Part shown: positions 1 to 64,000 of the stretch, piece after piece
Numbering within the stretch: the stretch's first letter is position 1
How the letters are laid out: each line of letters opens with the position of its first letter
Assembly: GCA_050951805.1 (NCBI GenBank)
Contig: JBMNJT010000007.1
Span: forward strand, 12,521 to 76,520
Reading direction: 5' to 3'
DNA length: 64,000 nucleotides
Source: Bacillota bacterium
Lineage (GTDB): Bacteria > Bacillota > DTU025
Made by a program: the position numbers and the translations under genes
Notes under the pieces: model-generated
Seen by the model: only the letters and a program-made list of their open reading frames with translations
What the model was told of the DNA's origin: nothing
Databases searched by the model: none

Positions 1-1
1 T

Positions 2-78
2 GCCGTGAATTTCAAGACCAGGGTGTGCGGGGATGTCCTGCTCCAGCTCGGTCGCGACCTGTTGAGGCAATTGCAATG
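2..78 (+). CDS. 3' end of a gene entering from the left edge (unknown product)
   Basis: Open frame AVNFKTRVCGDVLLQLGRDLLRQLQ* ends at TGA 76-78 and is followed by a GC hairpin. Confidence 0.35.
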
Positions 79-88
79 ACCTCGGATA

Positions 89-114
89 AAGGCGCACCGG
101 GCGCGCTGCGCCTT
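89..114. terminator. Hairpin between convergent genes
   Basis: AAGGCGCA-N10-TGCGCCTT inverted repeat. Confidence 0.45.
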
Positions 115-165
115 CACCCGAAAGCAGACCTGGTGAGGCATCTTGCATGATCTAGGCTTTGGGCA

Positions 166-1419
166 TCAGGCGCGGCGCGGTTCTTCTACCGCAAAAAGAA
201 AGATACAGACGGCTGCTATCCCGGCTGCGAGCGATATGGAGAACATCGCCGGAAATCCTGCAATGTCGGAGATGTATCCTCCAAGGATTGGTGCGCCAGT
301 CCTGAACGGGGCAAGCAGCATCCAGGAAAACGCGGTGTACATTGGCACATCAGTGTGGGTGGGCGCAAACTCGGCAAGGATGAGATTGTGGCTCACCGCT
401 ATTCCGCTCATTCCGATGTTGGCGAACACTACCGCCGGGTACATCTCCGTCACGTTGTTGGCGGCAAGGGCGAGCGCTGCGCCACATGCGAAACAGGCTG
501 CCGTAATCTCCAGGCTCAGTTTATGTCCCTCTCTATCGGCTATCCAGCCCAATGCGGGCATGCCTACGATAGTGGCCCCGACAGCGAAAGCTGTTAGCCT
601 TCCAACATCTCTCGTGCCTGCTCCGAAAAGTCTGACCGCGTATGTCGAGTAGAACGATGTCGCCGACATGGCAAAGGCCATCACGGCCAAGGCTGCGATC
701 GTCCAGACGTAGGCTCTGTCCTCCCGCACCTCGTAAGATGCAGCGGCAATATACTCCTTGACTGATCTAGATCCTTCAGACTTCTCATCCGGAGGTTCGC
801 GAAGCCATATGAACTGCACAAGCGATGCAATGAGAATCACGAAGGCCATGATGAACAGCAGCGCGAAATTTCTCGGAAACTCAACCGTCTCCAGGATATA
901 GCCTGCGGTTTCAGCGCCGATTATGCCGAATACTCCCGACAACGCGCCCGCCCATCCAAAAAGCCCTCCCCTCTGATCAATGGGAATGCATTTTGGAAGA
1001 ATGGCATAGTATACCGTCATGTTGATCCCCGCCATCAAGCTGGCAAGGGTCCAAGCCAACAGGAACAGTTTCACGGCAAGAGAAGGCTTCGCAACGCCCC
1101 ATATCGCCACTATTCCTGCCATGGAGAGAATAAACAACCGCTCAGCCAGGCCAAGCGCAACGAAGAGCCTCTTTTTGAGAGGCAACCGTTCCAGAAATGG
1201 AGCGATGAGTATGCCAGGCATCAGGGCGCCAAGGCTCTGAATGGCAGGCACAAGCCCAATCGCAAGGTTGGACGCACCCAAATCGGTAAGTAGAAGTGGC
1301 ATTATCGTGCTAGTCGATATTAGAGAGAACGCCAAGGGATACCCAAAGGCATCTATGAAAAACAGCTTATAGTTAACCCTTGCATCCCGACGGCGATGTT
1401 GGGCCCTAACAACAGTCAA
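166..1419 (-). CDS. MFS transporter
   Basis: 417 aa with about 12 hydrophobic segments; MFS motif A-like GWIADREGHK in the second half. Confidence 0.85.
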   Translation of the reverse strand: MTVVRAQHRRRDARVNYKLFFIDAFGYPLAFSLISTSTIMPLLLTDLGASNLAIGLVPAIQSLGALMPGILIAPFLERLPLKKRLFVALGLAERLFILSMAGIVAIWGVAKPSLAVKLFLLAWTLASLMAGINMTVYYAILPKCIPIDQRGGLFGWAGALSGVFGIIGAETAGYILETVEFPRNFALLFIMAFVILIASLVQFIWLREPPDEKSEGSRSVKEYIAAASYEVREDRAYVWTIAALAVMAFAMSATSFYSTYAVRLFGAGTRDVGRLTAFAVGATIVGMPALGWIADREGHKLSLEITAACFACGAALALAANNVTEMYPAVVFANIGMSGIAVSHNLILAEFAPTHTDVPMYTAFSWMLLAPFRTGAPILGGYISDIAGFPAMFSISLAAGIAAVCIFLFAVEEPRRA

Positions 1420-1683
1420 GCATTATTCACTCCTAAATCATGTACAACTATTCTTGCAAGAACAGCAGCAACATAACAAGAGCGCAAGGCTCATGCTCTT
1501 TTTGACTCCACCCGCTTCGTTGCAGTGGGATTATCAAGAAAAAAAGCCCATCGCGACCGCGAAGGCCGTGGGCCCAAGATGTATTATACACTAATGTATA
1601 AAGGCGTGTGAAGGTGGGCACTTCCCAAGCCCTAACAGCGAGTGCATCCCAACCTCATTCAGTTTTGCATTGCCTCCAACCAT

Positions 1684-2718
1684 CTACCCCGGGACAAGAG
1701 CGTCCCTTCGTAAATATCCATGCGGGTGGCTGCTATGCCACTTCCAGGCCGAGGCTATGATATCGCTAATGGCCGTATAATGTGGCGCCCATCCGAGCTC
1801 ATTCACAGCCTTGTCGGAAGAGGCAACCAGAACGGCCGGGTCGCCCGCGCGCCTTTCGCCATGGACTGCAGGAATGCGCTTGCCCACTGCGCGTTCTGCT
1901 TCCCGAAGAACCTCGAGCACAGAAAAACCTGACCCGTTGCCAAGATTGTACGCCGTAGTTGCGGCCCCGCGCGACAGCGCGTCCATCGCAGAAAGATGCG
2001 CTTCGGCAAGATCGTCTACGTGGATATAGTCACGGATGCAAGTCCCATCTGGGGTCGGGTAGTCAGTCCCGAACACGCTTATGTTCTCACGAAGGCCTAG
2101 AGCAGCCGAAAGGATGATGGGGATGAGATGGGTTTCAGGGTCATGGGCCTCCCCCATCTCTCCAGAGCCATGCGCGCCCGCCGCGTTAAAATAGCGAAGG
2201 GATATGGACCTTATCCCATAAGCCTGGTCGTAGCCGATAAGCATGTGTTCTATGGCGAGCTTTGTCATGCCATACGTGCTCGTTGGAGCTTTGGGATGGT
2301 CTTCGCGGATAGGCGTTGTAGTAGGCTCCCCATATACGGCCGCACTCGACGAAAAGACTATCTTATCGACTTTAGCCTCCGCCATTGCATCTAAGAGCTC
2401 GACGGCGCACCCAACGTTGTTGCGCCAATACTTCGACGGGTTGCGCATGGATTCTCCCACTAAACTGGCTGCTGCGAAATGCATGACAGCGTCGATCTCC
2501 TTCGAGACGAGAAGCTCGCGTACCCGGGTCCCATCGCCAACATCGCCAACAACAAGTTCCACGCATCCCCCGCCCGCCACCCTTCGAGCAACGTCCACGG
2601 CCTCCGGATGCCCAGTGGACAGATTGTCGAGAACAATCACCGAGTGACCCGCTTGAGCCAGGCTGCGAACAACATGGCTTCCCACATATCCCGCGCCTCC
2701 AACTGCAAGCACTCTCAA
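1684..2718 (-). CDS. galE: UDP-glucose 4-epimerase
   Basis: Motifs GGAGYVGSH, HFAA.SLVGES, FSSSAAVYG, YGMTK, LRYFNAAGA, DGTCIRDYIHV. TTG start at 2718 follows AAGGGGGA. Confidence 0.95.
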   Translation of the reverse strand: MRVLAVGGAGYVGSHVVRSLAQAGHSVIVLDNLSTGHPEAVDVARRVAGGGCVELVVGDVGDGTRVRELLVSKEIDAVMHFAAASLVGESMRNPSKYWRNNVGCAVELLDAMAEAKVDKIVFSSSAAVYGEPTTTPIREDHPKAPTSTYGMTKLAIEHMLIGYDQAYGIRSISLRYFNAAGAHGSGEMGEAHDPETHLIPIILSAALGLRENISVFGTDYPTPDGTCIRDYIHVDDLAEAHLSAMDALSRGAATTAYNLGNGSGFSVLEVLREAERAVGKRIPAVHGERRAGDPAVLVASSDKAVNELGWAPHYTAISDIIASAWKWHSSHPHGYLRRDALVPG

Positions 2719-3240
2719 AGCAAAATCCCCCTTCAAAAGAAACACAGAGTGCACTTCGACAGGAGGATCATTCTCACCTTCTCACTGCCAGGCAATTCAT
2801 GGCGGCGCTGACGGCCCTCAGCGCGGGCACCGCCCAGGGAACGTGCATATAGCGCAAAGCCGGATTCGAGGTTGCTCTGCACCGTAGATTGAATTGTCGG
2901 CGCAAGCGGGTTTTAGGGGGGAAGAGCGACCAACTTTTAGTCAGCCCCTAGTCCAAACCTTGAGCACTTGCGATCGCGATGTGACTGGAAGTTGGCTAGG
3001 TTCGTTTCCAACCTCCGCTTAGACCTTGGCTTCTTGTCCGGGCCTCGAAGGCTTTTGGGGATACGCCTGAACAATCAGTTCCTGGAGAACTTTGGCAAGA
3101 TGACCCTGCAATAATCCTGTAGCCTCGCTGCTTTACGCTTTGGCCATGTGAAAGGCAATAGCACTGGCAGGATTCCATCCCAATGGCTCCTATGTCACGT
3201 GGCACAGACACTGTTCATCAGCAAATGTTTGGGGCGGGGG

Positions 3241-3444
3241 CTATTGCCCCCGCCTCGTGAGCTGATCAGCCATCGCCCGCTGCGCTTTCTCGATAAGGCT
3301 TCGGACGATCAAACCAGCTTCGCGGGTAGTGATGTTACCATAGTCATACCCGTCGGCGCCCACTTGGATTTTGTCGGCGAAGCCAAGTTCTCGAGCGATT
3401 TCGTATTTGACTTCGTCTGAAACTATGGGACGACGATTAGCCAA
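3241..3444 (-). CDS. SspF-like small acid-soluble spore protein (alpha/beta SASP family)
   Basis: MANRRPIVSDEVKYEIARELGF...GNITTREAGLIVRSLIEKAQ matches the SspF pattern. TTG start follows GGGGTGA. Confidence 0.8.
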   Translation of the reverse strand: MANRRPIVSDEVKYEIARELGFADKIQVGADGYDYGNITTREAGLIVRSLIEKAQRAMADQLTRRGQ

Positions 3445-3574
3445 GGCAATCACCCCAAGAGTATGGTTCCACGCAAACGTCCCAGAAAAACAAGCATGCT
3501 GCTGGGTAAAGCGGCGGCATTCCCCGCAACCTCCAAGCAGCCTAAATTCCTGCAGACAACCGTCAAACGCCATA

Positions 3575-4516
3575 TCAGTTCATAGATGGGCTTCTTTCAC
3601 TTTTCATAAGTTCCATGAAAACTTCAACCCAGTCAGGATCGAACTGAGTCCCCGCATTTTCGGCAATTTCTTTGATAGCCTCGGAACGAAGCAGAGCTAG
3701 GCGATAGGGGCGGTCCGATGTCATAGCGTCAAAGCTGTCTGCTATAGCAAGTATCCTGGCCATTTCGGGTATAGCGTCCCCAGAAAGCCCGTCTGGGTAG
3801 CCTGCTCCATCATACCTTTCATGGTGATGCCTTACGGCTCTTGCAATTTGCGCCATAAAAGCGGCAGGTTGCAGAAGCATTTTCTCTCCGATAACGGGGT
3901 GCTTCCGCACCTCAGCCCATTCCTCAGCAGAAAGCGATCCGGCCTTCGCCAATACCTCTTCCCCAATCAACGCTTTTCCTATGTCGTGCAGTGTACCAGC
4001 CAAAGCCAATTCTCGGTAGTCTCCGCCCGTTCCCCACCTCATTCTGGCCATTGCCACAGACATGTTTCGCACTCGAAAAGAGTGTCGTGCGGTCTGGTGA
4101 TCGATCACGCCTATGGACTTTACCAACCCTTCCACGCCTTCTGAAATGACAGCAATCATAGCGTTAGCAACATTCCTGATCGCGTAGCCTCTGGCATCAC
4201 TGGAATCGCTTCTACTCTCATAGTCTGAAAAGCCGCATACAACATCGCCCAACCTGGAACCTTCGCCATCGGTCAGCTTGATCCGTCTGACCACGTGCTT
4301 GAGCCTCTTGCAAGCATAGCCAGATTCTCTGCCGCCATCTGCACAAGAACAATTGGATTCGGCGCAAGCTGCGAAATCCTCCCCGACTATGACCCCCCAC
4401 TCACTTCTGGCCATTCGGTTCGAAATCACAACCCTCCCGTCGCAGTCAAGCACTACAATACCCTCCGGCATCTCCTCGATCGCGCTTTTTGCCAACATTT
4501 CTATGTTCGGATTCAA
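3575..4516 (-). CDS. PAS-like + HD-GYP domain c-di-GMP phosphodiesterase
   Basis: Motifs HSFRV, LHDIGK, HHERYDGAGYPDGL, IADSFDAMTSDRPYR; RBS GGAGG upstream. Confidence 0.9.
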   Translation of the reverse strand: MNPNIEMLAKSAIEEMPEGIVVLDCDGRVVISNRMARSEWGVIVGEDFAACAESNCSCADGGRESGYACKRLKHVVRRIKLTDGEGSRLGDVVCGFSDYESRSDSSDARGYAIRNVANAMIAVISEGVEGLVKSIGVIDHQTARHSFRVRNMSVAMARMRWGTGGDYRELALAGTLHDIGKALIGEEVLAKAGSLSAEEWAEVRKHPVIGEKMLLQPAAFMAQIARAVRHHHERYDGAGYPDGLSGDAIPEMARILAIADSFDAMTSDRPYRLALLRSEAIKEIAENAGTQFDPDWVEVFMELMKSERSPSMN

Positions 4517-4886
4517 CTGCGGGCAACCTCCTGAGAGAAATGGTCTCTATATTAAACCGACCAGGAGTGTGCAATGGCGCTTCATTTGCGGAAATTCAGT
4601 CGCCCGCCAACACCAACTCAGGGAGCACACCATAAATCTGCGCTCCGACCAACCTGGAACGGAATATCGGCATGGCAAATTCAAATACCAACAAAGAAGT
4701 ATAGAACTCCAAACCAATGGTGTCAATATAGGGCGTGGTTTCCAAGCTTATACTCCACATATTCTGTGTTGTTTCCAGTCGCGAACCCCCACCGAAATAG
4801 CAGTGCAGGCTGGAAAACCATCCTGCACTGCATGGCCTAGGGCCAAATGTCCGTAATCTCGCTACCTATATCTATACGTGCTTTCT

Positions 4887-6782
4887 TCAGACCTTGAACT
4901 GCCCCACAAGCTCGGTCAATCTGCCAGCCATCCTCGAAAGAGACTCAGCGGAAGCCGTCATCTCTTCAACCGATGCGCTGATTTCCTCGACCGACGCCGA
5001 AGATTCTTCTGCAGCTGCAGCAGTCTCTTCGGCAACTGCAGCAGTATTATCTGCAGACTCGCGCACCTCATCTGCCAAGCCTGCAAGCTCCTCGGCTACG
5101 ACCCTATTGTGGCCGGCCAATTTAACCAGGTCTCTCATAACCTCTTCCACTCGGGCACTGTTCTCGAGGAGCTGATCAGTTTTGCCCATTATGTTCTCTA
5201 TGTCCTTTTCCGTCCGATTCGCGATCTCAAAAACCCTGTTGAACACGGCGCCCGTTTCTGTGGAGAGGGAACTTACCTTTTCCACCTCTTCCGCACTGGT
5301 CCTTATCGTCGCCACCGATCCGGCGGTAGCCTCCCTGACCCTCATCACTAATTCAGCGATCGCCTTGGTCTCAGCAGCCGAGCTTTCGGCAAGCTTCCTG
5401 ACTTCGTCTGCCACGACCGCGAAGCCGCGTCCGTGTTCGCCTGCTCTTGCAGCTTCTATTGCGGCGTTTAAAGCTAAGAGGTTAGTCTGGTCCGCTATGT
5501 CGCCTATCACTTCGAGGATCTTGCCGATCTCCTGAGAGTAAGCGTCGAGTTCTTCTATTCGCTCCACCACGTCATCGGTAGTCTCCTTGACGCGCTCTAT
5601 GCCCTCGATGACCTGGTTCACATTTTCTATGCCTTCACCGGCCATTCTGGCATTATCGGCAGAAGCCTCTGACGTAACGCGCAATCCCTCGCCTGTCTCT
5701 GCCAGTGATGAGATCATGCTCGCCACTACTTCGAAGGTCTCCTCTATATGGCTCTCCTGTTGCCCAGCATCCTCCGCCAACTTGTTTATGGACTCATTCA
5801 TTCTGTCAGCAAGCTCTACGCTGCGCCTGGCATGCTCGCTTTCATCCTGAGCTCCCTGGGCAACCTGGACTGTAGATGCTGCAATTTGCTGTGCCGCTTT
5901 CGACACTTCCCCCGATCCTGCCGCCAGCTCCTCGCTGGCCGTGGCGACTTCGTTGGCCGTAATTGATATCTTACCAATTATGCCCTGCAGCTTGTCGGCG
6001 AATACGTTGAAGTGCTCGGCCAAATGGCCGATTTCATCCGTTGTCAATACCTCAAGACGTTGTGTGAGGTCTCCCTCCCCCTGGGAAATGTCTTTCAACA
6101 TTTCTACCGTGTCCTTCACAGGCACAGCAATGCTTTTTGCCAGTGCAAAGGCTATGGCTCCGGCAAGAATTACTCCAACAACAGCACTCAAAACCGCCGC
6201 CGATATCTGCTTCTTGCGTGCCGCCAGCACTTGGCCGGCGTCCAGATCGACAGCAAGCACGCCGGCGACATCACCTGTGCAGTTGAAGATAGGAGCATAG
6301 GCTGTAAGAAAGGTACCCCACTCGTCTCTCTCAAGATCCTCCATCACAGAGGCGGCGCCGGCAAAAGCCCGCTCCATAGCGGGGTTAGATTGATACAGGT
6401 GCCCAATCTCCGCGTGGTCCTCACCGTCAGTCTCATCAACAACTATGATTACCTCGCCATCTGTATCCTTCGCCAGAGTGTACACGAAAACCACGTCCGG
6501 ATTATCGTTTCGCACTCTCCTCAAGTACTCCTGAATCGACTCATACGCATAGGTATCTTCCATTCGAAGCTCAACAACGGCACAGTGTTCGTCGCCATCT
6601 ATGTTCGAAGCCGCGGTCCGGGCTATGGCCAGTATGCGCTGCTGTATCTCGGCAAACACCCGTGACCAGCTTTGAAAATAGAATACACATCCCGTGATAG
6701 CCACAACAGCCAAAACCAAGCAGGTAATCACAACAACCAGCTTGGTCCTGAGTGAATTGAATTTCACTGTATCTACCCCCAA
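4887..6782 (-). CDS. Methyl-accepting chemotaxis protein (Cache-like sensor, HAMP)
   Basis: Two TM segments, HAMP (GDLTQRL...DEIG), signalling tip [38 protein letters not shown]. Confidence 0.95.
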
Positions 6783-6943
6783 AAAACATCCCTGAAGGCC
6801 TTTCGACGCGCTGGCCTACAATTCCCGAAATCATATATTCCATCGGGCATACCCGCCAACCAGGCATCAATTGCCGCAGCAGATCAAGACCGCCTTTTGC
6901 GACACAAATTCCCCTGCGGTAAAGGACATGCGGGTTGCGCCGA

Positions 6944-8824
6944 CTACACCATGAATTTAGCGACGCTTTGCTGCAGGCGGGCAGACATTTCGGCAAGGGT
7001 TTGGGCAGAAGACGCCACCCGCTGTACAGCTGCGCTGATCTCCTCAGTCGAAGCCGAAACTTCTTCTACCGATGCCGCGCTCTCTGCAGCTGCAGCCGCA
7101 ATCATCTCTACCGCCTGTTCGACTCTGCCGATGTGAACACTCATGTTCTGTGCATCATCCGTATTGGACTGAGCAATCTCGAGTACCTCCTTCATGTTCG
7201 CTTCCACCTGCCTAGCAATCATCCTGAACTGTTCAATCTCTTTCATCATGCTATCAATGGCCAAGGCAGTCTCTTCGGCGGCGTTTGATATGTCAACAAG
7301 CGTCTTGCCGGCTTCTTGGGCGGCACAATTCCCGTCCGAAACCTCCCGCCCCTGCAGTTTCATGGTAGCCGCGGCCTGTTCTGTCGACTCTCTAACTTGC
7401 TGAATGAGGCCTCCAATAGCCCTTGTCTCTCTTGCAGAGCTTTCGGCAAGCTTTCGAACTTCTTCAGCCACAACTGCGAACCCGCGACCTTGTTCACCTG
7501 CCCTCGCTGCCTCTATGGCGGCGTTGAGCGCCAAAAGGTTGGTCTGGTCCGCAATATCCTCTATCACGCCAACGATCCTTCCGATCTCGTGTGAAAGTCC
7601 TTCGAGTTCGCTGATTCTTTCAGACGCGGCAATCGTCTTCTTGTCGATCTCGGCCATCCTTGCTGCCAATCCATCCACCACTTTGCACCCGTCAGTAGCC
7701 GCCTCAACATTGCGCCTGGTTGACAGACGCACGTCGTCAATTAGGATCAACGTCTTGTCAAACGAATGGCCCATCTCGTCGTACGCAGCAGATGTACGGC
7801 TCACAACGTCGGCCTGAGTCTCAGCTCCTTCGTGTACACGTCTGATAGACTTTCCTAGTTCAGCTGTGGACAATGCAGTCTCATTCGCCGAGTGCGACTG
7901 TTCCTGAGCCTGACCGGCAATTTGCCGTACTGTTGTGGTCACTTCCTGAATTGACGCCGCCGTTTCTTCCGAACCCGCCGAAAGCTCCTGGCTAGCTGCG
8001 GCGACATCACGAGCCATTGCAGAAGATTCAGAAACAACGTTGCGCAAGTTGGCAATCATGCCGCCGAAGGCCCGCGTTAGCACGCCCATTTCGTCCGCAG
8101 CTTCTGAATTCGCATCTACAGTCAAATCGCCCGCGGCCACTCTCGGCGCAAGCATCGCCAGTTTCCTGGCTGGCTCCGCAATAGAACGTCCTATAGGAAA
8201 CCCGACAGCGAGACCTGCGAGGGCACCAATCGCTGTGATCCAGACGATCCGGCGAAGGTTGCGAGTAGCGTTAAGCTGGATTCTCTCGATAACGCTGTCT
8301 GTTTCTCCTTTGACGCATGCAACAAGCTGATCATGGAGACCTTCCAGTTCAGCCTTGATAACTTGTCCATTGTTCATGTTGAATCTCGCCGTATCTGCCG
8401 CGCCCATCCTTGCAAGAGACTCCACCTCTGCAACGAAAGAGAGATATTCCTCCCATAGGCCCTGCAATTCATCATAAACCCCACGTCCCTTTGGGGTTTT
8501 GAGTCGTCCCTGAACTATTCTCATGTTCTTTTCATGGGCTTGCTTAGCCTCTTCTATCTTGTGTTCGTAATATGTAAGCGTATCGTAATCCTCGGCCATC
8601 ACAAGCTGAGCAAGGCAACTGTCAATACTCACAGCCGCCGTTTGAGCCTTGAGCGCGTTTTCCAGCTGCGGAATATATCTGCTGGCCATCTCGTCAACAT
8701 CCGAAGCGAGAGAATTTATCGTCGACATACACACCCACGCTGTAGCTCCCATAATGGCCGCAAATACGATGAAAATCAGGAGGAACTTCCAGGTCAAGCC
8801 GATGTTCATGACCCACTTTCTCAT
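6944..8824 (-). CDS. Methyl-accepting chemotaxis protein (four-helix-bundle sensor, HAMP)
   Basis: TM, helical sensor, TM, HAMP, then [27 protein letters not shown]. Confidence 0.95.
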
Positions 8825-9077
8825 CTTCCCCCATATACCCCCTTAAATGGGCAGGCAAACACACCACCGCTGTCTCCATGGCCAACACAAAGAACAGAAC
8901 TGAGTATCAGACATGAATGGGGCCCAAATATGGATCTCCTTTCTATTATCGGCATCCATGTGGCATTCCTTATGTCCAATGCTTTCTGTATCAGTTCCAC
9001 GCCACACCGCAGGGAATATCCTGTGATAGACATATCCTCAACACGAGGAGCCATAAGCACGAACGGAGTGGGTGTAT

Positions 9078-9362
9078 ATGGCGTTTTACTACGATTACTA
9101 CGTATTGCCGGAGGAGACTGCTTGCAACTGTGCATCTTATCCTGGGTATGACTTGTGGGCAGATCAATTCGGCCGCCCATGGCCTGGCCCACCATGGTGG
9201 TATAGTCCATGGTGGTGGTATCCGCCGTGGTGGTACGGTCCATGGCATCCCTGGGGCAGAACGCCCGGTCCAGGCCCCGGAGGTCCTGGAACTGGCCATC
9301 CGGGCGGGCCTTCGCTTCCTCCAGACTTCCAGCGACCGCGAAGCGATGAGGTAGAACAATAA
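9078..9362 (+). CDS. Small Trp/Pro/Tyr/Gly-rich protein, possibly spore coat-associated
   Basis: RBS-like GGAGTGGGTG precedes ATG 9078; low-complexity WWYSPWWWYPPWWYGPW and PGPGPGGPG; followed by a hairpin. Confidence 0.6.
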   Translation: MAFYYDYYVLPEETACNCASYPGYDLWADQFGRPWPGPPWWYSPWWWYPPWWYGPWHPWGRTPGPGPGGPGTGHPGGPSLPPDFQRPRSDEVEQ

Positions 9363-9445
9363 CCCAGAGCGGAAAGAACGGTTCGCACAGCAAGACAATA
9401 ATTAGTCTGTCAATAGCACAGATACACGACTCAATAATGTCGTCG

Positions 9446-9475
9446 AGGGCAGGGATTGTCCCTGCCCTCACATTC
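9446..9475 (+). terminator. Stem-loop used as the insertion target of intron copy A
   Basis: AGGGCAGGGA-TTG-TCCCTGCCCT, then CACATTC and the intron 5' end. Confidence 0.75.
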
Positions 9476-11567
9476 GTTCGCCCGGCATGTTTGTTGAGCC
9501 GATGGACTGAAAGAAGTCCTGTCACCTAACCAGCGGGAAGACAACCCCAAGGCAAGGGCGTCGCTGGTAACGGCGGGGTCTGAAGGAAGCTTTAAGGGGG
9601 AACACGGAACGTAGCGAAAGCGAACCGAAGTTGGCCTGTCAGGTGGGTAACCTTGCGAAGTATGGGAAAGCCCGAAAGCTGGATAACCTGGGGGGTTTTG
9701 ACGGACGGGTTCGTGTTCAGGCAGACAAACTTAACCGGGGAAGCCCTGCATCATCCAGATAGCTGGTAAGCCCAAACAAGCGGAGACGCAAGGATGGGAA
9801 TATGTGGTGTGGGGTGGCAGATGAGTCCGTAGTAGTTATGAACCCTCAGCCCATGAAAGCTGGCAACAGACCGGAGGATAAAACTGAGGGGACAGCGGCC
9901 GGGAGCTGCTGGGCTGCATAGGCCAAAAGCCTATGCAGTTGCGAAGGGACGAAGGCAAACCAAAGCGTGCAACCTAGTTACAGGCAAGCATGGGAGAGAG
10001 ATAACAGAGGCTGAAATGCCGATGGGAACGGGGGAGCCGGGGGCGACGAGTCTGCTGGTCCCTGCGCCCGCTCAGCAGAGTATCAAAGTTTCGCGGGGTA
10101 GATTGCCTTAGAGCTAGAGACGCCTCGCAGGCCTTGGGAAGAAACTGCAACCATGCAAGCTTGATGGCCAAGGAAGCACGGCGAGATGAAGGAGCTAATT
10201 GATGAAACACTACAGCTTGATCGATAAGGTTTACCGGATGGATAACCTTAGAGCTGCATACAGGGCCGTCAGGGCCAACAACGGGGCTCCCGGGATAGAC
10301 GGTGAGACCGTGGACGCCTTCGGCGAGAACCTGGAAGCCAGGCTGGCAGAGATTTATCAGGAGCTCAGATCAGGATCTTACGAACCAAGTCCGGTGCGGC
10401 GGGTAGAGATACCGAAGCCAGACGGAAGCAAAAGGCCTCTTGGCATACCCACCGTTGGCGACAGAGTAGTGCAGCAAGCGCTGCTCAATGTGGTTCAGCC
10501 AATCTTCGACCCCGAATTCCATCCATCGAGCTATGGGTACCGACCCGGGCGATCCTGTCATCAAGCAGTGGCAAAGGCAGAGAGGTTCATTAATCGCTAC
10601 GGTCTCAAGCACGTAGTGGACATGGACTTGTCAAAATGCTTTGACCGACTCGATCATGACCTGATCATTGAGTCTGTGAACCGAAAGGTCAGCGACGGAA
10701 GCATACTTAAGCTGATCCGGAAGTTCCTTGAAGCAGGAGTCATGAAAGACGGGGCCTGGGAGGAAACAACCATAGGCAGTCCGCAAGGCGGAGTAATATC
10801 GCCTCTTCTTGCCAATATCTATCTTGACTACTTTGATCAAAAGATGAAGTCAAAGGACATCAGGATAGTGAGGTACGCTGACGATATACTCATCTTTGCG
10901 CGGACAAGGCGACAGGCGGAAAAGTTCTTGGAGATAGCGTGCGAGATCCTTGAGGGCGAGTTAAAGCTCGTTGTGAACAGGGATAAAACGCACATAACCA
11001 GCGTCTATAAGGGAGTGCCCTACCTTGGGTTTGTCATATACCCTAAGGTAGTAAGCATACACCCCAAGAAGCTGGCGAAGTTCAAGGACGCCGTCCGCAA
11101 GCTGACTCCCCGCAATCATGGGATGAGTGTTGAGCAGATGGTGAAGCGACTGAACCGATTCCTTCGTGGATGGATCAACTACTTTCGAATTGCGAACTGC
11201 AAGACGATAGTAGCCAGCCTGATGGGGTGGATAAGGCGGCGTCTGAGGATGAAGCAGATGAGGGAGTGGAAGAGCTGGAGGGGCCTGCATAAAGCACTTC
11301 GAAGGCGAGGCTACTCAGGCGAATTCCTAAAGATATCCATGAGACGATGGAGGAACTCGGCAAGTCCTCTGGTCAACATGGCGCTTCCTCAGGCTTGGTT
11401 CAGTGAGATAGGACTGATTGACCTCACGAAGTATGAGGTCGGCGTCTTGCATCTCTTCTATGAAGCGAAGTGACTAAGGTTTGCCAGGAGCCGTGTACGG
11501 GGCCCGTACGCACGGTTCTGTGAGAGGGATGACGCCAGGCTGATTACCTGGCGCCACCCTACTCGAT
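9476..11567 (+). mobile_element. Group II intron, class C-like, full-length copy A (2092 nt)
   Basis: 5' GTTCGCCCGGCATG; DV GAGCCGTGTACGGGGCCCGTACGCACGGTTC; DVI ending CCCTACTCGAT. Boundaries are defined by identity with two other copies; inserted 3' of a hairpin. Confidence 0.95.
10202..11473 (+). CDS. ltrA: Group II intron reverse transcriptase/maturase, no endonuclease domain
   Basis: Motifs RPLGIPTVGDRVVQQA, SYGYRPGRS, GSPQGGVISPLLANIYL, RYADD, X domain RGWINYF; RBS AAGGAG. Confidence 0.95.
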   Translation: MKHYSLIDKVYRMDNLRAAYRAVRANNGAPGIDGETVDAFGENLEARLAEIYQELRSGSYEPSPVRRVEIPKPDGSKRPLGIPTVGDRVVQQALLNVVQPIFDPEFHPSSYGYRPGRSCHQAVAKAERFINRYGLKHVVDMDLSKCFDRLDHDLIIESVNRKVSDGSILKLIRKFLEAGVMKDGAWEETTIGSPQGGVISPLLANIYLDYFDQKMKSKDIRIVRYADDILIFARTRRQAEKFLEIACEILEGELKLVVNRDKTHITSVYKGVPYLGFVIYPKVVSIHPKKLAKFKDAVRKLTPRNHGMSVEQMVKRLNRFLRGWINYFRIANCKTIVASLMGWIRRRLRMKQMREWKSWRGLHKALRRRGYSGEFLKISMRRWRNSASPLVNMALPQAWFSEIGLIDLTKYEVGVLHLFYEAK

Positions 11568-11622
11568 AGTAGCCGGCATCATTCTGCTGTTCTCAACATT
11601 TACGGATTAGGCGGACGTTAAG

Positions 11623-13206
11623 CTAGAAATCGCGGCCCTCTCCCATAACGAGAGCCCTGTAGGCAACCTCTGTCTTTTCCTGATAGCTTCCACTGCGATC
11701 CAAGGCATATGCACGCCCCATCGCCGTTACCACTTCTACATTCATCCCTGACGGGATCTTTGCCTCAAGAATCTCTAGTAGATCAGCAGCACCCTGTGGC
11801 GGACTGCTTCGACCATCAAGGATCAGATGAAGCCAAGCCCGTCCAATTCCTTTTTCCGCTGCTGCTCTGAGCACTGCAATCCCCTCGTCCATATTCCCGT
11901 GAGAGCTCCGTTCCGACAGCATAGCTATTACATGAATATCGCCGCCATGGCTCCGCGCCGCTTCAAAGCCGTAATTGACTGCCTCATTCTCTTTGAGCCC
12001 TCCAGCGCCAACAGCCTGCGAAATCCGGAGTTCGTCTTGGGGAACAACCCGCCCGGCGCCGAGAGTTAGATGCCCGGTCTCCGAATTGCCTGACCTTCCC
12101 TTTGGCAAACCAACGGCCATCCCAGCCGCAGCCAGAGTCATATATGGACATTCCTTCCTCATTCTGCTCATACACGGCGTGTTGGCAACTGCAATCGGGT
12201 TGATGGTTGAATCATCTATGCCAACTCCCCATCCATCCAAAATAACCAATACCAGTCGATCATAAGTTCCCTCATGGACGGCGCGGCACTTGCCGGTCAT
12301 CTCCTCGGGCACAGGTACGCCCATCATGCTCAACAGCGTGGGCGCAACATCTGCAAGGGTGGCATCCTCCGCCGCCCTCAGTTGCACAGACGGCCCTCCG
12401 GTCGCCAACACCAAGCCGAACGGCACACGACTACATGTATGGCTAAGGTTGTGGCTCCCATCTTCATTCACAAACCTCTCGAGCAGCCCATGATCTGCAG
12501 TTACAGCAACTGCATAACCATGTTGAGCCGCAGCTAGGCATATGGTGCTGAGCGCTTGATCTACCGCTTCAGCACAGAGCACATTAGCATTCCAATCATC
12601 CAGATGCCCAATGATGTCCCCCGCCGCTAGGTTCACAAGGATGAAGTGCCTGCTATAACCACTGGCGTTCGCAGCAGCCATCGAGCGCTCAGCTTCGAGG
12701 GCAACTTCCACCGTGCTCGTAGCCGGTTTCGAGACAAATTCTGATGAGTGGGGACTTGGCACAGTAATCCACTCTTCATTGGCATACGGTGCAACGCGCC
12801 TGCCATTGAAAAAGAACGTAACATGCGCCGCCTTCTCCGACTCGGCAATCCGCGTCTGCGCCACGCCGGCCTGACTCAGCGCCTCACCCATGGTTCCTTC
12901 AGGACGAAGAGTCGGAAAGATTGTGGGCAACTCAGCAAATTTCTCATGATATTGCACCAACGGAACAACGCTCAGATCAGGCATGGGTTCCGTTTCGAAT
13001 TGATCAAATAGCGGGTCAGCTAAGGCCTCTGTGAGCTGTCGTTCACGGTCCCCACGCCTGCAACAAAAGAATAGAGAATCGCCATTCTTTATCTTGCCCA
13101 CAGGCTTGCCATCGACGACGCGAGTCAGTGGAGTCATCCAGTAATCCATTTCTCCCCGGCTGTAGCACTCTCTCAAAGCCTGCTGCAAAGAAGCTGTTGT
13201 CTGCAC
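11623..13206 (-). CDS. Circularly permuted 2,3-BPG-independent phosphoglycerate mutase (GpmI) homolog
   Basis: All iPGM motifs are present but the halves are swapped. C-half motifs (RGDRERQ, ESEKAAHVTFFFNG, DIIGH, TADHG, LADVAPT...EMTG) come before N-half motifs (ILDGWG, GNSETGH..GAGR, DGR, GRAYALDR). Confidence 0.9.
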   Translation of the reverse strand: MQTTASLQQALRECYSRGEMDYWMTPLTRVVDGKPVGKIKNGDSLFFCCRRGDRERQLTEALADPLFDQFETEPMPDLSVVPLVQYHEKFAELPTIFPTLRPEGTMGEALSQAGVAQTRIAESEKAAHVTFFFNGRRVAPYANEEWITVPSPHSSEFVSKPATSTVEVALEAERSMAAANASGYSRHFILVNLAAGDIIGHLDDWNANVLCAEAVDQALSTICLAAAQHGYAVAVTADHGLLERFVNEDGSHNLSHTCSRVPFGLVLATGGPSVQLRAAEDATLADVAPTLLSMMGVPVPEEMTGKCRAVHEGTYDRLVLVILDGWGVGIDDSTINPIAVANTPCMSRMRKECPYMTLAAAGMAVGLPKGRSGNSETGHLTLGAGRVVPQDELRISQAVGAGGLKENEAVNYGFEAARSHGGDIHVIAMLSERSSHGNMDEGIAVLRAAAEKGIGRAWLHLILDGRSSPPQGAADLLEILEAKIPSGMNVEVVTAMGRAYALDRSGSYQEKTEVAYRALVMGEGRDF

Positions 13207-13251
13207 TCCATGTCACTCCTGCACTTCGTTGTCTGCTCTAAGCAGCGAATG

Positions 13252-14316
13252 TTATTTGGGGAAAACCAAGCCGTTCTGGATAAACGCACGGGTGCGGTCG
13301 CCAGGCTCAAACCTCATTGAGGAATTCGTCTGGACCCTGAGAAGATCCTCGCCAATTCGAACCCGGTATTCGATGACATTTCCGAGGAATATCCTTACGT
13401 CCACTTCGCATTCGACCCCTTGTTCGGTCCCCAGGATGATATCCTCCGGCCTGATAGCGAGGATATAGTCTCCTTTGTTCACCGATGATCCGTCAAGATC
13501 AAACTCCGCCCCGCCACGAAGGCGAATGTCGATGCCTTTTTCAGTCTTGCCAGTCACACTGCAGGGAACGAAGTTCATAGTCCCTATGAAGTCGGCAACG
13601 AACTTGTCCTTCGGCGTTTCATATATGTCATGAGGCGCACCCTCCTGCACTACTTTGCCGGAGTTCATTACGGCAACCCGGTCTGACATGGCCATTGCCT
13701 CAACCTGGTCATGAGTAACATACAAAATGGATATTCCCGTCTTGCGCTGAATGTCTTTGAGCTCAAAGCGCATCTGCTCTCGCAGTTTCGCATCGAGATT
13801 GGAAAGAGGCTCATCAAGCAGCATAACCCTTGGGTCGGTAGAAAGCGCTCTCCCCAATGCAACGCGTTGCTGCTGTCCACCGGAGAGTTCCGATGGGAAC
13901 CTTCTTTCCAAGCCCTCGAGTTCAAGTAGGTCTAGCAAGTAAGCCATTTTAGCATTGATCTCTTCTTTTGGCCTTTTCGCCAGCCGAAGGGGGTAGGACA
14001 TGTTCTGTTCTACTGTCATATGCGGCCATACTGCGTAGTTTTGAAAGACCATTCCTATGCCCCGGCGCTCAGGCGGCACCATCACGTTTTTCTCCGGCGA
14101 AGTTACCAACTGACCGCTTATGTGTATCTCGCCCTCAGTGGGCTGCTCCAACCCTGAAATGCACCGGAGTGTTGTCGTCTTCCCGCATCCAGAGGGCCCC
14201 AGAAGCGAGAAGAACTCGTTCTCATGAACTGTAAAGCTCACATCGTGAACTGCTGTAAACGTCCCAAACCGCTTGACTAGGTTTGAAACCTTGATTCGTT
14301 CTTCCACCCTTGCCAC
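13252..14316 (-). CDS. ABC transporter ATP-binding subunit (PotA/FbpC-like, TOBE)
   Basis: GPSGCGKT, LSGGQQQRVA, LLDEPLSNLDAKLR, YVTHDQ. Confidence 0.95.
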   Translation of the reverse strand: MARVEERIKVSNLVKRFGTFTAVHDVSFTVHENEFFSLLGPSGCGKTTTLRCISGLEQPTEGEIHISGQLVTSPEKNVMVPPERRGIGMVFQNYAVWPHMTVEQNMSYPLRLAKRPKEEINAKMAYLLDLLELEGLERRFPSELSGGQQQRVALGRALSTDPRVMLLDEPLSNLDAKLREQMRFELKDIQRKTGISILYVTHDQVEAMAMSDRVAVMNSGKVVQEGAPHDIYETPKDKFVADFIGTMNFVPCSVTGKTEKGIDIRLRGGAEFDLDGSSVNKGDYILAIRPEDIILGTEQGVECEVDVRIFLGNVIEYRVRIGEDLLRVQTNSSMRFEPGDRTRAFIQNGLVFPK

Positions 14317-14329
14317 CTCCGCATACCGT

Positions 14330-16018
14330 TCACATACTGATTTCGCCTTTTGAAAGCTTCCGCACGATTGCGTTGCCAGCCAAGATCACAAGCAAAACAA
14401 TCGTAGACAACGCCGCAGCTATCTGGGTGTACCCGGCATCTTGCATGTTGTATATAACCACTCCTATAGTCTCAGCGCCCTGTGACCACAGAAGAACGGA
14501 CATGGTCAACTCCCTCAGAGCTGGCATGAAAACCAGGATCCACCCGGCTATGAGGCCAGGTTTGATCAACGGCATCACAATGTCTTTCATTGTCTGAGTC
14601 CATCCTGCCCCGGAAACCCGCGCAGCTTCCTCAAGCGAAACATGCACCTGCTGAAGAGTCGCGTTGGTAGTGCGAATCGAAAATGGCATGTACCGCACTA
14701 GGTAAGCCGCAAGTATGACCCATATCGTGCCGTAAAGCATCACAGGGGGTCGCGACCAGGCCAAGATCATGGCAATTGCCACCATAGTACATGGCACCGC
14801 GTAAGGTATGGTTCCTACGAAGTCGAGAGTCTTGGCTCCCTTGATCTTGGCCCGCACAGACATGTAAGATACCAAAGCTCCAACGGCCATGGTGATTGTG
14901 GCAGCAGAAACCGCCAGGAACAAGCTGTTCCTAAATGCCCTGGATGCCATGGGCAGATCCAAAATGTATTTGTAATGACTCGTAGTCATATTCGCAAGGT
15001 TCAGCGGTGCGCCCCAGTATTTGAGGAATGAAGTCAAAAGCATCGATATCAGCGGAACTACCCCTGCAAAAAGCGATACGAGGACAACGATGATAAGGAC
15101 AGGGATCCGCCAACCGCCTAGACTCATTGTTTGAGGCCTGACGCTCTTGCCCGCAATCACTGTATACCTGCTTTGCCCACGCTCCAGTCTCCTCTCGAGA
15201 ATAAGGGGAATCCCAGATGTAATCGCCAGGATAACCGCCATCGCAGTCGCCAATGGCATATCCGGTATGGACAGAGCGGAGTATATCTTCGTAGTCAACA
15301 CGAAGAACCGGGCCCTGAACCCAAGAAGAGCCGGAATTCCGAAGTTGGATATGCAGCCGACAAACGCAAGCAATGCGCTAGCTGTGATCGCAGGCGTGAT
15401 CAGTGGCATAGTTACATCTATGAGAGTCCTAAACGGACCTGCGCCAGACATCCTCGCGGCTTCTTCTAAGCTCGTATCGATCTTGCCAAGCGCCCCACTC
15501 ACAGTTATGAAAACGACGGGAAACTGATATACAGCGAGCACTAATACTACCCCGGCAGCACTGTATATGTTCCACGGAGCAGATGTCGCGCCCGTAAGCG
15601 TCATATATAGCTTAGATACGTAACCTACTGGTCCAAAAAGCTGAGCCCACGCCATCGCACCAATGAACGGCGGTATGCCATACGGCAGCAGGAGCAGCAT
15701 CCTCAACCACGACTTGCCCGGGATATCTGTTCGGACAACGAGCATAGCCAGGATAGTGCCTACAGCCACACATATCAGAGTAGACAGAGACGAAACCCAG
15801 ATGGAATTCCAAAAGGCTTTAAGATTGGCTGACTCAGAGAAGATTTTCACATAGTTTTCGAAAGTAAAACCCGCCTCAGAACTGAAACTCTTAACTACAA
15901 CAAGGGACAGAGGGTACACGATGACGACCAGGAAGAACAGCCCAATGATGGCCATGAACACATAGCGTACATCCATAGATCGTCGTCCAACTGCTGTGTC
16001 CGTATTCAATCGAATCAT
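14330..16018 (-). CDS. ABC transporter permease (FbpB/AfuB-like, two fused domains)
   Basis: Two EAA motifs (SLEEAARMSGA, SLEEAARVSGA); RBS AGGAGGGGG upstream of the start, which is approximate. Confidence 0.92.
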   Translation of the reverse strand: MIRLNTDTAVGRRSMDVRYVFMAIIGLFFLVVIVYPLSLVVVKSFSSEAGFTFENYVKIFSESANLKAFWNSIWVSSLSTLICVAVGTILAMLVVRTDIPGKSWLRMLLLLPYGIPPFIGAMAWAQLFGPVGYVSKLYMTLTGATSAPWNIYSAAGVVLVLAVYQFPVVFITVSGALGKIDTSLEEAARMSGAGPFRTLIDVTMPLITPAITASALLAFVGCISNFGIPALLGFRARFFVLTTKIYSALSIPDMPLATAMAVILAITSGIPLILERRLERGQSRYTVIAGKSVRPQTMSLGGWRIPVLIIVVLVSLFAGVVPLISMLLTSFLKYWGAPLNLANMTTSHYKYILDLPMASRAFRNSLFLAVSAATITMAVGALVSYMSVRAKIKGAKTLDFVGTIPYAVPCTMVAIAMILAWSRPPVMLYGTIWVILAAYLVRYMPFSIRTTNATLQQVHVSLEEAARVSGAGWTQTMKDIVMPLIKPGLIAGWILVFMPALRELTMSVLLWSQGAETIGVVIYNMQDAGYTQIAAALSTIVLLVILAGNAIVRKLSKGEISM

Positions 16019-16035
16019 CCCCCTCCTACAATGGG

Positions 16036-16070
16036 CTGGGGTACACTGCATACAGTAATGTACTCCCCAG
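16036..16070 (-). other. Stem-loop immediately 3' of the tandem introns
   Basis: CTGGGG(A)GTACA...TGTACCCCAG inverted repeat. Confidence 0.6.
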
Positions 16071-16935
16071 ATCGAGTAGGGTGGCGCCAGGTAATCAGCC
16101 TGGCGTCATCCCTCTCACAGAACCGTGCGTACGGGCCCCGTACACGGCTCCTGGCAAACCTTAGTCACTTCGCTTCATAGAAGAGATGCAAGACGCCGAC
16201 CTCATACTTCGTGAGGTCAATTCATCTCGCCGTGCTTCCTTGGCCATCAAGCTTGCATGGTTGCAGTTTCTTCCCAAGGCCTGCGAGGCGTCTCTAGCTC
16301 TAAGGCAATCTACCCCGCGAAACTTTGATACTCTGCTGAGCGGGCGCAGGGACCAGCAGACTCGTCGCCCCCGGCTCCCCCGTTCCCATCGGCATTTCAG
16401 CCTCTGTTATCTCTCTCCCATGCTTGCCTGTAACTAGGTTGCACGCTTTGGTTTGCCTTCGTCCCTTCGCAACTGCATAGGCTTTTGGCCTATGCAGCCC
16501 AGCAGCTCCCGGCCGCTGTCCCCTCAGTTTTATCCTCCGGTCTGTTGCCAGCTTTCATGGGCTGAGGGTTCATAACTACTACGGACTCATCTGCCACCCC
16601 ACACCACATATTCCCATCCTTGCGTCTCCGCTTGTTTGGGCTTACCAGCTATCTGGATGATGCAGGGCTTCCCCGGTTAAGTTTGTCTGCCTGAACACGA
16701 ACCCGTCCGTCAAAACCCCCCAGGTTATCCAGCTTTCGGGCTTTCCCATACTTCGCAAGGTTACCCACCTGACAGGCCAACTTCGGTTCGCTTTCGCTAC
16801 GTTCCGTGTTCCCCCTTAAAGCTTCCTTCAGACCCCGCCGTTACCAGCGACGCCCTTGCCTTGGGGTTGTCTTCCCGCTGGTTAGGTGACAGGACTTCTT
16901 TCAGTCCATCGGCTCAACAAACATGCCGGGCGAAC
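16071..16935 (-). mobile_element. ORF-less group II intron copy C (865 nt, internal 1227-nt deletion)
   Basis: Same 5' and 3' ends as the full copies. The junction GAGGTCAAT/TCATCTCGCC near 16221 removes the RBS, start codon and most of the RT ORF. Confidence 0.93.
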
Positions 16936-19027
16936 ATCGAGTAGGGTGGCGCCAGGTAATCAGCCTGGCGTCATCCCTCTCACAGAACCGTGCGTACGGG
17001 CCCCGTACACGGCTCCTGGCAAACCTTAGTCACTTCGCTTCATAGAAGAGATGCAAGACGCCGACCTCATACTTCGTGAGGTCAATCAGTCCTATCTCAC
17101 TGAACCAAGCCTGAGGAAGCGCCATGTTGACCAGAGGACTTGCCGAGTTCCTCCATCGTCTCATGGATATCTTCAGGAATTCGCCTGAGTAGCCTCGCCT
17201 TCGAAGTGCTTTATGCAGGCCCCTCCAGCTCTTCCACTCCCTCATCTGCTTCATCCTCAGACGCCGCCTTATCCACCCCATCAGGCTGGCTACTATCGTC
17301 TTGCAGTTCGCAATTCGAAAGTAGTTGATCCATCCACGAAGGAATCGGTTCAGTCGCTTCACCATCTGCTCAACACTCATCCCATGATTGCGGGGAGTCA
17401 GCTTGCGGACGGCGTCCTTGAACTTCGCCAGCTTCTTGGGGTGTATGCTTACTACCTTAGGGTATATGACAAACCCAAGGTAGGGCACTCCCTTATAGAC
17501 GCTGGTTATGTGCGTTTTATCCCTGTTCACAACGAGCTTTAACTCGCCCTCAAGGATCTCGCACGCTATCTCCAAGAACTTTTCCGCCTGTCGCCTTGTC
17601 CGCGCAAAGATGAGTATATCGTCAGCGTACCTCACTATCCTGATGTCCTTTGACTTCATCTTTTGATCAAAGTAGTCAAGATAGATGTTGGCAAGAAGAG
17701 GCGATATTACTCCGCCTTGCGGACTGCCTATGGTTGTTTCCTCCCAGGCCCCGTCTTTCATGACTCCTGCTTCAAGGAACTTCCGGATCAGCTTAAGTAT
17801 GCTTCCGTCGCTGACCTTTCGGTTCACAGACTCAATGATCAGGTCATGATCGAGTCGGTCAAAGCATTTTGACAAGTCCATGTCCACTACGTGCTTGAGA
17901 CCGTAGCGATTAATGAACCTCTCTGCCTTTGCCACTGCTTGATGACAGGATCGCCCGGGTCGGTACCCATAGCTCGATGGATGGAATTCGGGGTCGAAGA
18001 TTGGCTGAACCACATTGAGCAGCGCTTGCTGCACTACTCTGTCGCCAACGGTGGGTATGCCAAGAGGCCTTTTGCTTCCGTCTGGCTTCGGTATCTCTAC
18101 CCGCCGCACCGGACTTGGTTCGTAAGATCCTGATCTGAGCTCCTGATAAATCTCTGCCAGCCTGGCTTCCAGGTTCTCGCCGAAGGCGTCCACGGTCTCA
18201 CCGTCTATCCCGGGAGCCCCGTTGTTGGCCCTTACGGCCCTGTATGCAGCTCTAAGGTTATCCATCCGGTAAACCTTATCGATCAAGCTGTAGTGTTTCA
18301 TCAATTAGCTCCTTCATCTCGCCGTGCTTCCTTGGCCATCAAGCTTGCATGGTTGCAGTTTCTTCCCAAGGCTTGCGAGGCGTCTCTAGCTCTAAGGCAA
18401 TCTACCCCGCGAAACTTTGATACTCTGCTGAGCGGGCGCAGGGACCAGCAGACTCGTCGCCCCCGGCTCCCCCGTTCCCATCGGCATTTCAGCCTCTGTT
18501 ATCTCTCTCCCATGCTTGCCTGTAACTAGGTTGCACGCTTTGGTTTGCCTTCGTCCCTTCGCAACTGCATAGGCTTTTGGCCAATGCAGCCCAGCAGCTC
18601 CCGGCCGCTGTCCCCTCAGTTTTATCCTCCGGTCTGTTGCCAGCTTTCATGGGCTGAGGGTTCATAACTACTACGGACTCATCTGCCACCCCACACCACA
18701 TATTCCCATCCTTGCGTCTCCGCTTGTTTGGGCTTACCAGCTATCTGGATGATGCAGGGCTTCCCCGGTTAAGTTTGTCTGCCTGAACACGAACCCGTCC
18801 GTCAAAACCCCCCAGGTTATCCAGCTTTCGGGCTTTCCCATACTTCGCAAGGTTACCCACCTGACAGGCCAACTTCGGTTCGCTTTCGCTACGTTCCGTG
18901 TTCCCCCTTAAAGCTTCCTTCAGACCCCGCCGTTACCAGCGACGCCCTTGCCTTGGGGTTGTCTTCCCGCTGGTTAGGTGACAGGACTTCTTTCAGTCCA
19001 TCGGCTCAACAAACATGCCGGGCGAAC
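16936..19027 (-). mobile_element. Group II intron full-length copy B (2092 nt)
   Basis: Reverse complement of 9476-11567 with a few SNPs; its 3' end abuts copy C with no spacer. Confidence 0.95.
17030..18301 (-). CDS. ltrA: Group II intron reverse transcriptase/maturase
   Basis: Protein identical to that of 10202-11473 in the ORF track. Confidence 0.95.
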   Translation of the reverse strand: MKHYSLIDKVYRMDNLRAAYRAVRANNGAPGIDGETVDAFGENLEARLAEIYQELRSGSYEPSPVRRVEIPKPDGSKRPLGIPTVGDRVVQQALLNVVQPIFDPEFHPSSYGYRPGRSCHQAVAKAERFINRYGLKHVVDMDLSKCFDRLDHDLIIESVNRKVSDGSILKLIRKFLEAGVMKDGAWEETTIGSPQGGVISPLLANIYLDYFDQKMKSKDIRIVRYADDILIFARTRRQAEKFLEIACEILEGELKLVVNRDKTHITSVYKGVPYLGFVIYPKVVSIHPKKLAKFKDAVRKLTPRNHGMSVEQMVKRLNRFLRGWINYFRIANCKTIVASLMGWIRRRLRMKQMREWKSWRGLHKALRRRGYSGEFLKISMRRWRNSASPLVNMALPQAWFSEIGLIDLTKYEVGVLHLFYEAK

Positions 19028-19058
19028 AAAGAGGCGGTGCGGCCTCAGTCGCACCGCC
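19028..19058 (-). terminator. Intercistronic stem-loop after the SBP gene; intron target
   Basis: On the minus strand, GGCGGTGCG-ACTGAGGC-CGCACCGCC-TCTTT is directly followed by intron GTTCG. Confidence 0.8.
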
Positions 19059-19088
19059 GCGGTCAGGGTGTTTATTCACGACACGCAC

Positions 19089-20069
19089 CTATTTGAACAT
19101 TATTTTCTCGAAGGTCTCCCTTATAGCAGACGCGTTATCAGCCGCCCATTGGAATGGAACGGGCATCATCTTTATTTTATCTGCCGTAGGCATTCCCTTC
19201 GGAGGAGCTACATCTGGCCTCACTGGTATCACACCATCATTGACCAATAGCTCCTGCCCCTTCTTCGAGAGAGTGAAGTCTACAAATGCCTTGGAGGCCT
19301 CAAGATTCTTTGACCCAGCAACTATCGCTACCGGACTCGGAATTGAGACCGCACCGTCGGCAGGCCAGACAAAATCAACCGGCGCTCCCGACTTCTGAAG
19401 GTCATAAATCATGTAGTCCAGCACCATGCAGGCTGCAAATTCGCCAGCAGCCAAACCTCTCGAAACATCTGAATTGCCCCTGAGAACCTGTATTCCAGAT
19501 TTTCGCGCTTTCTCGTACCAGCTCCAACCTTTGTCTCTTTGAACAAAAGCCGCTGCAACAGTGAAGTTGGAACCAGAATAGAGGGGGTCCGCCATTGCGG
19601 CGCGAGAACCAAACCCGAGCAAGTCATCCCAAGTCTTTGGCTCGGATCCTTTCTTGACTAAATTGGTGTTTATTCCAATTACCATGTTAATCATGCGAGC
19701 GCCTGTAAAGTATCCGTCAGGGTCCTTGATTGCTGAAGGAATGCGGGCGGCTTCCGGCGATTTGTACGGATATAGCAAGCCCTTGTCCTTGAATGCGTAG
19801 TAGCTTGCAGCATCAGCCAGCCATATTACGTCGGCCCTTATACCGCCAGCATCAGCCTCAGCCCATATCTTGTTGACCACATCAGTGCTTCCAGCTCGAA
19901 AAACTTCCACCTTGATCCCTTTATTCGCCTTCATGAATTGGTCTGCGAAGTTCGTAGCGAGTTCCAGTGGAACAGACGTGTAAAGCAGGACCTTCGACTC
20001 AGCAAATACACCAGTAGAGATCGACAGCAACAATACCAAAGCCAGGACTATTACACTGCCCCTTTTCAT
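19089..20069 (-). CDS. ABC transporter substrate-binding protein (AfuA/FbpA/PotD-like)
   Basis: Signal peptide MKRGSVIVLALVLLLSISTGVFA with no lipobox Cys; motifs LYTS, ADVIW, KDPDGYF, ADPLYSGS, FVDFTLSKKGQ. Confidence 0.9.
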   Translation of the reverse strand: MKRGSVIVLALVLLLSISTGVFAESKVLLYTSVPLELATNFADQFMKANKGIKVEVFRAGSTDVVNKIWAEADAGGIRADVIWLADAASYYAFKDKGLLYPYKSPEAARIPSAIKDPDGYFTGARMINMVIGINTNLVKKGSEPKTWDDLLGFGSRAAMADPLYSGSNFTVAAAFVQRDKGWSWYEKARKSGIQVLRGNSDVSRGLAAGEFAACMVLDYMIYDLQKSGAPVDFVWPADGAVSIPSPVAIVAGSKNLEASKAFVDFTLSKKGQELLVNDGVIPVRPDVAPPKGMPTADKIKMMPVPFQWAADNASAIRETFEKIMFK

Positions 20070-20146
20070 GTTCAACCCGCCTCTCTTTTGATTGGTGGTA
20101 TACTTGGTTAACCCCCACTCGCGCAGGGGCACGACCAGCGAATCAA

Positions 20147-21478
20147 CTAGTCATGCAACTTGATCTTTCGAGCCACCTTTAGCACTTCTTCTTCTAGATC
20201 GATAGAAGCATCTGTAGGAATAGGCTCATTATCGATATACACGATCTCAAGCCCCTTACGTACCGCCCATTCAGTCACAACATCTACTGCAGCAGCCTTG
20301 AGTTCAGAGACGATTGCATCAGGCTTCAACGTTTCAAAACGCGCCAGGTCCTCTCGGAGCAGCGGCCTGTTCGAAAGGTGCGAGCTAACTCCAACAACCT
20401 CACATCCATAAGTCTTCTCAAGATAAGCAGATATGGCATCTGTCATCACCGCAGGCGTAGTTAGAGTGAGGACTATTCTCTTACCGGTAATATCGCCAAT
20501 CGGGCGAGGTCTGAAAATGGTCTTCACCACCGTGCATCCGGCGTTTATCTCGTGAATGGCTTCTACCATCTCGTCAATCTTAGCTTGGTCAACCATTGGA
20601 GACTCACACATTGTAAGAACAATTAAGTCGGAGGTAAGAATACGATAAGGCCCGAGGTAAGAGCGCATATACTCTACGGGTTGGTGAGCACCGATGACTA
20701 GTATGCGCGCATCCGTGTGCACCGAAGGTATAGATGAACCGCTGCCTTCGAATATGACTATGTCGGCGTCGATCTTTTCCGACAGTTCAGCACCTCTGTC
20801 CACATTTGAGACAAAAGTCTGTCCCGACATCCCGCCTCCACACCGTCGACAGCCGATGGTTGTAACCCTTGAGGTAAGCAGATCCTCGAAATGGTCAGAC
20901 GATGCATGGCGCCCTTGTTTGCTAACGGACAACAAATACTCGGGCGTGATCTCAATCTCAGACGCGCTGAGCAGCTCAGGCTCTGCAGGACCACCCCGCC
21001 CCATGGTAACCACGACGGGGTTATACTTCTTCGCCAGCGTCCGCGCGACAAAACCGCCGACAGCAGTCTTTCCGATTCTCTTCCCGGTTCCTATGACCGA
21101 GATACTCGGCCTGCTTACGCGCGCCGCCTCTACAGGAGGAGTGAACTGGAAATCCGCGCCCCGGTAAGCGACACCCTTTGCAAGCACATTGCTGGCAATC
21201 TCAAACCGCTCCTTGTAGCCAACTACAGGCTCGTCGCTAAGATCAACAACCTCATCCGGATCGTATTTGTCTATAGCGGCTGCGATAGCATGGAGATAGT
21301 CATCCTCATGCACTACAGGAACTCCAAGTCTGGCAAGATCAGAATCAGAACCAATCTTCTCAGTGCCGCCAATGAAAACGGCAGCCAATATGTCGAGCTC
21401 CCCCTTGAGCACCTCTATGGCATCATGAGTTACCGCAGGGTAATGCTCACCGTCTGTAAGTACAATAGCTTTCTTCAT
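20147..21478 (-). CDS. cpgS: Cyclic 2,3-diphosphoglycerate synthetase homolog
   Basis: DGEHYP, FIGGTEK, DLSDEPV, GADF, GTGKRIGKTAV, MGRGGPAEPE, HASSDHFED, TIGCRRCGGG, EGSG and ELKAAAVD are the motif series of archaeal cDPGS. Confidence 0.9.
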   Translation of the reverse strand: MKKAIVLTDGEHYPAVTHDAIEVLKGELDILAAVFIGGTEKIGSDSDLARLGVPVVHEDDYLHAIAAAIDKYDPDEVVDLSDEPVVGYKERFEIASNVLAKGVAYRGADFQFTPPVEAARVSRPSISVIGTGKRIGKTAVGGFVARTLAKKYNPVVVTMGRGGPAEPELLSASEIEITPEYLLSVSKQGRHASSDHFEDLLTSRVTTIGCRRCGGGMSGQTFVSNVDRGAELSEKIDADIVIFEGSGSSIPSVHTDARILVIGAHQPVEYMRSYLGPYRILTSDLIVLTMCESPMVDQAKIDEMVEAIHEINAGCTVVKTIFRPRPIGDITGKRIVLTLTTPAVMTDAISAYLEKTYGCEVVGVSSHLSNRPLLREDLARFETLKPDAIVSELKAAAVDVVTEWAVRKGLEIVYIDNEPIPTDASIDLEEEVLKVARKIKLHD

Positions 21479-21499
21479 AATGCTCCACCACCGTTGTTG

Positions 21500-22288
21500 C
21501 TAGAATGAAGATGCATTGACAACCATCTCCTTTACCTTGCGCATGTTGGTGAGATCTACATATGTCTTGCACATATCCCCACGTATCAGAGACTTTGCAT
21601 ATAGAATTGGTGTGGGCGATTCCGCGTAAGAAATGCGCTCATTGAGCATTGCCAATGCGCCAACTGATTGTCCAAGAAGGTCAGCTTCTAGGCTACCGAG
21701 GAAGACTGGCCGGAAGGTCTCGTCGCTCCTTTTCAGGACAATACCGTATTCATCACGGAGTATCCGAAATAGCGATCTTGATAGATCGGCCTCTTCAATG
21801 CCGATAGCCACATCGGGGGAGATGAAAGTCGTCTCAATTAGCATTGGAATGCCATCGACTTTTTTCAAGCGTCTGATCCTTAACACTTCCGAGTCGTCTT
21901 CAATGGCCAAATACGCACTGACAAGATTGGAAGCCGCAACCCGGTCTATAGTAAGAACCTCCGCCCAGAATTCGTGTCCAAGAGCTCGAATTCTGGACGC
22001 AAGACGCATTTCGTCGGTGATATAGGTCGTCTCCTTGTACTCCATGGGCCATTGCGGAACTGAAACAAAAGTTCCCTTCCCTTGTACAGAATAGAGCAGG
22101 CCCTCATGAACTAATTCCGAAATGGCCTGCTTAGCTGTTGTAGTGCTTATGTCATAGGTTCCGCACAACTCACGTATTGAGGGAATGCGCGTCTCGGGCT
22201 CCCATTCGCCCGAGACGATCTTCTCCTTGAGCTCTTCTTTAAGCTGATAATACAGGGGAATAAAACTGTCCTTCTTAAGCATTGGCAC
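21500..22288 (-). CDS. GntR family (HutC/UTRA) transcriptional regulator
   Basis: PLYYQL...IPSIRELC...QGKGTFV winged HTH plus a UTRA-like C-terminus; GGAGG precedes GTG 22288/ATG 22282. Confidence 0.92.
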   Translation of the reverse strand: MPMLKKDSFIPLYYQLKEELKEKIVSGEWEPETRIPSIRELCGTYDISTTTAKQAISELVHEGLLYSVQGKGTFVSVPQWPMEYKETTYITDEMRLASRIRALGHEFWAEVLTIDRVAASNLVSAYLAIEDDSEVLRIRRLKKVDGIPMLIETTFISPDVAIGIEEADLSRSLFRILRDEYGIVLKRSDETFRPVFLGSLEADLLGQSVGALAMLNERISYAESPTPILYAKSLIRGDMCKTYVDLTNMRKVKEMVVNASSF

Positions 22289-22314
22289 GAAAGCCTCCAT
22301 ACCGTAATGGACCT

Positions 22315-22335
22315 TGTAGCATATTGCCAGCTACA
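22315..22335. promoter_or_regulatory. Candidate operator palindrome for the GntR regulator
   Basis: TGTAGC-N9-GCTACA just upstream of the regulator. Confidence 0.35.
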
Positions 22336-22370
22336 TTAAGTGTGTGTGTTAACGTGTTATCGCTTACTGT

Positions 22371-22398
22371 ATTTCTACATTTCCTAAGCGATTCCTCT
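22371..22398 (-). promoter_or_regulatory. Sigma-H-like promoter for the cpgS operon
   Basis: Minus strand AGAGGAATC-GCTTAGGAAAT-GTAGAAAT has the same layout as the spoVG site in this window. Confidence 0.4.
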
Positions 22399-22457
22399 TT
22401 CAAGACCTTCCATTTATACATCCATTAATTACAACAGCCATCTGCTGCCACGCCATG

Positions 22458-22588
22458 CCCATCTTCATTCACAAACCTCTCGAGCAGCCCATGATCTGCA
22501 GTTACAGCAGCTGCATAACCATGTTGAGCCGCCACTAGGTTCACAAGGATGAAGTGCCCGCTATAACCGCTGGCGTTCGCGGCAGCCA
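22458..22588 (-). pseudogene. Degenerate internal fragment of the permuted iPGM gene
   Basis: Matches 12457-12531 joined to about 12621-12680, with 5 substitutions seen. Confidence 0.85.
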
Positions 22589-22850
22589 AGGTTCATTTAC
22601 CGAGGAGATGTCTAAGGATATAGGCAATGTGGTTAGAAGCCGTAGAAGGCATCATGGTTAGAGTAAGAACCCTTGAATGGGTCCGGCAGATACTATTCGT
22701 CACCAAGTTGCCCATCGAAGGCGAACAGTCAAAATGTGCGTAGGCTAACCGATACGGGATGGTTCTGTGCAGAGCACGATGGAGTGATGGGACTGTTCTT
22801 TGCTGGAAAACCTAATTGAAGTAGATCAGAACTAAAGGACGTGAACTCCG

Positions 22851-23222
22851 ATGGAAATCAGGGAGCATGCCATCATACCTCTCGGCTATGGCAAGTATGT
22901 GCGTTCAGACAAGATCATCGCCCTCGATCCTATAGAAGATGAGCGGGGACCCGGTCGGCGTACCAGGGTCTACGTTGACCAGCTACCCGGCCCATTAATC
23001 GCTTCAAGGACCGAGAACTCCATCCTAGCAAGCATCGTCAGGACCCCAACAGAGGTTCTTGAAGCCACAGCCGCCCTTGAACTCCTTCAAGATCTTCTAG
23101 ACGACATAGAACAGATCGGCCCAATGCTGCGGAAGAGCATTAAAGAAGAGGCCGGACTCGACTTGGAGGAACTCGAGCGCAAGATAAGGGAGATATTAAC
23201 CCATGAACTGAATGCGGAATGA
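22851..23222 (+). CDS. Hypothetical protein, weak RemA/DUF370-like N-terminus
   Basis: RBS-like AAAGGACG; IPLGYGKYV...IIALDP...GRRTRVYV followed by a helical tail. Confidence 0.6.
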   Translation: MEIREHAIIPLGYGKYVRSDKIIALDPIEDERGPGRRTRVYVDQLPGPLIASRTENSILASIVRTPTEVLEATAALELLQDLLDDIEQIGPMLRKSIKEEAGLDLEELERKIREILTHELNAE

Positions 23223-23513
23223 GCTTGTCACACAACTGCTTTCCGCTACCGGATGCGCCGTAAAACCCACGACTCGCGGTCACGTTCCGATATCATATTA
23301 GCCCGAGAGATGACGTTATGGTTGTTTTTCGGCATGTGTACGTATTTAAGACCCCGTCTTAGATTCATTGGCAAGCTGATTTTCCGCTGGCAGCGCAGCT
23401 TGCTCGGTCTGTGATCTACTTCTGCGCTGTCTCTGAATTCCCATCACACGATGGCTATTCGAAAGCGCCTAAACACATCGACAATAAGACCCGCTGGGGC
23501 TGAAAACGAAAAC

Positions 23514-23533
23514 AGCGGGGCCTACTCCCCGCT
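23514..23533 (-). terminator. Terminator after tRNA-Leu
   Basis: AGCGGGG-N6-CCCCGCT stem followed by GTTTT on the minus strand. Confidence 0.6.
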
Positions 23534-23542
23534 ACAAATAGC

Positions 23543-23628
23543 TGGTGCCGGAGGCGGGATTCGAACCCGCACGTCCTTGCGGACAGAGGATTTTAAGTCC
23601 CCTGCGTCTGCCTTTCCGCCACTCCGGC
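23543..23628 (-). tRNA. tRNA-Leu(TAA)
   Basis: GCCGGAGTGGCGGAA...GGGGACTTAAAATCCTC, long variable arm, GGTTCGAATCC...GGCACCA. Confidence 0.95.
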
Positions 23629-23768
23629 CTCGACTTTATTGTCGCAAACAACCTCAAGAAAAGTATACCACGACCGCGCCCCTTGCGCTACGCACGTAGC
23701 CTGCAAAGGATTACCAAAGCCGCCTCCTGCAGACCCATCGAATACAGAAATAGCGCCAAGCTCCGATT

Positions 23769-25514
23769 TCACAACTTGCTTCCGCAGCGGCCTAACCCGA
23801 TGCAGGCCGCCATACCATCGAGTATTCCAGCTGCGCTCACCACAACCTCAGCCGCGCCCGCAAGATCCATCACCTCAAGGATTATCGCCGCCCCGGCAGG
23901 CATCACCCTGGCCCGCTCCGGCTGGATCATCCCTTTCACCTGCATTCTTTCAGCACACGCCAACGAGCACAAGCCAAGAAATGCCTCCTCCAACTCTTCC
24001 CTGTGCAAAGCGTAGCCATGGACCATGTCCGGATCTAGCGTTTCCAACTCCAAACCGATTGAAGCAAGTGTAACAGCGGATCCGCCTACCACGACTATCG
24101 TCGATAGAATACCGCCATCCTCCCCGTCCATCGGTAAGCCATGCACAAACTCCCGCGCCCCCTCCAGACAGAACCGAATATGCCCACGCATCTGCTCAAT
24201 CTCCCCCCGCGATGGAGGGTCTGAACAAAGGAACTCGTCTGTCAGGCTCACTGCCCCGAGCGGAAGGCTTATAGATCTTACCTCACCCGTGCAAGAATCG
24301 AGCCTCGTGAACTCAGTGCTCATGCCCCCGGAATCCACTATCAGCAAGGATCGCGGGTCGATCGCGACGGAAGGCGCAACACTTCCGACCGCAGCTGCTG
24401 AACCTGCGCCAGCCACAACGCCCAGAAACGACAATTCGGCCTCAAACTCCGGTGACACAACTTCGAGCCTGACTTCGCATGCCTCTTTAACTTGACGGAT
24501 CAAGGCTTCGGAGTCCTCCGCCGCCCTCGCCGCCGCTGTAGCTGTCACCCATACCCTATCAGCTCCCAGGCTGCGACTGAGCCCCATAAAGTCGCTAATG
24601 GCTTCGACAGTAGCTGCCCGGCCTGCCTCAGACAACCTTCCAGTTTCCCCAAGCCCATGCCCGAGCCCGGTAATCCGGGCATCCATGCACACCCCGAAAA
24701 CCCTTGGAACCCCAACAACGCCAGAATCTCCATATGCTTTCATAATCTTTGAGCAGACGGAGCCGTCAGAACCTGCCGACCAATTCGGCCGCGACACTAC
24801 ATCGGCCACAAGCACCTTAGTCGAATTGGAACCGGCATTTATCGCCGCCACCCGCGCCGGAACACATCTCCCCCCGTCACACTCAAGCCATACCCCGGCT
24901 TGGCGCAGCCGACTCACGGCCATGTCCCCAACAGGATTGTTATTGCCCGCCATGTAATCCGCAACATGCATGTGGAGGCATTTCACCCCTGCAAAGCGCG
25001 CCACCCCGCCTATGCCTGTATCTCTGAGAACCCGAAGCATTTTTGGAGCCTCTTTCTCCAGAAACTCCAGATCATCTTCGCCTATGAGCGCCATCCTTTG
25101 CGCAGCATACCTCGTATTGGCACACTCGTGCGCCTTCCGGAAATCTTCATCCCGCTCTATCAGCTCTGCCGCCTCGCCTATCATGCCCTCACTTTCCAAC
25201 ACCGATATGGCTTCGCGTACGTGGGGGCATGTAAGCCAGTAGACCGTAGGAAAGGGCTTAGGTTTCACAACCCGCCCCAGCCCGCCATTGTGCCATATGA
25301 CGGGGTAGGTCGACACAACCTGTGGTTGCCCGTAAGAACACCGCCGGGGAATTCGAGCAATGCTGCCGATAAGATCTCGGCCGAGCTGCGCGGCAACGAC
25401 CGCTCGATCTATGGCCCTAGGCTTTACGAAGTCTTGATGCTCCTCACGCATTTCGGCAGTTCTCCCATGGCCGCCTTCTATCGACTTCCCCAGTTTCTTG
25501 CTCAACAAACACAC
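23769..25514 (-). CDS. DUF501 domain fused to a Ppx/GppA phosphatase domain
   Basis: N-part: QLGR...C.YG.P.V, PFPTVYWLTCP...LESEG, GIGG...VKCLHMHVA. C-part: GSNS, TGLG, EAELSFLGV, DSGGMSTE, PLGAVSLT. Start uncertain (possibly about 25451). Confidence 0.82.
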   Translation of the reverse strand: MCLLSKKLGKSIEGGHGRTAEMREEHQDFVKPRAIDRAVVAAQLGRDLIGSIARIPRRCSYGQPQVVSTYPVIWHNGGLGRVVKPKPFPTVYWLTCPHVREAISVLESEGMIGEAAELIERDEDFRKAHECANTRYAAQRMALIGEDDLEFLEKEAPKMLRVLRDTGIGGVARFAGVKCLHMHVADYMAGNNNPVGDMAVSRLRQAGVWLECDGGRCVPARVAAINAGSNSTKVLVADVVSRPNWSAGSDGSVCSKIMKAYGDSGVVGVPRVFGVCMDARITGLGHGLGETGRLSEAGRAATVEAISDFMGLSRSLGADRVWVTATAAARAAEDSEALIRQVKEACEVRLEVVSPEFEAELSFLGVVAGAGSAAAVGSVAPSVAIDPRSLLIVDSGGMSTEFTRLDSCTGEVRSISLPLGAVSLTDEFLCSDPPSRGEIEQMRGHIRFCLEGAREFVHGLPMDGEDGGILSTIVVVGGSAVTLASIGLELETLDPDMVHGYALHREELEEAFLGLCSLACAERMQVKGMIQPERARVMPAGAAIILEVMDLAGAAEVVVSAAGILDGMAACIGLGRCGSKL

Positions 25515-25645
25515 CCCTCACACGCGTCCTTTGCAGTCATCCAAGGGTATCGAAAAATCGTGCAGTGCGGGCTGAAAGGCTAAATCACACGAAAAGAAAA
25601 GCACTCCAAAAAGAGGAGTGCCATATCTTTTATTATGTTTATGGG

Positions 25646-26044
25646 CTACATGGTTTTTGTCAGGCGCGTTCCCCGACCACCCCGCTTGGAGTCCATATGT
25701 TTCTTAAGATCTTGGTGCCGCTCATCACTTTCCTTGAGGAACTTGGAAAGCTTATCCTCGAAGGACTGCTGGTATGCCCGATCACGGCGCCCTCCTCGCG
25801 GCTGGTAGTTAGGATCGGTCTGTTTGATCGAAAGGCCAATCCTGCCGTTATCGGTCGAGATTACCTTGACTCTGACTGTGTCGTTCATCTTCAGGTAGTC
25901 ATTTACGTCATGGACGTATTCGTCGGCTATCTCGGAAATATGAACTAGGCCCGTCCTCCCTCCACCAATATCAACAAACGCTCCAAAACCGGTGATTCCA
26001 GTGACGCGGCCTTCAACAATAGAGCCGACTTCAATTGACGACAT
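25646..26044 (-). CDS. S1 domain RNA-binding protein (YabR-like)
   Basis: EVGSIVEGRVTGITGFGAFV...GLVHISEIA, FEDKLSKFLKESDER. Confidence 0.92.
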   Translation of the reverse strand: MSSIEVGSIVEGRVTGITGFGAFVDIGGGRTGLVHISEIADEYVHDVNDYLKMNDTVRVKVISTDNGRIGLSIKQTDPNYQPRGGRRDRAYQQSFEDKLSKFLKESDERHQDLKKHMDSKRGGRGTRLTKTM

Positions 26045-26185
26045 GCTAAGAGAGATCCTCCTATTTTTTTCAACTATCACGAGCTGATGCTCATGATTAT
26101 GTACTTCATATTATATAGAATTCGTTGACCAGTGTCAATGAGTGGCTCAACATTTACAGCCCAAACCATACTGTGAAAGTTCTCC

Positions 26186-26518
26186 TCAGTCCCCGATCTC
26201 AGCCGGTCTGTCTTTGCGCTTTGCTACCGGAGTAAACCCGCTGGCGTCAGGTTCAGCGACTATATACAAAGTCTCGCCCGGTTTGACAAGCCCCAACTTC
26301 TCCCTGGCAATCCGTTCGACGTATTCATCTGTTTGGGCCTCCTCGATCTCGCTTTCAAGGTCCCGTATTCTGGACTGCCATTCCTCGCACTCTGCTTCCA
26401 AACATTCAGTCTCTTTCCTCAGCGCCAAGAGCCTGGCCCGTCCGCCCGCATAGCACAATCCCACACACACGACGAGCACGATCGTGAGGACAACGGTGAG
26501 TTTTGAGGACACAGCCAC
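26186..26518 (-). CDS. divIC: Septum formation initiator DivIC/FtsB
   Basis: TM, coiled coil and YVERIAREKLGLVKPGE; conserved synteny. Confidence 0.9.
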   Translation of the reverse strand: MAVSSKLTVVLTIVLVVCVGLCYAGGRARLLALRKETECLEAECEEWQSRIRDLESEIEEAQTDEYVERIAREKLGLVKPGETLYIVAEPDASGFTPVAKRKDRPAEIGD

Positions 26519-26525
26519 CGCCTCC

Positions 26526-27044
26526 TTACTCGTTGACTTCGCGTGCCGCTCGCCCGCGTTTTTCCGAAGCGTCTTCTGCCCCGCGCCGAAACTTGGCGGC
26601 TTGGGACAGTTTTCGCCGCGTTGATGAAAATCCCTTCATGAGCACGCCGGATATTTGCCGATTCGTCCTCGAAACCGGTCGCCGAGCCCAGTTCCAGGCT
26701 CGCCGCAGGCTCCGAAATATTCGCCTGGCCGTCCATTCAATTATGGTGAATACAGGCGCGGCAAGCAACCTGCCTGTGAGAGTATACACCCAAAAGCCAA
26801 TAGCAACACCTGCCAGAACGTATACCCGGACCTCTCCTCGGCTTACTCGCATCAAGATGGAAAACGTCATAGCGGAGGAGAGCAGCCAGTAGAAAAGATC
26901 GACTAATGCCATGGCCCCTTTTTGCATGCGAAACACTCGCGCAAAAAACGCGCACAGATCGTACAGCGCTCCCATGAGCATGCCCGCAGCAAGTGATGCG
27001 AGCACCGTTCGGATCTGCCAGTTCAGGCCTTCCACAGCCGTCAC
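26526..27044 (-). CDS. yabQ: Spore cortex biosynthesis protein YabQ
   Basis: G.LYD...DLFYW...GEVRVYVLAG; located between yabP and divIC. Confidence 0.85.
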   Translation of the reverse strand: MTAVEGLNWQIRTVLASLAAGMLMGALYDLCAFFARVFRMQKGAMALVDLFYWLLSSAMTFSILMRVSRGEVRVYVLAGVAIGFWVYTLTGRLLAAPVFTIIEWTARRIFRSLRRAWNWARRPVSRTNRQISGVLMKGFSSTRRKLSQAAKFRRGAEDASEKRGRAAREVNE

Positions 27045-27069
27045 CTCTGCCCCGTGGGGATGATCGCGC

Positions 27070-27954
27070 TTATTCAGGATATCTGACGGCGGCCCAGATC
27101 ATGAAGAGGAACAAGAGGCCTACTGTGATCCAAGATGTAACATTGCGTGCCCGTGCAGCCCGTTCCACTGCGCGCACCCGCCATTCTGCCAGCCCGCTTC
27201 GGAAACTCGTCCATGCTTGAACGACGTTTCCCACATGTCCTTGAGTCTCGGGGTATGGCGGAATGTCATTTTGTATTGAGTCCAGATCTGCCTGCGCATC
27301 GTCGACCGCCGACATCCCTGCATTGTATGAGGCGAGGGCCGCTATAATGTCACCATCGTAACGGTCTATGAGATAACGAAGGTACGCCGTCCCAACATGG
27401 ATGTTTGCGTCAGGATTGTATATGCACATATTCCCGCACGCAGGTGGCGCGTGATCACCGCTACACTGGGCGCTGGGCATGAACTCCTGCCATGTGTCCG
27501 GCATCAGCTGCATCAGTCCGCGGGCACCCCTCCAAGATACTGCATCGGTCTGAAACCCGCTTTCCTGGGATATCACGGCTGCCACAAGGCACGGATCGAT
27601 CCCATTGCGTAAACCCTCAAAGTTTATCGTCTCTGCAAAAGGCATGTCCCTCACTTCAAGCCTTGCAGAACTGTAGTCACCCAGGATATCTAAGGCAGCG
27701 ACGGAAAGCTGATCCACGTACTTCACACCCGCCCAAGAGTAGACAGCAAGAATGATAATGAGAACTGTCAACGATATCGGCCAACGCTTCGGCATCTTCA
27801 TCGACGGTCGGAATATGGATACCGCAAAAACGACCGGACTGATGATCACGCCCAAGATCCCGGTAACGATCCTGAGCCCCAAACCCATACTGCTCTTCTT
27901 CTGTGTTGTCGGTTTTCTCCGTTTCGGCGCGCTGCGCTTAGGTTTTCTTGACAT
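27070..27954 (-). CDS. Membrane-anchored lytic transglycosylase (SLT domain)
   Basis: AVISQESGF, AVSWRGARGLMQLMP, NIHVGTAYL, ALASYNAG, PYPETQGHV. Confidence 0.88.
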   Translation of the reverse strand: MSRKPKRSAPKRRKPTTQKKSSMGLGLRIVTGILGVIISPVVFAVSIFRPSMKMPKRWPISLTVLIIILAVYSWAGVKYVDQLSVAALDILGDYSSARLEVRDMPFAETINFEGLRNGIDPCLVAAVISQESGFQTDAVSWRGARGLMQLMPDTWQEFMPSAQCSGDHAPPACGNMCIYNPDANIHVGTAYLRYLIDRYDGDIIAALASYNAGMSAVDDAQADLDSIQNDIPPYPETQGHVGNVVQAWTSFRSGLAEWRVRAVERAARARNVTSWITVGLLFLFMIWAAVRYPE

Positions 27955-28192
27955 ACGTGGTCCCCCGGCAAGGCGTATTCTCCTAAAGCCAAGTTAATTG
28001 CATATTCTGATTGCTCAGACCGATTCAATGCAACCTAGCTATTCCATTCCTTCGCCCTGCACTGTCACAGTAGTTCGTCGCATTTCGCAAGAATCCTATG
28101 TGTATAAACTATTTTCAATGTCTATTACACTCTTCGCCCCGTCCCGATGCCCCTCCAACCACGTTCCCAAAGGGCCGGTAGATCAGCCCAGC

Positions 28193-28504
28193 CTATCGGA
28201 GCAATTTGCCCAGCAAGCCTCTCCCCTTCTTCGGGCTCTCGTCGAAATAGTCGCATGTCTCAACATACCCCTCGATCTCGATCGTTCCGTCCTCGAGATT
28301 GAGCTGCCTTATGTGGAGATCATGCCCGGTCACAGTGAGCGCTCCCGCATTCGTCTCCAGAATTATCTCCTCGTCATCGAAGCTCTCCACATTAGCTACC
28401 CCATCCACCGTCATGCTTTCACGATCAACCAGCACAACCCTGTGTTGCAAGCCCGGACGCTTCCGCCTTGCTTCATCAGACAGGTCAGGTCCTTTGGCGG
28501 CCAT
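28193..28504 (-). CDS. yabP: Sporulation protein YabP
   Basis: HRVVLVDRE...GVANVESFDDEEIILET..G.L...G.DLHI..LNLEDG, KKGRGLLGKLLR. Confidence 0.92.
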   Translation of the reverse strand: MAAKGPDLSDEARRKRPGLQHRVVLVDRESMTVDGVANVESFDDEEIILETNAGALTVTGHDLHIRQLNLEDGTIEIEGYVETCDYFDESPKKGRGLLGKLLR

Positions 28505-28622
28505 CGGCACCACTCCTTCGGACAAATCTTTGCATCGATAGCGCGCATCTCTCATGGAGCACATCAATTTGTCCTATGGATGTCTATGCCCATTCCCACC
28601 ATATAATGCATCAACTCGAAAC

Positions 28623-29522
28623 CTAAAGGCCCTTCTCCTTCGCTTCATCCCAGATAGCATCCATCTCCGCGAGAGTCATTTCTTCGAGAGCCACTCCGTT
28701 CTCATCGGCCCTGTGTTCGATGAACTTGAACCTCGACGCGAACTTCGAGTTGGTACGCCTCAGAGCCTCCTCCGGATCTATCTTCATGAGCCTGGCCACG
28801 TTAACAACAGCGAACAGAAGATCCCCCAGTTCCTCCTCGACCTTTGCCATTTCCCCATCTGCCATGGCCTCGCGGAGCTCTTCCGTCTCCTCCCAAACCT
28901 TTGCGGCTGCGTCCTCCGGACATTCCCAATCAAACCCTACCCTGCTCGCCTTATCCTGGATCTTGACCGCCTGCATGAGAGCGGGCAGATACCTAGGAAC
29001 CTCATCAAGAATCGAAGCGGGCGCCCCGTTCGACGACTCCTTCTCCTTCTGCTTTATCCGCTCCCAGTTACGCAAGACAGTGCCGGCATCGTCCGCTTTT
29101 ACATCACCAAACACATGTGGGTGGCGACGCACCAGTTTGGCGCAGATAGCCTCCACAACATCATTGAAATCGAAGGCCCCCTCTTCGCGGGCGATCTGGG
29201 AATGAAAGACCACCTGCAGGAGCAGGTCGCCCAGTTCTTCGCAGAGAAGATTCGGATCTTGCCTATCGATCGCCTCCACAACTTCGTATGCTTCTTCTAT
29301 AACATACGGTTTTAAGGAAGACGACGTCTGCTTGCGATCCCAAGGACATCCGTCCTCACCCCGGAGCCTGGACATGATTTCTACGAGCTTGTCCGCCGGG
29401 TATCTGCATTGACTCTCACCTAATACTTCAGCCCCTGAAGCCGCATCGGATTTCACCGTCCTTTGGGCTGCTTCAAGCCTCTGCAATCTATCGATCTCTT
29501 CGATGTCTGCCATGTCTACCAC
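28623..29522 (-). CDS. mazG: Nucleoside triphosphate pyrophosphohydrolase MazG
   Basis: GCPWDRKQT, EEAYEV, EELGDLLLQVVFH, RRHPHVFG, second domain EELGDLLF. Confidence 0.95.
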   Translation of the reverse strand: MVDMADIEEIDRLQRLEAAQRTVKSDAASGAEVLGESQCRYPADKLVEIMSRLRGEDGCPWDRKQTSSSLKPYVIEEAYEVVEAIDRQDPNLLCEELGDLLLQVVFHSQIAREEGAFDFNDVVEAICAKLVRRHPHVFGDVKADDAGTVLRNWERIKQKEKESSNGAPASILDEVPRYLPALMQAVKIQDKASRVGFDWECPEDAAAKVWEETEELREAMADGEMAKVEEELGDLLFAVVNVARLMKIDPEEALRRTNSKFASRFKFIEHRADENGVALEEMTLAEMDAIWDEAKEKGL

Positions 29523-29543
29523 ACCTTCCGCAGTAATTCGTCA

Positions 29544-31166
29544 CTACGATTTGACCAAACCGATCCGCCCCAGGACGCGCGCGAGGGGCGGTCCTATCTT
29601 AGGGATCATTTCGATGTCGGCACCGACAATCCCGCCGATGACAAGCATCACCAAAAAGTAGGCTACAGCTGCCACCATCATTGATGCGATTGTGGCAAGC
29701 CCTGCCCATACAGTGGCGCGGACGAGGAATGAGTAAGCAGCCCTGGCTACCACCGCCATTATCGCAGCGGATATCGCGGGTTTTACAAACTCCGAGGCAA
29801 GGCGAACCCCTGCGCCATGACCAAGCCTTCTTGCAACATCAGCCAGGTTTGCCAGGGCAACTACCCCGAATCCCACAGAGGTGCTTATCGCTGCTCCTAC
29901 CACGTTCAGCCGCGGGCGACCTGTAAGCCAGTATTCACATACCACCTTTACAACCGAACCGGCCACCAAGTTTTTGACTGGTGCCCCCGGATAACCCATG
30001 CCCTGTAAAATCGCGCCTGATGTCTGCAATGCGCACAAAAAAGCCGAAGCCGGAGCAAGCGCCGCAAGCACCCGCCCAACCTCAGGTCTTCCATAGACCA
30101 GACTACATATCTCAGAGCTGAGTGTCCAGAGCCCGAACGCTGCAGGAAGGGATATGAGCGCTGTCAGCCTAATTGCGCTCCCTGCCCGCCTCAAAGCCCT
30201 CGATCTGCTCCCAGCCACCAGGGATTCGGAGATCGCCGGCACGATGCTAGTTGCCAGTGCAATCGTGAGAACGTTAGGGAAGTATGCCAGTGGTAGTGCC
30301 ATCCCGCTCAACTGTCCGAATAGGGCCGTAGCTGTTTCGGCCGTAAAGCCCGCAGCCCCAAGCCGCGCCGGAACCATCGCCGAATCGATCGCTCTGACAA
30401 TCGGTAACACCGAAGCGCCGATGGCCACCGGCAGCGCAATCGAGAAGATGTCGGCCACTAACTCCCATGTTGTCTCTTCCTTTGTCGCCCGGTTTCCCAC
30501 GCCTGTGCGGATACATGCGCGCGCGGCCTTCTTGCTCCTGGCCGATTTGCCTCTTCCAACCCCTCCGGCGCTCATCCTCCGGGCAAAGGCGATCCCCAAG
30601 TAAGCGAGGCCAGCCATCCCGCCTGTAACAGCTCCCAGCGCGGCGCCAGCAGCGGCGTACTCCACCCCGCGGGGCATCAACGCTGCAGCCAAAGTCAGCA
30701 TGGTACCTACGCGCACAAGCTGCTCCACAACCTGAGATGCAGCGGACGGCCCCATGTCTTGACACCCCTGGAAATACCCGCGAAAAGCGGACATCACCGT
30801 GACAAAGAAAAGAGCGGGAGCAATTGCCCTCATGGCAAGAGCTACCCGCACATCATGGTAGACACGTTCTGCAAACCAGTCAGCCCCGAAATACATCAGT
30901 GACGAAGATGCAAGCCCAGTGCATAGCATTATGAGAATTGCAACCCTCAGTATGCGGAACGATCCGCGCTCATCCCCGACTGCAATGCGTTCAGCTACAA
31001 GCTTTGACACGGCAAGAGGCAGCCCTGCCACAGAGGCGACAAGAAAAAAATTATATAAGGGTTGCGCAAGCTCGAGCAACCCCATACCTTCATCGCCGAT
31101 AGTATGAGCGAGAGGGATTCGATAGACAGCGCCGAGTATCCGGCTGATCACTCCGGCAGCCGCCAT
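29544..31166 (-). CDS. YabM/SpoVB-like MOP-superfamily flippase
   Basis: SRILGAVYRIPL, GLPLAVSKLVAE, RGYFQG, SQVVEQLVRV; true start may lie slightly upstream. Confidence 0.9.
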   Translation of the reverse strand: MAAAGVISRILGAVYRIPLAHTIGDEGMGLLELAQPLYNFFLVASVAGLPLAVSKLVAERIAVGDERGSFRILRVAILIMLCTGLASSSLMYFGADWFAERVYHDVRVALAMRAIAPALFFVTVMSAFRGYFQGCQDMGPSAASQVVEQLVRVGTMLTLAAALMPRGVEYAAAGAALGAVTGGMAGLAYLGIAFARRMSAGGVGRGKSARSKKAARACIRTGVGNRATKEETTWELVADIFSIALPVAIGASVLPIVRAIDSAMVPARLGAAGFTAETATALFGQLSGMALPLAYFPNVLTIALATSIVPAISESLVAGSRSRALRRAGSAIRLTALISLPAAFGLWTLSSEICSLVYGRPEVGRVLAALAPASAFLCALQTSGAILQGMGYPGAPVKNLVAGSVVKVVCEYWLTGRPRLNVVGAAISTSVGFGVVALANLADVARRLGHGAGVRLASEFVKPAISAAIMAVVARAAYSFLVRATVWAGLATIASMMVAAVAYFLVMLVIGGIVGADIEMIPKIGPPLARVLGRIGLVKS

Positions 31167-31214
31167 AATGGCGGCCCCCCGGAGAAATGACGTCTGATCC
31201 CGGTTGCTGTTCGT

Positions 31215-31772
31215 CTACTCCACCTGCCTTGCCAAATACCCCGCAGCCGTGATAGCCAGACTTTCCTCAAGATCGCCCACAGTGCGGTCACTAGCGGTAG
31301 TTCCGATCACTACTGCGCCTACAGGGTCTCCATCTGCAATGATAGGGGCTATTGCAGCGGAAATCATGGCTACGGAATCCGGCCCATCATTCGCCAGTAT
31401 GCTGGACGCATCCCCGCCTCCGCTAAAATGGACCATCAATGCCTGCTTTTCGGCCATGGCCTTCTCTACCGCACGGCCTACACGACGATCGATAAGCTCC
31501 TCTTCGAGCGGACCCGATGCAGCAATCACAACATCCCTATCGCATATAAGCGCTACACTGCCTGATGACGCCGAAAGCGATTCGGCCATGTCAGTTGCTA
31601 CGACCTTGAGCTGCCCCACAGGCGAGTATTTCTTCAGCACCACGCTTCCCTTGGGATCCACATATATCTCAACCGAATCGCCCTCATGTATTCGAAGGCT
31701 CCTTCTGAGCTCCTTGGGCACCACAATCCTGCCCAACTCATCGATGCGCCTCACAATTCCAGTAGGTCTCAT
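31215..31772 (-). CDS. spoVT: Stage V sporulation protein T
   Basis: MRPTGIVRRIDELGRIVVPKELRR AbrB domain plus GAF-like C-terminus; follows mfd. Confidence 0.93.
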   Translation of the reverse strand: MRPTGIVRRIDELGRIVVPKELRRSLRIHEGDSVEIYVDPKGSVVLKKYSPVGQLKVVATDMAESLSASSGSVALICDRDVVIAASGPLEEELIDRRVGRAVEKAMAEKQALMVHFSGGGDASSILANDGPDSVAMISAAIAPIIADGDPVGAVVIGTTASDRTVGDLEESLAITAAGYLARQVE

Positions 31773-31808
31773 CCACAATACCCTCCTGCATATCACTACG
31801 TAATTTGG

Positions 31809-34800
31809 TCATTGATTCACTGCTACGCCCTGCTTCATCTCGGACAGAATGCCTATCAGCGTATGCAAGATTTCTCGTTCCGACATCCCGTGCGTCTTGA
31901 CCCTGAGTCTTTGCGTTCTCCCCACCGCAAGTGCCACTCTTCCCCTAAACGGCCTTGCGATCCTCATCAGGTCGCTTGCTGAGTAGCTCACCCCATCAGC
32001 AAACCCCACAACCACACTCTGCCTTTCACTGGAAACATTCACAGCCCCCAGATCCCTCGCCAAACCTTTCAACGCAGCAATGGCAATGAGGTTTTCCACG
32101 GGAGGCGGCAATGGTCCAAATCTATCGATGAATTCCTTCGAAATGTCAGAAGCATCTTCTAACGATTCGATGCCGTTGATCTTCTTGTACACTTCTATCT
32201 TCTGACGCGAATCGGGGACATAGCTATCTGGAACATACGCGTCAACAGGAAGATCGATCACGGTGGGAGGAACCTCGGGCTCCTTCTTCTCGCCCCTCAA
32301 TTCCTTTATTGTTTCCTCCAAGAGCCTGCAATACATCTCAAATCCGACCGCGGCAATATGTCCGTGCTGTTCCGGCCCGAGAATATTACCTGCTCCCCGT
32401 ATCTCCAAATCCCGCATGGCTATCTTGTAGCCCGACCCCAAGCTCGTAAATTCGCGAATCGCAGCAAGCCTTTTCTCTGCGATCTCGCTCAGAGCCGCAT
32501 CGCGGTTGAACAGAAGGTAGGCATAGGCCACCCTGTTCGTCCTCCCGACCCTTCCACGCAACTGGTAGAGCTGGGCAAGCCCGAAGTTATCCGCATCATC
32601 GATGATTATCGTGTTGACGTTGGGAATATCAATGCCAGATTCTATTATAACCGTACAAACAAGAATATCAAACTCGTGTTCCATAAATTGTAACATTACC
32701 CTTTCAAGCCTCTCCTCCGGCATTTGCCCGTGGGCAACGCCGATGGATGCTTCGGGTACAAGCCGCCTCAGCCTTCCGGCCACTTCTTCTATGTCGTGCA
32801 CCCTATTGTGGACGAAATAGACCTGCCCGTTTCGGTCGATCTCCCTCAAAATGACCTCCCTCACAAGGCTGTCATTTTTCTCCACTACGTAAGTCCTTAT
32901 GGGGAACCTGTTTTCGGGCGGAGTCTCCATCAGGCTCATGTCTCGAACCCCTGTCATCGCCATATGGAGAGTCCTGGGAATGGGCGTTGCCGTGAGCGTG
33001 AGAACATCCACTTCCTTGCGGAGCTCCTTCAGACGTTCCTTCTGAGCCACGCCAAACCTCTGTTCCTCGTCGACCACCACGAGGCCGAGATCGCGGAACT
33101 TCACGTCCTGCGAAAGCAGGCGATGGGTTCCGATAACAACATCAACAGATCCCATCTTTAGACCTCGAATAACCTGTTTTTGTTCCGCTTCCGATTGAAA
33201 CCTCGATAGGATTGCCACCTTCATGGGGAACCCGTGGAATCTCTCGGAAAACGTATTATAGTGCTGCTGCGCAAGGATCGTTGTAGGCACGAGTACCGCG
33301 ACCTGTTTGCCGTCTACCGCGGCCTTGAACGCAGCCCTCAGCGCCACCTCGGTCTTGCCAAATCCCACATCCCCGCAGAGCAGTCTGTCCATTGGCATGG
33401 GCTTTTCCATGTCCCTTTTCACATCAACTATTGCGCGCCACTGGTCAGGAGTCTCCTCGTAAGGGAAAAGATCCTCAAACTCCTGCTGCCATACGGTGTC
33501 TGGCGAAAATGCGTAGCCCTTCACGGATTCCCTGGCTGCGTAAAGTCGAAGAAGGTCCTCGGCCATGTCCTGGACTGACTCCCGCGCCTTCGCCTTGGTG
33601 CGCGTCCATTCCGTCCCTCCAAGTCTATTCAGGCGGGGGGGCGAATCTTCCATTCCTATGTATTTCTGCAGAAGGGCAATCTGATCAGTGGGGACATACA
33701 CCTTGTCTTCCCCGGCATACTGGACCAGCAGATAATCGCGTTGGACCCCTGCCGCCTCCAACGTCTGAACCCCACCATACTTCCCCACTCCGTGGTTGAC
33801 ATGGACTACGTAGTCCCCGGGCGACAGATCCGTGTAACTGGCGATCCGCGCGCCTTCCTCGACATCGGCGAACCGCCGCCTCTTCTTCTGCCGGCCATAT
33901 ATCTCGGCTTCTGTAAGAACCAAAAGCTTGATATCGGGACACTTAAACCCCGAAGACAACTCGCCCCGGACTACACTTGCCGTGCCCGCCTCCGGGACAA
34001 CATCAAGGGTCGAAGCACAAATCGGCGAGATTCCTTTGCCTTCGAGAAGTTCAGCCAGCCTGTTGCATCTCTCTTCCGTCGAGGCCATACAGACTACCCT
34101 GTATCCTCGTTTCCGGAAGTTCTTGATCTCGTGAATAAAATCGTCGATGCGGCCTGCAAATATCTCCGCCTGTTTCGTCTGGGCAATTATATGATCCCCG
34201 TAACCTGCCAAAGCGCCGCCAGGGCCGGCTCCACAGCTGCCCTCCGGCGCCCTAGCGAGCAAAGACATGGACACTATCTGTCGACGCTTGATGGCATCGA
34301 TGATTTCAGCGGCATTCATATACGAGTCTGCCTGCGATGGAAGAACCATGTCGGCTTCGAGGAGCGTAGCATATGTCTCCCGTATGTCCGACTCGTAGCC
34401 ATCTAAAGCTTCTTTTAGCCGGACCGGTTCATCCAAGACAAACAGGGCGTCCTCGGCCCAGTCCGCCACCATCACCCGTTCCGAGTAGAAAAACGGGAGA
34501 TACTGCTCGTCATTGTCGAAGTAGGCCCCTGTTTCGAAGCGCTCGAGATGATGCATAACCCTTTCACGCAGCTGATTTCTTGTACGAGCCATCACCATGC
34601 TTGAAGGAGACAGCATCGACGGCGCCTGCGCACTGTCTGCCGAGACCGACCGGCCCTTGCCCGCAGCACCAGCGCCCACCCGATCAAGCTCTTCCCGGAT
34701 GGACATGCGCGCACGTTCCAGACGTTCCCGGTCATACATGAACTCCCGCGCGGGAGTGATAGTCGCCTCATCCAACATCTCCTGTGAGAGTTGAGTGTCA

Positions 34801-35432
34801 GGGTCAAATACCCTTATGGACTCTATCTCGTCGCCAAAGAACTCTATCCGCACAGGCCGGTCCGCATCATTGGGAAAGACATCGACTATGCCCCCTCGCA
34901 CACTGGCTTGCCCACGGCCGTCAACCTTGCCCAAAATCTCGTAGCCGCTCGCAGCCAACATGTATACCAGGCCATCGAGGTCGCAGCGTTGGCCGACCCT
35001 GATATCGAACATGGCGCCCCGGAAAATCTCCACGGGAACCATCCTTCTCCCGAGAGCACGCGCCGGCGCCAAGACCACGCACTTTTCGCCTCTGGCCAGA
35101 GCAGCCATGGCCTTGGCACGAGCCGCAGAAAGGTCAGCGCTCATCGGCGTCTCCTCATAAGGCATCACATCTACCGCTGGGAAGACAAAGACCCGATCGG
35201 AACCGATCATAGTCGCAATATCCCCCGACAAGCTTTCCGCGTCATGCTGTGTCGCGGTAACGACGAAAACCGTCCTCCGGGCATGACAAAACAGCCCCGA
35301 TATGAATAGGGACTTCTGCGAACCCGAAAGGCCGACAATATGTGTAGCGCGCGATCCCCGCTCAACTCTTCTCAAAGCTTCCGTGAAAGCGGTAGAGTCG
35401 AGCAGGAGGTCGACTATTCCTGTCAACCCCAT
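31809..35432 (-). CDS. mfd: Transcription-repair coupling factor
   Basis: GDYVVHVNHGVG, CGDVGFGKTEVA, DEEQRFG, TATPIPRT, QLRGRVGR, DLEIRGAGN. Confidence 0.98.
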   Translation of the reverse strand: MGLTGIVDLLLDSTAFTEALRRVERGSRATHIVGLSGSQKSLFISGLFCHARRTVFVVTATQHDAESLSGDIATMIGSDRVFVFPAVDVMPYEETPMSADLSAARAKAMAALARGEKCVVLAPARALGRRMVPVEIFRGAMFDIRVGQRCDLDGLVYMLAASGYEILGKVDGRGQASVRGGIVDVFPNDADRPVRIEFFGDEIESIRVFDPDTQLSQEMLDEATITPAREFMYDRERLERARMSIREELDRVGAGAAGKGRSVSADSAQAPSMLSPSSMVMARTRNQLRERVMHHLERFETGAYFDNDEQYLPFFYSERVMVADWAEDALFVLDEPVRLKEALDGYESDIRETYATLLEADMVLPSQADSYMNAAEIIDAIKRRQIVSMSLLARAPEGSCGAGPGGALAGYGDHIIAQTKQAEIFAGRIDDFIHEIKNFRKRGYRVVCMASTEERCNRLAELLEGKGISPICASTLDVVPEAGTASVVRGELSSGFKCPDIKLLVLTEAEIYGRQKKRRRFADVEEGARIASYTDLSPGDYVVHVNHGVGKYGGVQTLEAAGVQRDYLLVQYAGEDKVYVPTDQIALLQKYIGMEDSPPRLNRLGGTEWTRTKAKARESVQDMAEDLLRLYAARESVKGYAFSPDTVWQQEFEDLFPYEETPDQWRAIVDVKRDMEKPMPMDRLLCGDVGFGKTEVALRAAFKAAVDGKQVAVLVPTTILAQQHYNTFSERFHGFPMKVAILSRFQSEAEQKQVIRGLKMGSVDVVIGTHRLLSQDVKFRDLGLVVVDEEQRFGVAQKERLKELRKEVDVLTLTATPIPRTLHMAMTGVRDMSLMETPPENRFPIRTYVVEKNDSLVREVILREIDRNGQVYFVHNRVHDIEEVAGRLRRLVPEASIGVAHGQMPEERLERVMLQFMEHEFDILVCTVIIESGIDIPNVNTIIIDDADNFGLAQLYQLRGRVGRTNRVAYAYLLFNRDAALSEIAEKRLAAIREFTSLGSGYKIAMRDLEIRGAGNILGPEQHGHIAAVGFEMYCRLLEETIKELRGEKKEPEVPPTVIDLPVDAYVPDSYVPDSRQKIEVYKKINGIESLEDASDISKEFIDRFGPLPPPVENLIAIAALKGLARDLGAVNVSSERQSVVVGFADGVSYSASDLMRIARPFRGRVALAVGRTQRLRVKTHGMSEREILHTLIGILSEMKQGVAVNQ

Positions 35433-35477
35433 ACCCCCCGGGAAAGATGACGCATTACAAACACCGCAAGACCCAGC

Positions 35478-36041
35478 TCAATTGAAGCGGGTCTGCGCGG
35501 TCTCGATGCCGTCCTCTACAATACATAGTATGGCAGAAACGGCGTTTATAACAGCATCCGATATGATAGGAAGTTCATCGCGGGCAAATGTGCCAAGCAC
35601 GTGATGGACCGAATCCTCCCATGGGGGAGGCCTTCCTATACCCACGCGCACACGGGCAATATTCTCAGTGCCCATATGTTCTATAATAGAGCCCATACCC
35701 TTGTGGCCGCCAGCACTCCCCTTTGCCCGAATTCGTATGCGCCCCACCTCGAGATCCATGTCATCGTACACAACAATAAGCGACTCCGGGCCTGCGCCGT
35801 ACTGCCGGGTCGCTCTTGCTACGGCGATTCCGCTGTTGTTCATGTAGGTCTGCGGCTTCACGATTAGCGTATCCGCCCCTGCAATCGTTCCCTTTGCAAC
35901 AAGACTGAGACAATGCGAAGCCCGCCGGAACTTGCCGGCGCCCAGCTCCAATGCGAGACGGTCGGCAACCATGAAGCCAATGTTATGCCTGGAGCACTCA
36001 TATTGGGTTCCAGGGTTTCCAAGGCCTGCTATAATGAACAT
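35478..36041 (-). CDS. pth: Peptidyl-tRNA hydrolase
   Basis: GLGNPG, RHNIGF, KPQTYMNNSG, GSAGGHKG. Confidence 0.97.
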   Translation of the reverse strand: MFIIAGLGNPGTQYECSRHNIGFMVADRLALELGAGKFRRASHCLSLVAKGTIAGADTLIVKPQTYMNNSGIAVARATRQYGAGPESLIVVYDDMDLEVGRIRIRAKGSAGGHKGMGSIIEHMGTENIARVRVGIGRPPPWEDSVHHVLGTFARDELPIISDAVINAVSAILCIVEDGIETAQTRFN

Positions 36042-36062
36042 GTCACTACCCGCTGTAAAAGA

Positions 36063-37010
36063 CTAATCAAATAGTATGCTTACCGACAGCTCAAGATAGA
36101 TTCTCCTGATCGCCTCCGCAAAAAGCGGGGCCACCGATAGAATCGATATCTTGTCGATCTGTTTCTCTTTGCTCAAGGGAATAGTATCGGTAATAACCAG
36201 TTCCGAAATCTGCGAATTGGCAAGCCGCTCAATTGCCGGCCCCGAAAGCACTCCATGGGTGCAACATGCCCTTACTTCAGTCGCCCCCGCCTCGATAAGT
36301 GCGTCCGCCGCCTGACAAAGGGTGCCCGCAGTATCAACGAGGTCATCGACGATCACCGCCGGCTTGCCGCGAACATCGCCGATTATGTTCATAACCTCCG
36401 ACACGTTAGGCCGCGGGCGACGCTTGTCCACAATGGCCAACGTGCTGTCAAGGTGCTCAGCAATTCCCCTGGCGCGAGTTACCCCGCCCACATCGGGAGA
36501 TACGATCACGCAACCCTTCAAGCCCCTCGATTCCAGATGCTGCGCGAGGATAGGGGCTGCCTTGAGATGGTCGACAGGTATATCGAAGAATCCCTGGATT
36601 TGGGGCGCATGCAAGTCGATAGTGAGAACCCGGGAAGCCCCTGCAGCAGTGATCAAGTTGGCCAGTAGTTTCGCTGTAATGGGCTCTCTGGGCTGAGATT
36701 TCCTGTCCTGCCTGGCATAGCCGTAATACGGGACAACAGCAGTGATAGACCTGGCAGATGCGCGCTTTAGCGCATCGATGACGATGAGAAGTTCCATGAT
36801 GTTGTCGTGAACGGGAGCACACAAAGACTGTATGACAAAGACGTCTGCGCCTCTTATGCTCTCGAATATTTGTACACTGATTTCACCGTCACTAAACCTG
36901 CCCACTTCAGCTTTGACAATGTCTGTTTCGAGATTGGCAGCTATCGCCTTCGATAGCTCAGGGTTGGAATTGCACGCGAAGATCTTCAACTTTCGATGAC
37001 ATGAGTCCAT
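36063..37010 (-). CDS. prs: Ribose-phosphate pyrophosphokinase
   Basis: [42 protein letters not shown]. Confidence 0.97.
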
Positions 37011-37012
37011 AG

Positions 37013-38365
37013 CTACTTCTCCTCCTTGGATAATCGAGCCGCCCTTCGCTTTGCGACCCATCCGTCCTTGTTCTCCTGCCTCGCTCGCGCTATGGCCAGA
37101 GCCCCCGCTGGAACATGCGAAGTAACTGTGGACCCAGTCGCAATGTATGCGTCCGAGCCAACCTTTACCGGAGCAACCAGATTAGAGTTCGCCCCCACAA
37201 AAGCGCCGTCCTCTATGATCGTAGTGTGTTTGGTTTCTCCGTCGTAGTTGCATGTAATTGTCCCAGCCCCTATGTTTACGTGGGAGCCCATGACCGTGTC
37301 TCCTATATAACTAAGGTGAGGGATCTTGCTTCCCTCGCCTACTGTGCTCTTCTTCACCTCAACAAAGTCGCCCACCTTGACGCGGTCGGCAAGTGATGTG
37401 CCCGGGCGCAGATAGGAAAATGGGCCAATATTGCACCCGCTGCCCACTTCTGAATCGCGAATGTAAACATACGGGCCGATATTGCACGATCCCCCAATCT
37501 TGCTGTTCCCGGCTATGATTGTAAATGGCATAATGACCGTGTCGGACCCTATCTCCACACTTGCATCGATGAACGTGGTTGCCGGATCGATCAGAGTAAC
37601 CCCTGATTCCATCACCTCGCGTCGCTTGCGATCGCCCATGATCTGCTCGGCTTTGGAAAGCTCGACGCGGGAATTGATTCCCAGTCCCTCTGATGCATCC
37701 TTAAGGGCAACCGCTCTCACGGACAGCCCTTGGGAGATCATAATCGCAATTACGTCTGTCAAGTAATACTCGCCCTGTTTGTTATCTGTTGATATACGCG
37801 GAAGCGCGTTGAAAAGTGTCCTACTGTCAAAACAAAAAACGCCGGTATTGACCTCGCGAATAGCGCGTATCTCCTCCGTCGCATCGCAGTGCTCTACTAT
37901 GGCGGCGACGTTCCCCTTCGAGTCCCTGACCACCCTCCCGTAATCTGTAGGGTCATCAACGCACATCGAAAGGATTGTGGCGTCGCTTGCGCTGCCAGAC
38001 TGCTCTTCTACTAGTTGTTGGAGGCTTTCGGAAGTAAGCAGAGGCACATCTGCAGGTACGATGAGAATATTGCCATCATAACCATCAAAAGCCGGGCCCG
38101 CCGCTAAGACAGCATGGCCCGTGCCCAATTGCTCGCGCTGCCAGACTATTTCTGCGCGCCCAGCAAGATGCTCTTCAATCAATTCGCCACCATGTCCAAC
38201 AACAACTACTACACGCGATGCTCCGGAGCGAACCAACGAGCCCACGACGTGGTCAATCATGGGTATGCCGGCAACTGGATGAAGTGGTTTGGGAAGCGCT
38301 GACTTCATCCGCTTGCCATGCCCTGCCGCTAGTACAAGGCCCACGAAAGATGCCATATTATTCAC
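37013..38365 (-). CDS. glmU: Bifunctional UDP-GlcNAc pyrophosphorylase/acetyltransferase
   Basis: [29 protein letters not shown], hexapeptide repeats, [11 protein letters not shown]. Confidence 0.97.
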
Positions 38366-38545
38366 TCCGCCAAATTAATCCAATGTTGAAACTGGTCTTC
38401 AAGCACTTTGAGCATATACCAAGCATACTGCTTCGTCAACTTTTCACCATGCTGGCAAACAGAGTGCCGATCGACATCCGTTTACTAACATATCCCCGCC
38501 TAGCTCGGCAAAGAATGTACTCAGCATCGCAATGGAGGTGAAAAC

Positions 38546-38890
38546 ATGCCAAAGGCTCGCAGAAGCAATAGAACACTAGTCCCCCAAGCGCGGCAAGCAT
38601 TAGATCAGATGAAATATGAGGTTGCCAACGAACTCAACATTCCAACGCATCTCATTGAAGGGGATTACTGGGGAAATCTCAGCGCCCGCGATTGTGGATC
38701 TGTCGGCGGAAACATGGTTCGGCGGATGATCGAGGCGGCACAAGCCTCACTTGCAGCAACAACCATGGCCGGAGTTAAGCAGGGCTTTCAGGAAGTCATC
38801 CCTGCACAGAACTTCACGGCACAGGAAGGCAACTTGTCAGGTCCGTCAACCTTTCCGACTTCAGGCAACTTACCCGGAACCTCGTTCTAG
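38546..38890 (+). CDS. Alpha/beta-type small acid-soluble spore protein with C-terminal extension
   Basis: LVPQARQALDQMKYEVANEL...GNLSARDCGSVGGNMVRRMIE; RBS GGAGGTG. Confidence 0.9.
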   Translation: MPKARRSNRTLVPQARQALDQMKYEVANELNIPTHLIEGDYWGNLSARDCGSVGGNMVRRMIEAAQASLAATTMAGVKQGFQEVIPAQNFTAQEGNLSGPSTFPTSGNLPGTSF

Positions 38891-39224
38891 CCGTCCCCGA
38901 GCCCCATCAGTCTGAAACCACATGCACCGCGATGGTGAATATTCTTCAAAGGCGACGGGCGACGTTCACTTGCGGGCGGGGCAATCCTCAGCCTCGCCCG
39001 CCCATAGTCTATATCCGGTGTACGGCCACTTTCTTGCGTGAGTCACCCTTTCAGTATACTATCCCCATCGCCGTGTAAGAATATTCGAACTTATATCCTT
39101 TTCGCCGAGGGCGGAATCTTGATTCATGGGCTCTCCTGGAACGTGACAACCACCAAAAACAAAAAACAGGGCAATCGCCCTGTCAGAAAGTTATCCGTCG
39201 CATATACAGCTTGCCTATATATAA

Positions 39225-39298
39225 TGGCTGGGGCGCCAGGATTCGAACCTGGGCTGCAGGATCCAAAGTCCCGTGCCTTACCTCTTGGCTACGCCCCA
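39225..39298 (-). tRNA. tRNA-Gln(TTG)
   Basis: TGGGGCGTAGCCAAGAGGTAAGGCACGGGACTTTGGATCCTGCAGCCCAGGTTCGAATCCTGGCGCCCCAGCCA. Confidence 0.95.
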
Positions 39299-39761
39299 TC
39301 CTAAAGCAGTACATATTTTAGCATAACAAAAGCCGGTGAGCAAATATTCGACGAGAGGGAGAGTTTCCATCCTTACACGCCTCGAACGCCTGACAAGAGA
39401 AATACGCCATCTCAACGAAAACACGATATAAAAGGTGGCTCATCTCAGGAGCCACCAAGGCACGGAATCTCAAGCATCCAGGCGTGGCGCATCGGGGAAC
39501 CCAGAATTGGCCTTCGCAATACGCAAGGCATGCACACTCCGTCAGATGCTCTTTGACCGATCTGCAGTTGCTATATAACACTGCGCCGCCTCAAAGCCCC
39601 CATCCCGGGCGGCCAGCGGCCACACCTAACGAGAACCCAGGCGAAACAGATGTTGAAACAATACCGTCAATAGAATTCTTCCAGCCATTCGGTCTCAATA
39701 GCAAACCCTGCAAAGCGCCTGAGGCAAAATACCAAAAACTCAGCCGCTTAGACAAGAGGCG

Positions 39762-40019
39762 CTAGTCGCCTTGTTCGTTATAGACAGATATTATTGCGTC
39801 TTCGATCATGTCACGCGCTTCCTGCGTGACAGGGTGAGCAATGTCGCGGAACTGCCCATCAGGAGCCTTGCGGCTAGGCATGGCAACAAATAACCCTTTC
39901 TGTCCCTCAATAACCCGGATGTCCCTAACCACGAATGCATCATCAAAAGTAATCGACGCAATAGCCCGCATTTTTCCTGCAGTGTTGACTTTGCGCACCC
40001 TCACGTCAGTGATGTTCAC
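39762..40019 (-). CDS. spoVG: Septation regulator SpoVG
   Basis: ITDVRVRK...[11 protein letters not shown]...[10 protein letters not shown]...FRDIAHP; GTG start follows AAAGGTGG. Confidence 0.96.
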
Positions 40020-40071
40020 ACCGCGCCCACCTTTCATGGAAATGCAGTAATGGTTCCCCTTTTGTATCCTT

Positions 40072-40097
40072 GTTCTACGCATTCCAGGAAAATCCTC
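40072..40097 (-). promoter_or_regulatory. Sigma-H promoter of spoVG
   Basis: GAGGATTTT-CCTGGAATGC-GTAGAAC; spoVG is the classical sigma-H target in B. subtilis. Confidence 0.6.
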
Positions 40098-40134
40098 TAA
40101 AGAGGGCGCATTTTTCGTGTTTTTAATGCATTTG

Positions 40135-40515
40135 CTACAAAATGGCTATGGCGTCTATCTCCACCTTTGCGTCTTTGGGAAGCCTCGAGACCTCGATTGC
40201 GCATCGTGCAGGCTGTTCAGATCCGAAATAGGAGGCGTAAACCTCATTCATGGCAGCGAAATCATTCATATCTTCAAGATAGACCGTCACCTTGACCACC
40301 TTATCCAGCCCAGTTCCTGCAGCCTCCAAGATCCCAACTATGTTGTCCAACGCCCTCTTAGTCTGCTCCTTTATCCCGCCATCCACGAGCTTCTCGGTTG
40401 CCGGGTCGAGCGGAGTCTGGCCGGAAACAAAGAGAAACTGTCCAGCTACAATACCCTGGGAATAAGGGCCTATAGCTGCTGGCGCCCTGTCAGTATCCAC
40501 AACCTTCTTCAACAT
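40135..40515 (-). CDS. ridA: RidA/YabJ family enamine deaminase
   Basis: [31 protein letters not shown]. Confidence 0.93.
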
Positions 40516-40577
40516 TTACACCTCCCGAAAAATCAACCAGCGCGCGACAGATTGCACAGTAGATTATGGAGACTCGC

Positions 40578-41354
40578 TCAGGCAAGCATCTGCAAGGCAA
40601 GTTCCAGATCGCTGGGCTTGTCAACATCTACGCCTATCTCCGCGTAGGGGACTATGACGCCTCGACCAACCAGTGCCAGCTTATCCCATGCCCTCTTTTC
40701 GACATCTGCGATTGAGAGTCGTCCAAACAAGTATTTGAGTATTATCGGCAGCCCCAGAAGCGAACCCAATGCGAGGGGGTTTTTTCTCATGTCAAGAGCC
40801 TTTTCGATAATGCCGCGGTTCTTTCGGACCACAGGCGCGTCCACCATGAACACGTTCCCGCCGGTCACCGTCGCGTCCGCCAGCTTTATGTAGGTTCTTT
40901 TTACGCCGGGAAACTTCTCCTCAATCACGTCGCGCGCCACCACCGCGTAGTGGACCTCGGCGGGATCGCGCTCACACATCTCCACGAATCCGTCAATAGA
41001 CTCGCTGGTGATAAACGCAGCATCACCCGCAATCACCACGGCCTTTTTCTCATCAGAGATCTCGTCGAGCCCAGCCATGAGATTTGCGATCATGTTCCCC
41101 CGACGTTCAACCACCTGTACCCTGCCGCCGGCATTTTTCCTGTCAACAACAGGCTGCAAAGCATCTGACGGGCCAACTACTAACACTCGGTCTACAGATT
41201 TTGCCCCCAGCACGCCATCGAGAACCCATTCCACCATGGGCTTGCCATTTATGTCCACTACGGCCTCGTATTTCGCGTCTGAAACCTCGGCCAGACGCCC
41301 GTCGTTATCCGCGCCGGCCAGAATTGCCACATCCACTCGCATTGCGCCTCTCAC
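40578..41354 (-). CDS. Nucleotidyltransferase family protein (MobA-like NTP transferase)
   Basis: AILAG, INGKPMVEWV, DVDKPSDL. Confidence 0.8.
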   Translation of the reverse strand: MRGAMRVDVAILAGADNDGRLAEVSDAKYEAVVDINGKPMVEWVLDGVLGAKSVDRVLVVGPSDALQPVVDRKNAGGRVQVVERRGNMIANLMAGLDEISDEKKAVVIAGDAAFITSESIDGFVEMCERDPAEVHYAVVARDVIEEKFPGVKRTYIKLADATVTGGNVFMVDAPVVRKNRGIIEKALDMRKNPLALGSLLGLPIILKYLFGRLSIADVEKRAWDKLALVGRGVIVPYAEIGVDVDKPSDLELALQMLA

Positions 41355-41408
41355 CTCATTCCCTATTTGGGATTGAATTGTGTGCCTCGCAAATCCTTCG
41401 ATATATTC

Positions 41409-42398
41409 CTAAGACCCAGGAGGAATCCTAGGCCCGGCATGTGTAACGATGACATCGAGCGGGCCCCTTCCGGAAAGAGAGAACGCCCGTTTCCTGAGGC
41501 TCCGTGCGGCAGAATGTGCGGAATCATCCGACTCAAACAACCCGAATACAGTAGGTCCACTGCCGCTCATAACCGCAGCCATAGCCCCCAACTCCAGCAG
41601 CGCCGCCTTAACTTGGAGCACCTCCGGGCATCTCTCGGCAGCAACCGGCTCCAGCTCATTCCCAATCAGATGCACCACCTGCGCCACAGGCGAACCAGAT
41701 ACCGCATCCCCTTTCAAAGCGCTCCCGCCTTGCGATCGCATCCAGTTCGCCAGAGCCCGAGCCCTCGCATTGCCGCGCCCACCCATCGCCCGCGCTCGTC
41801 GACCATCCCACATCCCGTACATTTCGCCCGCCAGGAGAGAGACTGAGGGTTTCGCAAGGACCACGGCAACTCCTGGCAGCGGAGGCAAGGGCGTCAGATC
41901 ATCCCCAATGCCACATGCCATAGCCGCCCAAGCCCGAGGCGGATCGCCATGGCACATAAGACAAAACGGCACATCCGCGCCGACCGAACGGGCAACATGG
42001 TACAGTTCATCCTCTGCGAGTGGCACATCCCACAGCCGATTCATGCTAGCCAAAACCGCGGCTGCGTCTGCGCTTCCTCCCCCGAGCCCGGCGGCAACAG
42101 GTATCTTCTTTCCGATCCCTATCGATACCGCGCCTCGTTTTCCGGCGGCTTCAAAAAAAGCCATAGCCGCGCGATACGCAATATTCTCCGTACCAGCCGG
42201 CGCCACCTGCGGGAAGACATCAACTCTTATCTCATATTCCGACACTGCACCAGCTTCAAGCCGCTCAACCCTAATCTCGTCTGCAAGCTCTACACGGTGC
42301 ATCACCGTTTCGATATCATGGTAACCGTCCGGTCTGAGCCCGACAACATCGAAAGCAAGATTGATTTTTGCCCAAGCTTTGCTTTCAACCACACGCAT
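41409..42398 (-). CDS. ispE: 4-diphosphocytidyl-2-C-methyl-D-erythritol kinase
   Basis: AKINL, RPDGYH, KKIPVAAGLGGGSADAAA, GADVPFC, MSGSGPTVFG. Confidence 0.96.
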   Translation of the reverse strand: MRVVESKAWAKINLAFDVVGLRPDGYHDIETVMHRVELADEIRVERLEAGAVSEYEIRVDVFPQVAPAGTENIAYRAAMAFFEAAGKRGAVSIGIGKKIPVAAGLGGGSADAAAVLASMNRLWDVPLAEDELYHVARSVGADVPFCLMCHGDPPRAWAAMACGIGDDLTPLPPLPGVAVVLAKPSVSLLAGEMYGMWDGRRARAMGGRGNARARALANWMRSQGGSALKGDAVSGSPVAQVVHLIGNELEPVAAERCPEVLQVKAALLELGAMAAVMSGSGPTVFGLFESDDSAHSAARSLRKRAFSLSGRGPLDVIVTHAGPRIPPGS

Positions 42399-42430
42399 GA
42401 GACCACATCCATCAGGTAATGCACAAACTA

Positions 42431-43795
42431 CTATGCTCGAGTTCTACCGCCAAACAGTTCCGCAAAGAAGCGAACTACCGCCCTCCACGCCCTCACTACC
42501 GCATTGGCCCGTGGGACGTCAGACTCAGCCACAGCGAGCGTCGACCCTAATTCCTCTCCAGACGGCATTACCGCAACTGCGCGACCCAGAGGTTGTCCTT
42601 TCTTTATCGGAGCAGATAACTCCTGCCCAAGAGGTTCAAAATGAACCTCTGTCTCAGATGAAAATCCCCTTGGGCAAAGCAACACAAGGTCCTCTGCCGC
42701 CACTGCCGTAACATCCTGCCTTGCGGCAGAGAGAACACGAATCGTCCCTACAGGCGCGCCAGCATCTAAAAAGCGCGTTCGCTCAAACTTCTGGAAACCG
42801 TAATCCAAGAGCTTCGAGGTTTCTCCGACCCTCTTCTCATCGCTCGCAGCGCCAAGAACTACCGAAAGAAGTCTCGTCTCCCCGCGCACAGCGGTCCCCA
42901 CCAGACACCAGCCGGCGTTGTCCGTCTGCCCGGTCTTCAGGCCATCCGCACCCTCGTATACCTTGATAAGCCTATTAGTATTGAAGAGATCGTAGGTCCC
43001 CCCGCGCATCTTCCCTATCCAAGTACTGGTCAACTCCAGAATCTCGGGGTGCTTGAGAAGCTCGCGGGACATTATCGCAATATCTCTGGCCGTAGTGTAG
43101 TGGCCAGGGTCGTCGAGGCCTTCCGGGTTGGCAAAATGGGTGTTTGACATGCCAAGTTCAGCGGCCCGGGCATTCATCAGTTCGACGAAAGCGTCTGCGC
43201 TCCCCGCAATGGCTTCAGCGAGCGCGTAACTTGCATCATTAGCCGACCTTATGGCTGTAGCCGCCAACAGCTCCCTGATAGGGACTTCTTCCTTCTCCTT
43301 CAAGTAAACCTGGGAGCCCCCCATGAGAGATGCCTCACGGCTCACGACAACAGTGTCATCCAGTGAAACCTTGCCTTCCTGGGCATGCTCCATGACGATC
43401 AACATCGTCATGACTTTCGTTATCGAAGCAGGCGCCAGCCTTTCATCAGGATTCATGGAGAACAGGACCTGGCCGGTCGCGACATCCTCAAGAATGGCGG
43501 CATTCGCCTCAATCATCGGCACAGGAGCTTCGCTGTAGAATTCGACTTTGGCTTGGGCAGGAACCCCCGTCTGTGCAGAACAGGCGAAAGCTGCCATTGC
43601 AAGAATGATGACAGTCGACAGGGATATGGCGCGAGCATAGATAGAACTTATTCTCTTTGGCAATTTAGAGCCTCCTCGAAGCAAACGATCTTCATATCTC
43701 ATACTACAGATTCTGCCCGCAGGCGATGAGGTTATGAGAACGGGCGCATCGCTCAGCGGCGTTAAAGTTTGTGCCGCTGAGCCCATGCGCCCCAA
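42431..43795 (-). CDS. D-alanyl-D-alanine carboxypeptidase (peptidase S11, DacF/DacA-like)
   Basis: PASITK (SxxK), SAN, KTG, PBP5 C-terminal domain; true start probably downstream of 43795. Confidence 0.9.
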   Translation of the reverse strand: MGRMGSAAQTLTPLSDAPVLITSSPAGRICSMRYEDRLLRGGSKLPKRISSIYARAISLSTVIILAMAAFACSAQTGVPAQAKVEFYSEAPVPMIEANAAILEDVATGQVLFSMNPDERLAPASITKVMTMLIVMEHAQEGKVSLDDTVVVSREASLMGGSQVYLKEKEEVPIRELLAATAIRSANDASYALAEAIAGSADAFVELMNARAAELGMSNTHFANPEGLDDPGHYTTARDIAIMSRELLKHPEILELTSTWIGKMRGGTYDLFNTNRLIKVYEGADGLKTGQTDNAGWCLVGTAVRGETRLLSVVLGAASDEKRVGETSKLLDYGFQKFERTRFLDAGAPVGTIRVLSAARQDVTAVAAEDLVLLCPRGFSSETEVHFEPLGQELSAPIKKGQPLGRAVAVMPSGEELGSTLAVAESDVPRANAVVRAWRAVVRFFAELFGGRTRA

Positions 43796-43864
43796 AAACC
43801 TGTACTGCTCAGCACCCCGCGCACGAACAAGTGCGTCAAGGGTCTGCGTCCCTACGATGGGAGT

Positions 43865-44836
43865 CTACTTTACAAGATGGCAGGCGATATGATGCCCGCC
43901 GAAATCGCGCAGCTCGGGTTCTTCTTCCCCGCAGACTTTCATGGCATAGCTGCATCTCGATTTGAACCTGCATCCTGGAGGAGGATCGATCGGGCTCGGG
44001 ACATCCCCTTCAAGAATGATCCTTTCGCGCTTAGCCTCCACATCCGGGTCGGGAATGGGAATCGCCGACATCAATGCCTTAGTATAAGGATGAAGCGGGT
44101 TTTTGTAAAGCTCGACACTGTCTGCAAGTTCCACAATCTTCCCGAGGTACATCACTGCCACACGGTGGCTCGTATGCTTAACCATGGCCAGGTCGTGAGC
44201 GATGAAAAGATACGTCAGATCGCGTTCTTCCTGCAACTCCTCGAGCATGTTTATAACCTGCGCCTGAATGGACACGTCGAGCGCGGATATGGGCTCGTCG
44301 CATATGATAAAACTCGGCTCCACAGCGAGAGCCCGCGCAACCCCGATCCTCTGCCTCTGGCCCCCGCTGAACTCGTGCGGAAACCTAGTAGCATGCTCAG
44401 GGCTGAGGCCTACAGTGTGGAGGAGTTCGTGTATCATGTCGAGCCTTTCCGCCTTGCTGCTCGCAAGGTTATGTATGTCAATGGGCTCCCCGATGATGTC
44501 ACCCACAGTCATGCGCGGATTCAAAGAAGCGTAAGGATCCTGGAAGATCATCTGCATCTTTCGCCTTATAGGCAGGATTTCCTTGGGACCGAGCGAGAAG
44601 ATGGGAATCCCGTCGAATATGACTTCGCCAGCAGTAGGCTCGTAAAGCCTGCATATAGTCCTGCCCGCAGTCGTCTTACCGCAACCGCTTTCGCCCACAA
44701 GCCCCAAAGTCTCGCCTCGGGGTATGCTAAAGCTGATATCATCTACAGCTTTCAGCGTCCCTTCCTTGCTCTTGAAGGTTCCTCCGCCAACACCGAAGTA
44801 CTTCTTCAGGTTTTTCACCTCGACCAACGGCTCCAT
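43865..44836 (-). CDS. oppF: Oligopeptide ABC transporter ATPase
   Basis: GESGCGKT, FSGGQRQR, CDEPISALDVSIQAQ, HPYT. Confidence 0.93.
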   Translation of the reverse strand: MEPLVEVKNLKKYFGVGGGTFKSKEGTLKAVDDISFSIPRGETLGLVGESGCGKTTAGRTICRLYEPTAGEVIFDGIPIFSLGPKEILPIRRKMQMIFQDPYASLNPRMTVGDIIGEPIDIHNLASSKAERLDMIHELLHTVGLSPEHATRFPHEFSGGQRQRIGVARALAVEPSFIICDEPISALDVSIQAQVINMLEELQEERDLTYLFIAHDLAMVKHTSHRVAVMYLGKIVELADSVELYKNPLHPYTKALMSAIPIPDPDVEAKRERIILEGDVPSPIDPPPGCRFKSRCSYAMKVCGEEEPELRDFGGHHIACHLVK

Positions 44837-45846
44837 CAGGCCACGCCCCCTCTCTCCACGCGATCATATGTCGGCGCCAACGGGTACTGCAGCCAACATG
44901 CCACCTTATGATGATCCGAGAGCTTAGTATAATCAGGCGGCTCATTGGCGCAGATCGACATCGCGTAATCGCACCTAGGAGCGAACGGACACCCGGTCGG
45001 AGGACTTATCAAGTCCGGAGGCTGTCCCAGAATGGGCACAAGTTTTTTCTTCTCTTCCGCGTCCAGCCTCGGTACGGACTTCAGAAGGCCCCATGTGTAA
45101 GGATGCTGGGCATGGTAGTAGATGTCGCGTACTGTACCGGTCTCTATCACTTTTCCAGCGTACATCACCAACACGCGCTGGGCCAAACCCGCAACAACAC
45201 CGAGATCGTGGGTGATCAGTATGATTGACATATTGAGCTTCTTCTTCAGCTCCGCCATGAGGCTTATAATCTGAGCCTGAATCGTGACATCTAGAGCCGT
45301 TGTGGGTTCATCTGCAATAAGAAGCATCGGGTTGCAGGCCAGAGCCATCGCTATCATCACCCTCTGCCTCATGCCTCCGCTGAACTCGTGGGGATACGAT
45401 CCCAAGCGGTGTTCGGGCGAAGGAATCCCTACCATGTGAAGGAGTTCCACGCATCTCTTGACCGCCTGCTCCCGGGTGGCATTCTGGTGGAGCATGATGC
45501 TTTCCACTATCTGAGTCTGAATCGTCAAAACAGGGTTTAGAGACGTCATAGGATCCTGGAATATCATCCCGATCTCGTTTCCGCGCACATGTTGCATCTG
45601 ATTCTCGCTGAGCTTCAACAAATCGCGTCCATTGAAGAAGATCTGCCCGTCTATGATCTTCCCAGGCGGCGCCACCAGTTGCATTATGGAAAGCGCCGTG
45701 ACGCTCTTACCACACCCAGACTCGCCAACAATAGCTATTGCTTCACCGGTGTCCACGTGGAAGCTCACATCACGGACTGCCTTGACTTCGCCTGAATATG
45801 TGAAGAACGATGTGCTAACGTTTCTGACTTCCAAAAGTCTGTCCAA
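44836..45846 (-). CDS. oppD: Oligopeptide ABC transporter ATPase
   Basis: GESGCGKS, FSGGMRQRVMIA, ADEPTTALDVTIQAQ. Confidence 0.93.
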   Translation of the reverse strand: MDRLLEVRNVSTSFFTYSGEVKAVRDVSFHVDTGEAIAIVGESGCGKSVTALSIMQLVAPPGKIIDGQIFFNGRDLLKLSENQMQHVRGNEIGMIFQDPMTSLNPVLTIQTQIVESIMLHQNATREQAVKRCVELLHMVGIPSPEHRLGSYPHEFSGGMRQRVMIAMALACNPMLLIADEPTTALDVTIQAQIISLMAELKKKLNMSIILITHDLGVVAGLAQRVLVMYAGKVIETGTVRDIYYHAQHPYTWGLLKSVPRLDAEEKKKLVPILGQPPDLISPPTGCPFAPRCDYAMSICANEPPDYTKLSDHHKVACWLQYPLAPTYDRVERGGVA

Positions 45847-45876
45847 GAGGTATCCCCCCTACTCTATGTCCACCGG

Positions 45877-46791
45877 TTACTTGCGCTGCTTGGGATCGAG
45901 CGCATCTCGAAGACCGTCTCCGAGGAAGTTGAACGCGAACATAGTAATGCTTATAGCTATAGCTGGGAAGAAGAGCTGCCAGGGATATGACCTGAAGCTC
46001 TGTAGCGCGTCGGATGCCAACACGCCCCAGCTGGCCATTGGCGCATTCACGCCAAGTCCAATGAAGCTCAAGAAGGCTTCGGTGAATATAGCCGACGGTA
46101 TATTGAGCGTGGCGGTGACTATGATCGGGCCCATCGCATTTGGAATCAAGTGTTTGGTGATTATCTGCCAATTGCTTGCCCCGATCGACCGCGCTGCGAG
46201 AACGTAGTCCTGCTCCTTCAGACTAAGAACCTGACCTCTCACGATCCTCGCCATACCGAGCCAGTATACAAGGCCCAGCGCTATCAGGATGTTCTGCAGA
46301 CCAGGCTCGAGAATGACCATGAGCAATATGACGTAAAGCAGCATAGGAATGGCATTGAGCACCTCGACTATGCGCATCATGATATTATCGATCTTCCCGC
46401 CGTAAAAACCCGAAATCCCGCCATAGATCACTCCTACAGTGAGGTTGAGCAGACTCGCCAAAAACCCGACCGTAAGCGATATCCTGGCTCCGTACATGAT
46501 GCGCGTCAACAGGTCGCGCCCCAGATCATCAGTGCCCAGCCAATGCTTTGAACTGCAATACTGGTTCTGCTCCTCTAGATTCTGGTCAGAGTAGCTGTAC
46601 GGCGATATCATGGGGCCGAATATGGCAATCACGAGAATCGCCACGATGGTCCATAGCCCCACCATGGCCATACGGTTCTTCTTCAACCTGCGCCACGCAT
46701 CTTGCCAGTAGGTAACTGACGGACGCACAATCGCTTCCGCGCTATCGATATCCTTGTTAATCGGTTTGAACATTTCAGCGCTATATTCCAC
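45877..46791 (-). CDS. oppC: Oligopeptide ABC transporter permease
   Basis: YWQDAWRRLKKN, HWLGTDDLGRD, YVLAARSIGAS. Confidence 0.93.
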   Translation of the reverse strand: MEYSAEMFKPINKDIDSAEAIVRPSVTYWQDAWRRLKKNRMAMVGLWTIVAILVIAIFGPMISPYSYSDQNLEEQNQYCSSKHWLGTDDLGRDLLTRIMYGARISLTVGFLASLLNLTVGVIYGGISGFYGGKIDNIMMRIVEVLNAIPMLLYVILLMVILEPGLQNILIALGLVYWLGMARIVRGQVLSLKEQDYVLAARSIGASNWQIITKHLIPNAMGPIIVTATLNIPSAIFTEAFLSFIGLGVNAPMASWGVLASDALQSFRSYPWQLFFPAIAISITMFAFNFLGDGLRDALDPKQRK

Positions 46792-46797
46792 AGCTGC

Positions 46798-47730
46798 TCA
46801 CTCCTTCGCGTCCGTCAGCTTGATCCTAGGATCGATCCAGCAGTAGGCAATGTCTACCAAGAAGTTCAGCATGACCAAAAGCGCGCTGTAGAATATCGTA
46901 ACACCCATTATGGTAGTGTAATCCCTGTTGTAGATGCTCGTCACATAATAGCGTCCAAGCCCGGGTATGGCAAAGATATTCTCTACAACAAAGCTTCCAG
47001 TGATTATTCCCGCAATCAGAGGTCCCAAATAGGTAACCACCGGAAGTATAGCGTTCTTGATCACGTGCTTGTAGACGACAGCACCCCAGGAAAGTCCCTT
47101 GGATCTGGCTGTTCTGATGTAGTCTTGCGATAGCACATCCAGCGTACTAGATCGCATCAACCTTGCAAAGAAAGCCGTGGGGAACCCCGCCAGCGCCAGC
47201 ATGGGAAGGATAACGTGTTTCGGAGTACCCCACATAGCAGCGGGCAGCCACTGAAGCTTTACAGCAAACACATACATGAGCAATGTTGCCATGACGAAGC
47301 TTGGAACAGACACTCCTATGATGGCAAACGCCATTATGAAGTTATCCTGCCACTGATTCTGTTTGAGGGCGGATATTATCCCGCACGGGACCCCCACCAA
47401 AAGGGCGAAAACGACGCTTACAAGTCCCAGATGGGCGCTGATAGGGAACCCCTCCCGAATGATGTCATTAACAGATCGGCCCAAATACTTGTAGGAAGGC
47501 CCCAGATCGCCCCGGAGCAAGTTGCCGATGTAGTCGACATACTGCTTCCATAGCGGGTCATTCAGTTTATACCGTTCCTCAATGTTCCTTTGAATCGCAG
47601 GAGGCAAGGCCTTCTCTCTCTTGAACGGGCCGCCCGGGATAGCGTGCATCAAGAAGAACGTCGCAGTCGCCACCACGAATATAACCAGTATTACAGAAAT
47701 GAACCTTCGTAGGACATATGAGCCCACCAA
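46798..47730 (-). CDS. oppB: Oligopeptide ABC transporter permease
   Basis: PGGPF, GDLGPS, DYIRTARSKGL, IFAIPGLG. Confidence 0.93.
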   Translation of the reverse strand: MVGSYVLRRFISVILVIFVVATATFFLMHAIPGGPFKREKALPPAIQRNIEERYKLNDPLWKQYVDYIGNLLRGDLGPSYKYLGRSVNDIIREGFPISAHLGLVSVVFALLVGVPCGIISALKQNQWQDNFIMAFAIIGVSVPSFVMATLLMYVFAVKLQWLPAAMWGTPKHVILPMLALAGFPTAFFARLMRSSTLDVLSQDYIRTARSKGLSWGAVVYKHVIKNAILPVVTYLGPLIAGIITGSFVVENIFAIPGLGRYYVTSIYNRDYTTIMGVTIFYSALLVMLNFLVDIAYCWIDPRIKLTDAKE

Positions 47731-47755
47731 TATCAGCTCCCGTCAAATGCCAGAG

Positions 47756-47793
47756 CCGGGGGCATGCTCCGGTAACCCGTGCATGCCCCCGGG
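47756..47793 (-). terminator. Intercistronic stem-loop after oppA
   Basis: CCGGGGGCATGC...GCATGCCCCCGG inverted repeat. Confidence 0.7.
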
Positions 47794-47837
47794 CACTGAT
47801 GGTTCATATAGATACGTGCGCGCCTATAAGCGCCTTA

Positions 47838-49448
47838 TCAATGCTCAAGCACGTATGCTGTCGAGAAGTCGATGAAGCCCAGAGGCGATCTGAAAGCGCC
47901 CTTGATCCACGGCTTGATCACGGTCAGGTTGACATAGAAGTAGATCGGCATTATCGGCATCTCAGTCATGAGAATGGTCTCTGCGTCATGGAGCATCTTC
48001 GCACGCTTAGCTGTATTCAGCTCTGCCTGAGCTGCATAGATAAGCTCATCGTACTTCTTGCTGCCCCATCCCGTATCGTTGTTCCCGCCGCCGGTCACCC
48101 ACATGTCGAGGAAGGTCATGGGATCAAGATAGTCACCAATCCAGCCTGCACGGGCCACCTCGTAGTTGAGCTGGGTGCGGGAATCGAGGTAGACCTGCCA
48201 TTCCTGGTTGGTCAGCCTAACGTCGATCCCGAGGTTCTTCTTCCACATCTCCTGGATCGCCTCGGCGATCTTCTTATGGTTCTCGCTCGTGTTATATAGA
48301 ATCGTCAACGTCGGGAAGCCTTTGCCATCCGGATATCCTGCTTCAGCAAGAAGCTTCTTTGCAGCAGCGAGATCTTCCTTGAAGTAATCCCCGCCAATCT
48401 TCCGGAAGTCCTTATCAGGCGTTGCATCGCCGAGCCCGTACGGCACATAGGCCAGTGCCGGAAGCTGTCCGCCCCTGACGACACGGTCTATCAGAGTCTG
48501 ACGGTCGATAGCCATGGTAAGAGCCTTGCGGACTCTCACGTCGTTGAGAGGCTTCTTAGTGACGTTGAACATGTAGTAGTAGGTTCCGATGTACTCCGAC
48601 TTATGTAGTAACCCTTGCTTCTCGAGGCGTTCTATTTCTGCAGCAGGAGGCGCATCGAACCAATCCAGCTGACCGGTCTCAAACATCGAAAGAGCGGTCT
48701 GAATATCATCGACCAGATAGAGGTCGAGCCTTTCCATGCCAACCTTCTTCCTATTCCAATAGTGCGGGTTGGGCACCAGCTCGATCTTGGAGTTGTGCTG
48801 CCACGATACCATCTTGTAAGGGCCGTTTCCAATGTAGTTCTTGGGATTCTGGAACCACCCTTCAGGATCCGCCTCCACAACCTTGCGGTAAACCGGCATC
48901 AAAGTTGGGAAGTTGCAGAGCTGAAGGAAGTAAGGGGTCGGATTCTCCAACACAACCTGGAGAGTGTAGTCGTTGACTGCCCTTACGCCAACCTTAGACG
49001 GGTCTTTCAGCTTTCCCTCGTTATACGGTCTTCCGTTCTTGATGTACCACAGCTGATATGCATACTCGGAAGCTGTCTCGGGCGCCAGTGCGCGCTTCCA
49101 CGCCCATTCAAAGTCGTGGGCGGTTACAGGCTGCCCATTTGACCACTTTGTCTTGCGCAGCTTGAAGGTGTAGACAAGGCCATCCTTGCTGATCGTCCAG
49201 CTCTCCGCGATAGCTGGCTGAGGCACGTTGTTCTCGTCCATTCTCGTGAGGCCCTCAAAGCAGTTGAGCTCGATAATGGCCTCCGGGATTCCAGTGGACT
49301 TTGCCGGGTCAAGCGTCGACGGTTCTGTTCCCACATTGAAGCTGAGGATCTGCTTCTTGGCCAGTTTCTCTGCTGCAAAGCCAGTGGAGGCAATCAGCAG
49401 GACAGTCATGAAGCAAGCAAACCACAGTAGGGACTTACGAATCCGCAT
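47838..49448 (-). CDS. oppA: Oligopeptide ABC transporter substrate-binding protein
   Basis: EPSTLDP, AESWTISKDGLVYTFKLR, KWSNGQPVTAHDF, NGPY, GWIGDY. Confidence 0.93.
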   Translation of the reverse strand: MRIRKSLLWFACFMTVLLIASTGFAAEKLAKKQILSFNVGTEPSTLDPAKSTGIPEAIIELNCFEGLTRMDENNVPQPAIAESWTISKDGLVYTFKLRKTKWSNGQPVTAHDFEWAWKRALAPETASEYAYQLWYIKNGRPYNEGKLKDPSKVGVRAVNDYTLQVVLENPTPYFLQLCNFPTLMPVYRKVVEADPEGWFQNPKNYIGNGPYKMVSWQHNSKIELVPNPHYWNRKKVGMERLDLYLVDDIQTALSMFETGQLDWFDAPPAAEIERLEKQGLLHKSEYIGTYYYMFNVTKKPLNDVRVRKALTMAIDRQTLIDRVVRGGQLPALAYVPYGLGDATPDKDFRKIGGDYFKEDLAAAKKLLAEAGYPDGKGFPTLTILYNTSENHKKIAEAIQEMWKKNLGIDVRLTNQEWQVYLDSRTQLNYEVARAGWIGDYLDPMTFLDMWVTGGGNNDTGWGSKKYDELIYAAQAELNTAKRAKMLHDAETILMTEMPIMPIYFYVNLTVIKPWIKGAFRSPLGFIDFSTAYVLEH

Positions 49449-49547
49449 ACGAAACGACCTCCCTCATTTTTTGGCTTCCGGGCAGGTATTCCAGTTTCGG
49501 GAATAAGCCGGGATACCCGTTACCCTGACATGGTTATTAAATGCAGT

Positions 49548-49574
49548 ATTCGCTCTAACAAGTGATAATCCTGC
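49548..49574 (-). promoter_or_regulatory. Sigma-H-like promoter upstream of oppA
   Basis: GCAGGATTAT-CACTTGTTAGA-GCGAAT. Confidence 0.5.
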
Positions 49575-49667
49575 CAGCTATCCTTATGTAATAGCGGACC
49601 CTTATTTACACAGACTAGGTGCTTAGGGCCATACTATTGGTACACATACTGGAAAGCTGGTGTTACA

Positions 49668-50108
49668 ATGGGTATCTTCAATCCAGCCCTTGCCATAGCC
49701 GCGGGAAGCGGAATAGCAATGGCTTTTCAAGGCGCCGTGAATTCTACTGCTGCAAAAACAATTGGACTTTGGGAGACTACTTTCGTGGTCTTGGCCTCCG
49801 GAGCGCTCCTCGCCGGAGCAGGACTAGCGGCAGGGCTCAACAGTGGAGGCCTTGCGCGATTAGGCGCTGCCCCATGGTGGAGCCTCCTTGGCGGACCCGT
49901 TGGACCATTAATCACAATCGCAGTGGCTTACGGAATCCGAAAGCTTGGCGCCGTAAACGCCACAACAGCGATCATAGTAGGCCAAATCGGGATGGCCGCG
50001 ATCATAGACCACATGGGTTGGTTCGGCGTCAGGCCAATCGCCTTCAGCCCCATCAAAATACTAGGACTTACGCTGCTTACTGTAGGAGCCAGAATACTTC
50101 TAAGCTAG
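49668..50108 (+). CDS. DMT family transporter (YdcZ/DUF606-like)
   Basis: AFQGAVNS, APWWSLLGG, GQIGMAAIIDHMGWFG. Confidence 0.85.
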   Translation: MGIFNPALAIAAGSGIAMAFQGAVNSTAAKTIGLWETTFVVLASGALLAGAGLAAGLNSGGLARLGAAPWWSLLGGPVGPLITIAVAYGIRKLGAVNATTAIIVGQIGMAAIIDHMGWFGVRPIAFSPIKILGLTLLTVGARILLS

Positions 50109-51038
50109 ATCCAGGGCCTCGCGACTTCGAGCACCCACACGGGAGACAGCTGTCGCGCCGAGTTGGTTGCCGCGGGCAAGACTGGCGGCAAGTCCCTCAC
50201 CATGGGAGTAGGCCATCACAAAACCCGCTCCAAAAGCATCGCCGGCGCCGGTAGTGTCCACCACTTCAGTGGGGATCGGAGGCAGCCGAATCGGCTCAGG
50301 TTCATGCCGTGATACGCCAAGACAGCCGCCCGCTCCAAGCTTGAGAGCGACCACAGGGAAGTACTCTACAAGGCTGTTGGCAATATCTAGCGGATCAGAG
50401 AATCCGGTCATGGCACGACCCTCATCTAGGTTTGGCAAGATGACCGTCGCGCCGGCACATAGTTTGAGGAAATCACTCCTTCCTACGGCATTGATAAAGG
50501 AATAGGCGGCTGGGTCCACTGATACGGGAATGCCTGCCGCTAAAGACGTTTCCATGGCCCGACGGGCCGCTCTGGCCGGACCAGGCTCGAAGAACGCGTA
50601 TCCCGATATGTGCAGCCATTGCGCCTGCCTGATAACCTCCTCCGGGATGTCATCAGGAGACAAGCGGGTATTAGCGCGCCTATCGCAGATCATGTCGCGT
50701 TCGCCGTCCTCCGAGACGATCACCCCAACTCGTCCAGTGCCACACTGAGGATCAAATACAATGAAGGGCTGGACTCCTTCAGATTCCAGCTCCTCTGCCA
50801 GGGCGTGGCCGAGGAAATCATTCCCCACACGGCCTATGAACCCAGATGCGTGACCATGGCGAGCCACCCAGACGGCAAAGTTCGCAGCCGACCCACCGGA
50901 CGCAAGTTCAACACGGCCGATAGTGTCGGTACGAGGGTGGCGCGAATTGGGTGTGAAAAAATATGCGTCTATCATAACATCACCAAGACTAAGTATCAAG
51001 TGCTTTTTCCTCCTAATCTGCATCTTTTCTTTGTTCAT
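50100..51038 (-). CDS. PfkB family carbohydrate kinase
   Basis: GGSAANFA, GRVGNDFLG, PNLDE, VDTTGAGDAF. Confidence 0.92.
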   Translation of the reverse strand: MNKEKMQIRRKKHLILSLGDVMIDAYFFTPNSRHPRTDTIGRVELASGGSAANFAVWVARHGHASGFIGRVGNDFLGHALAEELESEGVQPFIVFDPQCGTGRVGVIVSEDGERDMICDRRANTRLSPDDIPEEVIRQAQWLHISGYAFFEPGPARAARRAMETSLAAGIPVSVDPAAYSFINAVGRSDFLKLCAGATVILPNLDEGRAMTGFSDPLDIANSLVEYFPVVALKLGAGGCLGVSRHEPEPIRLPPIPTEVVDTTGAGDAFGAGFVMAYSHGEGLAASLARGNQLGATAVSRVGARSREALDLA

Positions 51039-51275
51039 GTACTATAAATAGCCACGTGTATGCATACACGGACATTGTGTACTCATGCGGGCCCGCATAC
51101 GGTTTGTCCCAATTTCGGGTTGATGCTTTCCGCCCAAAGCCCTATCTTAAGACATTGAACTAGCACTTACAGCACGAGATCCAAACCTGCCGCCGACCAA
51201 CTGCTCCCCTATTTCATTAGCCCGATACTCACCTCGTTCACCTGGCGAATACCACATATGGTCTGCTCTGCGAAG

Positions 51276-52139
51276 TCAAGAGGTTGACCCCAGGGCATCA
51301 AAGAGAACAACTTTCGCCGCATGCTCATCCCTCATAAAGCCATAGGATACCACTCGCCAGAACCACGATACATATCTGAGCAGATACTTGGTGGATACGC
51401 CGCAGAACCGTCTCATCCAGTTCCGAAACTCGTATATCAACCACCTAGCATTGTTCGAATGAAAGAGCGGGTGCATTAACGCTTGGTCTTTCACGTACTT
51501 CCGCCCTTTCCGCAATCCTTGCCAGTAGATAGGCTCAGGGTAGTCCGTGACCGGGCGCCATATGCCAGGTCCCTTGCTCGCGCATACCTTGGCATTCTTC
51601 GAGACGATGTTTCTCATGGCCGACCCAAATGTCCTGCCGTCCTCAGGTATTATTAGCTCGGCGCGTGCTCTTCCAGTTCTGTCTATCGCAAAAAGGAGGA
51701 AGCCCTTCTGCTGATCAGGATCGTTCCGGAGGAAGCTGGAGTATCGTCGGCGTTCGCGAGATGAAGATCTTGGGGCCTGCCCGTGCTGGCCCTTGTCCAT
51801 TAGAATAAACGGCCACTGGGCTATCTCAACTATTCCATCGAGCCTGACGTCGGAATCGGCCTTTGCGAGCACAGATATTATCCTGTGCCGCCAATCGAAA
51901 GATGTGTTCTTGGAAATCCCGGCTTCCTGGGCAGCTCGGCGCACTGAAAGTCCCCTTACCATGCACACACAAAAACGAAGAAACTCCTCTCGCTTGTGCA
52001 ATCCCTCAAACAGTGTGCCCGTGAGTTCAGTAAAGCATCTCCTGCATTCCTTGCAACGATAGCGCTGTATACCCTTGCGTTTCCCGTTGCGCACAACCCG
52101 TGTGCCTTTGCAAGCCGGGCACCTGGCCCCATGGGGCAT
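51276..52139 (-). mobile_element. IS1595-family transposase-derived ORF, catalytic residues apparently lost
   Basis: Zn ribbon CPAC...QRYRCKEC...FTELTGT, HTH SVRRAAQEAGISKNTSFDWRHR, LDGIVEI, GVSTKYLLRY; no terminal repeats recognised. Confidence 0.7.
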
Positions 52140-52479
52140 TGCGGCCTCTCGGACCTCACCCACAAAGAGCGGAAGCTTCCGACGCCAAATAATGGGCTCG
52201 GGTAACGGGCCCAGAGGATTGTGGCTCTTGACGTAAACAACATCGAGCGTGCCAATTCTCTCTCCCTCCGGCCATATGCGGAAAGTCGAGGAAATATCAG
52301 ACCTGAGCAGTGACAGGGGTAACTCCATAGGGCGAATACCTCCGGCAAGGTGATTGCCCACATTTTACCATAACCACATCATATGTGTCAACCATATATT
52401 GGGACGCTCCCTATGGGCTTGGACAGCTCAGAGGATTCCGCTTTCTCTTGACGAAATCCTCATCCGGAGGTGGTCGATT

Positions 52480-53364
52480 TTGACAGGTTCTCTAGTCTTT
52501 GAATTCTTCCGAAGCATCGCTACTCCCGGCCTCGACAAGATAGTGAGAATCGTGACCGACCTGGGCTCGGTTTCCTTCTACATGATCGCCATACCCATTA
52601 TCTACTGGTGTGTGAACAAGCGCCTGGGATTCAGCCTAGGAATGATAACTTCCATCTCATCGTACATAAACGTCGGCTTGAAGTTCATCTTCAAAGTGCC
52701 GCGTCCCTATGTTGCATACCCCCACCTCGATGCCCCAAGCTTCTTGGTTGACACGGGGACGGGATGGTCCTTCCCAAGTGGCCACGCACAGGGGACGTCT
52801 ACATTCTGGGCCTACTCTGCCTGGCAGGTGAAGCGCGGATGGTTCAGTGCCCTCAGCGTCATCATTGTCGCAGCTGTGGGCCTTACGAGGGTCTACGCAA
52901 CAGTTCACTACCCCGCGGATGTGCTTGTCGGCACAGCCCTGGGGCTGATCATTGTCCAGCTCTACATGTATCTGGAGCGCAGTTTGGCACGTCGCAAGAA
53001 CAAGGTATCTGTAAGCACTGCTGTGGCGGCATCAATAGTAATCCCTGGCGTGGTTTATGCTCTATCCTCCATCAGCTTCGAACTGGCCAGGGAGTCTGCG
53101 AGCCTGCTCGGGTTCATCATGGGCCTCGGGATTGGACATGCTCTGGAGAAGGAATACGTCAAATACGACGTCAGAGCATGCCTCCTCGTTCAGGTAGTCA
53201 AGGTTGTGTGGGGCCTGGCAGTTCTTGCTGGGATACGTTACGGGCTAAAGGCCATTCTGCCTGAGGGTTCTTTCTGGCAAGTGCTGCGCTACTCAATGAT
53301 GGCCCTATGGGGAACTTATGGAGCTCCCCTGATGTTCAAGGCGGTATTCAATAGGAAGTCTTGA
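52480..53364 (+). CDS. PAP2-family membrane phosphatase
   Basis: K.IFKVPRP, SFPSGHAQ, TRVYATVHYPADV; TTG start follows GGAGGTGG. Confidence 0.9.
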   Translation: MTGSLVFEFFRSIATPGLDKIVRIVTDLGSVSFYMIAIPIIYWCVNKRLGFSLGMITSISSYINVGLKFIFKVPRPYVAYPHLDAPSFLVDTGTGWSFPSGHAQGTSTFWAYSAWQVKRGWFSALSVIIVAAVGLTRVYATVHYPADVLVGTALGLIIVQLYMYLERSLARRKNKVSVSTAVAASIVIPGVVYALSSISFELARESASLLGFIMGLGIGHALEKEYVKYDVRACLLVQVVKVVWGLAVLAGIRYGLKAILPEGSFWQVLRYSMMALWGTYGAPLMFKAVFNRKS

Positions 53365-54115
53365 GGGCTCGCTCTAACTCTGCATAAGTCATTGTGCCTA
53401 TTCTGAGGTCCCTTATGACCCTGTGCGCGTCTATGATGAACGTAGTAGGCAGCGCGGTAATGTCATAGGCTTGGGCTATTTCGCCTCGGGTATCGGCGAT
53501 CATCGGGACGCTCCAGTCGTTTGCGCCTCCGCACCGTCCCACATCATCTTCTCTGTCGAATACGGCTATAGCCATGACGTAACATTGCCCCTTACCCTCG
53601 CGATAGAGCCGGTCGACGGCTGGCATATGCGCTATCGACGGCGCAGATGATGTCCTGAAGAAGACGAGCACTGTTGGCAGGCCTGCGCAATCGTCAAGTG
53701 AGACTACTGTCCCGTCAGGCAGCCTGCCTACGAAATTAGGGGCACGGTAGCCGGGAGAAGGCCGCACAAGTATGATGCCATCATCGGGCTCGCAATCCAT
53801 GGGCGCGCGTGGTGGCTTCTTGATGTACGCGCCAAAGGGCCCTATGAATATCCCTCCCGATATTACTCCAAGGATCAAACCGACTAGCACAAACCATGCA
53901 CCGATTCGAGCCAACTTGAGTAGAGTCCCCTTAGGCATATCCGGAGATAGCCGCCTGCCAAGCCGGGTTCGCACTGTAGCCCAGTCCCATTTCCATAGCT
54001 GCCTGTACCGTTCTTCTTCGGCAACTTCCATCGCACCTGAAGTCGGGCCATCGAACGACCGCCCTTCGGGTCCTGCTTTGCCAGTCCTCACGAAAACTCG
54101 TTTTGCTCTTTCCAT
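53348..54115 (-). CDS. Membrane-anchored TlpA/ResA-like thioredoxin-fold protein lacking CxxC
   Basis: TM, then PGYRAPNF, VSLDD..G.PTVLVFF, SAPS in place of CxxC, YDITALPTTFIID. Confidence 0.75.
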   Translation of the reverse strand: MERAKRVFVRTGKAGPEGRSFDGPTSGAMEVAEEERYRQLWKWDWATVRTRLGRRLSPDMPKGTLLKLARIGAWFVLVGLILGVISGGIFIGPFGAYIKKPPRAPMDCEPDDGIILVRPSPGYRAPNFVGRLPDGTVVSLDDCAGLPTVLVFFRTSSAPSIAHMPAVDRLYREGKGQCYVMAIAVFDREDDVGRCGGANDWSVPMIADTRGEIAQAYDITALPTTFIIDAHRVIRDLRIGTMTYAELERALKTSY

Positions 54116-54400
54116 TACAGATCCCTCCGTTGGAATGTGTACGAACGGAGGCTAGGCCACTATTACAATTCTCAGGTTCTGCAAAACAGATTCGTCATTC
54201 ATAGAGAAGCAATAGGCACGGCTCACCAAAATTGTGCTAACACAAACAGGGTTTTCTCAGCTCTCTGTAGAACCTTTGTAAAAGTATTCAATACCGCTCT
54301 TGTGTATGAAGCAACCTATGTAGAAAGACGCTTAGAAGGGAGGCAGTGCCGTTACCTTCCTTTGGCCCAAACCGAAGGCTGCCGACGGCACGTTTCTGCT

Positions 54401-55050
54401 TGAGTGAAACGCACCGTATTCGTGTGATGATTGTGGATGATCATGCCATGGTGCGGAGTGGTCTCAGAGCGTTTCTCGAGGTCTACGACGACCTGGAGTT
54501 TGCCGGAGAAGCGCGCGACGGGCGCGAGGCTGTGGAACTCTGTTCTGAGATGCTTCCAGACGTCATCCTCATGGATCTTGTCATGCCTGATATGGATGGG
54601 GCTACGGCTACTCAAGCCATTCGGGTCTCTCATCCAGGCATTCAAGTGATCGCCCTTACAAGCTTCAAGGAACAACATTTGATCCAGAACGCCCTGAAGG
54701 CGGGGGCCATCGGATATCTATTCAAGAATGTATCAGCTGATGAGCTGGCCAGCGCAATCCGGGCAGCCCATGCAGGGCGTCCAACGCTCGCCCCTGAGGT
54801 TACTGAGGCGCTGATCAAAGCCTCGGTTCGAGAGCCCAAAGGGGATAACCTCAAGCCCAAGCTTTCCGACCGCGAGCTGGAAGTGCTGGCTGCGATGGCA
54901 GATGGCCTGACAAACCGCGAGATATCCCACAAGCTGTTCATAAGCTACTCTACGGTGAAATTCCACGTAAGCAACATCCTCTCGAAAATGGGCGTCCGCA
55001 CTCGCACCGAGGCAGTGGCCATGGCATTGCAGAATGATCTGGTAGAGTAG
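54401..55050 (+). CDS. NarL/LuxR-family response regulator
   Basis: IRVMIVDDH, DVILMDLVMP, LSDRELEVL...GLTNREI...TVKFHVSNI; start approximate. Confidence 0.93.
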
Positions 55051-55109
55051 CCCTGTTTTCCTTCAGAATTTCGCGCATCGGTCCCTTGTATGAAGGGAGG
55101 AAATAGCCA

Positions 55110-57698
55110 TTGAGCAAACAAGAGCATTTCAACTCCCTCAGCTCATCCATAGGTACTGCCTTCCTCGATCATAATCTGGCTATTCTCCGCTGCGACAACG
55201 TGTGGGTAGGAATCGCCGCTCGTCTTGGGAGAACCCCCGCATCCAACGTAGTGCCCGGGGTAAATATTCAGCAACTCATTGGGGAGTCTCTTCCCGACTG
55301 GACTGCACGATACCATCGCGCGCTATGCGGAGAAGCTACATATGACAGGGTCGTCCTGAAGGGGCAGGCGACCGGAGGGCCTCCCGGAGCAGCCACAAGC
55401 AGCTGGGACATATACGCATTCCCTGTAACTGATGAATCAGGCGTGTTGAGCATCGTTGAAGTTGCTATCAATGTCACTGTCACCCTCGAATCAGCCGTCC
55501 TTGCCGGCCTGCCGGATGTCTGTTTGGTCCTGACAAAGGATGGCTTCATCCTCGGCTGTTACGGCGGAAATCTCCGTGATTTCTTTGGCACACCTCAAGT
55601 CCTCATCGGAGCACATCTGAAGGACATCGTCCCTTCTGAGACAGTAGGCCAAGTAGAATGGGCGCTTGCCAAGGTGGAGCAGGCGGCGCGCGAGGCGTGG
55701 ATAGCGCATGATGCTGGATCCACGGAAGAAACGGCTGCCCGGTCTTCGCCAGGCATAGAAGTCCTGGACCCTTCGGAGACTGGAGGCGCTGTAGCCACTA
55801 TCGAGTACGCTGTGGGAAGCGGCTTCCAAAGCCGTGTGTATGAGGCCCGGTTCGCTCCCCTTTCAGAGCCGGGATCCATTGTTATGGTGCGAGACGTCAC
55901 TGAAGCCAGGCGTGCTCAGGCCATACAAGAGGGGCAAAGCAGGTTCCTGGAGCTCTTGGCCACGGGCGGGCTTTTCACCGAAACGCTGCGGGCTCTCATC
56001 AGCATGCTTGAGGAACAATCCCCGGGAATGTCAGGTCTCATTCTCCTCGCAGACGCCCAGGGCAAGCATCTGCACATCGGCGCCAGCGTCAGTCTTCCAG
56101 ACGACTACCTTCAGGCCATAGACGGTCTGGAGATCGGCCCCATGGCGGGTTCATGTGGAGCTGCAGCGCACTTCAAGAGGCGGATAGTGATTGACAACAT
56201 CGCCACCAATCCCCGTTGGGAAGGCCTTCGAGGCCTGGCTTTGGCCTATGGTTTGAAGGCATGCTGGGCACAACCTGTAGTAGGTGACGATGGGAGGGTC
56301 CTTGGAGTATTTGCCATGTATCATCGGGCCGCTCGAACGCCTTCCAGGGTAGAGGTGCGTGCCCTTGAGACTGCCGCTCGACTTGTACGCGTGGCTATTG
56401 AGCAAAGGCAGGCAAAGGAGAAACTGGAGGCTGAGTATGCACAGCTCGAGCTGCGCATCGAAGAACGCACCCGCGAGATCGAGCAACGCCGTCGAGTCGC
56501 AGAAGGGCTCCGCGAGATCCTTGCAGCCCTCAATTCAAACCGGGCTCTGGAAGAGGTGCTCGACCTCATCATGGCTCAAGCAGCGGAGTTCTTGGGCGCA
56601 GAGGCTGCAGTGCTCTATAGACTGGAAGCAGAGGGTGAAGGACTGCGGGTTGTAGCCACGCACAGTCTTCCTCCTGAACCCTATGGTAGCCTCCGAGCCC
56701 ACGTCACCATCCCCGTAACAAGGGACCTAGTAGGATGGTCTGTTGCTACAGGGCGCCCTGTTGTGGCCTCAGATACAGAGGAAGTGGCATATGATTACTC
56801 ATGGCCGTCTGAGCTTGGCTCTGCAAGAACCCGAACTGACTGGTGGCCTTCTTGGGCAACAGGTCGCTTCCATAGCTTACTCGCCATTCCTCTAGCCGGA
56901 AAGAGCAGCATCCACGGGGCTATTGTGCTCTGCTTCGCCATGCCTCGCGTATTCTCCCAAGAAGAGCTGAATCTTGCTGTTTCCTTTGCAGACCAAACCA
57001 GTCTTGCAATCGAAAACACCCAGCTTAGGGAAGAAGCGGAGGAGGCCGCTGTAGCCGCCGAAAGGAGCAGGCTGGCAAGGGAGTTGCATGACTCGGTAAC
57101 ACAGACACTCTTCTCCGCAAGCCTCATGGCAGAGGTTCTCCCCAAGCTGTGGGCGAACAGCGAAGCTGAGGGGCGCAAGCGCCTGGAACAGCTCAGACAG
57201 CTCACCAGAGGCGCACTTGCCGAAATGCGATCACTCCTCCTTGAGCTGAGGCCAGCTACGCTCATGGAAGTTGCTCTGCCGGAGCTCCTTAAGCAGCTTG
57301 TAGAAGCCACAAGTGGACGTGCAGACATACCCATTGAACTAGTCATACGCGACTTGGCTACCTGCTCGCCCCCAGCTCAGGTTCGGGTAGCGCTCTACAG
57401 GATAGCTCAGGAAGCCGTCAGCAATATCGTAAAGCATTCTGCCGCTGCTTCAGCGTGGGTGAAACTAGAATGTGAAAACATAGAGTCAACCGCCATCAGC
57501 GATGAGCTTTCCGTGACCCTAATCGTTGGGGATGACGGCCGCGGATTCGACATCCACTCCATACCCGCACACCGTCTTGGCATTCGCATAATGCACGAGC
57601 GCGCCGCGGAGATAGGAGCTAGTGTAGTGATAGAGAGCAAACGGGATGGCGGTACAGAAGTGGTGGCAAAGTGGCGTGGCCCGAGTGCCGACGAGTGA
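55110..57698 (+). CDS. Cytoplasmic PAS/GAF sensor histidine kinase (HisKA_3)
   Basis: PAS-like segments, two GAF domains (GSCGAAA), ERSRLARELHDSVTQ, QEAVSNIVKHS, DDGRGF. Confidence 0.92.
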   Translation: MSKQEHFNSLSSSIGTAFLDHNLAILRCDNVWVGIAARLGRTPASNVVPGVNIQQLIGESLPDWTARYHRALCGEATYDRVVLKGQATGGPPGAATSSWDIYAFPVTDESGVLSIVEVAINVTVTLESAVLAGLPDVCLVLTKDGFILGCYGGNLRDFFGTPQVLIGAHLKDIVPSETVGQVEWALAKVEQAAREAWIAHDAGSTEETAARSSPGIEVLDPSETGGAVATIEYAVGSGFQSRVYEARFAPLSEPGSIVMVRDVTEARRAQAIQEGQSRFLELLATGGLFTETLRALISMLEEQSPGMSGLILLADAQGKHLHIGASVSLPDDYLQAIDGLEIGPMAGSCGAAAHFKRRIVIDNIATNPRWEGLRGLALAYGLKACWAQPVVGDDGRVLGVFAMYHRAARTPSRVEVRALETAARLVRVAIEQRQAKEKLEAEYAQLELRIEERTREIEQRRRVAEGLREILAALNSNRALEEVLDLIMAQAAEFLGAEAAVLYRLEAEGEGLRVVATHSLPPEPYGSLRAHVTIPVTRDLVGWSVATGRPVVASDTEEVAYDYSWPSELGSARTRTDWWPSWATGRFHSLLAIPLAGKSSIHGAIVLCFAMPRVFSQEELNLAVSFADQTSLAIENTQLREEAEEAAVAAERSRLARELHDSVTQTLFSASLMAEVLPKLWANSEAEGRKRLEQLRQLTRGALAEMRSLLLELRPATLMEVALPELLKQLVEATSGRADIPIELVIRDLATCSPPAQVRVALYRIAQEAVSNIVKHSAAASAWVKLECENIESTAISDELSVTLIVGDDGRGFDIHSIPAHRLGIRIMHERAAEIGASVVIESKRDGGTEVVAKWRGPSADE

Positions 57699-57806
57699 AG
57701 TGAAAAGTGACTTGATCCAGGAGATCGCCTTGTAGACGATTTGGCCTCTTCAGCCTCTACTCCTGGATCAAGCACAATCTCCTGGCTTAACCATTACCCG
57801 CCTGGG

Positions 57807-58691
57807 CTAGAATTTCAGGTTCAAGGAAAATCTATGGCTATCAGGCAGCACGCTGTGGGTCTGATATGCGTAGTCCACTGTGAATACAGACGCCGCAAAG
57901 CCCGCGCCCGCTGAAAGCGAGCTACTACCTGCCCCGAACGACCCACCGGCACGCACCGTAATGCTGCCGAAGCTGTATTCGGCGCCCGCTCTTGCCTCAA
58001 CTCCGTCCTCAATTACAACATCGGCTGCAATGAGAAGCGGCTCCGTCGGCCTGAAGGCAGCTCCAATGCCGTATGAGCGGTCGAAGGAGTCAGACGCCCC
58101 TTCATCATACTTGACCGCCCCAACTACATTCCTGGCCACAGCGCCCACTCTGAAATTTCCACTGCCCACCTCATACAGCACACCTATGTCTCCGGTAACT
58201 CCTGAGCCCGAGTTTGCAGGCAAGGTCTGACTGTAGTATTTCACTGAGCCGCCCACTGAAAGGCCAGGGATTACCGTCCTTCCATATCCAGCCATTGCAG
58301 TCAGCTCAGTAGCGCCAAATACGCCAATGACATCTGCAAACTCATCTGTCTTGTCGATCCCTGATGCATCCAACCTCAAGATGCCCGCGCCCATGTTCTT
58401 CTGGGCGTAGCCCGCAGCGAGGTACCCTGCTGCGCCGTGATGGTTCGTGTAAAGTGATGTTACGGCCCTGCCTTGAATCAGGCCAAGCCCAGCGGGGTTG
58501 TAGTATATAGTAGACGCATCGTCAGCTATAGCAATGCCTGCGCCGCCCATTCCGAGGGCGCGCGCCCCCATTCCTATGCCCATCATGGCTGCAGTTCCCA
58601 CAGGGTCCTCCTCGGCGAAGGATATCGCCGACGATGCCAGGCACAGTATGAGAGCCAAAACCAGGGACATCGCATGTGTCTTTGTTCGCAT
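57807..58691 (-). CDS. PorV/PorQ-like outer-membrane beta-barrel protein
   Basis: Signal peptide, GARALGMGGA..AIADDASTIYYNPAGL, alternating beta-strands, C-terminal DYAY...SHRFSLNLKF. Confidence 0.8.
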   Translation of the reverse strand: MRTKTHAMSLVLALILCLASSAISFAEEDPVGTAAMMGIGMGARALGMGGAGIAIADDASTIYYNPAGLGLIQGRAVTSLYTNHHGAAGYLAAGYAQKNMGAGILRLDASGIDKTDEFADVIGVFGATELTAMAGYGRTVIPGLSVGGSVKYYSQTLPANSGSGVTGDIGVLYEVGSGNFRVGAVARNVVGAVKYDEGASDSFDRSYGIGAAFRPTEPLLIAADVVIEDGVEARAGAEYSFGSITVRAGGSFGAGSSSLSAGAGFAASVFTVDYAYQTHSVLPDSHRFSLNLKF

Positions 58692-58805
58692 TTGCTCGCC
58701 CCTCCTACTCTGTAGTTCCAGCAAGGTAGATAGAGGCGCTTGCCGCGGATGTGGGCAGTCGCGCTGCGCGCAGCCGCCCACACCCACATCTGCAAGCACC
58801 TTTGA

Positions 58806-61800
58806 TTACCGGTCTATCACGAGCCGACCTACTTCAGACTTGGCACCATCCGACACTACCACATAGAGGTAGATGCCGTTTGCGACAGGTCTGCCGCCTG
58901 ACATGAGGTTCCACTGGCACGCAGTATCGGAGCTTGACAGCTCCATGCTGTGCACCAGTCTTCCAGATATGTCATATACGTACAGGGTCCCATCTGTTGC
59001 GATGTTGTAGTAGAACACTACTTCGTCTGAAGCGGGATTCGGCGCTGCAATAATCGTCTTCGAGAGCATCACTACGATGAACTCATCGCTTGTTCCCTGT
59101 CCGACGTCTCCGTCAGGATCGCAGGCCGTGACACGAATCTGGTACGCGCCGCCCTTCTCCAGTTTGGAGGCGTCCCACGCGTACTTCCCGGTGTTTGCCT
59201 GATCCTCAGCTATGACCTTCCACCCGAGACTGTCGCCAAGGAAACGATACTCGAATGTGATCTCAAGTTCATCTTCATCTGCATCTGTAGCCTCGTACTC
59301 GATCATGATCGGCTTGCCGGAAGTGAACATCGATCCTGCTACAGGTGCAATCACCTCAGCTTCAGGGGCCGTGTTCACTATCTCCACCATCTGCTCACCA
59401 GTTGCAGAGAGCCCTCCATCGTCAGTAACCGTAAGCCTTACAGTGAAGACGCCCTTTGCTGCGTACTGGTGCTCGGGATGCTGCTCGTCGCTTTCTGCGC
59501 CATCTCCGAACTCCCAGTGCCATGCCACAATCCGACCGTCATCTGTAGACTCGTCTGTGAACTTGACTACGTCCCGCTTGGTAGCAGGGGATGGGCTGAC
59601 GCTGAACGCCGCAATTGGCGCTGTGTTCAACGCGATCGTGAACTCGCCGCTTGTGGCCTCAACGCTTGCGCCATCGACGTCTGTCGCTATGACCCTTACA
59701 ACGTAGCGTCCGCTCTCCTTCACCCTCGACAGATCCCATGCATAGGTTCCTGTATTCGGCTGATCCACTGCGATCGTGCCCCAGCCGAAGTCGTCTCCGA
59801 TGCAGTCGTATTCCAGGGTGATTGCAAGTTCGTCGCCGTCGACGTCTGATGCCTCGTATTCGATATTCATTATCTGATTAGCTGTCCACACAGAGTCAGC
59901 TTCAGGAACCATCAGCTTGACTACAGGAGCAGAGTTGACTACCTCCACAGGCAGCTCCGTTGTTCCAGTCAACCCGCCGTTGTCGGTAACTGCGAGCTTC
60001 ACCATGTACGAACCCTTAGAGTCATACTTGTGTTCTGGGTTCTGCTCATCGCTTTCCGCTCCGTCTCCGAACTCCCAATGCCATGCTACGATAGTGCCAT
60101 CGTCAGCAGACTCATCAGTGAACTTGATAACGCTCTCGATTGTTGGTTCTGCCGGCTCGAAGCTGAATGACGCAACTGGAGCAAGATTCACAATCGTGAA
60201 CATGTCCGTTACGTACTCAGCACGCGCTCCGGCCGGATCGCGAACCACGACGCGCACCTGGAAGGTGTCGCCGCCGGCACCCACGTTGTTGGTGTTCCAC
60301 AGGTAGGAGCCGGTGTTCTCTACACCCGTAGCGATCTCGTTCCAATTCTCGCCGTCGCGAGTCCAGTACAGATCGACCGAGAGAGAATCAGCCTCATCGT
60401 CAGGGTCGGAACCCGTCCAGATGATCTCGGATTCTCCGTGCCATTCAACTCCTGCCGCTGGCGCGCTAACGCTTGCCTCAGGAGGCAGATTGAGTTTGAG
60501 CCGTACTGGGATCGCCGCAAACGGACGGAATGGGTCATCAGCTGTTACGTACAGGTAGAGCGAGTATGTGCCCGGAGTCGCCCTTGCCGAACCGAATGTT
60601 ACGACCGCATCCTGGCTTGCGCCGCCAATCAGCAGTCCGGATTCGGGGTTGACTTCAAGCACTGATCCTACAGGCGAGAAGGCTACAGCGAGCCCATCCT
60701 CGATGTAGGGGGCATTGTAGACCACCTGCAGGCCGTCTTCACCTGTTCCGTTCTCAATGCCTATGGTGGCGGATGTAACATCGCCAATCATAGACAGGTA
60801 CTGATACGTTATTGTGCCGTCGGGCTCCAGAACTATCTGGAATGTGTAGACCGAGTCTGAACCCCACTGCGGCACGTTGTTGTACTGGACGATGAAGCGA
60901 TCGCTCGACTCATCATGGTAGTAGTACACGCCACCGCCTGCACTGGGATCCAGGTCGTCCCAGAAGGCTGCCATCAGGTAGTTGGGATCATCTGCGTTCG
61001 GGATCGGGCTGTTCTCAGGGAACCTCTTGAGGGCACCCTGGTCGAACGAGAGATATCCGTTTGAGGCGATTCCGATGAATCTATGGAATTCGCCGTAGAA
61101 CGGGAACTCGAACGGAAGACGCACCGTCACTCCTGATTCGTCAAACAGCGGTACGCGCGTGCCAAGCTCGCTGATGTCAGACCAGTCGAACTGGGGTCCG
61201 TTGGCCTGATTGCTGTCCATCCAGACATATCCGAACTTGTCGGGTCCGCCCGCTCCTGCGCCGGCGAATCCGCGCGGTTCTGCCTCAAAGTCGCCCTTCA
61301 CCTTCTCAGAAGCAGCATACTGCTTCCATTCAGGGCTCTGAGCGAAGCTGGGGGCCGTGCTTATCTGGAAGTTCATAGGCCCTGTGCCTGGATTGCTCAC
61401 TCTGAGGTTATCCTGATCTGACGCTGCCAGCGTCGATTACCTTGTCAAACGAACCCGGCTCTACCTCCAGCTTAGGCAGCCACTGTACAGTGATGGCCAC
61501 TTCGGCCGTGACCTCGAGCCCCACCTCGTCGACAACGTGCACGCACGCGTTGTACACGCCGAGTTCATCATATATGTGCTCAGCATGGGCATCGTGCACT
61601 GGATCTGACCCGTCTCCGAAATCCCACCATATATCAGCTATGGGTTTTGCCCCGGGGCTCACAGTAGCATCGAAGGTCACTGTGAGAGGAGGATCGCCTA
61701 TCGTTGGAGATGCAGTAACTTCGTCAATCGAAGGCCCATCCTCCAGATGAACAACGACGTTAGCGTAGAGCGAGGGACTCGCTGGATCGTCAGTTGCGAC

Positions 61801-64000
61801 CTCCACGTGCACCCGCACATCTTCGCCCGGCGCGCCCATCTTCGACCCGTCGAAAGCGATCTCCAGTTCAGTTGTACCGCCCATGGGGACCACACCCCGT
61901 GCGGGACTGACATTGACGCCCGGTACCGTAGGCATGCCAGTATCGACTAGATATATCCTCTTTTCCTTCTGCGAAGTCACCCACAGGTTGCCGTCCTCAT
62001 GAAGCGCAAGACCCGCTCCGCTGTAGTCGAGTCTGCCTGGATGCTGGAACTGGCAGATCACTGCGTGTGTCTCTGTATCCAGTGCGTATATCATGTCAGG
62101 CGCTCCATTGTTGGCTACCCACAGCACTCCATTGGGGTGCCAAGCAAGCCCGGCGATGGCAACTGGGAATGACCACTGCTCAAGGATTTCACCGGGGTTA
62201 TCCCAGCTTAGGCCCTTGATGTGGTAGATGATGTCCTGATTCCATCCGCCGATGTAGAAGGTGTCGTTGGCGTTGTTGTAAGCAAGGCCACGCTGATCGA
62301 CTCCTGTCCAGGCGCCGTCTGCAATGACCGCCTCAACTTCGCCTGTGGTCAGATTCATGCCGTAGATTCCGTTGTCTCCGCCCACATTTACCTGCCACAT
62401 CAGGTTGTGGTTCTCGTCATACGCCAAGTCAGCAGCCCAATCCGCTGACCATGGAGTCCCAAACCTGGTCAAGGTATGAACACCTTCCGGTGTCACCACA
62501 TGGGCAGTGTTGCTGAATGGATCTCCTATCCAAAGGTTCGATTCATCGAACCCGAGTCCCCACGCGTATTCAACGACGCTAGGCACAGGCCACGACAGGA
62601 TGCCGCCGCCCACGGCGTCAAGCTGCAGAGCTTCATCAAGCATCCTGACGATCTCAGGATCGAGCGGCTCGTAGAGCCCGATCGCCGTCTTGGCGTACGG
62701 CTCAGCCGGCATGCCGGTGCGTTTGGGCAACGCTACTGTCGGAACATTTCCTCTTCTGGGCTTCACTTCGAAGTTCAAGTCCGCATTGCCCTGCACATTT
62801 CCAAGCGTCAGAGTGCGCGTGGCAGTGCTGACAGGCGAGAGCGTGAACTCGATCTCAGTTGGATCGAGTGTGGCCCGTGGAAGCGGACGCACATCGATCA
62901 CCAGTTCTGCTCTGGCAGTGCCGCCCAGCTGGTCGGTGACGGTAAATACCGCATTGTAAACGCCTGCTGCAGCATACGTATGCGTTGCATCGAACCCGGC
63001 AGCGCTTGTCCCGTCGCCGAAATTCCATCCGTAGCTTACGAGCGGCGTATCTGGAGCATCAACTGCTGCATGGAACTCCACTTCAAGTGGGGGTTCTCCA
63101 ATGGCAGGAGTTGCTGTTGCTTCTGTTATCTTGGGAGCGTGCGCCACTTCCAAAATGACGGGGACCGTGATCAGCGGGTATTCCACATCATTGGTGAAGA
63201 TCGTTACCCTGCCGTCATGGGTGCCCGGTCCGAGGCGCGACGTATCCGCTGTCACTGTTATGTCTGCAGATCCGCCCGCTGGCACCACGCCACTTGCAGG
63301 CCTCCACGTGAGCCAATCTACGATCGGGCCAAGCCCGGTATCGATCAGGTAGACCATGTTGTTCCCCATGGAAGCGACCCACAGGTTGCCGGTAGGGTCA
63401 AATTCGCAGCCGGCGCCCCAGTTTTCCCTTCCTGCAGGGTGTGGAAGCTGTGCGATGGTGTTATGCGTGATCGGATCGACGAAGTAGATCATGTCGGGCC
63501 TCGAATTGGCCGTAACCACCAGAATGTTCGCCGTGGGGTGGTATGCAAGGCCCGCAATGCCCACTACCATCTCCCACTGGTCAAGCACCTCGCCAGGATT
63601 GTCCCAGCTTTCGCCCTTGATCTTGTAGATCTGATGGTCAAGCCATCCGCCCACGTAGAAGGTATCATCGTTGGCGTCGTATGCCAGGCCCCTCTGTGCC
63701 GTGTGAGTCCACGCGCCATCCCTAATGAAGCCTACTACCTCTCCGGTGTCGGGGTTGAGCTTGTATATGCCGTTGTCGCCGCCAACGTTGACCTGCCAGA
63801 TGTACTCGCCATCAAAGGCCATGTCGGCAGCCCAGGCTCCGGCCCAGTCAGTTCGATAGCTCTTCCCGGTAGCGCGACCTTCAGCTCGTAACCACGAAGT
63901 CTTCCTTCATGGAAGGATCGCCTATTACGAGCTCGCCCGAATTGTAGTTGGCGCCAAGCCCCCACGTCACTGCAATTGGCAGCGGGGAGATCCAACTTTT
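58806..64000 (-). pseudogene. Large secreted PKD/beta-propeller protein with T9SS-like C-terminal domain, split by two +1 frameshifts and truncated by the window edge
   Basis: Four PKD repeats (W.FGDG), two propeller-like repeat blocks, GGPDKFGY module, C-terminal AAPNP...VYDISGRLV...ANGIYLY. Removing one base near 61425 and one near 63886 joins all parts into one frame. Confidence 0.75.

Follow-up and report, generated by a model that had tools for sequence, protein, structure and literature searches.

A conserved six-gene bacterial operon that may import and catabolize cyclic 2,3-diphosphoglycerate

Ectoine uptake and degradation operons are substrate induced and controlled by GntR/MocR-type regulators, and a UTRA-type GntR regulator with its operator (HutC subfamily) is the usual arrangement of uptake and catabolic operons. 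Cyclic 2,3-diphosphoglycerate (cDPG) is made in Methanothermus fervidus and further Methanobacteriales by 2-phosphoglycerate kinase (2PGK) and cDPG synthetase (cDPGS); the abstract of PMC10690619 calls the compound exclusive to hyperthermophilic methanogens, and section 24 of PMC1224877 mentions a membrane-bound cDPG hydrolase activity for Methanothermobacter. The literature that we searched describes neither bacterial genes for cDPG uptake or degradation nor a comparable bacterial system combining cDPGS, an importer, and a permuted cofactor-independent phosphoglycerate mutase (iPGM). The operon studied here has the logic of ectoine-type compatible-solute operons, with a binding protein (SBP)-dependent importer, a regulator, and a few enzymes leading into central metabolism, but would handle another solute with other enzymes, among them a synthetase proposed to run in reverse. 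Its synthetase is homologous to that of the Methanobacteriales and keeps the published active-site residues, whereas the partner kinase of that pathway is absent and cDPGS is accompanied instead by an importer, a repressor, and a circularly permuted iPGM homolog (piPGM). The host is bacterial rather than archaeal, and the direction in which the synthetase is used is probably the reverse.

The window, a 64,000-nucleotide stretch of a Bacillota genome, carries the operon on its minus strand. All six co-directional genes claimed in the preliminary description are present exactly where it had placed them, and the gaps between them are 13 to 80 bp once the intron insert is subtracted. The features are as follows.

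22346..22359, minus strand: candidate operator TAACACGTTAACAC, upstream of the regulator gene
21500..22300, minus strand: GntR+UTRA regulator, HutC/PhnR/PhnF-like (Pfam GntR, PF00392, 3.5e-18; UTRA, PF07702, 2.9e-30)
20147..21478, minus strand: cDPGS homolog (PDB 8oru/8ork, E 5.3e-139; 9sxb, E 9.8e-133)
19089..20132, minus strand: SBP of the ABC importer (Pfam SBP_bac_8/6/1/11)
19033..19058, minus strand: GC-rich hairpin and T-tract, terminator-like, immediately 3′ of the SBP gene
16936..19027, minus strand: full group II intron of 2092 bp (TIGR04416, 428 bits; Rfam RF02001, RF00029)
16071..16935, minus strand: ORF-less 865-bp derivative of the group II intron (Rfam RF02001, RF00029)
14330..16051, minus strand: fused double permease, 573 aa (Pfam BPD_transp_1, two stretches)
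13252..14316, minus strand: ABC ATPase with a TOBE domain, 354 aa (Pfam ABC_tran, TOBE_2)
11623..13206, minus strand: piPGM, 527 aa (two stretches, swapped order)

The intron insertion first described is present, although as two tandem group II elements and not one. Both are intergenic, between the SBP and permease genes, and oriented with the operon. The larger element contains a reverse transcriptase/maturase ORF (17030-18304), and its 5′ end (19027) lies directly behind the terminator-like hairpin; the smaller corresponds to segments 1-715 and 1942-2092 of the larger (blastn). Boundaries were set from genome copies and from contigs of two RNA libraries, which join 16070->19028 precisely, the introns being exactly removed. 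Mobile introns are located not only within the operon but also beside it. Contigs of four RNA libraries span 19 to 29 of 30 operon bins, which is not proof of transcription. The RpoB of the host, an uncultured bacterium, is nearest to Limnochordia (67 to 71% identity). Of the 24 runs listed for its DNA, 20 are metagenomes of bioreactors, sludge, landfills, or digesters (12 studies).

The product of 20147..21478 is demonstrably, at the level of sequence, a cDPGS homolog. It had been claimed to be full length, and its residues 2-435 of 443 indeed align to residues 4-447 of the characterised M. fervidus enzyme, including the unique N-terminal domain, with ∼55% identity. Local copies of Pfam and NCBIfam yielded no match for this protein, and its precomputed Pfam tag in the database is PF27272. 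Section 8 of PMC10690619 names the ligand and catalytic residues of cDPGS. The alignment, read by hand, shows identity at the Walker A positions (K145, R146, K149, and T150), the Mg ligand (D208), the residues contributed by the partner subunit (E45 and K46), and the nucleotide contacts (E305, T353, E404, and K406), the comparison leaving out P335 of the same section, which was not placeable by count. Section 24 of PMC1224877 reports that M. fervidus cDPGS is reversible, cDPG, ADP, and Pi yielding ATP, and that the Methanothermobacter enzyme appears irreversible. The synthetase direction is estimated to be ∼10 kJ/mol exergonic in the Discussion of PMC12136491, which weighs against easy reversal. 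By our own arithmetic, reversal requires [cDPG][ADP][Pi]/([2,3-BPG][ATP]) above ∼57 M, i.e., a ratio of cDPG to 2,3-bisphosphoglycerate (2,3-BPG) of ∼3x10^4 at an ADP/ATP ratio of 0.2 and 10 mM Pi.

The co-occurrence of the gene set anticipated in the preliminary description was recovered in all 8 cDPGS-bearing genomes (host included) of a 401-genome phylum sample and in three distant metagenome lineages. The 7 other genomes carry all six genes in unchanged order; in one of them (G084), GntR matches only in part and the iPGM homolog contains an in-frame insertion. This order is shared by 4 genera from 3 families, with identities as low as 47%, and its retention in 7/7 genomes indicates that the linkage is more than chance. 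cDPGS accompanies piPGM in 10 of the 80 metagenome loci with piPGM, 9 of them with the importer as well. Three of these loci, the distant lineages L056, L093, and L119, are only 41 to 54% identical and show the order SBP-permease-ATPase-cDPGS-piPGM with different or absent regulators.

2PGK (pgk2; NF003259), reported at the outset as missing from the window, was not found in the rest of the genome either, nor in any of the 8 operon-bearing genomes (completeness, 84 to 98%), a single 19.6-bit match in G084 being taken as noise. Likewise, tblastn gave no 2PGK match in any operon-type locus retrieved. The model works elsewhere: it matches 74/80 genomes of one Actinomycetota order, in which 73 of the 75 cDPGS-bearing genomes also have 2PGK, mostly adjacent. 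In one Omnitrophota genome, 2PGK adjoins cDPGS in a biosynthetic cluster that includes the PGM gene apgM. cDPGS is sporadic in bacteria, with 8/401 genomes in this phylum and 1/201 in Omnitrophota. Whole bacterial orders evidently use cDPGS and 2PGK for synthesis, so bacterial use of cDPG as an own solute is not far-fetched. The pair in the Actinomycetota order also challenges the distribution stated for cDPG.

The domain combination of the regulator places it in the HutC subfamily, and all NCBIfam equivalogs scored under their cut-offs. Relatives and the ribosome-binding site suggest that its true start is 22282, behind GGAGG. The TAACACGTTAACAC motif, read by eye, is conserved 5′ of the first operon gene in 11/11 related loci. 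In one of these loci (L049), the regulator gene is found at the end of the operon, and the motif precedes cDPGS there. At 0 or 1 mismatch, the 2.75-Mb host genome contains one site. The GntR/UTRA protein probably binds this candidate operator.

The importer belongs, on sequence grounds, to the organophosphate-binding Afu/P5PA branch, in line with the AfuABC type initially proposed. The nearest solved relatives of the SBP are P5PA (6wce; 1.4e-23), a pyridoxal-5-phosphate binder, and AfuA (4r72; 5e-20), a sugar-phosphate binder. Matches to the ferric-ion binding proteins FbpA/HitA, whose iron ligands are Tyr-Tyr-His-Glu, were weaker (E 1e-12 and worse). The SBP probably starts at M22 (20069), followed by a type I signal peptide without a lipobox cysteine. 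Its importer has the architecture of AfuABC from Actinobacillus pleuropneumoniae (PDB 4r72-4r75), i.e., one SBP, a fused double permease, and a TOBE ATPase. The phosphate-contacting Ser37 of AfuA is kept (RAGST motif) and Thr150 is Ser (SGS motif; position count uncertain by one residue); we counted both phosphate-holding residues as retained. By contrast, H205, D206, and E229, which coordinate the sugar and by which the AfuA authors define the family (PMC4546632), are replaced by M/I/I, and by M/I, I/V/A, and I/L in 13 SBP relatives. With the sugar-recognising triad replaced, the ligand would not be a hexose phosphate.

The nearest NCBIfam models for the importer and the regulator are those of the 2-aminoethylphosphonate importers PhnSTUV/PhnS2T2U2 and of PhnR/PhnF. 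This importer identity was rejected, since PhnS2 (126 versus 393 bits), PhnU2 (permease; 200 versus 593 bits), and PhnT2 (ATPase; 358 versus 458 bits) all scored below the curated cut-offs. Pfam and NCBIfam profile searches revealed no phosphonate-cleaving genes in or adjoining the operon. A binding protein of the same type, sharing 59/66 invariant residues of the operon-type SBP, adjoins piPGM without cDPGS in L060 and L072, so the imported compound could be 2,3-BPG or phosphoglycerate and not cDPG.

Residues 5-306 of piPGM correspond to canonical positions ∼212-505, and residues 318-525 to positions 6-211. Accordingly, the canonical domain order and a single co-linear match to TIGR01307 are absent, and the summed 391 bits top the cut-off of this model (330.65) only as two pieces. 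Both domains and most substrate arginines are common to GpmI of Geobacillus stearothermophilus (1ejj), with the halves swapped. Ser62, which we take to be the iPGM nucleophile, and D12, D403, H407, D444, H445, and H462, which we take to be metal ligands, are conserved relative to 1ejj and invariant in 117 family members. The substrate pocket has an extra Arg and a lost Asp: D154 and the N-F-R-x-D-R motif are not kept, and the changes D154->S, F260->R, and H125->N are family-wide (at least 117 sequences). The AlphaFold2 model (mean pLDDT, 94.5; pTM, 0.89) retrieved iPGMs as 22/22 of its top Foldseek PDB matches, each alignment spanning only ∼255 to 317 columns, as the permutation predicts. A canonical gpmI, for which the preliminary description had suggested looking, was found elsewhere in the host genome (682 bits; DGRD and NFRGDR retained), as also in 4/5 further genomes checked; the operon piPGM is an extra paralog beside it. 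piPGM is not peculiar to this operon: the family is large and most of its members are in other phospho-metabolite clusters, with piPGM occurring without cDPGS in 70/80 metagenome loci and in 4 genomes of the phylum sample.

We consider the chances roughly even that the operon serves substrate-induced import and catabolism of cDPG, a reading in which both the ligand and the direction are predicted. The secreted SBP would capture cDPG and the ABC importer would carry it inward, while the GntR/UTRA protein would repress the operon at the candidate operator until the substrate or 2,3-BPG binds to its UTRA domain as effector. cDPGS working in reverse would open the ring (cDPG + ADP + Pi -> 2,3-BPG + ATP), and piPGM would remove or shift a phosphate of 2,3-BPG to release 2- or 3-phosphoglycerate and Pi, a step that would pull ring opening forward. 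Phosphoglycerate would enter lower glycolysis via housekeeping enzymes, and each cDPG would yield its carbon and two phosphates, perhaps along with one ATP. We counted for cDPG catabolism the intact cDPGS residues and full-length M. fervidus match; the absence of the 2PGK supply route; the linkage, the UTRA regulator with its unique operator, and the organophosphate importer type; and the extra piPGM paralog, the reversibility reported for M. fervidus in section 24 of PMC1224877, and the digester/sludge habitat. Against it, we counted the thermodynamics of reversal (PMC12136491) and the apparent irreversibility in Methanothermobacter (PMC1224877), the operon-type SBPs beside piPGM in loci lacking cDPGS, the presence of most piPGM family members in other clusters, and the evident synthetic use of cDPGS with 2PGK in whole bacterial orders. 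The uptake and use of cDPG or 2,3-BPG put forward in the preliminary description is partly supported, in that all genomic checks (linkage, 2PGK absence, gpmI, and importer branch) were favourable.

The main rival reading, which we regard as unlikely, is salvage: imported 2,3-BPG or cDPG would feed the cell's own cDPG pool as a protective or phosphate-storage solute, cDPGS closing the ring without a kinase and piPGM disposing of surplus precursor. It has on its side the thermodynamically favoured forward direction (Discussion of PMC12136491), a complete set of synthetase residues, the many bacteria with cDPGS and 2PGK that make own use of cDPG plausible, and the SBPs of L060 and L072, which fit uptake of a linear (bis)phosphoglycerate to whose use cDPGS is an extra. 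However, a tens-of-millimolar solute would be hard to feed from an environmental trace compound, and the conserved piPGM would be left without a clear role, canonical gpmI being present. It also counts against salvage that we know of no large 2,3-BPG source in sludge and that solute synthesis genes are usually stress regulated, not placed with an importer under a UTRA-type repressor. Kinase-independent de novo synthesis, which we judge highly unlikely, would have piPGM transfer phosphate via its serine to 3-phosphoglycerate (e.g., from 1,3-bisphosphoglycerate or a second phosphoglycerate), cDPGS cyclise the resulting 2,3-BPG, and the importer recapture leaked solute. An intact-looking cDPGS despite the absence of 2PGK would suit this route, F260->R and the lost Asp154 could fit a second phosphate, and apgM is present in the Omnitrophota biosynthetic cluster. 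Yet piPGM is widespread without cDPGS, its active-site changes are not confined to cDPGS clusters, the most constant partner is the importer, co-regulated with the enzymes, and to our knowledge iPGM-type enzymes have no 2,3-BPG-forming activity.

It is quite unlikely that the substrate is another organophosphate (a phosphorylated three-carbon acid, a phosphonate, or a related cyclic pyrophosphate) to which the cDPGS homolog has drifted. The phosphonate-type models nearest to the importer and regulator, all below cut-offs, and the varied phospho-metabolite clusters of the piPGM family would accommodate such a substrate, but the level of identity to cDPGS, the retention of every published 2,3-DPG and ATP contact, transporter scores far under the phosphonate cut-offs, and the lack of phosphonate-cleaving genes in the operon oppose it. 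Finally, mobile introns in and beside the operon and the sporadic occurrence of cDPGS might suggest chance neighbours or recent transfer of unrelated pieces. This is barely credible and already contradicted by the conservation data: the gene order persists across families, the core is found again, rearranged, in three distant lineages, one shared operator precedes the operon, and the introns are intergenic and exactly removed in RNA-library contigs.

Were cDPG catabolism confirmed, the operon would make the turnover of cDPG, a major methanogen metabolite, accessible to genetics in digesters and landfills for the first time. It would also supply a candidate for a cDPG sensor and high-affinity binding protein, of practical value since cDPG is under development as an industrial extremolyte. 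In addition, the operon would be a natural test of whether a cDPG synthetase works as an ATP-yielding ring opener, and would hint at what the circularly permuted iPGM homologs, a large and unnoticed family, do. A bolder and rather doubtful proposal is that bacteria living among methanogens feed on cDPG, an acquired cDPGS running in reverse to harvest the cyclic pyrophosphate bond as ATP and the piPGM family removing 2,3-BPG, which would enable the reversal. If true, this would represent a new cross-domain food chain, with bacteria living on an archaeal extremolyte, a new form of substrate-level phosphorylation that draws on an imported compound, and the first function for the piPGM family.

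The preliminary description had listed six co-directional, closely spaced genes, and all of them were found on the minus strand within 11623-22359 of the window, a span that includes an upstream motif. Intergenic gaps measure 13 to 80 bp, except for the one between the binding-protein and permease genes. Together with the adjacent elements, the layout is as follows:

9476-11567, plus strand: further full group II intron copy, starting about 55 bp past the last stop codon of the operon, on the opposite strand
11623-13206, minus strand: independent phosphoglycerate mutase (iPGM) homolog, 527 aa
13252-14316, minus strand: ABC ATPase with a TOBE domain
14330-16051, minus strand: fused double permease
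16071-19027, minus strand: complete group II intron (2092 bp), then a tandem 865-bp ORF-less derivative, in the orientation of the operon
19089-20132, minus strand: solute-binding protein (SBP)
20147-21478, minus strand: homolog of cyclic 2,3-diphosphoglycerate (cDPG) synthetase (cDPGS), 443 aa, with no match in local Pfam/NCBIfam copies
21500-22300, minus strand: GntR regulator with a UTRA effector domain
23546-23628, minus strand: tRNA gene, directly upstream of the operon
23769-25514, minus strand: DUF501-Ppx/GppA fusion gene, also directly upstream; rejected as an operon member, as tblastn gave no matches beside the operon in relatives

The gap between the binding-protein and permease genes holds a 2957-bp insert immediately behind a GC-rich hairpin. 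An intron insertion had been recognized here; the insert is indeed present, as two tandem elements (2092 bp and 865 bp). Contigs of two RNA libraries join position 16070 exactly to 19028, so the insert is either removed by splicing or missing from some strains, and the closest relative lacks it. A joint that "goes back 865" in RNA-library contigs was considered as a trace of intron circles and rejected, since the tandem intron copies account for it. The 2092-bp intron occurs in three full copies, along with several 865-bp ORF-less derivatives, over the window and contigs C2, C3, and C4 of the genome. The placement of the operon copy directly behind a terminator-like hairpin presumably resembles that of terminator-targeting (class C-like) introns. 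Promoter and terminator scans yielded counts not above those of shuffled sequences (8 versus 9.3 and 8 versus 10.0), and only the SBP-gene hairpin was used from them, because the intron lies right behind it.

Sequence comparison bears out the identity of the cDPGS homolog: its match to the Methanothermus fervidus enzyme of solved structure spans the whole length (E 5.3e-139), in agreement with the earlier designation of the protein as a full-length homolog, and the alignment shows identity at E45, K46, K145, R146, K149, T150, D208, E305, T353, E404, and K406, i.e., the substrate, Mg, and nucleotide residues named in PMC10690619. At E ≤ 1e-10, upwards of 7,700 database proteins belong to the family; the nearest relatives (57 to 87% identity) come from Bacillota/Clostridia metagenome genomes, followed by archaeal sequences (∼50%). 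Trees were computed from 45 and 26 of 119 listed homologs, the larger set after dropping near-duplicates at ≥80% identity and the smaller as a hand-picked subset. Limnochordia-like importer-linked sequences formed one group (SH-aLRT 86 to 92), and the importer-linked sequences of the distant loci L093/L119 and L056 were placed elsewhere, among sequences of unrecorded context. Neither a single nor a multiple origin of importer-linked cDPGS can be claimed from these trees.

The binding protein carries a type I signal peptide that looks cleavable and has no lipobox cysteine, which suits a two-membrane (Limnochordia-like) envelope better than anchoring as a lipoprotein. Among proteins of solved structure, it is closest to P5PA and AfuA, both of which bind organophosphates. 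According to PMC4546632, AfuA holds phosphate through Ser37 and Thr150 and recognises the sugar through H205, D206, and E229, whereas the operon protein has Ser/Ser and Met/Ile/Ile at these positions; it therefore looks like a binder of a phosphate ligand, not of a hexose phosphate. The nearest NCBIfam models for the importer are those of phosphonate importers, with every score far under the cut-off. A second-type, PhnS2-like importer lies directly beside the operon in genome G334 (locus L041, G334:C137) and in locus L048, and is also carried by G125 (L042, G125:C11), which shares its genus group with three genomes that have the operon.

The iPGM homolog is circularly permuted, with residues 5-306 corresponding to canonical positions ∼212-505 and residues 318-525 to positions 6-211. 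It retains the serine nucleophile, every metal ligand, and most of the substrate arginines, and Asp154, Phe260, and His125 are changed to Ser, Arg, and Asn, respectively. The first of these changes recurs in 115 and the second in all of 117 permuted sequences; a literature search on the roles of Asp154, Ser62, and Arg261 gave nothing useful, and these roles are presumed here. A canonical gpmI, whose presence elsewhere in the genome had been proposed as a check, was found at another locus (682 bits) with the usual DGRD, NFRGDR, and HSH motifs, and the operon's homolog is a paralog. In Foldseek searches with an AlphaFold2 model of the permuted protein (pLDDT 94.5, pTM 0.89), the top 22 PDB matches were all iPGMs, each aligned over about half of the chain, as a permutation would predict; these modeled similarities add nothing on the substrate. 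A search of the open literature returned no paper on a circularly permuted independent phosphoglycerate mutase.

Scanning of 130 ORFs neighbouring the permuted iPGM in 35 metagenome loci revealed one or two HAD phosphatases in 20 loci, an apgM-like protein in 13, a PRK/uridine-kinase-like kinase in 10, an RpiR regulator in 5, and a glycerate kinase in 2. A PhnU2-like permease was present in 26 of 80 permuted-iPGM metagenome loci. As a rule, then, the family keeps company with small acids that are imported or phosphorylated. Within loci L059-L121, its usual setting is a recurring cluster in which permuted iPGM is joined by HAD phosphatases (one or two), an apgM-like protein, a PRK/uridine-kinase-like kinase, and RpiR. 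This cluster, in many cases accompanied by a PhnU2-like ABC importer, resembles a phospho-metabolite pathway not yet characterised.

Conservation of the gene set was assessed in genomes and metagenomes. The cDPGS homolog occurs in 8 of 401 phylum-sample genomes (four genera and three families, this genome included), and all seven others carry the six genes in identical order at identities down to 47%. The exception in detail is genome G084, whose regulator match is partial (confined to residues 7-140) and whose iPGM homolog (G084:C78:27085-28818, locus L019) carries ∼67 extra residues, inserted in frame between positions 269 and 276. The single cDPGS protein as query retrieved 5 loci from the genome collection, and the permuted-iPGM alignment retrieved 80 from metagenomes; cDPGS lies alongside in 10 of these 80, nine of which also hold the importer. 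Three loci are distant (L056, L093, and L119; 41 to 54% identity) and share the order binding protein, permease, ATPase, cDPGS, permuted iPGM. L119 has a regulator of another type (GntR-FCD), and L056 and L093 have a PHO4 phosphate transporter instead, along with a TIM-barrel protein that bears a weak resemblance to a phosphodiesterase. The retention of this linkage, though rearranged, at such identities argues for importer, cDPGS, and permuted iPGM as a functional unit. The co-conservation on which the preliminary description had made its proposal depend is therefore observed, as the same order in seven relatives and as the core in three distant loci.

The core also occurs without cDPGS. Binding proteins with 59 of 66 invariant residues in common adjoin permuted iPGM in loci L060 and L072, which lack cDPGS, and G125 (same order) has the importer, the GntR/UTRA regulator, and permuted iPGM, with cDPGS absent. 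Permuted iPGM and this importer type also have a xylose-isomerase-like TIM-barrel protein as a companion, both where cDPGS is present (L056:5013-5846 and L093:3955-4842) and where it is missing (L060:493-1320 and L072:5729-6556). Those of L093 and L060 show a weak likeness to CbiR, a cobamide-remodelling phosphodiesterase, and the best weak matches of the L056 protein are sugar epimerases; purely as an idea, this protein might be a hydrolytic ring opener.

The established cDPG route requires 2-phosphoglycerate kinase (2PGK). A search with NCBIfam NF003259 did not find 2PGK in this genome, which is 97% complete, or in the other seven operon genomes, where one 19.6-bit match was noise; the check for pgk2 suggested earlier thus gave absence throughout. 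As a positive control, two loci retrieved with the same cDPGS query, one from Omnitrophota and one from Actinomycetota, have a 2PGK homolog (∼299 bits) immediately next to cDPGS. In the Actinomycetota order of locus L011 (genomes G402 and G603-G681, all small), cDPGS is present in 75 of 80 genomes, 2PGK in 74, and both in 73, mostly within ∼0.5 kb on one contig; the L011 pair lies near a heliorhodopsin gene. The Omnitrophota sample had cDPGS in 1 of 201 genomes and hence provided no comparison group. As the kinase adjoins cDPGS in the controls and is absent from the eight importer-linked genomes, cDPGS comes in two arrangements in bacteria: paired with the kinase, or accompanied by an importer where the kinase is missing. 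The Actinomycetota counts suggest that cDPG synthesis is common in one bacterial order, contrary to the statement in PMC10690619 that cDPG is exclusive to hyperthermophilic archaeal methanogens.

A candidate operator, TAACACGTTAACAC, lies ∼60 to 75 bp upstream of the regulator start and contains the GT-TA-AC core that characterises HutC-type operators. In each of the 11 related loci read, a version of the motif stands ahead of the operon; in locus L049, whose regulator gene has been relocated to the distal end of the operon, it precedes cDPGS. Since this is the single site in the genome at ≤1 mismatch, the regulon is probably the operon alone. Four RNA libraries have contigs that span 19 to 29 of the 30 bins of the operon, with higher depth over the SBP gene; they are weak evidence of expression and prove neither transcription nor strand nor level. 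The stretch is present in 20 of 24 runs listed, from 12 studies of bioreactor, sludge, landfill, activated-sludge, and digester metagenomes. Among named sequences, those of Limnochordia come nearest to its RpoB (67 to 71% identity). Two full-length rpoB genes, both well above the TIGR02013 cut-off, stand in tandem in this genome (G000:C8:456250-459657 and 460131-463535), which could be a real duplication or an assembly/binning artefact.

An importer and two enzymes that share one operator with a ligand-sensing repressor make up the layout usual in catabolic operons. Given this layout and the absence of the precursor kinase, the simplest reading is that cDPG released by neighbouring methanogens is taken up and used, to which we give an even chance. 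The cDPGS homolog would then open the cDPG ring and, more tentatively, the permuted iPGM would turn 2,3-bisphosphoglycerate into phosphoglycerate. PMC1224877 describes the M. fervidus cDPGS as reversible, yielding ATP. Several points weigh against this reading. PMC1224877 also describes the Methanothermobacter enzyme as apparently irreversible, and PMC12136491 estimates ∼−10 kJ/mol towards synthesis. From this value, we computed that reversal needs a cDPG:2,3-bisphosphoglycerate ratio near 3 × 10^4 at ordinary ADP/ATP and Pi, which would require the importer to accumulate cDPG and the permuted iPGM to hold 2,3-bisphosphoglycerate at a very low level. In addition, L060, L072, and G125 have the core without cDPGS, so importer and permuted iPGM could act on a linear (bis)phosphoglycerate, and cDPGS would then be an accessory that runs in one direction or the other.

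The main alternative, salvage of the imported compound for the cell's own cDPG pool, is a distinctly weaker candidate. Import of some other substrate is slightly less probable still. Synthesis of cDPG independent of the kinase, in genomes where NF003259 finds none, is improbable, and a chance neighbourhood of genes, set beside the linkage retained at the distant loci, is scarcely credible.

For cDPG uptake and use, no bacterial genes for uptake or degradation were found in the open literature searched, which within that scope agrees with the preliminary description's knowing of no such system. The component families are known and the operon logic is familiar. The operon makes this cross-domain metabolite link directly testable.

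Follow-up and report, generated by a model that had tools for sequence, protein, structure and literature searches.

The gene at 11623..13206 of the window (the whole 64,000-nucleotide stretch of DNA that was analysed) encodes a genuine protein, folded and circularly permuted, that belongs to the cofactor-independent phosphoglycerate mutase (iPGM) family of the alkaline-phosphatase superfamily. We named this gene piPGM. Judged from sequence, the operon that it closes may serve the uptake and catabolism of the cDPG of methanogens, with piPGM acting on 2,3-DPG; we give this whole chain a probability of roughly 45%. The gene and its parts are as follows.

11623..13206, minus strand: piPGM, the permuted iPGM-family gene (527 aa, GTG start, a single uninterrupted ORF)
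12289..13206, minus strand: aa 1-306, second half of the transferase domain and C-terminal part of the phosphatase domain, equivalent to residues ~212-510 of 1ejj; contains R51, R54, K125, D197, H201, D238, H239 and H256
12259..12288, minus strand: linker, aa 307-316 (CRAVHEGTYD), which connects the canonical C- and N-termini; the gap between the two aligned stretches
11626..12258, minus strand: aa 317-527, N-terminal part of the phosphatase domain (D324, catalytic S375) and first half of the transferase domain (H436, R466, S467, R498, R504), equivalent to 1ejj residues 6-211

An AGGAG motif was found 9 nt upstream of the start codon, and no terminator-like site was found within 11400-13400. 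A search against PDB sequences showed that aa 9-308 matched residues 218-508 of the Geobacillus stearothermophilus iPGM 1ejj (135.6 bits) and that aa 318-525 matched residues 6-211 of the same chain (139.5 bits); the swapped order was found in 11 of the 11 iPGM chains matched. Each half was 32-37% identical to canonical GpmI. An earlier note on this DNA had described one 527-aa frame with the canonical C-terminal part first, followed by a linker of about 10 aa and a canonical N-terminus from about aa 317, and had expected separate alignments of the halves to reveal this; the order of the two 1ejj segments and the unaligned gap agreed with that description. So did the absence of any duplicated segment: what lacked a counterpart was limited to ~6 residues of 1ejj (212-217) and the very ends, in keeping with the claim that essentially nothing was duplicated or missing. 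The TIGR01307 model also matched in two stretches, the best of which aligned aa 6-306 with profile positions 212-501 of 504. Both the Metalloenzyme (phosphatase) and iPGM_N (transferase) domains of Pfam were matched significantly. Since iPGM_N positions 1-130 of 217 matched aa 395-525, the break lies inside the transferase domain, where the new ends had been predicted. The halves being swapped, piPGM does not have the collinear architecture of iPGMs, in which the transferase domain is nested in the phosphatase domain.

Structure prediction with AlphaFold2 gave the model a pLDDT of 94.8 and a pTM of 0.89, the linker residues 307-316 being at 97-98. Among the Foldseek matches to the PDB with E < 0.001, 19 of the 19 listed were iPGMs out of a total of 22, the rest including further chains of listed entries. 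Foldseek and VIA-align, which both depend on sequence order, aligned ~280-314 residues, roughly one half of the protein, with TM values of 0.39-0.46. Excerpts of PMC5382265 describe iPGM as a phosphatase domain joined to a phosphotransferase domain by two hinges, and in the canonical proteins of locus L008 the Pfam iPGM_N domain was nested inside the Metalloenzyme domain; both support the earlier view that joining the termini is structurally plausible. In piPGM the canonical nesting is inverted: the transferase domain is split and encloses a continuous phosphatase domain. The chain still crosses twice between the domains (the hinges), so that the open/closed mechanism can be kept. The protein therefore represents a natural experiment in enzyme topology: domain nesting is inverted and all catalytic residues are kept in an enzyme that moves by a large inter-domain hinge motion.

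The permuted order was shared by 121/121 sequences (the query and the 120 listed homologues, 43-99% identical) when compared with the genome's own canonical iPGM. Source names placed the listed homologues in Bacillota/Clostridia, Anaerolineae and Thermotogota. Among the best 150 representatives at 50% identity, 18 matched in one stretch; 15 representatives were newly checked, 14 of which gave two HSPs in the permuted order and one of which was truncated. A family-alignment search of genome contigs returned 80 loci, where ORFs with at least 80% coverage comprised 4 permuted (L004-L007) and 71 canonical proteins; as it returned mostly canonical iPGMs, this search is a poor census of the permuted family. 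Phylogenetic analysis placed the permuted sequences on one side of a branch separating them from 72 canonical iPGMs (support 100; SH-aLRT 100 in a second tree) and, on this sequence evidence, the permuted proteins form one clade. The fold and residues are thus those of iPGM in rotated order, without duplication and in independent sequences, as is the case for a natural permutant. Collectively, the common order (120/120 in the homologue search that the earlier note had suggested), the single clade and the 53 conserved columns described below uphold its proposal of a natural permuted subfamily that is functional, activity being predicted.

The distance from the MTG glycine to the first metal-ligand Asp was 18-20 residues in 117 of 122 permuted family members. 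This equals a canonical head (median 12) plus a canonical tail (median 6), indicating that the linker is made of the native tail and head joined together. The data fit an origin in which a gene would have been duplicated in tandem, the copies fusing in frame and losing their outer halves. A tandem pair of canonical iPGM genes was observed at locus L008, where the first gene groups with the permuted clade; if this is true, the pair would serve as a present-day model for the precursor of the duplication and fusion. A permuted segment order also occurs naturally in the alpha-D-phosphohexomutase PGM3/AGM1, a precedent within a phosphomutase superfamily; its fold and mechanism are unrelated to those of iPGM, on which it has no bearing. 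The use of native tail and head as a linker bears on how permutations arise and on the engineering of the iPGM family, which is a drug target.

Comparison of the active sites identified 53 columns that were at least 97% conserved in 122 permuted sequences and at least 95% conserved in 72 canonical ones, among them the catalytic Ser and every metal ligand. The metal ligands and Ser nucleophile D324, S375, D197, H201, D238, H239 and H256 (D12, S62, D403, H407, D444, H445 and H462 in 1ejj; roles according to the C. elegans iPGM ligand list in excerpts of PMC5382265) were invariant in 42/42 sequences. Also invariant in the permuted set, and among the 53 shared columns, were H436, R466, R498, R504, R51, R54 and K125. 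These residues correspond to H123, R153, R185, R191, R261, R264 and K336 of 1ejj, which we take to be phosphoglycerate-binding; as all are kept, piPGM could still have ordinary 3PG/2PG mutase activity. Eight columns were at least 90% fixed in the 122 permuted sequences and differed from residues at least 80% fixed in the 72 canonical ones. The changes fixed in the permuted clade were D154S, E231Y, GGVHSH to xSSHGx, M189L, W195Y and T to S before K336 (1ejj numbering, taken as the genome's own canonical numbering minus 1). S467, Y22, xSSHGx, L502 and Y508, which replace D154, E231, GGVHSH, M189 and W195, were each present in 98-100% of the 122 sequences. The acidic residues D154 and E231 are presumably part of the substrate pocket of canonical iPGM, a role assigned here; a literature search returned no match for Asp154 with phosphoglycerate mutase.

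The genome that contains piPGM also encodes a separate canonical iPGM (682 bits), and a canonical iPGM or dPGM accompanied piPGM in every genome examined (G000, 9/9 piPGM-bearing relatives and G409-G412). piPGM is an accessory paralogue, an extra copy beside the housekeeping PGM. This status, together with the fixed active-site changes, suggests that its substrate is probably not simply 3PG/2PG. The name phosphoglycerate mutase given to it earlier consequently holds as a statement of ancestry but not as an activity label, and metabolic reconstructions will count as a plain glycolytic PGM a protein that is probably not one. piPGM has in common with canonical GpmI (1ejj/1o98; TIGR01307) the two domains, the metal ligands, the Ser nucleophile and the Arg/Lys substrate clamp; it differs in being permuted with new termini in the transferase domain, in its fixed substitutions and in always being an extra copy, found in transport or catabolic gene contexts. 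Further relatives in the superfamily are the phosphopentomutase DeoB and the sulfatases.

The operon runs from the regulator gene through those for the cDPGS homologue, binding protein, permease and ATPase to piPGM. The genes upstream of piPGM are listed below.

21500..22300, minus strand: GntR/UTRA (HutC-type) regulator, first gene of the operon
20147..21478, minus strand: homologue of cDPGS (cyclic-2,3-diphosphoglycerate synthetase), from its match to 8oru
19089..20069, minus strand: extracytoplasmic solute-binding protein, from the probable start Met of MKRGS..., followed by a signal peptide; the ORF as listed extends to 20132
14330..16051, minus strand: fused two-domain ABC permease (two BPD_transp_1 domains; PhnU2-like below cut-off)
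13252..14316, minus strand: ABC transporter ATPase (ABC_tran and TOBE_2)

The cDPGS homologue matched 8oru with an E-value of 5.3e-139 (467 bits, aa 2-435 on 4-447, ~50% identity), and sources name homologues of this protein '2,3-diphosphoglycerate synthetase'. The alignment showed that the P-loop GTGKRIGKT with K145/R146 and the GGTEK motif with E45/K46 (2,3-DPG site) were kept; K145, R146, E45 and K46 are named as 2,3-DPG contacts of cDPGS in excerpts of PMC10690619. The nearest named relatives of the solute-binding protein were binders of 2-aminoethylphosphonate, pyridoxal-5'-phosphate and Fe3+, all below the family cut-offs.

Conservation of the six-gene operon was observed at piPGM identities of 47-87%. 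The cDPGS homologue was present in 8 of the 401 genomes sampled from the phylum, and in all eight it lay in this operon with piPGM. A single-protein metagenome scan with the cDPGS homologue gave 12 loci. Two distant metagenome loci (41-49% identity) had a rearranged gene order, namely binding protein, permease, ATPase, cDPGS and piPGM, the last two genes overlapping. Loci linked to cDPGS belonged to two deep subclades of the permuted family. Module identity was 72% with another family versus 58-60% within the same order, and on these sequence identities the cDPGS-piPGM module looks laterally transferred. The linkage of piPGM to cDPGS is not universal. In one genome (G015), which had no cDPGS, piPGM was accompanied by a GntR regulator and an ABC system of another type, and the largest subclade included four genomes (two Anaerolinea, a Clostridiales MAG and Butyricicoccus pullicaecorum) in which piPGM lay beside a LacI gene and 1-4 HAD-IA hydrolase genes. 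These HAD neighbours were generic HAD-IA proteins, all below NCBIfam cut-offs, and a genome-wide search of the same four genomes with this cDPGS query found no homologue.

The proposed pathway would begin with import by the ABC system of cDPG released by methanogens in digesters and sediments. The direction of transport is suggested by the dependence of the importer on a binding protein that has a signal peptide. Metagenomes with DNA of the window came from digesters, bioreactors, landfills, sludge and sediments (20 runs, 15 studies). In a second step, the cDPGS homologue would work in reverse, converting cDPG, ADP and Pi into 2,3-DPG and ATP. According to excerpts of PMC1224877 (Roberts 2005), the cDPGS of Methanothermus fervidus is reversible and makes ATP from ADP, Pi and cDPG; that of M. 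thermautotrophicus appears irreversible, which counts against the proposal. In a third step, a phosphate of 2,3-DPG would be transferred to the catalytic Ser375 on the two-metal site and then to water, the product being 3PG or 2PG for glycolysis. The loss of the acidic residues D154 and E231 (D154S, E231Y) and the remodelled His123 loop could make room for the second phosphate. The putative substrate of piPGM is thus assigned from gene linkage and residue changes.

A catabolic direction is favoured by the HutC-type regulator and by the result for 2-phosphoglycerate kinase (NF003259, which we take to be the same as PRK04220), which was not found in the 97%-complete genome. The system resembles methanogen cDPG metabolism (2-phosphoglycerate kinase and cDPGS; M. 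fervidus 8oru/8ork) in its full-length cDPGS homologue with 2,3-DPG and nucleotide sites. Unlike in methanogens, the host is a bacterium, no 2-phosphoglycerate kinase was found and the cDPGS gene shares its operon with those for an ABC importer, a GntR regulator and piPGM, which suggests use of the solute rather than its synthesis. We tentatively put forward, from these genes, a bacterial scavenging of cDPG by an importer, a reversed cDPGS harvesting ATP and a neofunctionalised piPGM acting as a 2,3-DPG phosphatase that feeds glycolysis. If true, catabolism of cDPG would be seen here for the first time in bacteria, nutrition would link the two domains of life in a new way, and piPGM would be the first naturally permuted iPGM to have a new specificity. 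It yields a testable hypothesis: cDPG, described as exclusive to methanogens, would be a public good eaten by digester and sediment bacteria, possibly with ATP recovery. Our literature search found no paper on a permuted iPGM, nor on bacterial use of cDPG or cDPG with an ABC transporter, and among the matches listed only archaeal work dealt with the compound. The string 'permut' was absent from excerpts of an analysis of 338 iPGMs (bioRxiv 10.1101/2024.10.28.619893), and excerpts of PMC10690619 and PMC1224877 do not describe a bacterial operon coupling cDPGS to an importer and a permuted iPGM.

Alternatively, piPGM could be an ordinary isozyme for the interconversion of 3PG and 2PG, permuted by chance, which raises PGM capacity during an import that yields phosphoglycerate, the extra phosphate being removed by a phosphatase encoded elsewhere. 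In its favour, no catalytic or phosphoglycerate-binding residue varies, the TIGR01307 score (391 bits) exceeds the cut-off of 330.65 and sources annotate the homologues as iPGM. However, a second plain PGM has no evident need where every piPGM genome examined already has a housekeeping PGM, the eight near-invariant iPGM positions are changed and fixed, the NF003897 score is 302 bits against a cut-off of 862, and the operon encodes no other enzyme able to dephosphorylate 2,3-DPG. We consider this explanation unlikely, though deserving of attention.

A biosynthetic operon making cDPG as the cell's own solute appears less probable again. Here piPGM would stand in for the missing 2-phosphoglycerate kinase as the source of 2,3-DPG, for instance if the acyl phosphate of 1,3-bisphosphoglycerate were passed to O2 via phospho-Ser; the cDPGS homologue would cyclise the product and the ABC system would recapture leaked solute. 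Another source of 2,3-DPG would be needed in this case because that kinase was not found. The P-loop and 2,3-DPG site kept in the cDPGS homologue are as expected, and the active-site changes would suit a bisphosphate product as well. Binding-protein importers and HutC-type repressors are typical of catabolic operons, and the presence of both here argues against synthesis. So do the patchy occurrence of the module (8/401 genomes), which looks laterally transferred, and the phosphatase neighbours in the HAD-linked clade, which fit breakdown; moreover, cDPG is reported only from methanogens in excerpts of PMC10690619.

It is improbable that piPGM itself opens the cDPG ring as a phosphodiesterase- or pyrophosphatase-like hydrolase giving 2,3-DPG, the cDPGS homologue having another role. 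The alkaline-phosphatase superfamily does include pyrophosphatase/phosphodiesterases, and M. thermautotrophicus is known to have a cDPG hydrolase activity, for which excerpts of PMC1224877 give no gene. Against this, such an enzyme would run a futile cycle with the co-encoded synthetase and leave 2,3-DPG without a downstream enzyme, and piPGM is also present in genomes where no cDPGS was found.

Three further elements lie around the operon, and four Logan contigs cover the junction.

16071..19027, minus strand: insertion separating the binding-protein gene from the permease gene; a complete group II intron (RT ORF 17030-18304) is followed by an intron copy that has no ORF
9489..11569, plus strand: group II intron (RT ORF 10199-11473), inserted 55 nt past the stop codon of piPGM, in antisense orientation relative to the operon
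22458..22649, minus strand: relic piPGM-like fragment upstream of the regulator (tblastn aa 161-250, 46% identity)
11539-12486 (X12), 11885-12486 (X13), 12025-12752 (X15), 11582-12587 (X16): Logan contigs across the junction

The Logan contigs, which are assembled sequences and not raw reads, came from 2 DNA and 2 RNA-library runs of four different studies and crossed 12259-12288, where the earlier note had wanted the span confirmed. The occurrence of piPGM contigs in RNA libraries is no proof of transcription. Logan contigs diverge from the window at 11567/11568, the edge of the 9489..11569 intron; both intron insertions were absent from contigs ~99% identical to the window, three of which are intron-free and contain the permuted gene. 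The segment lies between identical group II intron copies in inverted orientation, and such repeats can mislead assemblers, but the probability that piPGM is a pseudogene or a chimera assembled from two iPGM halves is negligible, as the junction lies in unique sequence bridged in all four runs and in the three intron-free contigs, the order recurs in every listed homologue down to 43% identity, and the open frame, invariant catalytic residues and confident model speak against a dead gene; misassembly was rejected on the common order and the independent contigs. Within the relic fragment, an 82-nt core is 96% identical to window positions 12457-12538.

The piPGM gene, encoding a circularly permuted cofactor-independent phosphoglycerate mutase (iPGM), and the linker between its swapped halves are located as follows.

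11623-13206, minus strand: piPGM, one open reading frame of 527 aa with a GTG start, sixth and last gene of its operon
12259-12288, minus strand: linker CRAVHEGTYD, aa 307-316, 10 residues between the swapped halves

An AGGAG motif was found nine bases 5' of the start. Pfam returned Metalloenzyme (150.4 bits) and iPGM_N (134.4 bits), both split into two stretches, and the C-terminal end of the protein (aa 395-525) corresponded to positions 1-130 of the 217-position iPGM_N profile. TIGR01307 also matched in two stretches, the stronger pairing aa 6-306 with profile positions 212-501. Separate alignment of the halves to the G. stearothermophilus iPGM (PDB sequence 1ejj) placed aa 318-525 on residues 6-211 and aa 9-308 on residues 218-508; the halves are swapped relative to all 11 iPGM chains found among PDB sequences. 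No segment was duplicated, and the only parts without a match in 1ejj were about 6 residues at the loop of canonical positions 212-217 and the very ends of the chain. The Pfam, TIGR01307 and PDB sequence alignments bear out the single permuted frame and 10-residue linker described in the earlier note, and piPGM is almost certainly a true circular permutation.

The reading of piPGM as an assembly artefact was contradicted by permuted homologues, near-identical contigs, junction-bridging contigs and an AlphaFold2 model. The query and its best 120 database homologues (43-99% identity, nearly all with 96-100% query coverage) were all permuted relative to the genome's own canonical iPGM (121/121), and the same gene was present on three metagenome contigs ~99% identical to the window. 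The junction was spanned by Logan contigs from two DNA and two RNA-library runs of four different studies; the evidence here comes from assembled contigs rather than raw reads, and finding the sequence in RNA libraries is no proof of transcription. The AlphaFold2 model (42-sequence alignment) reached a mean pLDDT of 94.8 and a pTM of 0.89, with the linker at pLDDT 97-98. Significant Foldseek PDB matches listed for the model were iPGMs throughout.

Permuted sequences are already public under ordinary iPGM names. No report of a permuted iPGM was found in the literature searched, where coverage of subscription journals is thin and absence from print is unproven; the accessible part of an analysis of 338 iPGMs (bioRxiv 10.1101/2024.10.28.619893) does not mention permutation. 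Of the 150 best family-profile matches in a 50%-identity library of 1.84 billion representatives, 18 ran full-length in one stretch and 132 were split over two or three, indicating that the permuted form is a small minority of iPGM diversity. Among the 15 single-stretch matches not met before, 14 aligned as two HSPs in the permuted order, and the remaining sequence is truncated. By source names, permuted members belong to Clostridia/Bacillota, Anaerolineae and Thermotogota.

Trees were built after rearranging both segments of every permuted protein into canonical order. The first contained 72 canonical and 122 permuted rows (112 of 120 database matches, the 8 outside 500-560 aa being left out, 9 proteins from loci and the query), and a branch with a FastTree support of 100 set the permuted group apart. 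The group was recovered with SH-aLRT 100 under an IQ-TREE mixture model (48 rows, four long canonical rows left out). Since both trees group the permuted rows together, a single origin is not contradicted. The distance from the C-terminal MTG glycine to the first metal-ligand Asp was 18-20 residues in 117 of the 122 permuted members; canonical medians were 12 residues ahead of this Asp and 6 beyond the glycine. The permuted linker is simply the native tail joined to the native head, the outcome that permutation via tandem duplication and fusion would give. An uncultured bacterium (L008) carries tandem canonical-order iPGM genes (4069-5637 and 5644-7218, plus strand) 6 nt apart and 41% identical to each other. 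The first was sister to the entire permuted clade (SH-aLRT 96), a placement made unsure by its long branch (1.19); its His123 loop is partly permuted-like (SSAHAA), and D154 and E231 are kept. The pair may illustrate what the precursor of a duplication-fusion event looked like. A permuted iPGM of 581 aa with a ~55-60-residue insertion near query position 271 was also seen in a related genome (G004, L100:9583-11328) and in protein P0018; the G004 copy was matched as two pieces of one open frame in the genome search.

Fifty-three columns were conserved in the permuted (122) and canonical (72) groups alike. They hold H436, R466, R498, R504, R51, R54 and K125 of piPGM, which we take to be the phosphoglycerate clamp. 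They also include D324, S375, D197, H201, D238, H239 and H256, the equivalents of the residues that PMC5382265 gives for C. elegans iPGM as its two metal sites and Ser nucleophile. Eight columns were fixed differently between the groups, given here in 1ejj numbering (the genome's own canonical iPGM numbering minus one).

Around His123: G121S, V122S, S124G
Elsewhere: D154S, M189L, W195Y, E231Y, and T to S two residues before K336

With D154S and E231Y, two acidic residues are therefore gone from the transferase-domain pocket; D154 presumably contacts glycerate.

The window's genome also encodes a canonical iPGM (682 bits). The permuted form occurred in 9 of 41 genomes (the window's and 40 relatives), all within the same taxonomic order and each with canonical matches as well, and was absent from all 20 same-phylum genomes outside that order. 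A canonical iPGM accompanies piPGM in a Clostridiales MAG and Butyricicoccus pullicaecorum, as does dPGM in two Anaerolinea. The retention of all phosphoglycerate-binding residues is compatible with plain PGM activity of piPGM, which we nevertheless consider unlikely.

Five genes precede piPGM in the operon.

21500-22300, minus strand: GntR/UTRA regulator, HutC-type, gene 1
20147-21478, minus strand: cyclic 2,3-diphosphoglycerate (cDPG) synthetase (cDPGS) homologue, 443 aa, gene 2
19089-20132, minus strand: solute-binding protein with signal peptide, gene 3
14330-16051, minus strand: fused permease, gene 4
13252-14316, minus strand: ABC ATPase, gene 5

The 443-aa protein had no family match in local Pfam or NCBIfam copies and is a full-length cDPGS homologue (M. 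fervidus structure 8oru, E 5.3e-139). It keeps the Walker A loop and K145, R146, E45 and K46, named as contacts of 2,3-diphosphoglycerate (2,3-DPG) in PMC10690619. Its relatives, in Clostridia/Bacillota MAGs and also Methanobrevibacter, are labelled '2,3-diphosphoglycerate synthetase' by their sources. The six-gene operon recurs in relatives at 47-87% piPGM identity. Within the order, the cDPGS homologue and piPGM each occurred in 9 of 21 genomes and together in 7, the exceptions being fragmented assemblies and one genome (G015) pairing piPGM with a different ABC system. In another genome, G009, the cDPGS homologue was matched in two pieces only (query 29-264 and 327-402) within a 379-aa frame (C239:1605-2531, minus strand). 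Either a deletion inside the gene or a fault of assembly could explain this, and the genome, 90% complete, yielded no permuted iPGM.

Across the phylum, the cDPGS homologue was present in 8 of 401 sampled genomes, in every case in this operon with piPGM. Two of these genomes belong to another family; their cDPGS identity, at 72%, exceeds the 58-60% found inside the order and gives a hint of lateral transfer. Two distant metagenome loci (41-49% identity), whose piPGMs belong to another deep subclade, show the order binding protein, permease, ATPase, cDPGS, piPGM. In both (L110:6248-9254 and L111:9971-12905) the transporter genes come first rather than standing between the cDPGS and piPGM genes, which overlap by 8 nt, suggesting translational coupling.

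An importer that depends on a binding protein is co-inherited with a HutC-type regulator, with the cDPGS homologue and with a phosphotransferase of the iPGM type. Window DNA was present in digester, bioreactor, landfill, sludge and sediment metagenomes. A 2-phosphoglycerate kinase (2PGK; NF003259, equal to PRK04220) was not found in the window's 97%-complete genome. Among the papers listed on cDPG, work on the compound was archaeal only, most subscription journals lying outside the search. cDPG has been described as exclusive to methanogens (PMC10690619), where 2PGK and cDPGS carry out its synthesis. The cDPGS of M. fervidus is reportedly reversible and can form ATP from ADP, Pi and cDPG, and that of M. 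thermautotrophicus is apparently irreversible (PMC1224877). We tentatively propose, at a probability of roughly 0.45 for the whole chain, that methanogen-derived cDPG would be imported by the operon's ABC system and opened by cDPGS in reverse to 2,3-DPG, which piPGM would dephosphorylate via phospho-Ser375, its less acidic pocket accommodating the second phosphate. A biosynthetic operon, in which piPGM would supply 2,3-DPG in place of the missing 2PGK, is less probable still than plain PGM activity. Direct cDPG hydrolysis by piPGM is very improbable.

The largest permuted subclade lacks the cDPGS link.

L004, L005, L006 and L007, upstream of the match at ~10001: one to four tandem HAD-IA hydrolase genes directly ahead of piPGM, with a LacI regulator nearby, in four genomes (two Anaerolinea, the Clostridiales MAG, Butyricicoccus pullicaecorum)

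L004 additionally holds an ApgM-type mutase, an RpiR regulator, an IolB/KduI protein, a transaldolase and an ABC importer near piPGM. Searching these four genomes with the window's cDPGS homologue returned none. What the permuted family has in common may therefore not be cDPG as substrate but 2,3-DPG, or else some other small phospho-acid.

Three copies of group II introns sit beside or within the operon, and a piPGM-like relic lies upstream of the GntR gene.

9489-11569, plus strand: full-length group II intron, 55 nt beyond the piPGM stop codon
16936-19027, minus strand: full-length group II intron, between the binding-protein and permease genes
16071-16935, minus strand: intron copy without ORF (D1-D4 piece plus D5/D6), in tandem behind the minus-strand full copy
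22458-22649, minus strand: relic matching piPGM aa 161-250 at 46% identity

The two full-length introns are inverted and their 424-aa RT/maturase ORFs are 100% identical. None of the introns was present in L102, L103 or L108, the three contigs that match the window at ~99% identity, and intron depth in metagenome contigs was 10-100x that of the flanks. The relic, also present in L103, has a core of 82 nt that matches 12457-12538 of the intact gene at 96% identity, and it may have been left by an earlier copy or by gene conversion. Immediately upstream of the operon (23769-25514, minus strand), a 581-aa protein fuses DUF501 to a Ppx/GppA phosphatase domain; the fusion occupies the corresponding position in L103 (99% identical) and in a further locus, L106 (62% identical).
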